A DNA stretch of 64,000 bases, from positions 496,001 to 560,000 of the forward strand of contig NW_003314317.1 of NCBI RefSeq assembly GCF_000143415.4. Direction: 5' to 3'. The position numbers and the translations under genes were made by a program. Numbering within the stretch: the stretch's first letter is position 1; each line of letters starts with the position of its first letter. Source of the DNA: Selaginella moellendorffii (taxonomy: Eukaryota > Plantae > Lycopodiophyta). The notes beneath the pieces were generated by a model, which was given only the letters and a program-made list of their open reading frames with translations, was not told the DNA's origin and made no database searches. Positions 1 through 64,000 of this stretch are shown here, piece after piece.

Positions 1-899
1 TCTTAAGGTACAAAACTATGAATAAACTTGTAAATGAAGCCCTTGCAAAGATTCATTATGATAAGCTAACTAAGTGCATAAATAAGGTGGTTAACTAGAT
101 GAAGGATAAAGGTTTAGAAAAATTCTATAAAATTATATCAAACTTTGTAGGATTATAGAAAGACAAACTAATTCTTCAATTATGGGATCCTGTAAAATTG
201 GGTTTCAAAATGGATGGAGGGGATATTAGGGGATATTAAAATCACTCAAGATCTTATTTTTAAGCTTTTTTATCTTCTCATAGAGTTAGATCAGTAGAAT
301 TGGATAAAAAGAGTAATCTTTCCTAATAAACTCAGACAAGGAATTGTTCATCTAAAATAGAGGGAAAATACATATCTTTGGGAAAAATTTATCTTTATAC
401 TAAAAAAACCTTTATATATCTAAGTGCTTTCTCCAATGGGAAGTTCCAAAGAAAAAAATCAAAGGATACATTGGATAAATATTTCTTTCTCTAGAGTAGG
501 CCTTCCCTCAAAATCTTACTACTATGGCATATAGAAATTTTCTCTAGGCAATGCAAGACTTAGAGAAAAAGAAAGGAAAAGATGGATACTTTAAGAGTAA
601 TATTTACATTTTTCTTGCCTTATATAAGCTTTACTTTAATATAAACTTTACTAACAAACCACAAGGATTAATGAGTAAAGATTACTAGGCTAACAAAGAA
701 AAAAAAATTCTATAATACGTTTGTATACAAATGCAAACAAAGGCCTCTTGGACAAAGCTTAGGGCTAACATATTAATGCAAAGTGATATAGATAATTTGG
801 AGGTAGCTAGGGAGCTTCTTTTTCTCTCCCATTCTTTCCTTCTCACTCACTCTATGCTTACGCTTTTGCCAAAATGTGTTAACACTCCAAGCTTAGCTT

Positions 900-3040
900 T
901 GAAGTAATGTATGGCAACTTAAACACCACCTAAGGCCGTGCAAGAGCAAATACCATTCTTGCTACCTATTAAATTGAGTGCACCCTTGATTGGGTGGAGT
1001 GATCTTGTCCTTATACTACCACCATAAAGTATTGATTCCACTCTCAAAGCACCATTGACACAAGATCTCTCTTGGACACCTTCATTAGCACTACAATACA
1101 TCTCTCAGTTGCTTAATGTTGAATGTTTTTCTTACAAATGTTTATGGATAGCAAAAACTCCTAAGCAAGACAAGCATATGGAGGAAATCTTGTCTGGTGA
1201 TAAGGAGTGCTTTCTCCCTATGACAAAGTTTGGCTTAATGCTTTTATGTTATTTGCCTATACGGAGTTACTCGAAAGAGAAATATTGATTGAGCAAAAGA
1301 TTAAGCTCATGTAAAAATGGTACCCAACAAAGCATGCATTTCTCTTCCACAGGCAAGTCCATCCTTTTGAACTCACCTAACTTTTTCACTTAGACAATAA
1401 GGGTGAAATAATCACAATAAGCAAGAAGGATCATATGCCCAATCAATACATCCTCCCAAACTATACATCCAGACGTGAAGGCAACTTCATCTACTTAAAA
1501 CCCAACTATTATGCTAGGTTTAAGGTATTGTGTGCCATCATCAACAAAAGGACAGTTGCGCAAAATACCAGCATCGAGATAGCTTGCCTATTGAAAACTA
1601 TTGAGACTAGACAACAAATAAACATAACTCATTTCACCTATAATGGATTTATGGCTGAAATGAAAAATATTGCCTTAAAGGTAGGTAAGGGAAGACAAGT
1701 GAAAATAGGAGTCTTCATATTTTTGCAATGCATCTACAAACATTATACAACTTAGGAGAATCTCGTGCCTCACCTTGATATTGAGGCACCACCTCCAATA
1801 TCTCCTCTGAGGGAGATAGCAAAGGATATGGATATGGAGCAAGTTTCCCAAAATCCCGATGATACAGATTCAAGTGAGGAAAATTCTCCCCTAAAAAAGA
1901 AATTCTGCCTAGATATGAAAATCTAAGCTATGAGACTTCTAGAGTTTGTTCCGTAGAATCTAGTGGCTGAGTATGCCACAAAAAAGCTAAAGGCGGCAAG
2001 TATGGTGATAAAACACTACGCTTGGATCAAGAATAGGGTCATAACTCATCTACATTTATCCCAATGCCTATACAAAACTCTCCGAGCATTAGGAAAGTGA
2101 TGAGCACTAGGTAAACAATGGACACCAAAGTTGTGAAAGAAATTCCACAACTTAGACCACAAAGTTTGACATATGATTTACCAACATATGCTACAAAACC
2201 ATTGGTTGTGGATACAATTAATAAGGTGAGTTTAAGCTAAGAAGATCATAGGAATACAAGCTTAGTCTTCTCTAGTTTATCTATGCATCCAACAGTTGGT
2301 TGATCAGTCTAGCAAGATGAGGCAACTATAGCGACAGTAGACATTGCAATAACACTACAAAGTCAAGGTTAGCTATGCCTTCACTCACAAGACCGTGAAT
2401 CAACTGAGCGAGCTAATAGTCTGAGGCTTTATAAAGGATTTTACTCAACATATCAAGGGAGGAGGCAAGTAGTTAGTGTAGCGCATGTGATCATAGGATG
2501 AGATTTAGATATACTGTCACTGTGGATCTTTGGAACCTTGGGGGATAAATGGGGATAACATAATTACTAAAGGCTCTCTCATCAAACAATTACCTCTTTT
2601 CCAGTTGGCTTAAAGGGATTGAGATAAGGTGTGGTACAGGTGGTATTGGAGCCAACTAGTCGATGAGGCAATGCAGCCAATAGTATATGAGGAAACTACA
2701 AAGTACCACACGTAGGTCTTGAGCTACCTCAAGTCAATCACCAAGAAAGTGGATGGAGTTATGGGCAAGCAAAATCATCAATGCTATATAATCCAAGAAC
2801 TCAAGAATGCAATCCCAGCTTCAACATCCATTAATACAAAGCGCATTAACTACTAGGATCAACACATTGCAATGTTCAACCAAGAAAATCAGATCATGTA
2901 TCAGGAACTTGATGATCTATGCTCAACAACCTAGCTCACTATAAAGACCAAGCTCAACAACCTAGAGCAGAATTCAGAGAATTTAACTACCTAAGGATAA
3001 GTAGTAGCTTTGTTGTAAGGGAGTGATAAAGAAATAAATG
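900..3040 (+). pseudogene. Heavily decayed coding-like sequence, probably a transposon-derived accessory ORF remnant
   Basis: Short broken ORFs (1055-1288, 1435-1755) and coiled-coil-like Q/E/K-rich stretches near 2700-3000 with many stops. No recognisable domain. Confidence 0.25.
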
Positions 3041-3309
3041 TTTTATCTTGTGTATCTTCTTAGATAGAGCAAAAGAAGAAAGTTTAGGCGAAATGGAGTT
3101 ATGCCTAAGTTTAGGCATCCATAAAAGAAAGAATTAACATAAATAAGCATGAAATAGTTAAAAACAGTTATAAAATCATGTAGTATATAAGTAGCACTCA
3201 AATATGTTGGAAAAGAACCCTCACTCACTGTTGTATGTATTTATATTGAATTAACCATCTTTTCTCCCACTTATGACTTTTTGTAAAGTATAATTGAGAG
3301 AGTGACATA

Positions 3310-3500
3310 TGTCTCGGCCTTTATTTTTGACTTGGCCTTGGACTCTATTTTGGACCTAGCCTTGGCCTCCATCTCACACTCGATTTTGGACTTGGTCTCA
3401 AATTTTATCTTGGATTCGATCTTAGACTCAATCTCAGACTAAGACGCGGTTTTGAACTCAATTTCAAACTCAATCTTAGACTCAATCTCAAATTTAATCC
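3310..3500. repeat. Degenerate 6/12-bp tandem array resembling the GGACTCGATCTC array in element C LTRs (old LTR remnant)
   Basis: gactcaatctc/gattcgatctt/aactcaatttc units look like CpG-deaminated versions of the 10,010-10,285 array. Confidence 0.55.
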
Positions 3501-3582
3501 TAACATTTTCATATCTCATAACACTTTATTTCAGTCCTTTTTATAGCCCTTTCTAGAAACTCATTCACCAATTGCTTCAAAC

Positions 3583-3682
3583 NNNNNNNNNNNNNNNNNN
3601 NNNNNNNNNNNNNNNNNNNNNNNNNNNNNNNNNNNNNNNNNNNNNNNNNNNNNNNNNNNNNNNNNNNNNNNNNNNNNNNNNN
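3583..3682. other. Assembly gap (100 N)
   Basis: Run of N. Confidence 0.99.
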
Positions 3683-3747
3683 TTAGATAATAATTTACAA
3701 AAATTGTTTCCCACAAAATACAGGTAATAATATTAAGGGGTAAGTCA

Positions 3748-4329
3748 ATGAGAATGGGATTTCGTCGTATATTAGATAATGTTACAAATGGTTTACATAA
3801 TGCTCGTTCTAATAGATGTAAGGTTGTTGGTGAAAAGTATCAAATTGAGTATTCATACTTTCGCTATCGCAATAAGGAATTATTATATGAATTGGATGTT
3901 ACTTCTACTTTGAATCTATATAGAGCTTGTGATAATAGTTTAACCACTTTAAGTGCTGGACTTACAAATAATAAGCTTTATACAAATGAATTTATAAGGT
4001 CACCAAATGGAAAAAATATATTAATTCTAGAATTAAATTGTAAACTTTCTCTATATTCTCAAGAAACTTTAATTTGGAGATCAAAAGGTAATAATAATTA
4101 TTATGGGCCATGTATATTTATAATACAAATTGATGGCAATGCTGTTATATACACTGAATCAAAAGTTATAGTATGGTCTATTAACATATATTGTCTCAAT
4201 ACACCATATTGTTATTTATTTACTTTTCTTTCTTTACAAGATAATTGTGATTTAGTGTTATATAAGATAAATAAAAATGGTAAAAATGAACCTTTTTGTC
4301 CAATTAATACTAAAAAATGCTTTATTTGA
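3748..4329 (+). CDS. Bulb-type (GNA-like) mannose-binding lectin domain ORF; possibly partial or a pseudogene
   Basis: NKLYTNEFIRSPNG start motif. Three subdomains ELNCKLSLY, QIDGNAVIY (canonical QxDxNxVxY) and QDNCDLVLY, the first two followed by IW/VW. Confidence 0.7.
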   Translation: MRMGFRRILDNVTNGLHNARSNRCKVVGEKYQIEYSYFRYRNKELLYELDVTSTLNLYRACDNSLTTLSAGLTNNKLYTNEFIRSPNGKNILILELNCKLSLYSQETLIWRSKGNNNYYGPCIFIIQIDGNAVIYTESKVIVWSINIYCLNTPYCYLFTFLSLQDNCDLVLYKINKNGKNEPFCPINTKKCFI

Positions 4330-5933
4330 ATAAAGAAACTACCCTGTTTGTGGTAGTGACAGGGTATCAAGCTAAAAAATAGTATTGCCACCAATTGAGA
4401 GGGGGTTGTTATTTTATATTTTGAATTTATATTTTCAATTATATTATAAATATAATATAATTACTAAATAAATTTCTATAGTTTATGAATTTATAACTAT
4501 AAATACAGAATTGTTTTAAGCTATATTAAATGGTGCTTAGGAAGTTAAGCCTACCAAAACTATTATGTTAATTTTTTCCTATTAATAATTTTTGTTTTCT
4601 TGAACAAAACCCAAAAGTCGTGGAAGAAAAGTTTTAGTGCTAAAATACAACAATAAACTGAGGCTAAGTGTATTTTAGAACATCACCATTTCAATTCTCT
4701 CAATCTGAGTAAGTCAAAGTATTTTATCTCTATATGCATGTGATTCTGAGAATTTTAATGTAGAATTCCAATCTGTTTTATAAAATAAATCAGAACATTT
4801 TAAATGCCACCATGCCACATACTCTTCATTTGGCATCACTTGCATTATAAATTTAAAGATGCTAAAGTATGGGAGGAGTGCCATGGCAAGGAGTTCTTAA
4901 TCTCCTAAGATTTCAATGGTAAGTAAACAATTATACTAGGGTTAAGGATGATCAAGGAGCTCTAGCACCTCAAGTTGCAAAATTTTATAGTTGTTGTAGA
5001 TTGCTATATGATCTTATCATCTTGACACTCCTATAGAATTATCGATTTAAAAAATTAATTTTTAACAACCATAACAAATAATCTGTTGCATATTGCTAGT
5101 AACATTTGGTTTTCTTAATAATAGTATTATTCTTATTTATTAATCTAATTGATCAAATGAAAGTTTGTAAGTATAAACATGTTTATAATTTATAAAAATA
5201 AGATTAATTTTATTTAATATCAAAAATTAGATGGTAGAATAAATTATAATATACTATAAAGTTTTTTAAACTTTAAAAATGTCTATAAATTATAAATACT
5301 TGATTATTCTAAATGAATAGCAACCATTTGATGGTAGAATATCCTAGAATATCCAAGGATGTTCTAGGTATATCCACTACCAGTTTACTTAAGACCATTG
5401 TTAAAATCATAATAAACCAGATATAAATGCTTGAACCAATATATAATAAAATTTCAAAGGCTACTATTCTACTGCAAAAAAAATTAATAACTCTTCTAGA
5501 AACATAATATTTATCCTTGTCCACTTTAGTTGTCTTCTATATATAATAAATTGAACTATGTAAGATTTTAAAGCCATGATTCCATTTGGACTTGTTTTGC
5601 TCTTTTATTTTCCAGTCTGTTAAAGTTAAAAATTCTATTCAGACTCATTATATTTATCCTCACTTTGTATTCATATTATTTATCCTCATTCCAATACCCT
5701 CTTATTGCTCATCCTCACTTCATTATACTGGAGGGAGACTCCCCTCCATCTCCTCCACCCCCTCCTCCAATGAAAATAAAGTTTGAAGTGTCAAGAGAAA
5801 GCCAAAAAAATTAAAGAAACAAGGTGGAAGAAAAAAAACAAGCAATTGTAGTTGCTGATTTAGGGTTTATTTAAACCTAAGCCTTAAACTTAACCCTTGG
5901 GATTTTGAACCATCACAAAATAAAAGCATTATT

Positions 5934-6109
5934 TGTGAGGTCAAAGTGTACGGTTACAATGTCATATACTAATATTAGCATAATGGGATTTTGGTAGCTG
6001 TTGGATTGATTTCAATCCAGACCACTCGCTCCTGTATATAAGTTAGAGTTTTTGGATTAATTAATATGTATATTTTCTATATTTCTTTTCCATATTCCAA
6101 ACATTCACA
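5934..6109 (+). repeat. 5' LTR of A1 (176 bp)
   Basis: TG...CA ends. Aligns with 30797-30969 and 62522-62696. Confidence 0.92.
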
Positions 6110-6349
6110 TTCGTGGAGGTGAGGGGCACCTTTCATTGTCCCTAAAGAGTGCTTGGATTTGTGATTTTAGTTTAGATCTAGCTTTGCATTAACTAAATTT
6201 AGTTTTTTTCATTTCTTTTGTTTTGTTCTTTTCTTTCAAAATTTTGGTTTAGATCTAGCTTTTCCCATTGTCTAGATCTCCCTTTCCTTTTAGTTTTTTC
6301 TCATTTCCCTTCTTTTGCTTTTTCATTTTCATTCATTTTTATAGTAGAG

Positions 6350-7998
6350 TAATAGTCTTCTTTTTTGACTTTGGAGCAACAGTTGGTGCAATTGCTTAAT
6401 GCTATGTGATTGCAATTAAACAACTAAACTCAATTGATAGTGGCATTCACAACACGTGGTATAGCTCCTCTTGCTCTTGGTGCTAATCCTCACATTTGGT
6501 TGAAGTTCTTTTGTGGGAATCTTGAGGTTGATGTGTACCATTAGTTCGGTCACTTCACGGTAATTGCCATTTATCATTTTTGGGATGATGCTCGCATGAG
6601 TTCCTCACGTGTTTCCAAGGGACGGTATTGCAGTGATACAATGGTTTGAGTGCAGCCACTCGTGGGGATTGGAATGTTCTCCCGGACGTCTTCAAATGCA
6701 CATTCAGACATGCTGACGATTGTGATGATGCCTTCCAACAATTGCATTGTCTTCGTCAAGGGCCATCTGAGTCGATGATGCAATTTAGCGTTCATTTCCA
6801 AAGCTTCTTGTTTCATGTAGAGCCAAATATGTCAGAGCGGATCAAGTTAAGAATGTTGTGGCCAACACTTTTTCAAGATCTTGTTAGACTTGTGCATGCA
6901 CTTGTTTTAGCCACCCTTGACGATGCTCTTTACTTGGCACAACGTTATAAGACATCGCCTCTTCCACTTCTCGCTGCACATCCTTTCGCTCCACTTCCTA
7001 TGGGCGATGGTCCTGTTCTAATGGAGGTTGATGCTACTGCTACTCAAGTCTAAGGACAAGGGTGAGGATGTGGTCGTGGCTGTGATGTTTGTTATTAAGC
7101 ATGTGATAAAGTTGGTCATACTTATCAATGTTGTCAGCATTTTCCAGATTGGCGACCTCCATTTCTTGGGTGGAGACCTTGGCTTCAATAACGTCCTGTT
7201 GGTGCTCCTCCAGTGGAAGGTTTGGACACCGAAATGCATCCGGGAAACAAGGAGTTACACGAGTAACAAAGGGATCTTGCACGAATAAGTCAGTGACCCC
7301 TTCATCTTTCTTTCAGAAGTATCATCAAAGGGCTCACTCAGCACAAATTCATCTAATGTTTACTTTCAAAGCTTATTTTTATAATAAGAGGTTTTCTATT
7401 ATTCTTTCCATGTTAGTTGAAACAGGTTTGAGTTTATCTTCTATTGCTCGACTTGTTACCACACGTTACTGTCTACATTTGTGTCGTGTGGTAGAGCCAG
7501 TTTTCATTCTTTATGGCAACGGCCGTACACATGCATGTGCACGGGATGAGGTGGACCTGGTTGTGCATGTGGGTGATCTTGAGTTTGGGTTGCAGTCATT
7601 GTGGGTAGTGTCAAGTTAAGCTTTTGACCTCATCCTTGGTATGGATTGGTTATAGCGCAATCATGCCAAGTGTGACTTTGAGGCTTCTCCTTCTTGTCTC
7701 ATACTTCCTTATATTTCATCAATTCCTCTCACTTCCATACCTCTTCGTCCCTTTACTTTTACCTCTGTTTCCATTACTTTTGTCCCTCCATTATTTCCTC
7801 ATATGTTTTCATCTTTTTTTGCTCTTCTCTTTTTTGATCCCTTCGACAATCTTTATGCTATAGCAGTTGATTGGCTCATAAAGAAGTATTCTGATCTCTT
7901 TGAATTTGACTTATCGTTTGGGGTCAAGATTGCCACACGTCATCCGATTCCAACCAGGGATGCTCATCCAATCAAGGTTCTTGTTTGTCATCAATCAT
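6350..7998 (+). pseudogene. Decayed gag and protease of A1
   Basis: ORF 6646-7053 matches intact gag 62930-63862. LVETG (degenerate DTG) in ORF 7128-7619. Confidence 0.85.
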
Positions 7999-9131
7999 TG
8001 TCGCGAATATGACTTCGGGTATCGAAAGTTACCTGTTGACCAGTCCTTACGGACACTCTTACCTTACTGCCACGATGGCAAGAGGTCGGTATTGCTGGAC
8101 CCTTTATCAGTCCCTCTTGTTCAAGTGTTAGTAAACTGGACTTTGCATCTGTACTTGGCCGGATGAGCATAAGGACGGAATTCCTAAGTGTCTATTCAGC
8201 CAAGCATACTTGGCCTGGCTTTTTAGTTCTCTTTTGCTCTGTCTTGCACTGGCTTGACAAGAACCCTCGCGTATTGAGATTGGTCCCTCAATATCGCTAC
8301 ATGATAGCTTACCGTGTCTGCCAAACACCCTCGCTATCATGCCCTTTGTGTTAGTCTCATTTCGGTCCCAAATGCTATTTATGGAAAGTGTCCAGATTTG
8401 CTCATTTGGCATATCTACGGAATGTAGAGATCGGTCTGAACACAATGGTGTTCGTCCCATGTCCAAATTCACAATCTAGAGACATTCCATATTTAGTAAG
8501 TTTCGAGCTTGTCCCAGAGACTAACTCCTGGTACTAAGGGAGGCTTGGGGTGAAAGCCCAAAGCGTGTGTTCCTCAAGGGGGGGGGGCTGTGGGGGGTTC
8601 CAAATGTATAGTAGGGATAGTGGGTAGGTCGGGCATGGCCGACCAACCTGAGGCATAATCTAGCTCCCGCTTGCGTGCCTGTCCTTGTTCTGCGTCCGGC
8701 TTGGGTCTAAGCCCAAGTTCCATCCCATGCTAGTTGGTGGAGTACCCATATCCTCACATTAGTCCACCGGTATGCCGAAATAGCGCCAGACTCCATTTGG
8801 CTCCGTTTTGTATGCTGGTCCTGGCATTGGGATGCTGGTTGCTCCAGGACTGTTCCAAGTCGCTCCGGACTCCTGTCCCTTCGCTCCTCGGGCTTTATGC
8901 TCGGGAGTTGCTCCGTGGTTCGGTTCCGTCACTCCTTGGCTCCATGCTTGGGAGTTTGGCACCGTTCCTTCGTTCAGTGGCCCAAGGCCCTGAACTTCGG
9001 GTTCCTATGGACACGTGGCATGTGACACGTGGCATCTGTCATGTGGCACAAAGAGGGTTTAGGTTCCGCTTCGTGGTGTTATTCTATGGTAAATCACCAT
9101 AGGATAAAGGGTCAAAACCACGTGCACTACA
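7999..9131 (+). repeat. 5' LTR of B1 (1133 bp)
   Basis: TG...CA followed by PBS. Four copies in the window. Confidence 0.93.
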
Positions 9132-9203
9132 TTTGGTATCAGAGGATGAGTCTCAGCGAGTACTATTCAATGAGATTGGGCAACTAGTCTCGTTGCATAC
9201 GCA

Positions 9204-10364
9204 TGTAAGCCACAAATTTTTCCTTTCCAATTTGCTAGCTCACCTCGTCTATCCGCCCGACACTGCCTTGGCTTTTGCTAGGTTCCCTCGCCAAGGTTCT
9301 CGCCTATGGTACCAGCTCCTACTTGGTCCTACTTGCTTTCAGCTATTCACTGCACGAGCAACGGAGCGTTAGCCACCATCCACGGATTCCCAATCTCTCC
9401 CAATCCCCCTCCCCGGGTTAGACTGGACTTAAGGTTCGGCTACACTCCCCGCAAGCACAAGCAGCCAAGCACACCAAACTTCCAGGTTCCTAACTTCCCT
9501 TGGTACCACAAGACTTGATCATGGGACCCTCTAAATCCCAAGTCTTGAGTGCAACACTTGCTTCGGGACGCCGGGGCGAAACACCGTGGCCTAGCAGCCC
9601 GGTATGGGTACCTTTACCCCCCCACTTCCATCCCGAAGGAAAGCCCAAGCCCCTAGGAAGGGCGAGGACCAATGAGCCGCATAGTACTCAAGTGGGGCAC
9701 CACTCCACATGAGCCGGGAGCACTGCAATCGGTTTCCCTTTCGGGAGTGGGAGCTGCTCTTGAGCACTTCCTTGGATGGCCCCTCCGGCACCAACCAAGT
9801 CCATGCTCACTCCCACCCAAGGCCCCTCGGTCCCAGTCCCAACCTCAAGTCAGTTTGGGAGCTCCACTGGAGAGTCCCTTCTAAACTGGTTCCTGGACCT
9901 CACTATCCCCACTATACTTTTGGAACCCCCTGCAGCCCCCCCCCCCCCCCCTGGGAGACGCATGCTTTGGGCTTTCACCCCTTGACCCGTATTAGTATTT
10001 GGACTTAGTCTCTGGCTCGATCTCGGACCCGATTTCGGATCCGACTTCAGATTCGGTTTCGGACTCGATCTCGGACTCGATCTCGGACCCGATCTCGGAC
10101 CCGACCTCGGACTCGACCTCAGACTCGGTCTCGGACCCGATTTCGGATCTCGGACTCCGTCTCGAACTCGGTCTCGAACTCAGACTCGAACTCGGTCCCC
10201 GAGTCGGTCTCGGACTCGATTCCGGACTCGATCTCGAACTCGGTCCTAGAGTCGGTCTTGGACTCGATCTTCGACTTGGTCCCATCCGATGAACTCTTTG
10301 TCATTTTGGTCATGCTTTCGGGGTTCCTTTAGCCTACGACACCTCGGCGAGTTGGTTCCTTACA
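9204..10364 (-). repeat. 3' LTR of element C
   Basis: Nearly identical to 15597-16749. Confidence 0.95.
10010..10285. repeat. 12-bp tandem array (GGACTCGATCTC/GGACCCGATCTC/GAACTCGGTCTC) in the C LTR; second copy at about 16395-16670
   Basis: About 20 visible units. Produces the S/D- and E/S-rich spurious ORFs on both strands. Confidence 0.95.
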
Positions 10365-10767
10365 ACTTCACCACCCATAGAAGAAGTTCGATGCCCACAT
10401 CGAACGTCTCGTTTTATCCTACGACTTGTTGACCATGTCTCCGGGGGCATCCCCCCACTTAGCGGTGCGCCTAAGTTAGCCTCCCTGGCCAAGAGTCCAT
10501 GACAACGGAATATAGGTGTCCCTATACTCCTCACCTCACCACGCCCTAGTATGGGGTCGGGACTTGAACCCAGCCTTGCTTTACTAGGGGGTTGGGACTC
10601 GAACCCAACCTCCGTAGAATACGTCCACGGATTCGACATCCCCGCAGGGAGTCGGGCGTAGCTCCCTACGCCTGGTCGACCTAGCTAACCCATGCTAATT
10701 AGCTTACCTTCGGCGCGCCTTCGGGTCCCAACATATGCCACTTGCTCAACTTTGCAAATTGATATTT

Positions 10768-13700
10768 TTAATTGAACTTTGCATAAGTACATAGAGTTCT
10801 GCCATGCAGAAATTCCTCCACTAGATCTCGCGCATTCGCTAGGTTCTCCTCCAGTTCCCATGTTGCTTCGCAGTGTGGAAATCCTTTCCACTTCACATGG
10901 AACTCTCTCACCTCGCGTCTTTGTCGCTTGCTCTTGCGTGCATTGAGGATGGCCTCGACTTCGTATTCCTCCTCCCCTTGGATAACCTCAGGTAAAGGTC
11001 TTACTTGGTCCTTGCGAAGCGGATCCTCAAAATACGGCTTGAGCAAGTTCACGTGGAACACGGGATGCATCTTCCCCATCTCTCGAGGAAGTCGGAGACA
11101 GTAAGCCACTTTACCGATTCGAGCCTCAATCTCGTAAGGCCCCGCGAACCTGCTTAAGGAACTCAAGATCAATTCATTTACAGGAATACATGCATTTAAC
11201 TTTGGGTCAACTTCCGGCTGATCCCACTTGGTAGCCTAAGGTTCTTGGTGTTCAGCCACACCTTCTCCTCAGCTTGGAACTCCACATCCCGACGCTTTTG
11301 GTTCATGTACTTAGTTTGCCTTTGTTGAGCCCGTTCCAAGGAATCCCTCACTAGATTCCAAATGTTGAGTCTTTCCGCCGTGAATGCCTCCACTGCGGGT
11401 AACTCTCCATGATACTCGGCCACGCTGAGTTCCACAGGACCTTCAATAGCTCGCCCATTGATGACTTCCCATGGACTCACCCCGATGCTCGAATGTGGTG
11501 AGTTGTTATAACACATTTCCGCAAGTCCCAAATGACTTACCCAATCGGTCTGGTCTCCTGAGACATAGCATCGCAAATAATCCTCCAGCTGCCTATTCAC
11601 CCTTTCCATTTGTCCGTCTGTCAAGAAGTGTTAGTGCCATCAACTTGACTTAATACCCCATACCTGTCTGTGGGTGATAGGCTGTGCTGAATTTCAACTT
11701 GGTGCGATACTGTTCTAGGAGTGTCCTCCAAAACCTACTGGTGAAGATCTTATCTCGATCTGAGATAATCTCTTCCGGCCTTCCCCGCACTCGAACCACT
11801 TGTTCAAAGAACAGCTTCGCCACACCTTCCGCATCCACTTCCGTTGTGGTGGGTATGAAATGTGCCATCTTCGAAAATCGATCCACCACCACGAATATCG
11901 CATCGAACCCCTCGCTTGGGGGTAGTCCCGTGATGAAGTCCATTGTAAGACATTTCCACGGACGATCTGGAATTGGGATGCTTTGCAACAAGCCCCCACT
12001 AGCCTTAGTCACGGCTTTGACCTGCTGACATGTTGGACATGTCTTTACATAGTCTTGGACGTCCTTAGCCATATCTGGCCAATGGTACTTCCTCTTGAGT
12101 AAGCCCATCGTCTTGGGCACTCCACCGTGTCCCGCAAGAGGTCCGTCATGACACTCTTCTAAGGCTACCTTCCTTAGTCCCCCTTCTGGAACATATACCC
12201 TCGTTTGCTTGTAATAAATGAGTCCGTTGCGTTTCGCATAGCCCGTTTTCTCTTCCGTTGGCAGCTCACCTCTCTGGTGAGCTTCCCGCGCCTCCAGATT
12301 CCTCAACAACACTTCTTGTGCTAGACCATCGTTCTCATATGCTGTCCGCACATCGTCCCAGAAGGTTGCTGTTGCGCTGGATATCGCCAACCTCAAGCTC
12401 GCTTTTCGACTTAGCGCATCTGCCACGATGTTGCTCTTCCCAGGCTTGTACAGAATCTCACAATCAAACTCGGCCAAGGCATTGGCCCACCGACCTTGTT
12501 TCCCTCTCAGGTCGGGTTGTGACAAGAAGTGTTTCGTTGCCACATTGTCCGTGTAAACCTTGAAGTGTCTCCCAAGGTAGTGTCGCCACTCCTTGAGCGC
12601 CTTGACCACTGCAAACAATTCCTTCTCGTGGGCAGGCCACTTCCGTTGAGCCTTGTCCAGCTTCTTCGAGAAGAACGCTACTGGATGGTTGTCTTGCTTC
12701 AAAACTGCGCCCAACGCAAAGTCTGAAGCATCCGTGTCTACCTCGAAGTCCTTACCAAAGTCCGGTAATGCCAACACGGGAGCCTTCCTCAATTTCCCTT
12801 TGAGGTGGACGAATGCCGCCTCGCATTTCGCTGTCCATACCATCTTCCCTTTTCCTGTTTGGTCCGTTAAGGGCAGGGCTACTCTTGAATAGTGTCTGAT
12901 AAACTTTCGATAGTAGTTGCATAGCCCCAAGAATGCCCTCAACTCATGTACATTCGATGGTCTCTCCCATTCCTGGATCACTTGGACTTTTTCCGGGTCC
13001 ACCTTGAGCCCGTCCTGGCCCACCACATGCCCGAGAAACTTTACCTCTTGTTGAGCAAAGTCACATTTGCTCTCTTTAGCATACAGTTTGTGTTCCCTTA
13101 GTTTTTCAAACACCTTCGCCAAGTGTTCGGCATGCTCCTCTAGCGTCTCGCTATAGATCAGGATGTCGTCAATATAGACGACCACAAAGTGATCCAGATA
13201 GGGTACAAAGATGTGGTTCATCAACGCCGAAAACGTTGCCGGTGCATTGCACAGCCCAAAGGGCATCACCAGAAACTCAAAGCTCCCATACCTCGTTCGA
13301 CAGGTTGTCTTCTCGACATCTTCCTCAGCTACCCTGATCTGGTAGTATCCTGACCTTAGGTCAATCCTCAAGAAGTATTTTGCCTTTCCCAACCTATCGA
13401 ACAGGTCCTCAATCCTTGGCAAAGGGTACTTGTTCTTCTTGGTATACTTGTTGAGCAACCGGTAATCTATGCACATGCGCATAGATCCATCTTTCTTTTT
13501 CACAAATAATACCGGCGCCCCATACGGCGACTTGCTCAACCTAACATACCCTTTGTCCACCAACTCCTCTAGTTGGCACTTGAGCTCCTTGAGTTCTTTT
13601 TCGTTCAAACGATAGGGTGGACGAACCACCGCCTCAGCACCCTCGACCAGCTCAATCTTATGTTCTATCGGTCGTGCGGGGGGCAACCCCGCCGGTAGCT

Positions 13701-15456
13701 CCTCCGGCATGGTATCCTGGAATTGGTCCAGTACCCGCTGGATCACTAAAGGTACTTCTTCCGTTCTTGTCTTTTTGTCACTCTTCACCGAGAGTAAGCA
13801 CAAAAAGGCTGCCTTAGTTCCTTTAGTGAGTTGTCCTCTCGTGGACACCAAGTTTAAGCATGACTCTTTGGCCTTGCTTTGCCCTACCATTAGATCCTGG
13901 GCCTCCACCCTAGATCTTCTTCCTTGGGCATTCGCCAATACCACAAGGTTCCTACCTTGTCCATGCAGGGCTACCACGAACCAATTAAACCAATCCATTC
14001 CGAAGATCACGTCAAATCCCGCCATGTCCAAGACGGTGAAATCCATGTCTACTTTCCATGTCCCTACTTCGACTCTCGCTTGTCGAAGTACCTCATCGGT
14101 GCTTTGGCTACCTTGAACAAACTCTATAGTCCTTGGTTCGCCTAGCCGCTGCACCGTTAGTCCGGCTTGCCGGACTATGTCTGCAGCCACAAAATTATCC
14201 GAAGCACCCGTGTCAATAAGGATCTTAACAAAGCTACCTCCGAGCTTCCCTCGGAGGGCTAGTAGATGTCGCGAACGACTCTCTACCAAAGTTGCTCGTG
14301 TAATGAGTAACTTTGAGTTAGGGACTGGATCACATACCTCAGTTTGGACTTCACCCGACTTGATGGCCATATTGGCTCTAGCCTTCTTCGGGTAGGGACA
14401 TTCCCTCGAGAAGTGTCCCGCTTCGCCGCAGTTGTAGCATACGTTGTTTCCCACGCTGCTATACGACTTAACCTTCTTATCCGTGGGTTTGTCTTTTTTC
14501 GCTTGACTCCCCCACGTACTCGCTCGCTGGCCACCGGATTTGCCTTTCCGGAACCCCGATGACTCATTCTTAGAGAAACTCTTCTTGAATTTCCCCTTGC
14601 TATACATTCCCCTTGGTTTGGCCCCTTTGCTAAATGTGGATCCCGACCCCGTCGTGTTCCCCTTTCGCAGGTTATCGTTGAAATGCACCTTGATGGCCGC
14701 ATCCAACGCTTCCTTGTAGTTGGTCGGGTTCCACCGCATCACCTCACCGCGAGCCCAGGTTTGCAAACCTGATATGAAGGCATGGAACGCATCCATATCC
14801 CCCATGTCCGTGACAAGTATCCTCTTTGCCATGAACCCATTCACATATTCCTGGATGGTTCCAGTCTGCTTCAGCCTACTCAGCTCATCTCTCAGATGCA
14901 GAGTGGCATTCGGAGGAACGTATGTTGCGCGGATCTTCGCCTTCATCATGTCCCAAGTGGCCACTGGTCCTTCGTTGGCCTCCGTCGTTCTCCACCAAGA
15001 CTTGGCATTATCTGCCAAGTATGGTTTTGCACATGGGACCTTCTCCGAGCTCGGTAATCGCAACGCTCGGAAGTAGTCCTCCATATCGTAAAACCAATCC
15101 TCCACCACTTTATAGTCGTTCACTCCCTTGAAGACCGGTGGGGGCTTTGGTTTGTACTTGGGAACTGCTTGAGGGACTGATTCCACTTCGGTTTGTTCGA
15201 CCTTGTCTGGTTTTGCCTCAGTCCCTGCCGAAGGGTCCGCACCTTCTGCGCTGCTAGCATCCGCAGTCTTTCGCTTTTTCTTCCGCTTCTCGTCACGCTT
15301 TAGCTTGCGTACGAGAGTTTCCAGCAGGGCATTGGTTTGTGCCAACTGTCCTTCTAGCACGTCCAATCGAGCCTTGGACGACCGAACCTCGCCACCGGAC
15401 TCCTGTTTGGAAGTTTCCTCACTAGAGTCCTCCTCATGCAAGGATTCCTCATCCAT
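10768..15456 (-). CDS. Gag-Pol polyprotein of element C (GAG-CCHC, PR, RT, RNase H, INT, chromodomain), interrupted by two intron-like inserts
   Basis: [34 protein letters not shown] and D..D..E integrase motifs, FAGPY, chromodomain EYEVEAIL...VKWKGF...ATWE. An upstream in-frame ATG at 15537 is cut off by a TGA at codon 8. Confidence 0.93.
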
Positions 15457-15596
15457 AGCCTCTTGTTCAACTGGAGGCTCCAGCTCCGGCGGATGTTCCG
15501 TCTCCGCCTGGGTTCACTTACGCCCTGCCCTTGCCATCTCCCAGCAATCCGCCTCTATCCTTCGCTAGAACTGAGATAAAGGCTCCGATACCAAAT

Positions 15597-16749
15597 TGTA
15601 AGCCACAAATTTTTCCTTTCCAATTTGCTAGCTCACCTCGTCTATCCGTCCGACACTGCCTTGGCTTTTGCTAGGTTCCCTCGCCAAGGTTCTCGCCTAT
15701 GGTACCAGCTCCTACTTGGTCCTACTTGCTTTCAGCTATTCACTGCACGAGCAATGGAGCGTTAGCCACCATCCACGGATTCCCAATCCCCCTCCCCGGG
15801 TTAGACTGAACTTAAGGTTCGGCTACACTCCCCGCAAGCACAAGCAACCAAGCACACCAAGCTTCCAGGTTCCTAACTTCCCTTGGTACCACAAGACTTG
15901 ATCATGGGACCCTCTAAATCCCAAGTCTTGAGTGCAACACTTGCTTCGGGACGCCAGGGCGAAACACCGTGGCCTAGCGGCCCGGTATGGGTACCTTTAC
16001 CCCCCCACTTCCATCCCGAAGGAAGGCCCAAGCCCCTAGGAAGGGCGAGGACCAATGAGCCGCATAGTACTCAAGTGGGGCACCACTCCACATGAGCCAG
16101 GAGCACTGCAATCGGTTTCCCTTTCGGGAGTGGGAGCTGCTCTTGAGCACTTCCTTGGATGGCCCCTCCGGCACCAACCAAGTCCATGCTCACTCCCACC
16201 CAAGGCCCCTCGGTCCCAGTCCCAACCTCAAGTCAGTTTGGGAGCTCCACTGGAGAGTCCCTTCTAAACTGGTTCCTGGACCTCACTATCCCCACTATAC
16301 TTTTGGAACCCCTTGCAGCTCCCCCCCCCCCCCCCCTGGAAGATGCACGCTTTGGGCTTTCACCCCTTGACCCGTATTAGTATTTGGACTTAGTCTCTGG
16401 CTTGATCTCGGACCCGATTTCGGATCCGACTTCGGATTCGGTTTCGGACTCGATCTCGGACTCGATTTCGGACCCGATCTCGGACCCGACCTTGGACTCG
16501 ACCTCGGACTCGGTCTCGGACCCGATTTCGGATCTCGGACTCCGTCTCGAACTCGGTCTTGAACTCGGACTCGAACTCGGTCCCCGAGTCGGTCTCGGAC
16601 TCGATTCCGGACTCGATCTCGAACTCGGTCCTAGAGTCGGTCTTGGACTCGATCTTCGACTTGGTCCCATCCGATGAACTCTTTGTCATTTTGGTCATGC
16701 TTTCGGGGTTCCTTTAGCCTACGACACCTCGGCGAGTTGGTTCCTTACA
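15597..16749 (-). repeat. 5' LTR of element C
   Basis: TG...CA, adjacent to the iMet PBS on the minus strand. Confidence 0.95.
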
Positions 16750-19700
16750 ACACAGAGATGAAAACGATGATCCGAATGGGTACACGTTTGGTGCAAGGGG
16801 TTCACATTCGTTCCTTGGGTATGGTTTTTGTTACCTTGTCGTACCTTATGATGTGAGCTTGCTCTTGGGCTCATAGGATGGATTTGAGATGCTCCGTTAA
16901 CATGAGTTTACGCTTGGGCTCGTGTGTGAGGCACATTAGCAACTCAAGGTTACACTTTGAGTTGGCGGGATTAATATTAGCCTATCGGTGGTTCCATGAG
17001 TTGTTCCATGTACCGTGAGTGAAAGCAAACCTTCCCTGGGTTTGCTATGAGTGGCAAATAAGCTGGTCCGTAGCTGTTTAGCACGGCACTAGTGGATCCT
17101 TCCTAGGCATGGTTACAAGTGGATCAGTCAAGACTGTAGGGATTAGTCTATTGGTTCAAGTAATCATTGCCGTGCTCTCTCATAAACTTTTCTTGGATTG
17201 GACTGAAGGTAGTGCGAAAGCAAGCTTGAGGTGTAGTCAAAAGATAAGACCGAAAAGAGAGTTGTCGGGGACGGAGGATCAAACACGTAAATCATCTTCT
17301 CTTTTAGAGAGATGGTTTGCAACGAGGGGTGACTCATTGCTCATGTTCATATCATGCAATCAAGAGTCCCTACCTTGATGCATCTTGGAGATGATGGTCT
17401 TACAAATAGTGAGTTATGGGATGGATAGCGGTGAAGCGCTAAACCATTTTGTCTAGGCTTGCTATAGGAAGACTTGGGTTGCAATGCTCAATTCTTCTCC
17501 GAGGAACCTTGCTATTGCTCCTTGAGTAGCTTGGTGTTGGATTAGTTTTGAGTTTGGTCAAAAAGAGAGTGGCATGAGCTTGTCCGTGTTGTGAACAAAA
17601 GTTAGTGATGTTGGGTGTTATAAGTCTCTATCGGTGGAGTGTGGCATTTATGTTGCATTTTGTCAAATTGAGTTGGCACTTGATACTCACATAAACCTTT
17701 GAAATAATGACATTGGCATTGCTCGTGGTGTTGCTCAATTGATGATCAAGTCATTGTGATACTTATATTATATCCATGTGATAATGAGCAATGTGTTTAC
17801 GAAGTTGCTTGGTTAAACGATGATCAACCCCAAAGTGGTTGATGGTGAAGCTAGTCTACTTGCACGAAGTAGCATTGTAGTAGCTTTGACTGGATTCTCG
17901 ATGGTGGTCCATTATGCTAAATTTAAGTTGGTTCCTTGTTTCCTTGAGGGTTTGCCCATAAAGTGTTGGAAAGGGTTGTAGCATTCATTTGCTATAGCTC
18001 ATTAGTTGATCTGTTAACACTTGGAGTAGATTGTTGGATAGAGAAGGTGTGAGGTTGAAGCATTGACATTACTAACACTTGTGTTAGTAGAAGTGGCATA
18101 ATTATTTCAAGTGATGAGGAGTTTTCCTTAGAGCTTGATTTTCCATGTCATTTTTCTTGTTCGTGTTTTTGGCTTCACATTGGATCTTGAAAGTGGTTGA
18201 AGAAGAGTGTTAGTGCAATATGGATATCCGAAGATGTGGTCTTCGTGATCAAGCCTTGGGTGTTCATTTTGCATCTTTACGGATATCAGTATTGGATATC
18301 GGAAGTATGGGCAAAAAGATGTTCGAGGCTTAAGCATACTATAGGTCATGAAAATTTGTGTTGAGGTGAACCTATGTGAAGTTGTAAGTAGGAGGAAGTT
18401 GGTTGAGTTTTGAAAATTTGCATTTCTAGGCTGAGAGTCATTCTTTCTCTAGGATTGGAAGATTTTCCACAAATTTTCTTAGACTTTTCCAATGGTTGAT
18501 CTGTTGGTCACTTTGCTCGAAAACCATTCCGTTTTCGTAAGCCAGTACAAACTAGTGAAGGGGTTGGAGTTAACTTCGGTTGGCTTACACCTTAGTAGGT
18601 AGTTTGTATGATGCAGCCCAAAAGGGATGCTAACTTTTGGGGCTAAGGCAATTGAGTTGGATAGAGTCTAGAGTTAGTGTAGAAAAGTGGCCGTTGCACT
18701 TTTCTAGAAAGGTGACCTTTGTGCTTTTCTTTTGTAGCATTATGCTTGGTGGCAGGTTGCACTTTGCATTTCGTTAGACTCTATGAGAGTAGTGAGCTCT
18801 CACTGATCTTGACTTGGTCTTGGTAGCCTTGCGCCTTGGCTAAGGATGGTGATGTTCAACTTAGTTGTTTGAGTTTGAGATGTTAGTACCCATACTATAG
18901 TTTTGTCTATGAGGAGGTTGTGTACCAATATAGATCCATCTCATGGTTTTCACTTTAGTTTCAGCTGAGTGTTGATCATGCATAGCTAGCCTCTTCAAGG
19001 CATGCTCAGAGCTAGTGGCTAAATGCATTAGTGAGCTTATTGTAGTTGAGTTAGATTCGAGTGGTCATTTAGTTTGTGCTTGTCAATGAACTTTTATCTC
19101 ATACCGAAGGTATCACGTTCATGTTGGACAAGTGTATGACTAAATGACAAGAGTTTAGTGTTTGGGTCTTGTGAAGGCAAGTTGAAGGGTGATTGTTGGT
19201 TGCTTTGCGACTAATGATTGCTTGAAGATTTCGTCGAGGACTATTTGACACTTGCTTCGCTCGATGAAAATTTAGCAGTGATGGGTTTACTTTACCGGAT
19301 GGTGTTGCGGAGGATCGTGTTGTTAGACTTACATGGGTTTTCCATGTTGGCATGTCAACTCTACTTCTGTCGATGTCATTTGGTTGCATTTAGTCCGTGG
19401 TGTTGGATTTCATTGAGTCTTGGATGTGGTGATTCACTCCTTGAGAAAGTGTTATCTATACCTGAGTAATGTTGAAGGATTGATCTTGGATACTAACTAA
19501 AGTATCTTCGACTTTGGTTAGCTTGGTTGCTAGAGAGTTTTGAGTGGTGATACACTCGTGCTTTCTTCTGGCTTTGTTCTAGTGTTGATGGCATTGAAGT
19601 GATGCCTTGTCGTTAACATTGTTGATGTTAAGATTTTAGTGAAATGAGATGTCTCTCTGCAAGATTGATGTCAAGTTTCATTAGTCTTGATGAAGATAGT

Positions 19701-20265
19701 GTTCATGATTTGGCAATGGCTTTGTGTTATTGGCATTCGTGCATTTGCTAGTTAGCAACTATGTTGACGTTCAAATGATCTAAGTGACAAGTTTGAGTTA
19801 GTTGTGTTCTAGACAAAGTTGTTTAGTAAAGGTTGAGCTTTGAGCTTTTCTTTGAAAAGTGATTTAGTCATGGACTATGCTAACTCTATAAGTGGAAGAG
19901 TTAGTGATCGATGTTTGAATGTTTGAATCCTTATTGGATTTGAATTGGAATATATTGATCATTGATGATTCTTTTTGTGCTTGTTATGAAGTGACTTACG
20001 TCTTTCTATAGATGGATTCATGGAGGATCGTTTGGTGATCACTTGTCAAGCATAGCTTTGTTATGTTTAGCTTTTGGATTGATGCAGACATGCTCTTCAT
20101 TAGCTTGGCATTATGAAGCTTAGCTTATGGATGTGTTGAGGAGGATATTGTGGGTTGTACCATAATTTCTTCTTTAGCATTGAAGTTAGTTCATGCGAGA
20201 CTTGTGATCATTGTTAGGAAAGACTTGGCTATAAGCTTCTTCGAGCTTGTGGTTCTTTGAGTTTT

Positions 20266-23200
20266 TGTCGCGAATGTGACTTCGGGTATCGAAAGATACT
20301 TGTCGACCGGTCCTTACGGACACTCTTTCCTTACTGCCACGGTGGCAGGAGGTCGGTATTGCTGGACCCTTTATCAGTCCCTCTTGTGCTAGTGGAGTTA
20401 ACTGGGCATTTCGAGTGTACTTAGACCGGACGAGCATAAGGACGGAATTCCTACGTGTTATTAGCTAAGCATACTTAGCCCGGTAAGGAGTTCCCGTCTC
20501 GTTATGTCTTGCACTGGCTAGTGACAAGAACCCTCGCGTATTGAGATTGGTCCCTCAATATCGCTACATGATAGCTTACCGTGTCTGCCAAACACCCTCG
20601 CTATCATGCCCTTTGTGTTAGTCTCATTTCGGTCCCAAATGCTATTTATGGAAAGTGTCCAGATTTGCTCATTTGGCATATCTACGGAATGTAGAGATCG
20701 GTCTGAACACAATGGTGTTCGTCCCATGTCCAAATTCACAATCTAGAGACATTCCATATTTAGTAAGTTTCGAGCTTGTCCCAGAGACTAACTCCTGGTA
20801 CTAAGGGAGGCTTGGGGTGAAAGCCCAAAGCGTGTGTTCCTCAAGGGGGGGGGGCTGTGGGGGGTTCCAAATGTATAGTAGGGATAGTGGGTAGGTCGGG
20901 CATGGCCGACCAACCTGAGGCATAGTCTAGCTCCCGCTTGCGTGCCTGTCCTTGTTCTGCGTCCGGCTTGGGTCTAAGCCCAAGTTCCATTCCATGCTAA
21001 TTGGTGGAGTACCCATATCCTCGCGTTAGGCCACCGGTATGCCGAAATAGCGCCAGACTCCATTTGGCTCCGTTTTGTGTGCTGGTCCTGGCATTGGGAT
21101 GCTGGTTGCTCCAGGACTGTTCCAAGTCGCTCCGGGCTCCTGTCCCTTTGCTCCTTGGGCTTTATGCTCGGGAGTTGCTCCGTGGAACGGTTCCGTCACT
21201 CCTTGGCTTCGTGCTTGGGAGTTTGGCACCGTTCCTTCGTTCAGTGGCCCAAGGCCCTGAACTTCGGGTTCCTATGGACACGTGGCATGGACACGTGGCA
21301 TGTGACACGTGGCATCTGTCACGTGGCACAAAGAGGGTTTAGGTTCCGCTTCGTGGTGTTATCCTATGGTAAATCACCATAGGATAAAGGGTCAAAACCA
21401 CGTGCGCTACATTTGGTATCAGAGGATGAGTCTCAGCGAGTACTATTCAATGAGATTGGGCAACTAGTCTCATTGCATACGCAGAGATGAAAACGATGAT
21501 CCGAGTGGGTACACGTTTGGTGCAAGGGGTTCACATTCGTTCCTTGGGTATGGTTTTGGTTACCTTTTGTACCTAATAATGTGAGCTTGCTCTTGGGCTC
21601 ATAGGATGGATTTGAGATGCTTTGTTAGCACGAATTTACACTTGGGCTCGTGTGTGAGGCACATTAGCAACTCGAGGTTACACTTTGAGTTGGCAGGATT
21701 AATGTTAGCCTATCGGTGGTTCCATGAGTTGTTCCATGAGTTGTTCCATGTACCGTGGGTGAAAGCAAACTTTCCCTGGGTTTGCTATGAGTGGCAAATA
21801 GGCTGGTCCGTAGCTGTTTAAGCACGGCACTAGTGGATCCTTCCTAGGCATGGTTACAAGTGGATTAATCAAGACTGTAGGGATTAGTCTATTAGTTCAG
21901 GTAGTCATTGCCGTGCTCTCTCATAAACTTTTCTTGGATTGGACTGAAGGCAGTGCGAAAGCAAGCTTGAGGTTTGGTCAAAGATGAGACCGAAAGGAGA
22001 GTCATCGGGGACGGAGGATCAAACACGTAAATCATCTTTTCTTCTTGGAAAGATGATTTGCAACGAAGTGTTAACTCATTGCTCGTGTTCACATCATGCA
22101 ATCAAGAGTCCCTACCTTGATGCATCTTGGAGATGATGGTCTTAAAAATGGTGAGTTGTGGGATGGATAGCGGTGAAGCGCTAAACCATTTTGTCTAGGC
22201 TTAATATTGGAAGACTTGGGTTGCAATGCTCAATTCTTTTCCAAGGATCCTTGCTATTGCTCCTTGAGTAGCTTGGTGTTGGATTAATTTTGAGTTTGGT
22301 CGGAAAGAGAGTGGCTTGAGCTTATCCATGTTATGAACAAAAGTTAGTGGTGTTGGGTGTTGTAAATCTCTATCGGTGGAGTGTGGCATTTATGTTGCAT
22401 TTTGTCGAATCGAGTTTGCACTTGATACTCACATAAACCTTTGAAGTAATGGCATTAGCATTGCTCGTTGTGTTACTCAATTGATGATCAAGTCATTGTG
22501 ATACCTATATCATATCCATGTGATAATGAGCAATGTGTTTACGAAGTTGCTTGGTTAAACGATGATCAACCCCAAGGTGGTTGATGGTGAGGCTAGTCTA
22601 CTTGCATGTAGTAGCATTGTAGTAGCTTTGACTGGGTTCTCGATGGTGGTCCATTATGTTAAGCTTAAGTTGGTTCCTTGTTCCTTGTTTCCTTGAGGGT
22701 TTGCCCATAAGGTGTTGAAAAGGGTTGTAGCATTTGCTATAGCTCATTAGTTGATTCATTAACACTTGGAGTAGATTGTTGGATAGAGAAGGTGTGAGGT
22801 TGAGGCATTGACATTACTAGCACTTGTGTTAGTGGAAGTGGCATTGTTATTTTAAGTGATGAGGAAGTTTCCTTAGAGCTTGATTTTTCTTGTTAGTGTT
22901 TTAGCTTCACATTGGATCTTGAAGGTGGTTGAAGAAGAGTGTTAGTGCAATGTGGATATCCAAAGATGTGGTCTTCGTGATCAAGCTTTAGATGTTCATT
23001 TTGCATTTTGCGGAAGTCGGTGTTGGATGTCGGAAGAATGGGCAAAAAGATGTTCAAGGCTTAAGCATACTATGGGTCATGAGAATTAGTGTTGAGGTGA
23101 ACCTATGTGAAGTTGTAGGTAGGAGGAAGTTGGTTGAGTCTTGAAAGTTTGTATTCCTAGACTGAGAGTCATTCTTTCTCTAGGATGGAAAATTTTCCAC

Positions 23201-25720
23201 AAATTTTCTTAGATTTTTCCAATGGCTGATCTGTTGGTCACTTTGCTCGAAAACCATTTCGTTTTCGTAAGCCAATACAAACTAGTGAAGGGGTTGGAGT
23301 TGACTTCGGTTAGCTTAGACCTTAGTAGATAGTTTGTATAATGCAGCTCGAAAGGGATGCTGACTTTTGAGGCTATTGCAATTAAGTTGGATAGGGTCTG
23401 GAGTTGGTGTAGAAAAGTGACTGTTGCACTTTTCTAAGAAAGGTGACCCTTGTGCCTTTCTTTTATAGCGTTATGCTTAGTGGCAAGTTGCACTTTGCAT
23501 TTCGTTAGACTCTATGAGAGTAGTGAGCTCTCACTGATCTTGACTTGGTCTTGGTGGCCTTGTGCCTTGGCTGAGGATGGTGATGTTCAACTTAGTTGTT
23601 TGAGTTTGAGATGTTGGTACCCGTATTGTAGCTTTGTCTATGAGGGGGTTGTGTACCGATATGAGTCCATCTCATGGTCTTCACTTTAGTTTCGGCTAAG
23701 TGTTGGTCATGCATAGTTAGCCTCTTCAAGGCATGCTCAGAGCTAGTGGCTAAATGCATTAGTGAGCTTATTGCAGTTGAGTTGGATTCGAGTGGTCATT
23801 TAGTTTGTGCTTGTCAATGAACTTTTATCTTATACCGAAGGTATCACGTTCATGTTGGACAAGTGTATGACTAAATGACGTGAGTTAGTGTTTGGGTCTT
23901 GTGAAAGGCAAGACAAGTGATTGTTGGTTGCTTTGCAACTAGTGATTGCTTGTAGACTTTGTCAAGGGCTTTTGACACTTGCTTCACTCGATGATGATTT
24001 AGCAGTGATGGGCTTGCTTTACCGGATGGGGTTGCGGAGGATCGTGTCGTTAGACTTACATGGGTTTTCCATGTTGGCATGTCGACTCTACCTCTATTGA
24101 TATCATTTGGTTGCGTTTAGTTCGTGGTGTTGGATTTCATTGAGTCTTGGACGTGGTGATTCACTCCTTGAGGAAGTGTTATCTGTAACTGAGTTTTGCT
24201 AAAGGATTGGTCTCGGATACTAACTAAAGTATCTTCGACCTTGGTTAGCTTGGTTGCTAGAGAGCTTTGAGTGGTGATACACTCGTGCTTTCTTCTAGCT
24301 TTGTTCTAGTGTTGGTGGCATTGAAGTGATGCCTTGTCGTTGACATTGTTGATGTTGAGATTCGAGTGAAATGAGATGTCTCTCCTTAGGATTGATATTG
24401 AGTTTCATTGCTCTCGATGAAGATAGTATTGATGATTTGGCTATAGCTTTGTGTTATTAGCATTCGTGTATTTGCTAGTTAGCAACTGTGTTGACGTTCA
24501 AATGAACTGAGTGGCAAGTTTGAGTTAGTTGTGTTCTAGACGAGATTATTTAGTCGAGGGTTGAGCTTCGGCTTTTCCTTGAAAAGTGATTCAGTCATGG
24601 ACTATGCTAGCTGACCGGTCCTTACGGACACTCTTTCCTTACTGCCACGGTGGCAGGAGGTCGGTATTGCTGGACCCTTTATCAGTCCCTCTTGTGCTAG
24701 TGGAGTTAACTGGGCATTTCGAGTGTACTTAGACCGGACGAGCATAAGGACGGAATTCCTACGTGTTATTAGCTAAGCATACTTAGCCCGGTAAGGAGTT
24801 CCCGTCTCGTTATGTCTTGCACTAGCTAGTGACAAGAACCCTCGCGTATTGAAATTGGTCCCTCAATATCGCTACATGATAGCTTACCGTGTCTGCCAAA
24901 CACCCTCGCTATCATGCCCTTTGTGTTAGTCTCATTTCGGTCCCAAATGCTATTTATGGAAAGTGTCCAGATTTGCTCATTTGGCATATCTACGGAATGT
25001 AGAGATCGGTCTGAACACAATGGTGTTCGTCCCATGTCCAAATTCACAATCTAGGGACATTCCATATTTAGTAAGTTTCGAGCTTGTCCCAGAGACTAAC
25101 TCCTGGTACTAAGGGAGGCTTGGGGTGAAAGCCCAAAGCGTGTGTTCCTCAAGGGGGGGGGGGCTGTGGGGGGTTCCAAATGTATAGTAGGGATAGTGGG
25201 TAGGTCGGGCATGGCCGACCAACCTGAGGCATAGTCTAGCTCCCGCTTGCGTGCCTGTCCTTGTTCTGCGTCCGGCTTGGGTCTAAGCCCAAGTTCCATT
25301 CCATGCTAGTTGGTGGAGTACCCATATCCTCGCGTTAGGCCACCGGTATGCCGAAATAGCGCCAGACTCCGTTTGGCTCCGTTTTGTGTGCTGGTCCTGG
25401 CATTGGGATGCTGGTTGCTCCAGGACTGTTCCAAGTCACTCCGGGCTCCTGTCCCTTTGCTCCTTGGGCTTTATGCTCGGGAGTTGCTCCGTGGAACGGT
25501 TCCGTCACTCCTTGGCTTCGTGCTTGGGAGTTTGGCACCGTTCCTTCGTTCAGTGGCCCAAGGCCCTGAACTTTGGGTTCCTATGGACATGTGGCATGGA
25601 CACGTGGCATGTGACATGTGGCATCTGTCACGTGGCACAAAGAGGGTTTAGGTTCCGCTTCGTGGTGTTATCCTATGGTAAATCACCATAGGATAAAGGG
25701 TCAAAACCACGTGCGCTACA
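20266..25720 (+). mobile_element. Second family-B element (B2) nested in B1, internally deleted
   Basis: 5' LTR 20266-21411 with iMet PBS. 3' LTR 24613-25720 lacks its first ~40 bp and the PPT. Perfect TSD GTTTT (20261-20265, 25721-25725). Internal region parallels 16755-19880. Confidence 0.93.
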
Positions 25721-27133
25721 GTTTTCATGCTCATTGTTCCATTTGTTAGGAGTTGTTGGGGGAAGGCATTTTGGCTCATTAGCTTCGATGTTGACGTTAG
25801 TATTTGCATCTAGCAATCATTGGTGATGATTGACTATCATCTAAGATAGTTGATTATCCTTGTCAAGGGTTTTGCTTGATTATTGTTGGTATAGAATGAT
25901 TTGCTGTTCTTCAGGATGGTAAATTCTTTCTTCAATGATGATTATGCATTTCTCTATTTTTAGGATGATTGATGATCTTTCATGATGGTTATTTATTCTC
26001 TTTGATGGCTTGTGGCTTTTCGCAATATCACATATTCTTTGTGATTTGCTCTGGATTGGTCTCTTGGGTTTGAGACATCAGTAGGATGTTGCTAACACTT
26101 GCTTTGGCAACTTGAGTTCCTTGGTATTGTTGGCTGGGATCTATTTAGATTGGCTTTTGTGATAGTTGGCAAGAATGAGTGTTTGTTGGTCTTACCGCAT
26201 TCATTCTCTTCTGTTGATTATTGCTCAAGTTAGTTTTGATAGATTTGGATGTTCTTTCCTTTGGGTAATACATTCGCGAGCATTTTGCTTGTCAGTTAGT
26301 GATACTTTGTGTTCTTTGGGTTATCTTTCGTAAGTTGTTTGGCATTTTGTCTACAATCTTTAATAGTTAAACTTTATCATTGAGTTTACTTGATGATATA
26401 CTTGCTATTGAATTTTGTTTGATGGTGAATCCTATATTTACCACTTATGATGATCTTGGTGGTTCCTACACTCTTATACTGGTTTATCGGGTTATAACTT
26501 GCTTGGAATACTTTTATGTTCTAATCTAAGATATATTCACTGATAATTAAGTTTCTAAAATATCATTGTTTATGACTTTGATATTGTCCATCTATTGATC
26601 TTTGAGTTTGGGCCAGTATAGGCAGACTGGCTTCGGCACTTTGTGTGCATGTTGAAATCTCTAGTCATGGGGTAGCTACTGTCGACTAGTCACATAACCC
26701 GCCTCTCTGTCGATGTTTCCTATTCCGTTCGAAAGGGCGTGACCGTGTAAACAACTCTAACTGCCTGTTTACAGTAGTCTATCTAAACCTTACCGACGGG
26801 TTTGGTTTCTTTGCTCAGGAGGGTTGGGGCCTCTGGCTTCTCTCTATATGTCTCTGCGGGCAGGGCATATCACACTTTTGTAAGCTGGGTGACTCCCAGA
26901 GCAGCAAGGGTGGCTGACTCCGTTAGTCATTTCTTTGTCGGCGACGGCCGGAAGGTGTCTGAGATAGTAGTGCATCCGCGTTAGACAAAGAGGTTGCCTC
27001 CTAACTCATTTAAGTTGGTGCATTTCTCACATAGTGTGAGTACCGTGAACTTTTTTTGGAGTTGTTTCCTTGGCGGTATTCTAGACTCGAGTATGCATCA
27101 ACGAGGACGTCGATCTTCCCTAGGGGGGGAGAG

Positions 27134-28252
27134 TGTCGCGAATGTGACTTCGGGTATCGAAAGTTACCTGTCGACCAGTCCTTACGGACACTCTTACCTT
27201 ACTGCCACGATGGCAAGAGGTCGGTATTGCTGGACCCTTTATCAGTCCCTCTTGTTCAAGTGTTAGTAAACTGGACTTTGCATCTGTACTTGGCCGGATG
27301 AGCATAAGGAAGGAATTCCTAAGTGTCTATTCAGCCAAGCATACTTGGCCTGGTTTTTTAGTTCTCTTTTACTCTGTCTTGCACTGGCTTGACAAGAACC
27401 CTCGCGTATTGAGATTGGTCCCTCAATATCACTGGATGATAGCTTACCGTGTTTGCCAAACACCCTCGCTATCATGCCCTTTGTGTTAGTCTCATTTTGG
27501 TCCCAAATGTTATTTATGGAAAGTGTCCAGATTTGCTCATTTAGCATATCTACGGAATGTAGAGATCGTCCTAAACACAATGGTGTTCGTCCCATGTCCA
27601 AATTCGCAATCTAGGGACATTCCATATTTAGTAAGTTTCGAGCTTGTCCCAGAGACTAACTCCTGATACTAAGGGAGGCTTGGGGTGAAAGCCCAAAGCG
27701 TGTGTGGGGATGTGGGGGGTTCCAAATGTATAGTAGGGATAGTGGGTAGGTCGGGCATGGCCGACCAACCTGAGGCATAGTCTAGCTCCCGCTTGCGTGC
27801 CTGTCCTTGTTCTGCGTCCGGCTTGGGTCTAAGCCCAAGTTCCATTCCATGTTAGTTGGTGGAGTACCCATATCCTCGCGTTAGGCCACCGGTATGCCGA
27901 AATAGCGCCAGACTCCGTTTGGCTCCGTTTTGTGTGCTGGTCCTGGCATTGGGATGCTGGTTGCTCCAGGACTGTTCCAAGTCACTCCGGGCTCCTGTCC
28001 CTTTGCTCCTTGGGCTTTATGCTCGGGAGTTGCTCCGTGGAACGGTTCCGTCACTCCTTGGCTTCGTGCTTGGGAGTTTGGCACCGTTCCTTCGTTCAGT
28101 GGCCCAAGGCCCTGAACTTCGGGTTCCTATGGACACGTGGCATGGACACGTGGCATGTGACACGTGGCACAAAGAGGGTTTAGGTTCCGCTTCGTGGTGT
28201 TATCCTATGGTAAATCACCATAGGATAAAGGGTCAAAACCACGTGCACTACA
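27134..28252 (+). repeat. 3' LTR of B1
   Basis: Follows the PPT, ends ...gcactaca. Confidence 0.93.
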
Positions 28253-30700
28253 ATCACCCAAAGAGATCAAGATTTTATGTGCAAACATCAAGGAGATGTT
28301 GGAGAAGGGTGTTATTCAAAAGTCACGAAGTCCTTGAGCATGTGAACCTCATCTTGTGATAAAACCTAATGAGATTATTCATTTTTGTATTGACTATTGT
28401 CCGTTAAATGAAGTGACAATCCCAATTGTGTACCCTCTTCCTCACATTGCTGATATCTTGGATTGTCTGGGGTGAAGTCGTTAGTTTACCAAGCTAAATC
28501 TTGCTTTTGGGTATTGGCAAGTATCAATGGTCAAAAAAGATATTCCTAAGATTGTTTTTCGTACATTGTTTGGTTTGTATGAATTTTTGTTGATGCCGTT
28601 TGGTTTGAATAATGCTTTAGCAACTTTCCAACGGATGATGGACAAGGTTTTTTGTAATATGCTACAGGTGACTGCTGACTTCATTGATGATGTCTTGATT
28701 CACTCAAAGGGGATGTAGGAGGAGCACGTTCGTGATGTTTGTAAAGTGTTAGATTAGCTATGGCATGTTGGTTTAAAGCTGAAACAGTCAAAGTGTGTGT
28801 TTGGGTCCAAGGACACAACTTATCTTGTGTACCATATTTCTCATGAGGGTTTGCAAGTTGATCTTAATAAACTTGTGGCTGTTCTAAAGTTCCCTACTTC
28901 AAAGTGTGTGAATGATGTGCAACACTTTTTAGGCAAAGTGCAGTATCTCAGTCATTTTATGGATCATCTTTCTGATCACACTACACCATTGCGAGTGTTG
29001 CTGAAGTCATCAACATCATATTTCATTTGGTCTCCGAATTGTGAGTGGGCGTTCGTGGATCTCAAAGAGCTCTTGATGACTCCTTCGGTTTTGCCATATC
29101 TTGACTACACTCGACTTTTTATTTTGCGTATGGATGCTTCCGATATTGGTCTTGGATGTGTGTTGATGCAAAAGAGCCCGAGTGTGCTTGGTTAGCACCA
29201 TCCTATTACATATCTAAGGTATATATTACAATTAGCGGAGGTGAATTACTCCACAACAAAGAAGGAGTGTTTAGTAGCAGTCTAGGGTTTCAAAAAACTT
29301 CATGCATATCTACATGGTTCTCAGACATTACTTGAAGGTGATCATGCTGCTGTTACTTTATTATTAAAGCAAAAGAACCTGGTTGGTCGTATTGGTCAGT
29401 GGGCTTTGAAGCTTCAAATATATGATTTTGATGTTGTTCATCGCCTAGGGAGTTTTATGGTTGATGCTAATGCCCTTTCTCGAACTCCTCTTCCTTCTCC
29501 ACTCTTTTCTCATATTCCTGACGAGCTTATTATTTTGGCATCTATGGATTTTCTAAATGAGGATTCTATACCACCGATGGTTGTTGTACTTGACATTCAG
29601 TGTCTATAAGGTGCAGAGCAAGATCTACCTTCTCTTGATGAGGTTCACAAGGCTCAAAAGCTTGAGCCATGGATTTGAAGGCTTCGAGATGGGTTTGAGA
29701 ATCCTACATCATTTATTGATCACTTGCCATTCTGGCATTTACATTTCTAGTATCGCCTTGAAGACGGCCTTCTTTATTTTATGGGGACAGATCTTAATGA
29801 TTATTTATGGCTAGTGGTGCCTTTGAGTTAGTGGCATTTGATCTTATGGGACCTTTTCCACGATCTACTGCTAGCAATGAATATATTATTATTGTTTTTG
29901 ACTATTTGACTTATTAGGTGGAAGTTGGTACTCTTGTTAGTGCCTTTGCAACTACTGTTGGATACTTTCTCCTTAATCGAGTGGTGTTCTAGCATTTTTT
30001 TTCTGAAGCGAATTCTTTTGGATAATAGTCCTACATTTATAGCTGAGGCATTTCATGTTTTAATGTCTCGGTTGGGGATATGCCACACTTTCATGAGTGC
30101 TTATCATTCACATTCAAACAGTTTGGTGGAATAGCTTATTCGGACATTCAAAGGAATGATCGTGAAGTACGTGAACTTTCAGCATTCAAATTATGATGGT
30201 TATTTGCTATCTCTTCGATATGCATATATCATAGGGGTGCAAAGTTCTATTGGTGCTTCACCATATAAATTTTTTTATGGTCATGATCCAATATTACCAA
30301 CAGAGCTGGGTTTACCTTTGCAATTGCCACAAGTTACTGATGTTAGGTTGTGGGATTAGTATTTGACGAGCATTCTTCCACTTATCCGAGCAAAGTCTGC
30401 CGAACATTTAAACTGCGTACAAGTGGGACAACAATAACACTACAACTCCCATCATCATCCACTTGCAGAGTACAAAATGGATGACTTGGTGTTAATTCAT
30501 TTTTCCCATCTTACGGTATGTGGTTTATCTAAGGGGCTCTTTATTTAGTGGGAAGGACTATATCAGGTGTTGCAGCAAGTTAAACCACAAGTTTATGAAG
30601 TTCAGCATAATGTTTAGCAAACTGATCCTCCAAAAATTATGCATGTGTAGCAATTGAAACACTTCATACAAAGGGATTGGGAACAATTAAAACCACCTAC
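28253..30700 (+). pseudogene. Decayed RT-RNase H-integrase of A1; no chromodomain seen
   Basis: FRTLFGLYEFLLMPFGLNNA, FIDDVLIHS, LRMDASDIGLG, AYHSHSNSLVE, with many stops and frameshifts. Confidence 0.9.
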
Positions 30701-30796
30701 AGATTTACTAATGCCTCCTCCTAACGTTCCTCCAAATCTTGGCTCATCTGTAAAAGAACTCGAATGGTTTTCCATTATTTCGAGAGGAGGGGATGA

Positions 30797-30969
30797 TATG
30801 AAGTCCAAGTGTATGGTTACGATACTATATACTAATATTAATGTAATGGGATTTTGGTAGTCAGATTGATTTCAATCTAAACCATTCGCTCCTGTATATA
30901 TATTATGGTTTTTGGGCTAATTAATATGCACATTTTCTATATTCCCTTTCCATATTTCAAACACTCACA
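30797..30969 (+). repeat. 3' LTR of A1
   Basis: Aligns with 5934-6109 and is followed by the TSD TATT. Confidence 0.9.
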
Positions 30970-31308
30970 TATTGATATCAGATATGCAATTTATAAAATT
31001 AAGCAACTTTGCATGCTTAGAAGTTAGTCTAGAATAAAGAGTTACTCTCAACCTTTGAGCCACCTTGCCTGTGGAGGCTGATATGAAATTCCTCTTGGAG
31101 CACATTTAAAAAGAAGCGCCACATTCTTGTGAATGCTGCCAGTTCCTCTATTAAGGAGTTAGAAAGTGCTTGCAAATGCTGAAGGATATAATGGCCGGGT
31201 CGCTAATTAGTAAAGTAAGTAATACCTTTTTATGTTCTAGCCCTAAAGTCTGGAAGCAATCGTTCTTCTTGGAATGCGCTTTGCGCCTACGAATTCCCGG
31301 GCGCTGGA

Positions 31309-33607
31309 ATGGCGAGTGATGAGAGTAAGAATGGATCGAAGCTAGATCCATCGCTAATCACTTTCTCTCGCTTCGGCATTTGTGATTTTCTTGGCAGATC
31401 TCCATGGAGCGCAAGGCATCAGCGAGCTCTGCCAGCGCCTAGGCCCCGGGTGGACGTGCCAGGGCAGCGAGACCTCCACTGGCTTCTTCGTGGAGCTCCT
31501 CAAGTCCAACGCCACGCCAGTAGTCCCGCGATCCACTCCAAGGCACTGCCCCAGCCTCCTCCTCGCCCAGGAGGAGCAAAGGTGGAGATTTGGCACTCGA
31601 GCCTTTGCCTATTGCCTGGGACTGGCCTATTGCTTCCTGGGACTGGCAGTGATCACTCGCGTCTACATGAGAGCTCTGGATTCCATCGTTCGCCACAGCA
31701 GGAAATCGGTCCACAGGGATCCCATCACTGGGCTTAGAATTTTCAGCGAGAGGAGGATCTGGAATCCCACCGTCGCGGACATCACGCTCCTCGCGCTGGG
31801 AACTTGTGCTCCACAGGTCTCGCTCGCGGTGATTGATGCCTGCCAACACATTGGACAAACTTCTGGCAGTTATACTCCTTTTTCTTTCTTCTTTTTTCTC
31901 TTTTGTTGTTCTTGGATTTGTATTCTTCTCTTTTGTCATCTTTGCATTGATGGAGCTTCGTTTTCCTCGGATGTTTGCAGAGCTTGGAGCTGGAACGCTG
32001 CTCGGATCGACGGCATTTAACTTGTTCTTGATACTCGCGGTTTGCGTCGTGGCTCCCAAACGCTTCCAGACCAAGTCGATAAGGAACGTTGGAGTTTATA
32101 TCATCGAAGTTGTTTGGTCTTTCTGGGCTTACGTCTGGCTCTTTTTGATCTTGGAGGTAAACTTTCTCATCATCCTTTCGAGTTTTCTTCCTTGATTTTT
32201 CTTGTTGACGATTCTTTAGATCTGGACTCCCAACGAGATCACTCTCTGGGAAGCAGTCTTGACAGTGGCACAGTTTCCACTTCTGGTTCTTCACGCTTAC
32301 GTCCAAGACAGGAACTGGAAATATTTGTCAATACCACTGAGAGAGTCGGACGCTATCGAAAGCTCGGACATGAACAACTTACATGAGCTCGCCAACGTTT
32401 CTCGGAGCTCCAAGTTCGCGGCCATGAGGTGAGTCTCGGACGCATCCCTTGTTGTAAGGCTATGGCAAATCACTTCTTGTTGTAAGTAGGACCTGGAGAG
32501 GCATTATGATGAGTCTTATGGCAGATATATCGAAGGCTCCGAGTCGTCAGCTGCGAAGGCAGCGGTCTTGCATTTCACTGATGGCAGCGCGGATGTTTTC
32601 GGTAAGAGAGTTGGTTGCCACTCGGCCTCATAATTTTCGTTTGTTCTTTTCGAGCCGAGCAGAAGACGTTGATACGAGCAGCAGAGACAACTTCGCGTTT
32701 CTGAGAGAGGGAGCCGAAACCGAGCATTTCTCTTGGAAAGCTCTGGGTACCGCGTGGAAGAACCAGTTTTACGATGCCATGACCGTAAGCTTCTTCGGTT
32801 CCCTCGACTTTTTTGCTGAACTTTGTTTTCGATGTCAGGTAGCTAGCATCGAAGAGGGTCGTGGTCAAAGGAAGCGCACTCCCTCGACGCTCCAGTTGCT
32901 ACTCCATCCCATTGTCTCTTACTGGAAAGTCAGCTTTGCTTTCATTCCCCCCGTTCAACTTCTTCACGGATGGCTCGCGTTTCTGGGCTCCATTTGCTTC
33001 ATTACATGGATCTCCTACGTCGTTGTCGAGCTCTCAAATCGCATCAACTGCGTGACAGGTATGAGACCATTATTTTCGCGATTTTGGCAAGAGAAAAAAA
33101 ATACAAAAACAAAAAAAATGCGTTTTTTACCACAGGAATCAGCTCCTACGTACTGGCTTTGACGGTGTTGGCGGCAGGAACGTCCCTTCCAAACCTTATG
33201 GCGAGTAAGATCGCTGCGGAGGAATACGACACTGCGGATTCAGCCATAGCAAACATCAATGCGAGGTAACAGATTCTTGACTTCATGTTTACCTGCTTGA
33301 TGAAAGTTCTCTTCACAGCAATTGTATCAATGTTTACGTGGGATTTGGCGTCCCGTGGTGCGTCTCAGCACTCTATAGCACGGGCTTCCATCAGAATCTG
33401 GTGGTTCCCGTAGAGGGATTGAAATTTTTGCTCTCGGTCTATTTCTCCACGGCAATAATGTGCTTCGTTGCTCTTACAGCGAGGCGACGTCTTCTGGGAG
33501 GAGAACTAGGTGGACCCCGGAAATGGGCTTGGGCTTCTGCCATCTTCTTTTTCCTTCTCTGGATCACATTCTTGACGCTTGCTTGTTTGGCAGGCAGATT
33601 TACGTGA
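31309..33607 (+). CDS. MHX: Mg2+/H+ exchanger (CaCA/NCX-like superfamily), multi-exon
   Basis: alpha1 [22 protein letters not shown]...[19 protein letters not shown], alpha2 [17 protein letters not shown]...[13 protein letters not shown]. Short GT-AG introns. Confidence 0.9.
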
Positions 33608-33849
33608 TCTGTTGTAAAAATAAGCCATCAATTACACATAGAATCAATTCTTTTGCCATCGGAGGAATGCAAAAACTACAACCTTTAGCTTTAGTGATTT
33701 TTCTCTCCGACGACAAACCAAGGATCTGGAAAAGATTATGTTGTAGAGCCAGAACGAAGCAAGACCTGTCAAAGGAGAACAAAACGAATCTCAAAGGTTC
33801 AAATGCTGGGTAACAGTATACCTTCTGGCAGATAGGACGCTGCTTGGTG

Positions 33850-35330
33850 TTCGTCTTGAAGCTGCCACTACAAATCAATCAAACATAAGAAAATAATTAC
33901 CAATAGTTCCTGTCTCCAGGATCAAGGAAGGGTGCTATTGTGTTACTATTTAAACGAGTTCCAAGGAAGCATAGTCACATGGCCGTTGTTTCATTTCCAA
34001 GACGATCGAAAACGGATCTCTGGACAGATGGAAATATTTAGCAAAAAAAGTTTTAAGCAACATTTCAGCACTGTCGTTTACCGAGGAAGAGATCTTGTTT
34101 GATCAGAGTGAATGAACTCGTGCCGTATTGCGAATCGCACCCAGCATCCAAATCAGAACGCAATGCCTCTAAGGACATATTGGACCTGTGTGCTTCGACA
34201 TCGACAAGTGCCAAAGATATGGATCGTATTATCAAAGTGAGAATTCTTCTCGTCGCTGCCTCTCTCTCGGCTTAGACACTTGGAAGAAAACGCGGACGTC
34301 AGCAAAAAGAGGAAGCATCCAAAGAACTTAACACTCACCTGGCATGAGAGCAGTTTGAGAGCAAAACATAGCGTCATATCGTCGAGCAATCTCAGCGGCA
34401 CTAGATCGGGCCCCCATAAAGATAGCCAACGCTTTCCGCAGCCTACTTGCATTCCTCCCAGTTCTAACTGGCAAAAGCTGTACTAGCCCTTGTCTGTTTC
34501 AGCCTGTCACTTTTACACGGTAAGACGACGGAAACAAGCGTGCATATCATACCGCTAGCTGTTGGAAATGACGTTGAACCGTGTGAAACCACTTCAAAAA
34601 AATTCCGCCCTCCGACTGGCATCTTGCCGAGTGTCTCGTTGTCTCTGAGCCGAAGGATACACAGTTGTACGCTCCTGTTCCTGAGCTCTGACGTAAAACC
34701 AACTTTGAGAGCCCGGATCAGCTGTGGAGGGCCCGATTCCTCCGGCCATATCCAGCTTTGATTCACGCAGACAAAACGAGTAGAAGTCCTTCACCGCGAG
34801 TCTTTGCTATACTTCATGTGAGTAGAATTCCGTGACGAAGTCCCGGGGATTTGAGATGAATTGCCTGAAAATTCAATGTGAGTCCATTGAGTCGAAAGAT
34901 AAAAAAATCTTTCTTTCTTTACCGTTTGATAGAGTCATTCCTCAATTACAATGAGCGCTATAAAGGGAATGCTCTCCATAAGAGCCACCATACCGAAGAT
35001 CTCGTGGACAGAAATCCGCGGAAATGAATAGCAGGCACTAAATCTGCGCATTGATTGACTCTCGGGGAATGCCTACTCGCACAAGCGGCAGGAAATATTT
35101 CCCTGGAAAGACGCACTGGATACCTCGATAATCTCTGCAAGATCGCCAGTGCCGCGAACGATCGTGAATGTAGCTCGCGATCGAAAAAGAACCGATCGAA
35201 GCCGGCAAGAATCCATACCTCGTCCCTCCGCCGCGCTCATTCCCTGTGCGCCAAAACCCCTAAATCCTCCCAAACAAGAAAGAAGCCAACGATGTGACTC
35301 GAGCCGTGGACGTCTCATCCAATGGAACAA
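33850..35330 (-). pseudogene. Unassigned spliced-looking gene remnant
   Basis: Donor/acceptor-like pairs and GC-rich exon-like blocks with stops in all frames. No domain recognised. Confidence 0.3.
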
Positions 35331-35657
35331 AGGAAAAAATAAAACAACTATACAAAAGCAAGAAGAAGAAACGGAGTGTTCTCTTTCTTCCTCTATAGGC
35401 TAACCTTCTTCCTCTTCCTCGTTTTCTCAAGCTTGAAACTCAATGTACTACTACCTCCTCGCCTTGCTTTCCTTCCTCCTCTCCCTCCTCGCAGCCTTGC
35501 TCGTTGTGACTTTCTTAAGTACCACTCGCGCGATCGCCTTCCTCGTAGTCCTTTTTCTCATCGTGTTCTTCACGTCCTGTTCGTTCTCTCCCGGCTGTGT
35601 CCATTGCTGCCGGGTCTTTACCTTCGCCTTCTCTTTGTTCGTCACTCTCTCCTTCCT

Positions 35658-38476
35658 TTAATCCCTGCTGCTGCTCACTTTGCTACTGCTGCCGCCACCG
35701 CCGTGCTTGGAAGATCTCGGCTTCCCTTCAAACGAAGACCTCCGCGACGACGAGGATGACTTGATCGAGACGGTTGTCCGAGGCCCCACAACCGACGACC
35801 CCACGCCAGCCGGCTCGCTCGGAACAAAGCAGCGTGACCGAGAAACTGTCGCCAAGCCACTGCCACTTTCTCTTCTCAGCGATGAAGACGACGTCTTGCC
35901 TGCCGCCGCCGCCGCCGCCGCCGAGCTCGTCAACCCGTTCACTTTGCTCGAGTGCCCGTCCTTTGTCTTGATCGATGGCGGCGCCGCCGCTCGAGCCGTG
36001 GAGCCGTGCCGTCCGGTGCTCTCCCTGTGCTCGTCCAAGTTTTTGTGGTTGCTCGTCCGAGCTGACGCTGATGCCGTTTCCTGCGTCGAGCCACCACCAC
36101 CCGGGGGCCGCTTCGCCGCCGCCGCTGCTGACGAGAGGGAATGGTTCACTTGGCTTAAGCTTCTCTTCTTCTCGCTGCTCACGGGGCTCTTCTTCACTGG
36201 CGGGTGGTGGTGGTGGCTGGCGGTCTCTTTCCGGGAAGTGCCGTGGCCGTCGGGGATCTGCGTGCTCGGCTTCTCGTCTATCCTCGCCAGCTTTGACGTC
36301 CTGTGGTGTGGAGCCTCGCTGCTTTGCTGCCTCTTGCCTTTGACGACGAACTCCTTGTCGTCCGAGTTGGCCATCGTGCAGAGAATAGTTGCAGCTTGAA
36401 CGCCCGGAGAGCATGGCATGGCTGCATGCATTAAACACCAGCAATGCGTTACTCACGACGTCCTAAAGAATAAGAACAAAAAGAGGTACCTGGTAGATTC
36501 GAGAGTGTTCTTCGACTGTGAGGTGCGTCATCGTCGTCACGTTTAAGTTGGAGCGAAGGAAGCTCTGGATGCACAGCCGACTTGCTCTTCTCAAACTCGC
36601 CTCCTCGATCCCTCTGAGGAAGTGAACCTTCTTCGTCTTGTTCTTCCTTGGGCCTGACCGCTGCAGCTCCGCTTCTCAACTCCGGCACCTCGACTTTCAC
36701 CGGCGTCGGCTCCACCTTTGTCTTTGAGCCACTCTCACTTTTCGGCCATGTCCGTTCGCCTGTCCTGCCGTTCCTTGCTGCTCTACTGTAATCCGACACG
36801 CCGCATGGAGAGAACGAGAAGGGAGATGGAGGAATGCCTTCGTATCTAGAGTTTTTCTCTGTACCCGGCCCCGCATGGTCCGTCGGCTTCGAGAACGATA
36901 TCAACGCGTCTAAAGAATCACTAGCCGGCAGCTTGAGTCTGTCCGCAAAATCTTCAACTGAGTGAAGAGGCAAGTCTTCGAGAGTGAAGGTTGGAAAGAG
37001 CTCGAACGATTTCGATTTCGTCTGCATGAAGACATGAATAAAAGATCAGCAAACCAAATGATAGAGAACGTACCTTGTCCAGGGATCCCGGCGTGTGTAG
37101 TCTGTCCTCGGATTGCTGGCTCTCGTCGCCTTGAGATGGCCTCTCGAGATCCAACATCAGCCTTACCTTCACATCTTCATTCAGAGCATTTTCTACAAAA
37201 GGCTTCTGAACAAACGTATGCTTTGGCAAAAGCTGCATGACATTGTTTATTTCCTTTAATACAAGTCCGGATTCGCCATCGCCGCCGTCATCGTCCGCCG
37301 ATGCTGGTTGCGTTTTCTCGCTGTCATCGGACAAAAGAATGTCCAGTGGAGTAATATTTACCATGAAGCGAGAGAGATCAACATGCTTGGACTTGAGCCC
37401 GTACATGTCTGCGAAAAAGGAAGAGGAAAAGAATCGTGTTTCAGATCGACGAAGGAACCAACTTGGACGAATTGTAAAGAAACTCACCAAGAATGCCAGT
37501 GGCACTAGCAGAGTTTGATGAGACTTTAAGCTTTGAAGGGGATAAATCGGCCACGGGAGGTAAGTGACCATTTTTTTTGTCTAGTCTTTTTGAGCTTTGC
37601 CCACGCCGTCTCCGTCTGGTTGACTCGACATTTTCTGAGAAAAGAGAGAGAGAGAGAAAAAAAGAGATGTTTAAATCTACTCAAAACTCCAAGAAAGAAA
37701 GAGAATGAAAAAAGGTAAGAGATGAATGATAAACAAACGCACCAGAGGCACTCGTGGACTGATCAGCAGCTCCATTGTTGGAGCCGTCTTTTTTGTCATC
37801 CTGGTGATTAGAGAGCTCCGCGGCAAGCACCTCCCCTTCTCTAGATCTCTTGCGGCTTCGACCCCCTCGGCCTCCCCCCACACCTTTGGACTCCGACCCA
37901 AGTCGCTCCACAGTTGTGATGCACGACTTGGTCTTTAGAACTCCCGTCCCAGAGCTATTTACAGGGGGGCCAGGCGCGTTCTTCAAAGTGATGACGCTCC
38001 TCCTGGGTTGCGGCTCCGAATTGGAGGACTTGGAGCCTGTGAGTACGCGACACAAAACAAGGAGATTAGAAATAGCAAGAACACGGAGGGAAAGGAAAAG
38101 GAGAAAAAAAAAAAAGAGAAGAACCTTGGAGCCTACCTGACTGCGAAAGAGACGAAATCCCCGAAATTGTCTTCCCGTTGAGATGAGGGGGTAGCATGGG
38201 GCTGCGAAACCCGTTGGAAGTGGAAACTCCCCCGGCTTTGGGATTGAAATGGGAACTTCTTGTCATCTTGGCTAGCGTTTCGTTGGTCATCATCTTCTCC
38301 AGCATCCCTTTGGACGACTCTGCGTATTCCATCCACCGCTTTTCCTCACCAATAGGAGCCAAATCTCGCTCGCTCGCCCGGCCTAGAGCCTAAGCCGCGA
38401 GCTCCTGCATGCCGCGAGGCTCTCGATTTACCCCGCCGCGAAGATTGAGAGCACAATCAATCTCCATCTCGAGCAT
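35658..38476 (-). CDS. Uncharacterised multi-exon plant protein, Ser/Lys-rich C-terminus, possibly At1g64050-like; start uncertain
   Basis: Exon ORFs 38066-38362, 37681-38055, 36954-37571, 36449-37027 and 35658-36431 joined by short GT-AG introns. Motifs DMYGLKSK and AATILCTMA recalled from a conserved plant family (unverified). Confidence 0.65.
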
Positions 38477-40738
38477 GCATCTCCTCGCGGCGCGCCCCGG
38501 AAAAAGAGCGCCGCTGGCCAAGTCAACACCATCTGCCTAACCACGAAAAAGATGCCTCCCCCTTCCCTCTCCTACACAAGATTGGAAGAGATTGGGGGAA
38601 GATTGGGATTTCCACTGCCGCCCCACCTCACACGCACAGCGCCGTGTTTCTAGAGCCGGACGCGCGAGCGAAGAGAGGGATTCCAGCGAGAACGAGAGCG
38701 AGAGAGCGAGAAAGAGAGAGGATTCAATGCGGAAGAACGCAGGCGCTCAGATCTTTGTCGCCGCCGCGGCCGCGACCTAATGCCTCACACTCGCGGGGCG
38801 AGAGTCGCGCAGCTCACAAACCCTAGAAATCTCGTCGATGCGCAACGGCGAGTGCGCACTCTCCCTTCTTTTTTGTGGCTCATTCATGCAAATGTATATG
38901 TTTGCCTGGTCTGGCTTGGGTTGCCAGGTACCTTCCTGCCGGCCGTGTCCAACCCGGTGCTGCCCGCGCTGCCCGCCCTGCCCCAGTGTCCACGTCACTC
39001 GACCCGGGGCAAAGGGGTAGGTAGGTGAAGCTACTGGGTACCTTGTTGGATCATGCGTCCTGTATGGACCGCCGGCCGGAGAGGGGCGAGTGAAGAGAGT
39101 ACGTGGGTTTTTCTGTTTGAAGATTTTTTGTTTTTCTTTTTTTCCTTTTTTCTCCTTAATCTTCATCCAACCGAACCATCCAAATCATATAGGGGCCAGT
39201 GGTAGCATCGACAGGTAGCTTGCTTGCTCGCTTCATCGCTTTTTGGAATTATTCTCCCTTGCTTTTACCACGGGTGGGGGGGTGAAAGCTTTTTAACTCG
39301 TGGTGGTTTATTTTTACCCGGCGATGGGTGAGGTCACGAGCTCAATCCACTGTCCCGACACATACGAGGCCATTTTATAAACGATGGGAGGAATCTACAC
39401 ATGCACAAGCAAGGGCACCCCCCTAAAGCACGTTGATTCGCTAGAAGATTCCTCCTCCTTGGTCAAACCACTAGAGCGATCTCGAGCTTCAATCGTCAAA
39501 GAAGCTGCGTCCCAGAGAGGAGACGTCGTCCCCTTTTGACTCCCTGTGAAAAAGGAAGGAGAGAAGTTTAGATCTATAGATCCACATGAGATTTGCCTGT
39601 AGCTTTTACCTCCGCAAGCATTCCCTGAATTGGCGACCTCTTCTAATGTCCACCTCGCCCTCCTCGAGCTAAGCAACAAGAACAGTGAGTCGATTGCGAG
39701 GCAACATTCTCTAAACTCACGGCATCGTTTCCATAGATTAGATCGTAGCAAGTCCACGAAACGCATTGGAGCATGCAATTTTGCTTGGCGATGCTGCTGG
39801 ATTGGCACTTCCAGCCCCAGAGTCCACTGGAGAATAGACCAAATTGTCAAGTGGATGATCGCTAATAGAGGTCTACCTGTTAATGTCTTGGAGACACTCT
39901 TTTTTTTTGGCCAAAATCTCGTCGTCCTAAACATCGATCAATCAATCACAGCTCTAAAAGGAGCTTCCTAAATTTACCGTGATAGCCCGCCGCTTAGAAG
40001 CAAAGCCGCGATCCACGGCCAGCGCCACAAGCAGTAAAATCGTCAACAATCGCGCCATAGCCAGGGCTTTTAACTGTTGCCCTAAAACGAAAAAAATCGC
40101 TCCAACATTCTTGTGCTGACTCACGCACGACACGGTCTAGTTGGCACAACCCAAGCGCTCCACGTGGCAGTTGTAAGGCCGCGTCGCCAATTGGCACTAG
40201 CGCACGGGCTCCTGCCACGTCAGCCCCACCCATCCATGGCCGCAGCCTCGGCATTGACCTGCAGCCGTTAGATCACCCCCAACCCGACGGCGGCGATGGC
40301 GTACGCCACCTTCGCGGGCAGCGGGCAGGCCTAAATCCTCTGCGATTTTACGGCGCCGTCACACTTGGCCTCTTTCACAGCGAGCTCGAATTTACCTGTA
40401 GAGGAAAAACGCTGCCCGGGTCGCCTCTAGTATAGTGGCGCAGGCGATGGAGAGGAGCGAGGGCGCATAGGGCTTTTGTCCAGCGCCAGTGAGTGAGAGC
40501 TTCGCGAGTGCGGCTAGGGTTTTTCGGGGCGATCTCTAGAACACCATCGCGGTGGCGGAGCAGCCTAGAGGTAGGCACGGTCAATCTCCAGCTCCATTGC
40601 GCCGCTGCGAGGAATCGCGCACAGGGTTCTGCCGGGATCGATCGATTCCGGGGCTTTTGGGCCATGCTCTAGCAGGTACTCTGGATCTCTCTCATTGCGG
40701 GGCAAAGGATTGGATGTGTGACTGATAGAGCGGAAAGA

Positions 40739-42217
40739 ATGAAGAGCAAAGGGAGAGGGAAGCCGCGGAAGCGGGCAAAGGCCGAGGATGTGGCCGACCT
40801 CGTCAAGACGGAGATAGATGCCGCCGAGGCGCTCGCAGAGTTTAGTAAGCAAGTAGTGGTGGCTCGAGACGACGATTCTGGCATGAAGCTCCAGTGGCAG
40901 AGAAAGCGCAAGAGATCTACAAAGTATGGGATGGAGTCGTCCAGCAGCAGTATGTTGGTGGCCTCCAACAGCGCTGTGGATTTCCCACTCGTCAAGGACG
41001 AGTACCCTTCGGACAGTGATAAGGAACGCGGTGGTGGTAGCCTTCCTTTGGTGACTTACAACAGGTTTGACACTTCCGAGGATTCCCTGGAGCCGGGCTT
41101 TCGGGCTGAGAGCCCGAGCTCACCACTTCCGCCTCTTGGAACCGAGGGATACTCGGCCTACGTCAAGTCGGAGGCGGGGCTGGTCCAGCAATGCGCGTTC
41201 AAGTCATCGCTGGAGTTTGAGGAGAAGCCAAAGGCAATCTCCTGGAGCAAGCTCCGTGGGATGAAGCAGCCAAAGCTGGAGGACGCGAGGTCGAGTTTCC
41301 ATGCAAAGGATAGACGAATGAGTTCTACGCTAGGATGCGGTAAAGGACGGTCTGCCAGAGCCGTGTTAACCGAGGTAAGCCATTTTGAGTTTCATTGCCT
41401 CGTCTAATATGTTTTGCTTTTCTCGAACTTGTCTTCCAGGAGGAGAAAGAGATCCGCAGACTTCGACGAATAGAAGCAAATCGGGAGTCCGCACGTCAAA
41501 CCATACGCCGAAAGCAGGTACTTATCATGGGATTACATGGCGTGGCAGTAAAGCATGGTCTCTTGATTCGCAGAAAATGTGTGAAGAGATGACGTTGAAA
41601 GCGAACGAGCTTTCTTCAGCAAACGATCGATGTAGGAAGGTAAATGCTCCCTCGCTTTGCTCGTGATTGATCGATTAAGCCTGTGTTTCTTTTCCGTGCA
41701 GGAAATCGAAGCGATCCGCGAGGAAAACCGGCGTCTGTATGAAGCAGGCTGTTCTTTACGAAAGCAGGTACATAACAAGTATGATTCATACTCACGTCTT
41801 ACATAAAGCGTTGTCTCGCAGCTTGCCGACAAGTACATAGAGCTCGGCACCTCCTTCCCAGTTCTTCCGACTTTAGAGGACGAATCCAAGTGTGCAAGGA
41901 AGCCGGATGGATTCAAGGAAGCGATCACTGAGACTGTCCAAGTTAACAGGCAGGATGACAACATAGAATTGGTGGAGTCACAAACCTCACACTCCACAGC
42001 AGCAGTGGCTCGCACGAATCAAACAGCGGCGCCGTTGCTTACAGTGGAACGCTATACAACAATGGTTCCTCCAAGATTTTATAGTTTCCCTTATTCATTT
42101 TACACGGGGCGAAAAGATGCGCTAGCAGCAGCTACGGCAGCTCAGGCCCGGCGACGAAGAAAAGAGCTGACGAGAAGCAAAAATCTGCTGGCCAGGCAAG
42201 TTAGCCTTAACTCTTGA
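40739..42217 (+). CDS. bZIP62: bZIP transcription factor, bZIP62-like (group J)
   Basis: EIDAAEALAEF, spliced LTEEEKEIRRLRRIEANRESARQTIRRKQ basic region, C-terminal AAQARRRRKELTRSKNL. Confidence 0.85.
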
Positions 42218-42487
42218 TACTTTGATCATCTTTCCTCTCAATTTTCTTCTTTCATGATTTTTTTCTTATCCTTTTTTTTTCATCAACTCTGAGTTGATAG
42301 ATATGGTTTGAAAAGCAATTATTTTCATGTGACACCCCAAATTGTATTCTTTATACGCTATAATCTTGAAAGCATGGTTGAATTTTTTGTTTTATTTTGC
42401 AAATAGTGGGAGGAAAAAAACCAAGCAGTGGCACAAACTCCCCACTCAATCAATACAAATTAGCAGCAATTATCGGGTTTTCATTGT

Positions 42488-43269
42488 TTACTCAAACTGT
42501 GGGACTATTCCTCCAGCAGCAACAATTTGTTCTTCCAGCTACACAAAATGTTTCATTACAAAATCTTAATGGTAAAGAAAAATCTCGTTTTTGAACCTGA
42601 AGAAGTGTTTCCAACCTTGCTTTCACCAATTGATACTCCCGTTTAACTTGTTGAAGGCAATTCACACACCTGAAACAACAAAAGGATCTCATAGTATTTG
42701 AGAAGTTTTTGAAAGAATCCTGGTTCACCCTTCTTTGTTTGAAGCATCACAACACTGCCGAAAGCTAATGCAAACATTCTTCACGCGTTGCGCTCCAATG
42801 CTGTGAGTTCGATCGATTCGTCTGTGAGAAAGTAAAAGGATGTTTTGCGTAGATACCTGGAGCTACTGCCTTTGAACTGATGAACATGAGCATCAAGAAC
42901 TTTGAAGTCAAGAGGATCAGTCTCACTGCCAACAAAAATGACAAAGAGACACATACGCATCAAATCAAAAGAGAAGTTAAGTTAAAACTCACAGTGTTTC
43001 AGTGATGCTGTCGATTATTTTCTCGGAGTCCTCGAAAAAGAGCGTTACAACTTCCGCCACGAATCCTGGATTGCTTGGGTCCTGTAACTGTTGGAGCTGG
43101 ACAAACTGATCATCGAGAAATCCCTGGATTCCAAAAAAGAAAAAACCAAAAAAAAAAAAGAAAACGAGGAAGAATGAGAGGTTCGAGCCTTGATAACCAA
43201 AATCCAAACCTCCTTGAACATGTCCTCTGTCAGCTCCACGTATTTTTGCTCCAGCGGGGCTGCAGCCAT
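42488..43269 (-). CDS. AHP: Histidine phosphotransfer protein (cytokinin phosphorelay)
   Basis: Spliced [15 protein letters not shown]...[13 protein letters not shown]...[19 protein letters not shown] with the phospho-accepting His intact. Confidence 0.93.
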
Positions 43270-43916
43270 CCCTAATTCGATCGATCCAATCCTCCCCAGC
43301 GGCACAAAGATCCGATGGCCTCCTCACGGACGAATGCTCATGATCCGCTGCAAGGAATTCTTAGCAAATCGCCAGAAAAGCTATCGATCGGAGCTCACCC
43401 TCGTTCGCCTCCCAGCCCTAGCGATCATCCAAATTACCCTCCCCTGGCCAAAGAGGACAGAGAAAAAAAAAACCCAAAAAAAACCATGAGAGGAGAAAAG
43501 CTGTAGTATATTCCAGCTCGAGCCAATGCCATCCAACCACATAGAGAATAGCAGCAAGAACAATTGCAACACAGCCTGGAAGGAAAGACGGACAAAACCG
43601 AGCAAGGGGAGGGAAAACCTAAAATAGTGGCGATCGAATTTCCTCCAAATCTTCTCGCGCGCCACGCGACATAGCCCCAAAGCGTGGCAAATCTTCGCGA
43701 AGAAAATCTCGCTCGCTCGCCATTGCCACTCCGTCGGCCCTAAAGCTTTGTGGCGGGAAATTTTTTGACCGAAATATTGGGGCGATCGTGGCCGTCCGTT
43801 GCCGCAGCAACGGCTCGGATGCGCATGAGGCCGCCCTTGATGCCTATGCTCCCCTGGAAGCTGCGCCTAAAGGAACGAAGAGTGTGAGTTAGGTTTTCTT
43901 AGAGCTGCTAGGGTTG

Positions 43917-48453
<4,537 letters not shown>

Positions 48454-48692
48454 TCCGGGGCTATTCTTTTTAGTTGTACAGTTTTGATTGTTAATGGTCA
48501 TCAGTGACTTTATGCCACTTTAACCCTTGACTATAATTTGTCAGCCCTAATCGGACGAATAAACTTTTAGGGCAAGCAGCATTAAGGTCTAGAAGCCACT
48601 GGCTAAAGCCTAACCCTAATTTGACTTCCTTCTTTAATCCTCTTATATACAAACCCATATAAATGGGAGGAACAGGAAACATTGGAATGTAC

Positions 48693-51212
48693 TTATTTTT
48701 GACTTTCGAGTTCCAGTATGAGCTGCTCCATGGTCTTCCTGTATATTGGCATGTAGTGATCATTCACCATGGTTCGCGACAACCGCACCTTCCCATATAG
48801 CCTCCTGTTCGTCTCAAACAGTCCCACCCTCGCCTTGAATTCCTGCTCGCCACCATCGCTGCCCGAGTCCTCTGGCAGCGGCGAAACCATGTGAATCACT
48901 CGACCTGGGGGATAGAACCGATTGCGCTCTCGGCCACAGCCTTGTTCTTCCGATGGCAAAACTATGTCCCTTCCCATCTCGGTCGCGGACGCCATCACGT
49001 CCTCCTCCTCTTTGGTGATCTCCTTAGCTGCTCGCTCTTCTTCTTCCCGCCCCAGGCGATCCTCCTCCTTTTGCCGCTGGAGTTCTTCTTCCAGCTCCTG
49101 CCACAGATACTCCTCGCCAATGCTTACGTGATCCGCTGCCTCCTGGGAGCTGGAACCGGGAAATTCTGCTTCAATCTCCATTTCCTCCTGAGTCTCCACG
49201 GACCACTTTGTGTCCTCCTGAGTCTCCACGGACCACTTTGTTTCCTCCTGAGTTTCCACAGACCACTTTGTTTCTTCCACCTCGGTGAAGGTGGACGAGC
49301 ACGGAAGAGAATCCGCCTTTGGAGCCTCTTCCATTCCCCCTTCACTCTCTTTAATACTCGTCACTGTACTCGTTACTGTGTTTGCACGCCTACGCGGCCC
49401 GATGCACGCCCATCCAGACAGTCCGGTCAATCCGAGCGATGGCCGAGTCCGAACAACTGCCATTGCAACGTTCTGCGCTTGTTTCATGACAACCTGGACG
49501 CATTAAAACACGTAGTTAGAAATTGGTGCAGGACGCTGGACGATGGACGGGGGGAATGGAACTCAACGAAGTACCAGGTTGGAAAGATGACAAAGATTGC
49601 TTTGCCAGTATATCCTAACACGGTTCGTCCAAGGATAGAAGAAACCCGGAAGAGCTTCTCCGAAAAAGATGTAGGCCTAATCTTTGCTGGAGAAGGATCA
49701 GGAGAGTGGAGAAAGGGGAAAGCATTGTGTTCGTTACGGGATAGTAGATACCTGGGTGCTGCTGCTGACTGGCTTCCAGATAGCCCCCGCGCTAGCGACT
49801 CCAGTTCGCATCCTTGCCATTGATGGCAATCTGCTACTTACTGCTGTAGCAGAACGATACACTGTCCGCAAGATTCTTGTTCGTTCGATCTGCTCCTTGA
49901 AATCACTGACCCAAGCAGAAGATGTCACCTATTTCAGAAAAATGAATTTCACAGCGAAAGGGAGAAGTATGAGCAGCAAACTACTTACTTCAGCTCGTAA
50001 ATCGTCCACAGATGCAGCAGAAAACGTTGGCACCAGGTCTGAACCGTTTACGACAGACGTCACAAATGGCAATCCAGACTCCGCAAGCTCCCACGTCATG
50101 CAAGCAGCTGATAATAGTAGAATGTTAGCAAAGTCTCGGCTCTAAAAAATAGTTATCTACCAGGAGCGAAGGATACACAATTCGCTGAACTGAATTCCTT
50201 CTTCTCTCGAAGAATATACGTCAGCAAAGCAGCCGTGCCGCCGCCAAGTGAATGACCAACTATCTGGATCAAACGTAAGCGTCAAAATGGGAGTTCCAAT
50301 CACGCCTCTTACCTTTATTCGATAGCCGGGAGACTTATTTAAAGCTTCAAGCAAATGCGGAGTAGCTAGCTGAGCAATCCACCTTGCAGCAGCAACCATG
50401 CCGCAATGAGCATATCCCAAAACCAAACTTTCCACGCCTCCGTTATGCAGAACCGTGAGATGGAAGGGGACAACCGCTCCCGTGACAGCCGTTAACGTGT
50501 CCTTGATGCTATGAGTTCCACGGATGACAAGAAGTATGGATTCGGTCTTGTCATCCCTCAACACACAAAAGGCGGGCTTCAACAGCTGCACGAAAGAAAA
50601 GAAATAGCTCACTTAATCGACTAGTCCCGAAAAGAAAGAACCAACATACCGCAGCCTTCGGTTCTTGAAGAATCACTTGATCCTTAGAGAAGCCAGTTTC
50701 TTCCAGGAACAAAGGGAACGGCTTCTTCGAAAAATGTAGACATATAAGAAGCAATCGCAAGAGCTCCTTCAACGTATTCACAACCTCCAAGCCTGTAAGC
50801 TGGCAACCATCGCCAGCGAAAACACTAGCTACGTGGAGATGTCCCTGCGAAGACGAAAGAAGAGTAGCTGATTTAACAAGAAAAGCACTACTTCCACACT
50901 TCCACTTACTTGACGCCGGAGAAGGTAATTGATTCCAAACGCCAAATCCCCAATCGGCCATTTCCCAAGAGTCTCCGAGTAAGTAAACCGCAAAGTCTCC
51001 ATAATCGTGGCAAGAGCTTCCAGCCATGTCGATGGAGCTCGGACGAGCCGAGGCATCCTCAAGGAGCTGGAGCTGGAGCTCCTACTGGATTCCCCGCCCT
51101 CATCCAGCTCGCCAAATTCATCCACACCGCGCCTTCCCCATGGAATCCCCCATCTCGAGTAGTAATACAGGGCAGCTGCTCCAGCCGCCGTCGCAAGCGT
51201 CGCCGTAGCCAT
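48693..51212 (-). CDS. Class-3 lipase (Lipase3_N plus Lipase_3)
   Basis: TLRFTYSETLGKWPIGDLAFGI, IRGTHS, AHCGM, spliced IVGHSLGGG, FYPPGRVIH, DHYMP. Confidence 0.92.
49181..49278 (-). repeat. In-frame 30-bp tandem repeat (EETKWSVETQ x3) in the lipase CDS
   Basis: Three near-identical 30-mers. Confidence 0.9.
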
Positions 51213-51646
51213 CGCGCTCCAGAGCTTCGATCATCCCTCGGACATGGAGCTGTAAAGCGCGCATTCGATCGAGAGGGAGCGGTTCCAGCAGCGTAGCCTT
51301 ACCTGGAGAGATTGCAGAACCCTAGAAGCAGATCCAGCTCGCCGTGAGGATTTCGCACGGAAAATGCGATGACTCCCCCGAGAAATTCCACCGCCTTCCC
51401 TAGTCACAGAACAAACGTTGCGTCGCTTCTCCTCCGTTAGGTCTAAAAAGGTCACATATGTCCGGAGGATATCCTCCTTGGAACCGTTGGATAATCCAAT
51501 AGGGCTGCTTACGTGGGCCGTCGGATGTCGCCGTAAGGCCAAGTGTCACACCGCGAATCCGACGACCACGATTTCTTCCAGACCGGAAGTGCCACACCGC
51601 GAAATTCGACGGCCAGGATTTCTTCTAGACGGGAATCAATGGCCAG

Positions 51647-54157
51647 ATGTCGAGCAGCCTGTCGCTTCTTTGTTCCAAGCAAGGCCCACTCCACGCGTTG
51701 AGGGCTTTTGCGAGCGCTCATGTTCTTCACGTCGATAGGGCTCACAGCGAGGCGGATCTGGCACGCCAGTGCAACGATGCCAGAGATCTCTCCCATGCCC
51801 GCCAAATCCACGCTCGAATTCTCGCCACCGAGTGGCGCGGCAGCGTTTTCCTGGGAAATCAGGTTATTCATATGTATGGGCGATGCGGTAGCGTCGGCGA
51901 CGCCGATCGTGTGTTTCACGCGATGGAGCGGCGGAATCTCTTCTCATGGAACATCGTCCTCGCGGCATATGCCCAGAACGGGCATCTTGCCGAGTGTAAT
52001 GCCGGGTTCTCGAGGATTCCGGAATGGAATGTTGTGTCGTGGACGGTGATGATGGTGGCTTACACACAAAGAGGGAATGTCCAGGGCGCGAAGGAAACGT
52101 TCGATCAAATGCCGGAGCGGAATGTCGTGTCTTGGACGACCATGATCTCGCTATATGCCCAGTCAGGGCATTTCGAAGATGCCAAGAGAATGTTCTCTTT
52201 AATTCCGGAATGCACTGTGGTATCCTGGACGGTCATTTTCCAAGCCCACGTTACCAACGGCCAGATCGACAGCGCCAAAGCCGTGTTTGACGAAATGCCC
52301 GAGAGGAACGTGGTCGCGTGGACGGCCATGGTCTCGGCATATTCCAACCTCCACAGGCCGGAAGATTCGCTCGCGTGGCTCAGCAGGATGCCACAGTGGA
52401 ACGTGGTCACGTGCAACGTCATGCTGGACGGCTACGTGGCACGGGGCCTCTTTGACGACGCCGCCGCGCAGTTCCACGTCGTCCCCAAGGATGTGGTGAC
52501 GTGGAACACCATGCTGACGGCATGCACGGAGCACGGCCACGTCGACCTCGCGGTTGAAATGTTCCACAGGATGCCGCAGCACACCGTCGTGACGTGGAAC
52601 GCGATGATAGCCGGGTATGCCCGTAACGGGCATCTGGACGAGTCAAGGGCGCTGTTTGACTGCCTAGACGAACGCAACGCGGTGACGTGGACAACCATGA
52701 TTTCGGCGTACGCGCAGTGTAGATTACTGCGGGAAGCCGCGGTTCTGTTTCACGAGATGCCGCAGTTAGACGCACGGCCGTGGCACGTCATGGTTGCGGC
52801 ATATGCCGAGGCAGGGCAGTTTGACGACGCCAAGGCGCTGTTTGAGCAGTCCGACGCTCGGGATTCCACCACGTGGACGGCCATGATGGGCGCTTATGCT
52901 CACCACGGCCAGTGGGAACAATCCAAGGCCTTGTTCGATGGAATGCCGAGAAGAGCTGTGGAGCCATGGAACAATTTGATCTCGGTGTATGGCCAATGCG
53001 GCTATCTGCAAGACGCGATCGAGGCATTCCATAAGATTCCCCACCGGGACGTGATCTCCTGGAACTCGATCCTCACGGCCACCGCGCAAAATGGACGCCT
53101 GGACGATGCCGAGGAGCTCTTTCGCCAAATCCCCGAGACGAATCCAGTTTCTTACAACATCCTCCTCCAGGCGCACGCTCAATCCGGCAACATCGATCGA
53201 GCGCTCGCTTTGTTTCGATCGATGCCAGGGCTCGGGATCCTGGCGTGGACGGCGATGGTCCTGCTCTACGCCAAGACCGGCAATCTGAACGACGCGCGGG
53301 AATTTTTCCACAGAATGCCGCAGCGCGACGCCTTCTCGTGCATCACCATGATCGCGGTGAGCGCGATGAAGGGGAATCTTTCTGAATCAAACCAGTGCTT
53401 TCGCGAGATCCGCTACCACAACCTCGCGTCCTGGACGACGATGCTAGTGGCAAATGCCCAGAACGGGCATCTGGAGGTAGCGCGAGCGTTGTTTGATCTC
53501 ATGCCCGTACGAGACAACGTATCATGGAACGCGATGATCACGGGCTACGCCTCGAAGGGCCGTACGGAAGAGGCCCGGCGGATATTCGAGTCCATGCCGG
53601 AGCGCAACGCGGCATCTTTCGGCGCCATGATCTCGGCATATGCCCAGAACGGGTATATTCCCCAGGCGCGCGAGGTCTTCGAGAGTGGCGGCTCCTCCCA
53701 GCACGACGCCTGGAACGCCCTGATCGCGGCACTGGCGCGCGATGGCCACGCCGCCGACGCGATCCATCTCTCGCGCGCGATGGCGCTCGAGGGCTACGCG
53801 CTGGATGGGGAGTCCTTCACGGCCATCCTCACGGCGTGCTGCCACTCGGGCAACATTGGGCGAGGGATCCGTGAGTTTGGATCGATCGTGGATCACGGGC
53901 TGAGCCCAATTGGATCTCACTACTGCCGGATGATCGATCTCCTGGGGCGTGCCGGGGAGCTGGGCAAGGCGGAGGATTTGATCGCGGCAATGCCATTCCC
54001 GCCCTGCGATGTGGCGTGGGGGACGCTCTTGGGTGCGTGTAAGGTCTCGCCAGATGTGGAGAGGGGGATGCGAGCGGCAGGGCAGGCATTGGAACTGGAT
54101 GGCCAGAGATCCGGCCCCTATATCATGCTCTCCAACTTGTACACGAGAGAGGCGTAG
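51647..54157 (+). CDS. PLS-class PPR protein with E domain and no DYW (organellar RNA-editing factor type)
   Basis: Single 836-aa ORF with more than 20 ~31-aa repeats (RNVVSWTTMISLYAQSG), HYCRMIDLLGRAG, AWGTLLGAC, YIMLSNLY. Confidence 0.95.
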   Translation: MSSSLSLLCSKQGPLHALRAFASAHVLHVDRAHSEADLARQCNDARDLSHARQIHARILATEWRGSVFLGNQVIHMYGRCGSVGDADRVFHAMERRNLFSWNIVLAAYAQNGHLAECNAGFSRIPEWNVVSWTVMMVAYTQRGNVQGAKETFDQMPERNVVSWTTMISLYAQSGHFEDAKRMFSLIPECTVVSWTVIFQAHVTNGQIDSAKAVFDEMPERNVVAWTAMVSAYSNLHRPEDSLAWLSRMPQWNVVTCNVMLDGYVARGLFDDAAAQFHVVPKDVVTWNTMLTACTEHGHVDLAVEMFHRMPQHTVVTWNAMIAGYARNGHLDESRALFDCLDERNAVTWTTMISAYAQCRLLREAAVLFHEMPQLDARPWHVMVAAYAEAGQFDDAKALFEQSDARDSTTWTAMMGAYAHHGQWEQSKALFDGMPRRAVEPWNNLISVYGQCGYLQDAIEAFHKIPHRDVISWNSILTATAQNGRLDDAEELFRQIPETNPVSYNILLQAHAQSGNIDRALALFRSMPGLGILAWTAMVLLYAKTGNLNDAREFFHRMPQRDAFSCITMIAVSAMKGNLSESNQCFREIRYHNLASWTTMLVANAQNGHLEVARALFDLMPVRDNVSWNAMITGYASKGRTEEARRIFESMPERNAASFGAMISAYAQNGYIPQAREVFESGGSSQHDAWNALIAALARDGHAADAIHLSRAMALEGYALDGESFTAILTACCHSGNIGRGIREFGSIVDHGLSPIGSHYCRMIDLLGRAGELGKAEDLIAAMPFPPCDVAWGTLLGACKVSPDVERGMRAAGQALELDGQRSGPYIMLSNLYTREA

Positions 54158-54346
54158 ATTGTCTGTAAGGATTGATCAAAAACAGCCTGGATTTTGTCAC
54201 AGGAACTGACACATTCGTTTCTAGAAGGATGGATTGATCTAACTTCCTTTTGAATTTAACTCGATTTTAATAATTTTTTACCTTTTTTCTTTTATCTTTC
54301 TAACCATTTTTATGATTTTAACCAAATAATAAAATCAAATTTATAT

Positions 54347-54367
54347 TGTGAGGTCCATGCACTCACA
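54347..54367 (+). mobile_element. 21-bp collapsed solo LTR of family A
   Basis: TGTGAGGTCCATGCACTCACA equals the LTR start fused to the LTR end through shared TCCA. Flanked by ATAT on both sides. Confidence 0.8.
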
Positions 54368-54417
54368 ATATGATATTATTTTTATTAGGAAATCCTAAAA
54401 AGGTTCTTAAGTAAGTA

Positions 54418-55403
54418 CCTTTTGCACTCAGTTCCATAATACGTACATGCATTGCAGCTTGACTCCCCTTCCATAAGCAAGAATAATCTCGCTAATCATA
54501 GTCAGTTGTGTCACTTTGGTTTAGTAGTTTTCCTTCTGGAGATACCTACAAAGTTCCAACCTTAAGAAAAGAAGACAATTAAAAACCTCATACACAGAAA
54601 GACCCTCATACCCTTTATATCGTGAGGCCCTCCTTTAGCAACCCAGCCTTGAACATCCTCTATTTCACTCTTCACCTGGGCGTCTCCTCACCACATGTTT
54701 CAATCGCATCAGCATGCTCCGAATAGTCCACTCTTCTCACATGGTTTAAGAATTAAAACAAGCAAATGGTGTCGAGGGTATTCCTTGGGCCTTGATTGGT
54801 GAGTCTTGGATGATGATGTTGGTTCGATCAAGTTCCACGACCACCACAACTGATGCGGTCTTGTTTTAGATCAGATCTCAGGAACAGGAAGAGGAACGTA
54901 CATCCTCCGGCTCGGAGACCCTCAACGTCTATAAACGTATGACATTCATGCTTCTTTCCGTTAGCGAACAAGTGCTAGTATAGCTTTAGATAGAATTGTC
55001 AGACTGTGGAAAACGTTGGCTATCTTTATGGGGGCCCGATCTAGTGCCGCTGAGATTGCTCAACGATTTAACGCTATGTTTTGCTCTCAAACTGGAAAGA
55101 CAAGCTCGCATGCAGGTGAGTGCTAAATTCTTTGGATGCTTCTTCTTTGCTGTTTTCTTCCAAGTGTAATGAAGCAAATGGAGCTCAGAAACGTGAGCCA
55201 TCCATGAAGAAGTTAGACAAGAAGAAGCCGAGATCTAGCATGGCGGCAGCAGTAGCAAGGGGAGCAAGAGTCACAAGCGAAGGTAAGCACACAGGAATAG
55301 GATGTGAAGATAACACAATTGGGCGAGTGGTACTTAAGAAAGTAACAACAAGCAAGGCTGCGAGGAGGGAGAGGAGGAAATGTCTAGATTTCTCCCCACT
55401 CAT
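54418..55403. pseudogene. Deleted, decayed direct duplicate of 56545-58527
   Basis: Colinear blocks, e.g. 54420-54720 vs 56545-56985 and 54822-54842 vs about 57208-57228. Same novel junction at about 55215 and about 58330. Confidence 0.85.
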
Positions 55404-55429
55404 GTGATGCTTTCTATTGGCTTACCTCA

Positions 55430-56365
55430 ACGCTCCCTCGTAATCCAAGTGTCACCCAACCTAAGCCTAGTGCAGAATGAACAAATTTGTAAGGTCCTAA
55501 TGGCTTGGTGAGGATGTTGGCCAATCTCTCTCCCATAGGAACATAATCGATGTACATTACTCGTGCTTTGACTTATTCTCACACGTAATGGAACTGCCCA
55601 AGAATGTGTTTGTTGTGACCATGGAAGACTGGATTCCACGTCATTAATATGCTGCTTTGATTGTCACACCTCTTTAATTTTTGGATCAAGCTTCTTGTGT
55701 AACTAATCTAGAACATGGGCATATGTGGTGCAATTAACATGCAAAGATGTGAAATATCAAACTTCTTTCCAGACCACACTTCCTCCAGAGTTTGGCCACC
55801 TTTTAGTGCAGTGGTGGCTAAACAATTTTGCACATGCATCACCATAGCAAATGCCTTTTGCCAGAATGCCTAGCCTAATTTAGCATAAAAAAGAAGGATG
55901 CATGCTGCATTGTGTTTGATTCTTCCTCTCAGTGATACCATTTTGTTGTGGGGTGTATTGTGCAGTGATTTAGTGTTCACATGACAAAAGTCTTGAAGAG
56001 AATGGTTAAAATACTCCTTTCCACCATTAATTCGCAATGCGCTAATTTTCTGCTCTAAGATTTGTTTCAATGAAAACTTTGTAGTGTTTGAAGGTCTCTT
56101 AGCCTCGTGCTTTCCTCGCAAGAAGAATATGCATGTTTTACGATTGAAATCATCAACTAGCATCATGAAATATTTCACACCAAAGTGATTGGGAACATTC
56201 ATAGGCCCACACAAATCTGAGTGAACAAGTTCTAGTGGATATTTGTTTTGACACATTGATGAAGCAAAATTTTGCTGATGAGGATGTTTCCCTAGCATAC
56301 ATGTCTCGCAGAAGGGGTGTGTAATCTTTATCCCAAGGTTCAGCCCCATAACAATGTTTCATGTC
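55430..56365 (-). mobile_element. Ty1/copia remnant (GAG-pre-integrase/integrase)
   Basis: CETCMLGK...PLELVHSDLCGPM...YFMMLVDDF...LRINGGKEY, frameshifted. No LTRs found. Confidence 0.85.
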
Positions 56366-56525
56366 TTTATATCGGGAAGGAAGTATTGCCCTCAGTAAAG
56401 CAATTGACTGGCAAAAGGGTATTTGAGAGAAAGGCTAGGCTGAAAAAATCAATTTCTATAATTTTATATTTATTGATATTATTATTATCGCTTAACCCTA
56501 ACCGTACCACGAATTCATAAAAACC

Positions 56526-57001
56526 TTATGCCATAACTCTATACCCTTTTGCACTCAATTCCATAAGCTCTGCAAAAATTGCATCTTGACTCTCCTGCCA
56601 TAAGCAAGAATAGTTTCGCCAATCATAGTCAGTTGTGCCACTAGTTTGGTCCACCGATTCCAATACTTTTCCTTCTGGAGATACCTACAAATTTCCAACC
56701 TCAAGAAAAGAAGATGAAAGAAAAACAGTTGAAAACCTACCTTCTGGACCAAATACCTCACATATACATGCTCCTCATCATCCCACAGAAAGAGAGCCAG
56801 AGCCCGCATACCTTTTTCATCAGGAGGGAAGTATTGCCCTCCTTTGACAACCCAGCCCTGAACATCTTCTATATCAATCTTCACAGGGAAGTAATCCCTC
56901 TCAGTCACAGGATCGACGATGGGCGTCTCCTCGACAGAGAAATCCACCACATACCCGGGATGTTTCAACCGCATCAGCATGCTCCGGATAGCTTCTTCCA
57001 T
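56526..57001 (-). CDS. Two-exon orphan protein, about 139 aa
   Basis: Exon 57001-56741, GT-AG intron 56740-56685, exon 56684-56526 (VSPEGKVLES...GYRVMA*). Frame is open after splicing. Confidence 0.6.
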
Positions 57002-57254
57002 CTTGACAAAACCTAAAGCCTACCCTAAAGCATTTGGGCGAAAGGCTATTGAAAAATACAAGCGCTCCAGAATCATGAGCACACCGTATTTTTGTTCCGT
57101 GCAATGGTGCGGGCATCGCGCTATGCGAGGGTATTCCCGGGTCCTTGAGAATTCCAGAATGAAATGGAGTCTTGGGGCTTATTTACAAAGAGAAGATGCT
57201 AGATAACGTTCGATCAAGTTCCACGACCATGCGGCAACTCGGTGACACGGACGG

Positions 57255-58861
57255 ATGGAGCATTCCCTGGTAAAGAAAGCCTTTTCTTCGACTCAATGGA
57301 CACAATAGATTTTCAAGCCAAGACTTCTTGTGTGAATCAAAGGTGGGGTGTAACAAGCTCTTTACAGCTGATGCCACCTCTCAAAAGTGGTTCTACATCA
57401 GATCTCAGGAACAGGAACGTCCAACTGTGTATCCTCTGGCATTCGACACTCAGGAATTGTTTTCAAGTGGTTGCACACGGTTCAACTTCATTACAAACAG
57501 CTAACAGTATAACATTCATGCTTCTTTCCGTGTCCTTACCGTGTAAAAGTGATAGGATGCTATGGAGTGCTGGTACAGCTTTTGCCAGATAGAACTGGGA
57601 GAAATGCAAGTAGGCTGTGGAAAACATTGGCCATCTTTATGGAGATTGCTCAACAATCCGTTTTCAATCGTATTTGAAATGAAACAACGACCATGTGAGT
57701 TTGTCCTCCTTGGAACTCATCTCAAAAATGTGATGCAATAGTACCCTTCGTTGATCCTGGAGAGAAATCTATTGGTAATCAAGTTATGATACTGTTTTGG
57801 ATTGTTATATTGATTTGCAGTGGCTGCTTTAGGACGAACATCAAGCAGCATCCGAAGGTATACTGTTTACGTAACATTTGAACCTTTGAGGTTCGTTTGT
57901 TTTGACAGGTCTTGTTTCGTTCTACTATTTTTTTCGAGCGCGATCCTTGGTTTGTCTCGTGGAGAGAAGAATCAGTAAAGGCTGTAGTTTTTGCGTTCCT
58001 CTATGACACAAGAATTGTATTTTTATGAATCATGTCAATCTGTCTGTGACGAAGGCAAGTGTCAAATAGACCGAGAGCAAAAATTTCATTCCTGCTAAAG
58101 GAACTACGTAAACGTTGATACAATTGCTGTGGAGAGAACTTTCATCAAGCAGGTAAACATGATGTCCAGGATTTGTATGTTTGCTATGGGTGAATCTGCA
58201 GTCTCGTCGCAGCGATCTTGATGATCTGATACTTGTCATGCAGTTGATGCAATTTGAGAGCTTGACAACGATGTACATGTAATGAAGCAAATGGAGCTCA
58301 GAAACGGGAGCCATCCGTGAAGAAGTTGGACAAGAAGAAGCCGAGATCTTCCAAGCTCAGCAGCTCGGCAGCAGCAAAGGAAGGAGAGAGTCACAAAGAA
58401 AGAGAAGGCAAGGAAGGAACAGGATAACAACGAGCAGGGAGAGGAGGAAGGAAAGCAAGGTGAGGAGGGGAGGAGGGGAGTTTCAAGCTTGAGAAAACAA
58501 GGAAGAGGAAGAAAGAGGCCACTCATGAGTTTGTTTCATTGGATGAGACGTCCACGGTTCGAATCACATGGTTGTCTTCTTTCTCTTTTAAAATCTTCAA
58601 AGAGAATTTAGGGGTTTTAGCGCAGGGAGCTCGGGCAAGGGAATGCATGAGCTATGTGATCTTCATCGGCTCGATTGGTCGCGCTTTAGATCATGAGCTA
58701 CATTCATGAGGTATGGATCTTTATTGGGCTCGATCGCTTGCATTTTAGACCACGAGCTACATTCACAATCGCTACGCTTGCGAATTTGCAGAGAATATTG
58801 AGGTGTCCAGTGTGCCATTCTTGCATTCCCCGGAATTCTTTCCGGGAGTGAGATCTTCGGT
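57255..58861 (-). repeat. Inverted, circularly permuted, deleted copy of 32956-35724 (includes MHX 3' exons)
   Basis: Matches run 34979 down to 32956, then jump to 35724 and run down to 34992. Confidence 0.85.
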
Positions 58862-58956
58862 TCTTATTTTCCTTTCTATCATATGACATAGCCACGTGGA
58901 CCGTGACTATGCCACGTGGATGTCATACGTGGCAGTGTTTAAATCTTTTTGGCGGG

Positions 58957-59946
58957 ATGGTGCAAGACGGCTGGGCGCTTGCTTGCTTCTGTGATGCGCC
59001 TGATGTCCCTATCGTGCTCAAGGTAATACTGTCAATGCTAGTGAAGGAAATCCCCTAACAGCAGATCTCTGGTGCTTTGTCATGCAGGGGCAGAGCCTGC
59101 CTTTCATGGGAAGTGAGGACTATCTGATTAATCCTCTCGTCAGGCCGAGGGAAGGAATCCCCGCTCAGTTCCAGGTGTTGTTGCTCCCCAGCTTCAAATT
59201 TCAATTGCAGGTTTGTTGCTTTAGCTTTATCACAGGACGAGGTTCTAAGTCTTTTTTGGTTCTTTGTTCCAGGAATTATACAACATCAGTGCTTGTGGAG
59301 ATAACGTTCCCTTGGATGGAGCTCAGTCCCTGCTGCTCCCCTGCTTCAAATGGCAATCTCAGGTTTGCTGCTTTATAGGTTCTAAGTCATTTTTATTTTT
59401 TCTTCCAGGAATTCTCCAACATCAATGCTCGTGGAGATGACATTCCCTTGGATGGCGCTCAGTTCCTGCTGCTCCTCAGCTTCAAATGGCAGTCACAGGT
59501 TTGTTGCTTTCCATAAGCTTAGGTTCAACACAGAACGAGGTTCTAAGTTTTTTTATTCTTTGTTCCAGAAATTTTACAACATCAGTGGTCGTATACTCGG
59601 AGGTAATGTTCCCTTAGATGGAACTCGAGCTGCTACAAGCATAGTTCAAGAGTCAGATGCTTTGCTCATCATTGGCTCGACTGTAATGGTTTTACCAGCC
59701 TTTCGTCTTGTGAGGTAAGTGGTAGTGTGACTTTTCTTTGACTTGCGTTTGAATCGTTTCCCTCTGTTGCCAGTGCCACTCATAAGGGTAAAACTCGAGC
59801 CGACGAGATTGCTTGCTTTGAGATCGGGAGCTGTGTTGGTGAAGTGAGTTTGTCAATGGAACTCTCAAGTCTTGTGAGCATACATCCAATTGGCTGCTGC
59901 CCCCACAAAGGCGAGTGCATAGATTCTGAAACTCGCTATAATGTAG
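58957..59946 (+). pseudogene. SRT2: Chimeric gene or pseudogene carrying the C-terminus of an SRT2/SIRT4-type sirtuin
   Basis: GGNVPLD...ESDALLIIGSTVMVLPAFRLV and GKTRADEIACFEIGSCVGE(IL). The N-terminal NAD-binding and catalytic half is absent. Confidence 0.7.
59162..59625 (+). repeat. Three tandem exon-plus-intron units (about 140-165 bp)
   Basis: Repeated gctcagt..ctgctcc..gcttcaaat...cag|gtttg...ttccag|gaatt..caacatca..ggagataacgttcccttggatgg. Confidence 0.85.
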
Positions 59947-59978
59947 GTCTTATAACGTGTGTTTTTTTTATCGTGCAG

Positions 59979-60854
59979 GATTCAAGCCCCTCCTTGAGGA
60001 GGTGGAGAGATGTGTTCTGGGGCACAAGATCATATCCATCTCTATTCCAAGCCAGCAAAGTCAGCTCATAGAGCATGGTGAGCATTCATTTTACTCCCCT
60101 CAGAAAGCAAGATTTTCTGGTTCTATTATTTGTTTCTTGTGTAGGAACTATTGGGCTAGCACTACTTTGCAAGCAAGGATTCTTGGTTCTCTTTGATTCC
60201 TTGACAACTGCAACTGAAGGTGATGGGAGTGTTGTTGAGATGAGAAGGAACGTGCAGAAGATTGTCGAAGTAAGAAGTGAGCCAAGACTTCGAGTTGGCT
60301 TTGCTGGGGAAGTAGCTGCGTGTTGTCAACTCATCAAGCTTTTACAAGTGAAGCTGAGCAAGAAGGAGTTGACACATCATAATGCCGTCAAGTTCATGAT
60401 GAAGAAAGCAAACCTATTCTCAAGCACAGATGGCAACTTCAGTGCATCTTTCTTTGTCTACGATGAGAACACACTGGTGATGATCAAGGATGAAGGCAAC
60501 GGATTTAAGACAACAGCGCTTACGAAGGAGCAATCAGTGTTGGTCATTGGTTCCGGAGCACGACAAGCACGAATGATTCTTGCACAGCCGGTTCGAGGAC
60601 AGAACCATGGGGAAGCAGCAAGTGTGGGAGAAGCTCTTTCTTTGGGTCTCGACGCCTTTGCTCAAGCTTGTGTTGAGAATCCGGAATGTGGAGGGGATTT
60701 GTGTGTCATTGACGGCAGCAGAAACATCGACTTTGGTGGAATGGAGTTCAAGAAGGCACTTGCAAGTGCAAAGTCTAACTTTTCCTTCCAGTATGCAAGG
60801 CGAGGAGTGCAAAGAAACGCACTGAACATTAAGATTGCATTGTTTGACAAACAG
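59979..60854 (+). CDS. Divergent 20S proteasome beta-subunit-like (beta5/PBE-like Ntn hydrolase) core; extra small exons probably extend to about 61.6 kb; true start unresolved
   Basis: Intron 60078-60144 joins LIEHG to TIGLAL. D17 (FDS), VQKI, FAGEVAAC, VIGSG, EALSL, ENPECGG follow the beta-subunit pattern. Confidence 0.72.
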
Positions 60855-62929
60855 GTAATCCTCTCATCTTTAGCTCTGTCTGCTCTAGTTTTTTACTCGT
60901 CTTCTAGGAGGAAGCTGCTTCGGCCAGGGATTCTTCTGCAGAAAAGGTCCAGAGCGTCAAAGAACAAGAAAAGGTTTTCAATCCTTTTGCTATGGTTTGC
61001 TTTAGCTCAAAACCAATGTACAGGAACACAACCGAGGTGGTGCCACTCATTGCTTCCAAGAGTTCAAGCAGCATCAGAGGTAAGCTTGTTCACTGTAGAT
61101 TTCAGAACTTCAACATTCTTACAGGAGCATCACCAGCAGCCAAAACATCGACTCACGTGAATTGAAATCTATCAAAACTGTGGATGTGCTAGTAATGGTG
61201 TGTTATCCTTTTCCTTTACTTTGTTGTAGCTCAGGATCAATGTATAGGTTCAAAACCGAGGAGTCTATACGCTCGCCACTCATCGCTTCCAAGTCAATTA
61301 CAAAACAAGGGAGTTCAGCAAGCACCAGAGGTAAGCTCGTTCATAGATTCAAGGAATTCTTACCACAATACATTCTTACAGGATCATCTGGTTCTCAAAA
61401 AAGTGTTGCATGATTGTCTGGTTCTAGTGAGGGTAAGTCTCAATCTCTAACTCCAGCAGCTACACTAACATCCTTTGTCATACTACAAGCAGTGAAAAGG
61501 CTACGTGTTGGAACTGTATCTTCGAAGCATTAAGGTCTATTGAAAGTAAAATGGATGGAAGGTATGATGGATTGGAAATGTCAGATCGCAGTTAGAAGAA
61601 GAGGAACATAACCGTTAGTTCACTGAGAAGAAGAAGATAAGTGTTAGTTAAGCTAGAAGAAGAGGAAGATAACCATTAGTTCCTCAGTTGCTTCTTTGTT
61701 TGTATTTTTTACTGTCGGGTAAAGCTTTTGAGATATTTGCTTGGCCAGAGGGTCAAAATTATGATCTCACAATTTTCTATGCCCAACTGCATGGGATGGA
61801 TGACCCACGCACTCGGCTGCGAGATGGAAGAAGGGTCATAGGGAAATGAATTCCTCTCTCGATTGCAGCTGTTCTTGAAACTAGATATTGTTGACAGGAA
61901 GCAATGGCAGCAGTTCTCTACGACTGGAGTGCCGCATCACCGTCGGATTTGAAGGTAACAATCCTTTGGTCACCATCCAAAGCTTGGAGCGTTGGCAAGT
62001 ATACTCGAGCGGCATGAGCATTGGGCATTCAGCAAATTGATGCTATCCTCGGATCTTTGAGATGTATCTCAAGTGTGGGAGAAGCACTGGAAGAAATGGT
62101 ACCAAGTGTGGTATGGCCAAGGTGGTGCAAAACCAACAAGTAGCTGGGAACAAGGTAGGAATCTTTCCCTCATGAACTAGGAACTTCGATAGAGAAAATG
62201 AAAGAGAACTTGCTGCGACAGCTTTTAGCGCTAGGCCACAGAGACAATGGTCTCTGGAGGAAGAGTTGACATGAATGTCCAGCATTCCAAATTTTATTGC
62301 AAAGTGTATTATTTTAAGAGAAACTTTTCTAACAAGCTTTCAGGATCTTGTCTCCCCCTCAGTGGAGTGTGGAGGACCCGACCTCATTTAAGTCTTTGAT
62401 CATTGGAAACTTCACCTGGAAATTTGAAAAAGGAAATAGAAAAAGGAAATAGAAAAAGGAACAAAATATGTTCTGGTTAATTTATGTAATAAAATTAATC
62501 TTGTGTTTATAAATTAGAAACTGTGAGGGCCAAGTGTACAGCTACGATGCTGTATATTAATATTAGCGTAGTGGGATTTTGGTAGCCGTCGGATTGGTTT
62601 CAATCTGGACCACTCGCTCCTGTATATAAGTTAGGGTTTTTGGGCTAATGGATATGCACATTTCTGTATTCCCTTTTTATATTCCATGCACTCACATTGG
62701 TGGAGGTGAGGGGCACCTTTGATTGTCCCTGGGGAGTGCTTGGATTTAGGATTTTGGTTTAGATTTAGCTTTTGTATTGTCTAGATCTAGCTTTTTCCAT
62801 TTCCTTTCTTTTGTTCTTTCCTTTCAGGATTTTGGTTTAGATTTAGCTTTTTGCATTGTCTAGATTTACCATTTCCTTCCAGCTTTTTGTCATTTCTCTT
62901 CTTTTGCTTTTTCTTTTTCGTTCATCTTC

Positions 62930-63862
62930 ATGGCCGATCTGCAATCTCCTCCTTTGACTCTAGAGCAGCAGTTGGTTCAATTGCTTGATGCTATGCGCTT
63001 GCAATTGAACAACCAAACTCAATTGATGGTGGCATTCACGGCACGTGGTCCAACTCCTCCTGCTCTTGGTGCCAATCCTCGCGTTCGGCCGGAGTTCTTT
63101 CGTGGGAATCCTGGGGATGATGTGTACCATTGGTTCGATCACTTCATGGTGATTACTACATATCATTCTTGGGATGATGCTCGACGTTTGCGTGAGTTTC
63201 CCACGTGTCTCCAAGGGACGGCGTTGCAGTGGTACAATGGATTGAGTGCGGCCACTCGTGGGGATTGGAGTGTTCTTCCAGATATCTTCAAACGCGCCTT
63301 CAGACATGCCGACGACGGTGACGATGCCTTCCAAAAATTGCATCGTCTTCGCCAAGGGCCATCTGAGTCGGTGATGCAATTTGGCATTCGTTTCCGAAGT
63401 CTTTTGCTTCGTGCGGAGCCTAATATGTCGGAGCGGATCAAGCTAGGAATGTTGTGGCCAGCACTTCGTCAAGATCTTGTTGGCCTTGTGCATGCACTTG
63501 CTCCTGCCACCCTTGACGATGCTCTTCGCTTGGCACAACGTTATGAGACGTCGCCTCTTCCACTTCTTGCTACACGTCCTTCAGCTCCACTTTCTATGAG
63601 TGATGGTCCTGTTCCAATGGAGGTTGATGCTGCTGCTACTCGAGTCCAAGGACAAGGGCGAGGACGTGGTCATGGCCATGATGTTCATTGCTGGGCGTGT
63701 GATGAAGTTGGTCATACTTATCGGTGTTGTCGGCGCTTTCCGGATTGGCGACCTCCATTTCCTGGGTGGAGACCTTGGCGTCAGCAACGTCCCGTTGGTG
63801 CTGCTGCGGTGGAAGGTTTGGATACCGAGGTGCATTCGGGAAACGAGGAGTCGCGCGAGTAA
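62930..63862 (+). CDS. Gag of A2
   Basis: 310-aa ORF with a retrotransposon gag core (PEFFRG, LQGTALQWY, LRQGPSESV), PVPMEVDA and CWACDEVGHTYRCC knuckle. Confidence 0.92.
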   Translation: MADLQSPPLTLEQQLVQLLDAMRLQLNNQTQLMVAFTARGPTPPALGANPRVRPEFFRGNPGDDVYHWFDHFMVITTYHSWDDARRLREFPTCLQGTALQWYNGLSAATRGDWSVLPDIFKRAFRHADDGDDAFQKLHRLRQGPSESVMQFGIRFRSLLLRAEPNMSERIKLGMLWPALRQDLVGLVHALAPATLDDALRLAQRYETSPLPLLATRPSAPLSMSDGPVPMEVDAAATRVQGQGRGRGHGHDVHCWACDEVGHTYRCCRRFPDWRPPFPGWRPWRQQRPVGAAAVEGLDTEVHSGNEESRE

Positions 63863-63901
63863 TGGAGGGACCTTGCACGAATAAGTTAGTGACCCCTCCA
63901 T
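63838..63901 (+). promoter_or_regulatory. Putative -1 ribosomal frameshift signal (G GGA AAC plus pseudoknot)
   Basis: In-phase X XXY YYZ heptamer, 6-nt spacer, two interleaved stems. The -1 frame is open toward the protease. Confidence 0.75.
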
Positions 63902-64000
63902 CTTTCTTTCGGGAGTATCATCAAGGGGTTCACTTGGCACCAGTTCATCCAATGTTTACTTTCCAAGCTCGTTTTTATAACAAGAGGTCTCCTATTCTTC

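What the first reader, a model, noticed from the sequence alone, without database searches (positions are those of the whole stretch)
57255..58861. Circularly permuted inverted duplication, the signature of a reintegrated DNA circle
Seen: the copy begins at source position ~34979, runs down through the MHX 3' exons to 32956, crosses a novel junction at ~58330 (short filler) to ~35724, and runs down to 34992. It ends about 12 bp from where it started. Inference: a ~2.8-kb eccDNA of 32956-35724 formed, reopened near 34985 and inserted ~22 kb away, then eroded by deletions. The inverted homology to MHX could also generate antisense or siRNA.
Basis: partly seen in the sequence, partly recalled or inferred. 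Interest (0 to 1): 0.75.

Follow-up and report, generated by a model that had tools for sequence, protein, structure and literature searches.

The report
Rotated copy of a gene tail
A 2.8-kb piece of spikemoss DNA (the tail of an ion-exchanger gene plus the spacer behind it) was copied long ago with its two halves swapped, as if it had passed through a DNA ring, a route already known from cattle and human genomes. The swapped copy then spread locally to at least four related copies.

Summary
Window 57255-58861 is an inverted, diverged (about 82-88% identical), indel-ridden copy of source 32953-35724. It reads 34979->32953, a 5-nt filler (TTCTT), then 35724->34992. Only 12 source bases (34980-34991) are missing where the two ends meet.

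It is not a private event. The window is Selaginella moellendorffii GL377621.1:496001-560000. The same fusion junction and the same flanks recur in:
- a second, more deleted copy at about 54844-55379;
- the other haplotype;
- two further copies about 75 kb away.

The rotation therefore happened once, long ago, in the short promoter region between two divergently transcribed genes. Those genes are the small gene SELMODRAFT_422379 and a proteasome-like gene. The insert was then carried along by segmental duplications and eroded by copy-specific deletions.

A circular intermediate remains the most economical origin (about 0.55). Sequence alone cannot separate it from swapped capture of two adjacent fragments, or from a lost tandem duplication at the source. 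No transposon hallmarks were found, and introns are retained. The siRNA idea is untested; only three exonic exact matches of 21 nt or more exist.

The scan has noted two other rotated duplicates elsewhere in this genome. This is a new member of a known kind, of moderate interest.

The parts
32953..34979 (+). Source segment A. It starts in the middle of the third-from-last coding exon of the Na+/Ca2+-exchanger-family (MHX-like) gene. It then runs through two introns (33059-33135, 33268-33318), the last two exons, the stop codon at 33605-33607 and 1.37 kb of 3' flank.
   Evidence: Sequence read. Pfam Na_Ca_ex hits on exon ORFs, Atlas hit. Alignments.
34980..34991 (+). 12 bp of the source (AAGAGCCACCAT) not clearly represented in any copy. 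This is the inferred opening point.
34992..35724 (+). Source segment B: spacer between two convergent genes, plus the last 67 bp of the minus-strand ORF 35658-36431.
57255..58331 (-). Copy B, arm A' (source 34979 down to 32953). It includes decayed MHX-like exons and a retained intron 2.
58332..58336 (-). 5-nt filler (TTCTT in source orientation) at the fusion junction J. The filler TTCTT is the same in all five copies that keep J; the flanking bases of J differ at 1-3 positions between copies.
58337..58861 (-). Copy B, arm B' (source 35724 down to 34992). It contains a 59-bp tandem duplication at 58646-58765.
54844..55379 (-). Copy A, the more deleted paralogous copy. It holds A' pieces (source 34732-34244 and 33006-32953), the same junction J (A' ends at 55218, filler 55219-55223, B' starts at 55224), and B' running down to source 35473.
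56445..57254 (-). Flank X: the two-exon gene SELMODRAFT_422379 / LOC9654045 (ATG at 57001, stop at 56526) with 254 bp of upstream DNA abutting the A-end of the insert.
54331..54843 (-). X_A: a decayed tandem paralog of flank X that precedes copy A.
58862..59161 (+). Flank R: the 5' region of the proteasome-like gene G (ATG at 58957). It holds a CACGTG-rich imperfect palindrome at about 58880-58930, roughly 20 bp from the insert boundary.
55414..56349 (-). Copia-type integrase fragment lying between copy A and X_B. It is absent from the other haplotype.
   Evidence: Pfam rve hit. The L002 map.

Best explanation
A 2772-bp stretch of genomic DNA (32953-35724) was duplicated once, long ago, at the DNA level, through a one-unit circular form. 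The stretch comprises the 3' end of the MHX-like gene, the spacer behind it, and the last codons of the convergent neighbour.

Proposed sequence of events:
1. The two ends of the stretch were joined by end-joining with a 5-nt filler, forming junction J.
2. The ring was opened at 34980-34991, losing up to 12 bp.
3. It was ligated without homology into a break in the roughly 350-bp divergent promoter region between gene X (SELMODRAFT_422379) and the proteasome-like gene G.
4. Almost at once on the divergence scale, the unit G-R-[B J A]-X was segmentally duplicated several times. This gave copy A and copy B in the window and copies C and D about 75 kb away.
5. Each copy then lost different internal pieces.

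Shown: the permutation, the three novel junctions, their sharing among copies, retention of introns, and absence of transposon ends. Inferred: the physical circle, the order of ligations, and the break at the target.
For: - One-unit permutation with ends 12 bp apart in the source. For two independent end points in a 2772-bp unit, landing this close has a chance of about 1%.
- A single fusion junction lies inside one exon of each donor gene, so the source arrangement is ancestral.
- J is the same junction, with the same 5-nt filler, in five copies (W_A, W_B, hap2_B, C in both haplotypes). The A-end|X boundary is shared by W_B and C, and an 8-bp remnant survives in X''. The R|B-start boundary is shared by W_B, hap2_B and D.
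- No copy extends beyond 32953-35724, and their union covers 2312 of 2775 positions by BLAST (range then taken as 32953-35727).
- No second copy or tandem duplicate of the source lies next to the MHX-like gene in this haplotype.
- No target-site duplication, terminal inverted repeats or microhomology at the integration junctions.
- Intron 2 and the intron 1 donor are retained.
- The maximum-likelihood tree is nearly a star: S 0.08, A 0.2-0.3, D 0.29, (B,C) about 0.1, inner branch 0.02. The three-way count is S-unique 23, A-unique 32, B-unique 26.
- The same signature is read as a circular intermediate in human and cattle (PMC7188851; PMC7450558).
Against: - No circle has been observed, and the event is too old (K2P 0.19-0.37 to the source) for scars to be read finely.
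- A three-break 'cut in two and ligate in swapped order' event needs the same number of breaks and joins as the circle route. It gives this arrangement in 1 of 4 configurations.
- In the window the units form [B J A X][B J A X]. This could also be read as a tandem array of the source unit with X inserted at 34980-34991.
- No empty R|X site was found. The G and X families have no members outside these two clusters.
- Another rotated block in this genome was traced by the scan to a tandem-duplication junction (s1-398775).
Confidence: 0.55

Rival explanations
1. One-step swapped capture without a free circle. A copied or excised 2.77-kb fragment was broken once more at 34980-34991. The two adjacent pieces were then stitched into a chromosomal break in the order B-A, either by end joining or by replicative template switching of the MMBIR/FoSTeS type. 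The far ends were ligated to each other.
For: - It needs the same number of breaks and joins as the circle model.
- The ends coincide by construction.
- The paralogous cluster shows a scrambled patchwork of G and X pieces in alternating orientation (L005 10742-11422). This shows that multi-fragment stitching has happened in this region.
- The star-like tree suggests a burst of rearrangement.
Against: - Only 1 of 4 order/orientation classes gives the observed arrangement.
- Both pieces must be captured at one site with nothing lost or interposed.
- No microhomology is visible at the integration junctions to prime templated copying. After 20-30% divergence this is a weak argument.
Confidence: 0.2
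2. Origin from a head-to-tail tandem duplication that has since been lost. Two forms are possible. In the first, a slice spanning the duplication junction was copied elsewhere. In the second, the present [B J A X][B J A X] is a remnant of a tandem array of a dispersed source copy, into which gene X was inserted at 34980-34991.
For: - A tandem duplication of 32953-35724 would leave both donor genes intact and would create J.
- The window shows two units in tandem, with X exactly between A-end and B-start.
- The scan's follow-up s1-398775 found such a case in this genome.
Against: - No tandem duplicate of the source is present in this haplotype.
- A slice would need its two ends to fall within 12 bp of the same source position, a chance of about 1%.
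- The array reading needs the array to start and stop exactly at the X|B boundary.
- The array reading also needs R, the 5' end of gene G, to abut B-start by chance. Yet R|B-start is conserved in two clusters, and the DNA after copy B is not X-like.
- If the tandem duplicate resolved by recombination, it would itself release a one-unit circle.
Confidence: 0.12
3. Gene-fragment capture by a transposon (Pack-MULE, Helitron or CACTA), or retro-copying.
For: The interval between the PPR gene and gene G is a mosaic of gene pieces and a copia fragment.
Against: - No terminal inverted repeats or target-site duplication flank the insert or the X+insert unit.
- The insert ends (ACCGAAG... and ...CTCCAT) do not look like Helitron termini. 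This judgement rests on my own knowledge of the TC...CTRR consensus.
- Introns and intergenic DNA are retained and there is no poly(A) tract.
- Transposon capture does not predict a one-unit rotation.
Confidence: 0.03

Closest known systems
eccDNA-mediated duplications and circular segmental duplication pairs in the human genome (Takahashi & Innan 2020, PMC7188851; Chicote et al. 2020, PMC7450558)
   Same: - Block order flips from A-B to B-A with orientation kept.
- One fusion junction joins the distal ends of the donor.
- The opening point is a single position.
- The junctions carry only short indels or fillers and no homology.
- The donor is left intact.
   Different: - The unit here is 2.8 kb, against about 20-130 kb in the human cases.
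- It is much older (about 75-88% identity, against 95-97%).
- It is in a lycophyte.
- It lies on the same scaffold as its donor and within a locally duplicated cluster. That is the situation for which Takahashi & Innan add a caveat about nested duplications.
Serial translocation of the KIT region by circular intermediates in colour-sided cattle (Durkin et al. 2012, as cited in PMC7450558 and PMC12235870)
   Same: A germline-fixed, circularly permuted duplicate, with an end-joining scar at the fusion point and small losses at the opening point.
   Different: - The cattle event is recent, hundreds of kb long, interchromosomal and has a phenotype.
- The case here is an old fragment of a gene tail with no known phenotype.
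Slice copied across a tandem-duplication junction (the scan's follow-up s1-398775 in the same genome)
   Same: It also produces an apparent rotation and a novel head-to-tail junction.
   Different: Here no tandem duplication survives at the source in this haplotype, and the copy is exactly one unit long, with ends 12 bp apart.
Filler-DNA or templated patchwork insertions at double-strand-break repair sites in plants (my own knowledge: Gorbunova & Levy 1997; Salomon & Puchta 1998)
   Same: Ectopic genomic fragments are ligated without homology into a break, with short fillers. Scrambled patches are present nearby.
   Different: Fillers are usually tens to hundreds of bp and are not complete one-unit permutations.

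Membership tests
Duplication through a circular DNA intermediate (eccDNA reintegration) | Two blocks of the donor appear in swapped order with the same relative orientation (A-B becomes B-A). | tested here: met
   34979->32953 is followed by 35724->34992 on the + strand.
Duplication through a circular DNA intermediate (eccDNA reintegration) | A single novel fusion junction joins the two distal ends of the donor segment, without flanking DNA between them. | tested here: met
   35724 | TTCTT | 32953; the same junction is found in five copies.
Duplication through a circular DNA intermediate (eccDNA reintegration) | The outer ends of the copy map to one point of the donor, with no gap or overlap beyond a few bases. 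| tested here: met
   The ends are at 34979 and 34992, leaving 12 bp unrepresented. Both ends are significant against shuffles.
Duplication through a circular DNA intermediate (eccDNA reintegration) | The donor locus is intact and carries no tandem duplication with the same junction. | tested here: inconclusive
   Met for this haplotype.
Duplication through a circular DNA intermediate (eccDNA reintegration) | Fusion and integration junctions show end-joining scars, not extended homology. | tested here: met
   5-nt filler at J. No shared sequence at R|B-start or A-end|X, and no target-site duplication.
Duplication through a circular DNA intermediate (eccDNA reintegration) | An empty target site exists in a paralog or outgroup, or the circle is detected directly. 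| not testable with these tools
   The G and X families exist only in the two clusters, and all units carry the insert or its remnants. No eccDNA data or other Selaginella genomes are at hand.
Transposon-mediated gene-fragment capture (Pack-MULE / Helitron) | Terminal inverted repeats with a target-site duplication, or Helitron-type termini with a 3' hairpin, bounding the captured DNA. | tested here: not met
   No flanking inverted repeats or target-site duplication. The nearby palindrome lies in the conserved promoter region of gene G, outside the insert.
Processed retro-copy | Loss of introns, a poly(A) tail, and content limited to a transcript. | tested here: not met
   Intron 2 and the intron 1 donor are retained. 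The copy includes intergenic DNA and part of a convergent gene.
   - Two exon ORFs hit PF01699 at E=2e-4 and 4e-4, both below the gathering score for single exons.
- The Atlas look-alikes are Streptophyta Na_Ca_ex clusters with score 0.92.
- A word search with the last exon found nothing in the allowed length range.
- Exons were searched singly. The spliced protein was not assembled or searched, so MHX orthology is not verified.

The most novel reading that the evidence does not exclude
The rotation and the local amplification belong to one burst. A ring (or a replicative intermediate) carrying the MHX-like tail landed in the shared promoter of the head-to-head gene pair X/G. The chimeric unit was then amplified within a very short time into several copies, possibly while still extrachromosomal. 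Promoter-proximal ends of the insert were kept because they now serve as regulatory DNA for X and G.
Probability: 0.1. Interest if true: 0.6.

Novelty: new member of a known kind. Interest (0 to 1): 0.38.

Why it matters
If the circle reading is right, this is a small (2.8 kb), germline-fixed, ancient example of circle-type duplication in a lycophyte. All three junctions are still legible after about 20-30% divergence. It lies in a promoter shared by two lineage-specific genes.

It extends a mechanism documented in cattle, yeast and human to an early-diverging vascular plant. Together with two other rotated duplicates that the scan noted in this genome, it suggests the route may be recurrent in Selaginella.

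It also carries a methodological caution. The best-preserved copy is not necessarily the primary insertion, and the signature cannot by itself separate a free circle from swapped two-fragment ligation.

Tried and rejected
- **Third tandem unit.** The DNA to the right of copy B (58862-59170) was tested for being a third, X-like unit of a tandem array. It shows no similarity.
- **X from near the source.** X was tested for derivation from the source neighbourhood (30-38 kb). Only a low-complexity 22-mer matched.
- **Transposon hallmarks.** None were found.
- **Empty-site paralog.** The X and G protein families were searched for a unit lacking the insert. Only the two clusters exist within the length limits of the search.
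- **MHX identity.** Naming the donor gene from its last exon alone gave no hit. Pfam and the Atlas support only the family level. Exons were searched singly by reference, and the joined spliced model was deliberately not built.
- **Sirtuin resemblance.** A resemblance, recalled from memory, of ORF 59425-59718 to a sirtuin motif was not borne out by Pfam and is dropped.
- **Promoter/terminator scan.** The bacterial-type scan is irrelevant to a plant and is ignored.
- **Exaptation of insert ends.** Retention of the insert ends in all copies was looked at as a sign of exaptation. The pattern is weak.

Full report
**What the window is.** The small ORF beside the feature is 99% identical, over 60% of its length (exon 1), to SELMODRAFT_422379 of Selaginella moellendorffii. 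The locus fetched for that protein is 100% identical to the window, which places the window at GL377621.1:496001-560000. It is plant DNA; nothing here was taken for human.

**The observation.**
- BLAST of 54000-59500 against the window gives inverted matches to 32953-34725 and 35106-35659, with E-values down to 1e-61.
- Gapped alignment chains these matches into two arms.
- Shuffle-controlled local alignment extends the left arm to 57272-57318 <-> 34916-34863 (0 of 300 shuffles reach the score). After a 40-bp deletion, it continues to 57255-57268 <-> 34979-34964.
- The right arm extends to 58826-58861 <-> 35023-34992, again with 0 of 300 shuffles.
- On the + strand the copy therefore reads 34979->32953, then five bases, then 35724->34992.
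- In source orientation the fusion reads ...GATCTCGGCTTC | TTCTT | GT(C)CAACTTCTTCACGG.
- The unit is 2772 bp, and 12 bp (34980-34991) are unrepresented.
- The copy keeps 1607 bp, is 81.8% identical over 1513 aligned columns, and lacks 16 source segments of 17-362 bp.

**What the donor is.**
- On the + strand, exon ORFs at 31382-32020 and 33338-33607 hit Pfam Na_Ca_ex at E=2e-4 and 4e-4. The last exon's Atlas look-alikes are plant Na_Ca_ex clusters.
- Reading the sequence gives exon/intron borders at 33058|33059, 33135|33136, 33267|33268 and 33318|33319, and a stop codon at 33605-33607.
- The breakpoint at 32953 lies inside a coding exon (…IPPV|QLLHGW…).
- The breakpoint at 35724 lies inside the last 67 bp of the convergent minus-strand ORF 35658-36431.
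- Both genes continue beyond the breakpoints, so the source order is ancestral and the copy is derived.
- I searched the exons one at a time by reference and left out the joined, spliced protein. 'MHX' is therefore supported only at family level. A word search with the last exon alone found nothing in its length range.
- The copy retains the intron 1 donor and all of intron 2, including a 30-nt exact match. It is a DNA-level copy, not a retro-copy.

**It is not a single copy.**
- A second copy sits at about 54844-55379, with the same fusion (A' ends at 55218, filler 55219-55223, B' starts at 55224).
- Both copies are preceded by the same non-source DNA, X (54331-54843 ~ 56445-57229).
- X is a real two-exon gene on the minus strand (ATG 57001, stop 56526).
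- Cluster look-up and locus retrieval then gave the other haplotype (L002, GL377571.1) and a paralogous cluster about 75 kb further along the same scaffold, in both haplotypes (L003, L004/L005).
- In L002 the PPR gene is 97% identical to the window and gene G is 96% identical.
- Mapping the elements on these loci shows the recurring unit G – 136-bp repeat – R – [B J A] – X.
- The fusion J recurs, with the same 5-nt filler, in W_A, W_B, hap2_B and copy C of both haplotypes.
- The A-end|X-upstream boundary (…GCTCTCCAT|CCGTCCGTGTCACC…) is shared by W_B and copy C. Eight bases of it survive next to another X copy, X''.
- The R|B-start boundary (…AAAATAAGA|ACCGAAGATCTC…) is shared by W_B, hap2_B and copy D.
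- No copy reaches outside 32953-35724. Together they cover 2312 of 2775 positions by BLAST alone (range then taken as 32953-35727).
- Deletions differ between lineages and even between haplotypes. In the window, copy A lacks 33007-34245 but keeps J. In the other haplotype it keeps 33239-34835 but lacks J. Copy B of the other haplotype lacks about 33035-34756. This confirms erosion from a full-length ancestor.
- One deletion (33445-33571) is shared by the A and B lineages and is probably early.

**Timing.**
- K2P distances over the shared A region are: S–B 0.24, S–C 0.19, B–C 0.13, S–A 0.31-0.37, S–D 0.37.
- The maximum-likelihood tree is almost a four-way star, with an inner branch of 0.02.
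- The three-way site count is S-unique 23, A-unique 32, B-unique 26 of 335 columns.
- The insert was therefore duplicated with its flanks very soon after it arose. Copy C split from the copy B lineage later.
- The copy named in the finding is the best-preserved descendant. It is not demonstrably the primary insertion, and its nearest relative is copy C, not the source.
However, that relative is a paralog of the already rotated insert, with the same flanks. It is not a head-to-tail array of the donor.

**Where it landed.** tblastn of the G proteins puts G's ATG at 58957 on the + strand, 96 bp from the right end of the insert. X's ATG is at 57001 on the minus strand, 254 bp from the left end. 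The insert therefore split a roughly 350-bp region between two divergently transcribed, lineage-specific genes. A CACGTG-rich imperfect palindrome lies about 20 bp from the boundary and is conserved in both clusters. No target-site duplication, terminal inverted repeat or microhomology is visible at either integration junction.

**Mechanism.** The three defining features of a circular intermediate are met:
- block order is swapped with orientation kept;
- one fusion joins the distal donor ends;
- the outer ends meet at one donor point.

The junction scars are of end-joining type, as in the human and cattle cases (PMC7188851; PMC7450558). For two independent end points, falling within 12 bp of each other in a 2772-bp unit has a chance of about 1%. 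That counts against a random slice from a tandem dimer and against two unrelated templated patches.

Three caveats keep the circle at about 0.55.
1. Cutting the fragment once more and ligating the two adjacent pieces in swapped order needs the same number of breaks and joins. It differs only in the order of ligations, and one configuration class in four gives this arrangement. The scrambled G/X patchwork at L005 10742-11422 shows that multi-piece stitching does occur here.
2. The window's [B J A X][B J A X] can formally be read as a tandem array of the unit with X inserted at the opening point. I rate this low. The array would have to begin and end exactly at the X|B boundary. R, which is gene G's own 5' end, abuts B-start in two clusters. 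And the DNA after copy B is not X-like.
3. A tandem duplication at the donor could have existed and been lost. The scan traced another rotated block in this genome to exactly that (s1-398775). No such duplicate exists in this haplotype. If such a duplicate resolved by recombination it would itself release a one-unit ring carrying J.

Transposon capture and retro-copying are rejected on tested features.

**The siRNA suggestion.** Exact matches of 21 nt or more between copy B and the source number eight. Only three of these lie in MHX-like exons: 32956-32976, 32987-33008 and 33420-33444. Some annotated gene models include antisense pieces of the insert: the 827-aa model listed for L001, whose span converts to about window 57562 onward, and residues 241-342 of P0004, mapped. 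These look like prediction artefacts, because the G models from the other haplotype and from the paralogous cluster (P0008, P0010) start at about 58957, and P0004's gene has RefSeq isoforms of only 139-160 aa. No expression or small-RNA data are available, so the idea is untested.

**Comparison and novelty.** The signature and its interpretation are established for cattle KIT translocations and for human segmental duplications. In three literature searches I found no report of the same signature for a plant germline duplicate, but that is not a systematic search. I file this as a new member of a known kind. It is a small, old, well-documented case in a lycophyte that was afterwards multiplied by segmental duplication. 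The scan has noted two other rotated duplicates on other pieces of this genome: s1-398775, explained by a tandem junction, and s1-418393, read as circle-like.

Noticed in passing
L005:6900-16800 (GL377621.1, about 75 kb beyond the window's end) and L003 (other haplotype): A paralogous cluster of the head-to-head gene pair G'/X', carrying remnants of the same insert. It also holds a scrambled patchwork at 10742-11422 in which short G and X pieces alternate in orientation. A further G'' (91.5% identical to G) is fused directly to X'' at the old insert boundary.
   Followed up: partly
window 59162-59626: A tandem repeat of 136-152 bp (three to four units, 72-86% alike). It lies inside the 5' coding part of the proteasome-like gene G; residues about 22-189 of the hap2 protein P0008 map across it. 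This suggests a repeat-encoded N-terminal region.
   Followed up: partly
window 58880-58930: An imperfect palindrome with three CCACGTGG (G-box-like) motifs. It lies about 20 bp from the insert boundary and about 30 bp upstream of G's ATG, and is conserved in the paralogous cluster. It could be a promoter element or a fragile site; neither was tested.
   Followed up: no
window 55414-56349 (-): An isolated copia-type integrase fragment (Pfam rve, E=3e-5) with no LTRs nearby. It lies between copy A and gene X and is absent from the other haplotype, where X is followed after about 12 bp by copy A DNA.
   Followed up: partly
window 54000-60200 versus L002: The two haplotypes are unusually different here. 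They show 3-4% divergence in the PPR gene and gene G, about 7% in X, and different large deletions in both insert copies. The annotated PPR model is 836 aa in one haplotype and 744 aa in the other.
   Followed up: partly
window 57562-62391 (+); L004:10001-12259: Annotated gene models (an 827-aa model in this haplotype; SELMODRAFT_422383, 350 aa) include 'exons' that are antisense MHX-derived insert DNA. These are probably ab initio prediction artefacts.
   Followed up: partly
window 58646-58765: A 59-bp tandem duplication (2 units, 80% alike) arose inside arm B' of copy B. It is the only sizeable insertion relative to the source.
   Followed up: no
window 56526-57001 (-) and paralogs: X is a small gene family that appears specific to Selaginella, with proteins of 139-160 aa, two exons and no Pfam domain. 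Intact ORFs survive in paralogs that are 60-66% identical. Its function is unknown.
   Followed up: partly

What the first reader, a model, noticed from the sequence alone, without database searches (positions are those of the whole stretch)
59979..60854. Highly divergent proteasome beta5-like protein with a splice-assembled HG|T autoprocessing site
Seen: splicing gives ...QLIEHG|TIGLALLCKQGFLVLFDS, with Thr1 (60147-60149), Asp17, a Lys33 equivalent (VQKI, after a ~5-aa insert), AG and GSG retained. TTT has become TIG, the S1-pocket Met45 appears as Phe, and DxxSGG has become NPECGG. The domain sits in one intact 710-bp exon followed by novel small exons. Known: beta5 subunits are normally very conserved, and specialised paralogues are best known in vertebrates. 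Inference: a lineage-specific alternative subunit, decoy or stand-alone Ntn protease, possibly of retrocopy origin.
Basis: partly seen in the sequence, partly recalled or inferred. Interest (0 to 1): 0.75.

Follow-up and report, generated by a model that had tools for sequence, protein, structure and literature searches.

The report
Spikemoss-only divergent proteasome-like protease gene
This is a real, expressed and selectively maintained gene of the spikemoss Selaginella moellendorffii whose core is a very distant relative of the proteasome's cutting subunits; it belongs to a small family seen so far only in this plant, and its biochemical role is untested.

Summary

Stranded RNA reads confirm the 60078-60144 intron that assembles the Gly(-1) codon, twelve further introns, and + strand transcription.

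The window is S. moellendorffii GL377621.1, gene SELMODRAFT_422380. The other haplotype's allele is LOC9635678. An exhaustive profile search of 1.84 billion proteins found relatives only in this species, at four or more loci.

Against paralogue LOC112344941 the domain has dN/dS 0.19. The upstream leader exons have dN/dS 0.82 but only frame-preserving indels.

"Beta5-like" is only weakly supported. Beta5 chains give the highest structure-based identity (20-22%), but profiles score archaeal beta and HslV at least as well.

Best reading: a lineage-specific Thr1 Ntn hydrolase translated behind a leader of little sequence constraint and released by G|T self-cleavage. This is inferred, not shown.

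The scan had already noted this family at two other places in this genome (s1-408247, s1-380481).

The parts
58909..59022 (+). Exon 1 of the open frame in this haplotype. ATG 58909 is the first in-frame start; the true initiation site is not shown.
   Evidence: Exon-by-exon translation; RNA depth and the 59023-59087 intron with 6+5 spliced reads. The other allele lacks one base at 58961, so the two alleles must use different start codons.
59088..59210 (+). Leader exon 2
   Evidence: Spliced contigs and reads; in frame.
59273..59362 (+). Leader exon 3, one copy of a tandemly duplicated 136-bp exon-plus-intron unit
   Evidence: Tandem Repeats Finder: period 136, 2.0 copies, 86% matches, 59240-59510; splice joints.
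59409..59498 (+). Leader exon 4, second copy of the duplicated unit
59569..59714 (+). Leader exon 5. Its start is a third, diverged copy of the unit. It then encodes ...GGNVPLDGTRAATSIVQESDALLIIGSTVMVLPAFRLV, which weakly resembles a sirtuin.
   Evidence: The only PDB sequence hits are the Thermotoga Sir2 entries, E 0.26. A search with the leader of P0002 found no sirtuin, so this origin is a lead only.
59774..59910 (+). Leader exon 6. It contains the in-frame ATG nearest to Thr1 (SLSMELSS, 52 codons before Thr1).
   Evidence: The exon 5-6 joint is seen only in one transcriptome contig.
59911..59978 (+). GC..AG intron
   Evidence: Joint 59908->59977 with 3 ambiguous letters, 3+2 reads and 2 contigs; resolved as GC..AG, which keeps the frame.
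59979..60077 (+). Exon 7: last leader exon, ...SQQSQLIEH plus the first base of the Gly(-1) codon
60078..60144 (+). 67-nt GT..AG intron, phase 1, splitting the Gly(-1) codon
   Evidence: 7 reads (X12) and 1 read (X13) plus contig loose ends that read on into AACTATTGGGCTA. The same intron is in paralogue L003. It is absent in L001, L002 and L004.
60145..60854 (+). Exon 8: the whole proteasome-beta-fold Ntn domain. Thr1 60147-60149, Asp17 60195-60197, Lys38(=33) 60258-60260, Ser136(=129) 60552-60554, Asn178(=Asp166) 60678-60680, Cys181(=Ser169) 60687-60689.
   Evidence: Pfam, fold, family alignment A2, dN/dS 0.19, RNA depth.
60908..61427 (+). C-terminal tail in five small exons (60908-60973, 61024-61079, 61125-61197, 61248-61330, 61382-61432) with stop TAG at 61425-61427. 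Exons 10 and 12 look like duplicates of each other.
   Evidence: All four introns between them are RNA-supported; frame. The tail is poorly conserved and not frame-preserved against the paralogue (14-nt gap in exon 9).
61433..61492 (+). Intron in the 3' untranslated region
   Evidence: Joint 61431->61492 in two contigs and 1+4 reads.

Best explanation
SELMODRAFT_422380 (allele of LOC9635678) is a functional member of a small family of extremely divergent proteasome-beta-fold N-terminal-nucleophile (Thr1) hydrolases, known so far only from Selaginella moellendorffii.

Shown here. The gene is transcribed from the + strand and spliced into a 13-exon, 610-codon open frame. The Ntn domain lies in one exon and is under purifying selection. 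Gly(-1), Thr1, Asp17, Lys33, Gly47 and Ser129 are kept in all paralogues.

Inferred. The protein is translated through a long leader of about 267 residues. The leader is built from recently rearranged, near-neutrally evolving exons, possibly fragments of a sirtuin gene, in which only the reading frame is maintained. The domain then cuts itself at Gly(-1)|Thr1, as 20S beta precursors do, which discards the leader and exposes the catalytic Thr1.

In this subclade the second catalytic pair is altered (Asp166 to Asn, Ser169 to Cys). In yeast beta5 the D166N change still allows self-cleavage but lowers turnover. The enzyme may therefore be slow or specialised.

It is probably a stand-alone enzyme, possibly self-assembling, rather than a replacement beta5 in the 20S core.

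For: Expression: stranded raw RNA reads and transcriptome contigs cover all exons, and 13 introns are confirmed. Both haplotype alleles are in the RNA, and the variant letters reproduce P0002's residues exactly.

Open frame: 58909..61427 without a stop.

Selection on the domain: dS 0.92, dN 0.17, omega 0.19 over 233 codons against LOC112344941 in L003. Between alleles there are 8 synonymous and 8 non-synonymous codons in residues 1-190.

Conserved residues: Thr1, Asp17, Lys38, GxAG, GSG, LGLD and CGG are invariant in paralogues down to 36% identity, and Gly(-1) precedes Thr1 in every one, behind unrelated leaders (HG|T, RG|T, CG|T).

Leader: omega 0.82, dS 0.16, and introns as similar as exons. 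Yet 10 of 10 indels in exons 2-7 are multiples of three, against 5 of 13 outside exons, Fisher p = 0.0026.

D166N in yeast beta5: the propeptide is still hydrolysed and activity is reduced (PMC4792962). The Ser/Asp pair is needed for full activity (PMC11947121).
Against: There is no protein-level evidence: neither self-cleavage nor activity nor oligomeric state was tested.

Asp166 is Asn here. The Ser-to-Asp/Asn spacing is 42 residues rather than the 37 said to be constant in active subunits (PMC11947121), so catalysis may be lost.

20S beta subunits self-cleave only on ring assembly, and no partner is known here.

The start codon is uncertain. The two alleles differ by a 1-base indel in exon 1. 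The paralogue has its own ATG 17 codons before Thr1 where this gene has ATC. Read depth over leader exon 5 is low in the raw runs.

The structure model rests on only six sequences. The homodimer prediction gave no answer.
Confidence: 0.6

Rival explanations
1. It is a catalytically dead pseudo-enzyme or decoy. The fold is kept under selection for binding or scaffolding, but the Asp166-to-Asn and Ser169-to-Cys changes and the altered N-terminus (TIG for TTT) abolish proteolysis. The protein may stay uncleaved.
For: N178 and C181 stand at the Asp166 and Ser169 positions. D166A abolishes processing and activity in Thermoplasma, and D195N impairs yeast beta2 (PMC11947121). Omega 0.19 shows constraint but not catalysis.
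Against: Thr1, Asp17, Lys33, Gly47, Ser129 and Gly(-1) are invariant across paralogues at 36% identity. A scaffold would not need this. The more distant paralogues P0003 and P0005 keep D-x-x-C-G-G. Yeast beta5-D166N still self-cleaves and reacts with inhibitors.
Confidence: 0.2
2. It is an alternative beta5-type subunit that enters the Selaginella 20S core particle in place of the canonical PBE subunit. This would be a plant analogue of the vertebrate beta5i and beta5t subunits.
For: Beta5 and beta5i chains lead the Foldseek list and give the highest structure-based identity, 20-22%. The His(-2)-Gly(-1)-Thr1 junction is as in beta5. There is a propeptide-like leader.
Against: Identity to any beta5 is only about 20%, although ring contacts are strongly conserved among real subunits. 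The family profile scores beta5 at E 0.1-0.4, below archaeal beta and HslV. No eukaryotic beta subunit reached E 0.001 in the exhaustive search. Position 45 and the (-2) residue vary among paralogues. The 107-residue tail and 267-residue leader are unlike any beta5.
Confidence: 0.08
3. It is a non-functional chimeric transcript. A rearranging, transposon-rich region has stitched gene fragments together, and the open frame and expression are incidental.
For: The leader evolves almost neutrally, omega 0.82. It contains tandemly duplicated exon units. Scrambled fragments of the locus lie beside the paralogue in L003. LTR-retrotransposon genes flank the gene. The C-terminal tail is not conserved.
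Against: The domain exon has dS 0.92 but dN 0.17. Catalytic residues are invariant across old paralogues. Leader indels preserve the frame, p = 0.0026. All 13 introns are cleanly spliced in several independent studies.
Confidence: 0.07

Closest known systems
Eukaryotic 20S proteasome beta5 subunit (PBE in plants, PSMB5/Pre2; vertebrate beta5i and beta5t)
   Different: Only about 20% identity. The N-terminus is TIG, not TTT, with a 5-residue insertion between Asp17 and Lys33. Phe replaces Met45, Asn replaces Asp166 and Cys replaces Ser169. The leader is 267 residues and the tail 107 residues. HMMER does not link the two. Membership of a 20S particle is not shown.
Archaeal and actinobacterial 20S beta subunits
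   Different: The scores are marginal: NCBIfam archaeal beta 19.5 bits against a cutoff of 224. No alpha-subunit partner of its own is known. It is encoded in a plant nuclear gene with spliceosomal introns.
HslV (ClpQ) and the stand-alone bacterial homologues Anbu and BPH
   Different: HslV is far below its cutoff (26 against 137 bits) and did not reach the top 50 by Z. It has no propeptide. This protein has a long leader, the C-terminal helix of 20S beta subunits and a CGG motif. No partner ATPase gene is seen nearby.
The 22 new prokaryotic proteasome homologue families of Fuchs, Alva and Lupas 2021 (PMC8665760)
   Same: Same idea: deeply divergent, uncharacterised branches of the proteasome-like superfamily that keep the catalytic centre.
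   Different: That survey lists bacterial and archaeal families only. 'Selaginella' and 'plant' do not occur in its text. Their profile database could not be queried here.

Membership tests
Proteasome subunit family (Pfam PF00227, MEROPS T1, Ntn hydrolases) | Score at or above Pfam's gathering threshold | tested here: met
   27.1 bits against 22.4 for the window exon. P0002 29.9, P0003 26.1 and P0004 26.4 pass. P0001 20.8, P0005 21.8 and P0009 19.1 fall just below.
Proteasome subunit family (Pfam PF00227, MEROPS T1, Ntn hydrolases) | Four-layer alpha-beta-beta-alpha Ntn fold | tested here: met
Catalytically active beta-type subunit | Thr1 directly after Gly(-1), with Asp/Glu17, Lys33 and the Gly47 oxyanion hole | tested here: met
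   Invariant in all six family sequences. Positions fixed by the HMM alignment to archaeal beta.
Catalytically active beta-type subunit | Second pair Ser129/Asp166 (with Ser169), spaced 37 residues apart | tested here: not met
   Ser136 is kept, but Asp166 is Asn178, Ser169 is Cys181, and the spacing is 42. P0003 and P0005 keep the Asp. The consequences are known only from yeast and Thermoplasma mutants.
Catalytically active beta-type subunit | Autocatalytic removal of the propeptide and peptidase activity | not testable with these tools
   Needs protein work.
Beta5 orthologue group (PBE/PSMB5) | Recognisable by sequence as beta5: TTT N-terminus, Met45, and high identity to other eukaryotic beta5 subunits | tested here: not met
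   TIG and Phe45. 20-22% structure-based identity. phmmer against the PDB found nothing. The family profile gives beta5 E 0.1-0.4. No canonical beta subunit appears in the exhaustive search.
20S core-particle subunit | Assembles into heptameric rings with alpha and beta neighbours | not testable with these tools
   The homodimer prediction gave no answer.
HslV (NCBIfam NF003964 / TIGR03692) | Score above the equivalog cutoff; Thr1 directly after the initiator Met; about 175 residues | tested here: not met
   26 and 25 bits against cutoffs of 137 and 158. There is a long leader and a 236-residue domain with an extra C-terminal helix.

The most novel reading that the evidence does not exclude
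The family is a eukaryotic, stand-alone proteasome-like protease whose Gly|Thr self-cleavage lets it be expressed as the tail of almost any upstream reading frame. The domain would spread in the genome by fusing behind fragments, or whole copies, of other genes. Here that is a possibly sirtuin-derived leader. The domain would then cut itself free, giving a natural self-releasing module in a plant.
Probability: 0.2. Interest if true: 0.8.

Novelty: new variant of a known kind. Interest (0 to 1): 0.55.

Why it matters
Proteasome catalytic subunits are among the most conserved eukaryotic proteins. Specialised paralogues are known mainly from vertebrate immunity, and divergent stand-alone homologues have been catalogued only in bacteria and archaea.

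An expressed, selectively maintained plant family at about 20% identity to any known subunit, with the catalytic core intact, would add a eukaryotic branch to the proteasome-like superfamily. It also offers a natural experiment on three questions:
- what a Thr1 protease can tolerate at Asp166 and Ser169;
- whether self-cleavage can occur outside a 20S particle;
- how a self-processing domain can borrow exons of other genes for its expression.

The gene is already in public databases, but only as a 'hypothetical' or 'uncharacterized' protein. None of the six locus names of this family known at the time of the search (this allele's own name, SELMODRAFT_422380, found later, was not among them) occurs in the searchable literature.

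Tried and rejected
- phmmer of the exon, and a two-sequence profile, against PDB sequences: no hit.
- AlphaFold2 with a two-sequence alignment: unusable, pLDDT 38.6. Replaced by the six-sequence run.
- The look-up of encoding contigs for P0001 and P0002: not on record, so the DNA of the allele LOC9635678 was not obtained. Allele differences were taken from RNA reads instead.
- Homodimer prediction (2 copies, residues 1-222): verdict 'no answer', score 0.00. This is no evidence either way.
- ESM-Atlas fold search: only generic proteasome clusters from bacteria, plants and archaea, and no donor lineage.
- Sirtuin origin of the leader: Pfam finds no SIR2 hit. PDB gives only Sir2 at E 0.26. The word-based search with P0002 residues 100-290 found family members only, with no sirtuin. 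It is kept as a lead, not a finding.
- Bacterial hit P0006 (2474 aa, 7 stretches on profile positions 63-107, E 1e-10): set aside, unexamined, as a probable repeat or coiled-coil artefact. It was not used.
- Pseudogene reading: rejected on omega 0.19, expression and conserved catalytic residues.
- Contaminant reading: rejected, because the gene has 13 spliceosomal introns and sits between plant genes on GL377621.1.
- The search of earlier findings by sequence: blank.
- The joined (spliced) protein of this window was not sent to any search tool. Exons were searched by reference, and the database models P0002 and P0010 served as proxies. Frame continuity was checked exon by exon in a script.

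Full report
**What is in the sequence**

Window 59979-60854 (+) contains three parts: a 99-nt exon (59979-60077), a 67-nt GT..AG intron (60078-60144) and a 710-nt exon (60145-60854). The intron splits a glycine codon, with G at 60077 and GA at 60145-60146.

The large exon translates without a stop into 236 residues. The residues are Thr1, Asp17, a lysine at position 38 in VQKIVEV, GFAG, GSG and NPECGG.

**Is it a proteasome-type domain?**

Yes.
- Pfam PF00227 scores 27.1 bits against a gathering score of 22.4.
- In the ESM-Atlas feature search, 81 of the 100 nearest clusters are proteasome-subunit clusters.
- AlphaFold2 with two sequences failed (pLDDT 38.6). With six family sequences it gave pLDDT 72.6 and pTM 0.79, with the strand and helix order of a beta subunit.
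- Foldseek against the PDB returned only proteasome-family chains.

The HMM alignment to the Methanocaldococcus beta subunit fixes the equivalences:

| This protein | Canonical position |
|---|---|
| K38 | Lys33 |
| F52 | residue 45 |
| G54 | Gly47 |
| S136 | Ser129 |
| N178 | Asp166 |
| C181 | Ser169 |

**Which kind of proteasome homologue?**

The answer is not clean.
- Foldseek's first eleven hits are almost all beta5 or beta5i chains. Structure-based identity is 20-22% for beta5-type chains against 13-18% for the others.
- His(-2)-Gly(-1)-Thr1 is the natural beta5 junction (PMC4792962).
- On the other side, the family profile scores archaeal beta best (E 2e-4), then HslV (4e-3), beta6 (0.03) and beta5 (0.1-0.4).
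- NCBIfam's best models are HslV at 26 bits, far below their cutoffs.
- The (-2) residue is His, Arg or Cys in different paralogues.

I therefore call it a 20S-beta-type fold with a weak tilt towards beta5. It is not a beta5 orthologue.

**Where the window comes from, and the relatives**

The window is 100% identical to Selaginella moellendorffii GL377621.1; 47562-64000 equals record 543562-560000. The gene is SELMODRAFT_422380 (P0010), whose domain is 100% identical to the window.

P0002 (RefSeq LOC9635678 isoform X2, 94% identical) lies on GL377571.1 and is the other haplotype's allele. The second set of letters seen in RNA reads reproduces its residues exactly.

An exhaustive HMMER search of 1.84 billion representative proteins found only five true relatives, all from S. 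moellendorffii. Two word-based searches added only more models from the same species. The loci are:
- this gene and its allele;
- LOC112344941 / SELMODRAFT_406982 and 422384 (71% identity, same scaffolds);
- SELMODRAFT_422680 and 403023 (38%; their domains are nearly identical, so they may be the two haplotypes' copies of one locus, which I did not test);
- SELMODRAFT_404515 (36%).

In the family alignment Thr1, Ile2, Gly3, Asp17, Lys38, GxAG, GSG, LGLD and CGG are invariant, and Gly(-1) precedes Thr1 in every member. The two distant paralogues keep D-x-x-C-G-G. The window's subclade has N-P-E-C-G-G.

None of the six locus names of the family known at that point (SELMODRAFT_422380 itself, found later, was not among them) occurs in the searchable literature. 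The 2021 catalogue of new proteasome homologues covers prokaryotes only.

The scan itself had already noted this family at two other places in this genome. One note describes a fumarase fusion (s1-408247) and the other a domain behind a PPR-fragment frame (s1-380481). I confirmed the second in part: P0005 has a weak PPR hit in its leader. I did not test the first.

**Expression and gene model**

Four runs were laid on 58600-61600: two transcriptome-sized contig sets from different studies and two stranded raw RNA runs. All exons are covered and all first mates lie on the minus strand, which means + strand RNA in the usual stranded libraries.

Thirteen introns of 45-70 nt are seen as joints. 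Twelve are GT..AG and one is GC..AG (59911-59978). The 60078-60144 intron has 7+1 spliced reads.

Translated exon by exon, the frame is open from ATG 58909 to TAG 61425-61427. That is 13 exons and 610 codons, with Thr1 as codon 268.

Upstream lie six leader exons. Two or three of them are tandem copies of a 136-bp exon-plus-intron unit. Exon 5 weakly resembles the FGxNxP...GSSLxVxPA part of sirtuins; the only PDB hits are Sir2 at E 0.26. Pfam and a protein search did not confirm this.

The start codon is uncertain, for three reasons.
- The alleles differ by a one-base indel at 58961.
- The paralogue has an ATG 17 codons before Thr1 where this gene has ATC.
- The nearest in-frame ATG here is in exon 6.

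**Selection**

I aligned the window with the paralogue locus L003 and applied Nei-Gojobori counting.

| Region | Codons | dS | dN | omega |
|---|---|---|---|---|
| Exon 8 (domain) | 233 | 0.92 | 0.17 | 0.19 |
| Exons 1-7 (leader) | 243 | 0.16 | 0.13 | 0.82 |

The upstream introns are as similar between the two loci as the exons are.

The domain is therefore old and constrained. The leader is young or recently homogenised, and its sequence is nearly free to change. Even so, all 10 indels in exons 2-7 are multiples of three, against 5 of 13 outside exons (Fisher p = 0.0026). The leader's reading frame is being kept.

The C-terminal tail is not conserved and not frame-preserved between paralogues.

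In the distant paralogues the Gly|Thr site is not interrupted by an intron. The splice-assembled site is thus a feature of this subclade. It coincides with the boundary between the borrowed leader and the domain.

**How it most likely works**

Several facts fit one picture, in which the frame is translated from upstream and the domain frees its own Thr1 by N-to-O acyl shift at Gly(-1)|Thr1, as 20S beta precursors do:
- a constrained domain;
- an invariant Gly(-1)-Thr1 behind unrelated leaders;
- a leader whose frame is kept but whose sequence is almost unconstrained;
- an intact Thr1/Lys33/Asp17 triad, with Gly47 and Ser129.

This step is inferred, not shown.

In yeast beta5, D166N still allows propeptide hydrolysis but reduces activity (PMC4792962). 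The Ser/Asp pair is required for full function, and D166A kills the Thermoplasma enzyme (PMC11947121). The Asn178/Cys181 pair here may therefore mean a slow or specialised enzyme, or a dead one. That is the main rival.

Position 45, the main S1 determinant, is Phe, Phe, Ala or Ile in different paralogues. This hints at different specificities.

Incorporation into the 20S core seems unlikely at about 20% identity, but it was not testable. The homodimer prediction gave no answer.

**Origin**

The domain lies in a single exon in this gene, in LOC112344941 and in the SELMODRAFT_422680 locus (SELMODRAFT_404515 shows a frame change inside the domain, and SELMODRAFT_403023's model breaks near its end). 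This would suit either a retrocopy of a host subunit followed by long divergence, or a transfer from a prokaryote. The data here cannot separate the two.

**Limits**

- Absence outside S. moellendorffii depends on how well other lycophytes are represented in the protein collections.
- The structure is a prediction from six sequences.
- Only about 110 raw reads were laid.
- The joined spliced protein of the window was not sent to any search tool. Exons were searched by reference, and the public models P0002 and P0010 stood in for the spliced product.

Noticed in passing
window 59240-59510 (and the start of exon 5 at 59569): A 136-bp unit made of a 90-nt exon plus its intron is tandemly duplicated (86% matches), with a third, more diverged copy. 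All copies are spliced into the mRNA and stay in frame.
   Followed up: partly
window 58961: The other haplotype's allele lacks one base here, in 3 of 8 and 6 of 7 RNA reads and in one contig. The two alleles must therefore start translation at different ATGs to reach the same downstream frame.
   Followed up: partly
window 59911-59978: A GC..AG intron, supported by 5 spliced reads and 2 contigs. The paralogue in L003 also has GC at this donor.
   Followed up: partly
L003 5088-5522 (-), 7958-8183 (+), 8291-8560 (-): Beside the paralogue LOC112344941 on GL377571.1 lie scrambled fragments, 81-96% identical to pieces of this gene (exons 6-7, exons 10-11, end of exon 8). This looks like a rearranged partial duplicate. 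One fragment breaks about 25 nt into the domain exon.
   Followed up: no
P0003 residues 55-97 and P0005 residues 100-150 (loci L002, L001): The leaders of the distant paralogues look like pentatricopeptide-repeat fragments (LIDVLGRSKHLHKSKELV...; weak Pfam PPR hit in P0005). Different family members therefore sit behind fragments of different genes.
   Followed up: partly
window 61024-61079 and 61248-61330: Tail exons 10 and 12 appear to be diverged duplicates of each other (...NRGG.ATHCFQEF.QHQ / ...NRGVYTLATHRFQVNYKTREFSKHQ). The tail is not conserved in the paralogue.
   Followed up: no
window 51647-54157 (+): An intronless 836-residue PLS-type pentatricopeptide-repeat gene with about 60% G+C. 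It is also called as an 836-residue product in GL377621.1.
   Followed up: no
window 10768-15456 (-) and 62930-63862 (+): A Ty3/gypsy-type element with a 1268-residue gag-pol frame, and a separate gag frame just downstream of the gene. A 113-residue frame (MVEYPYPRVRPPVCRNSARL...) recurs at 8734, 21001, 25310 and 27856, probably in repeated element ends.
   Followed up: no
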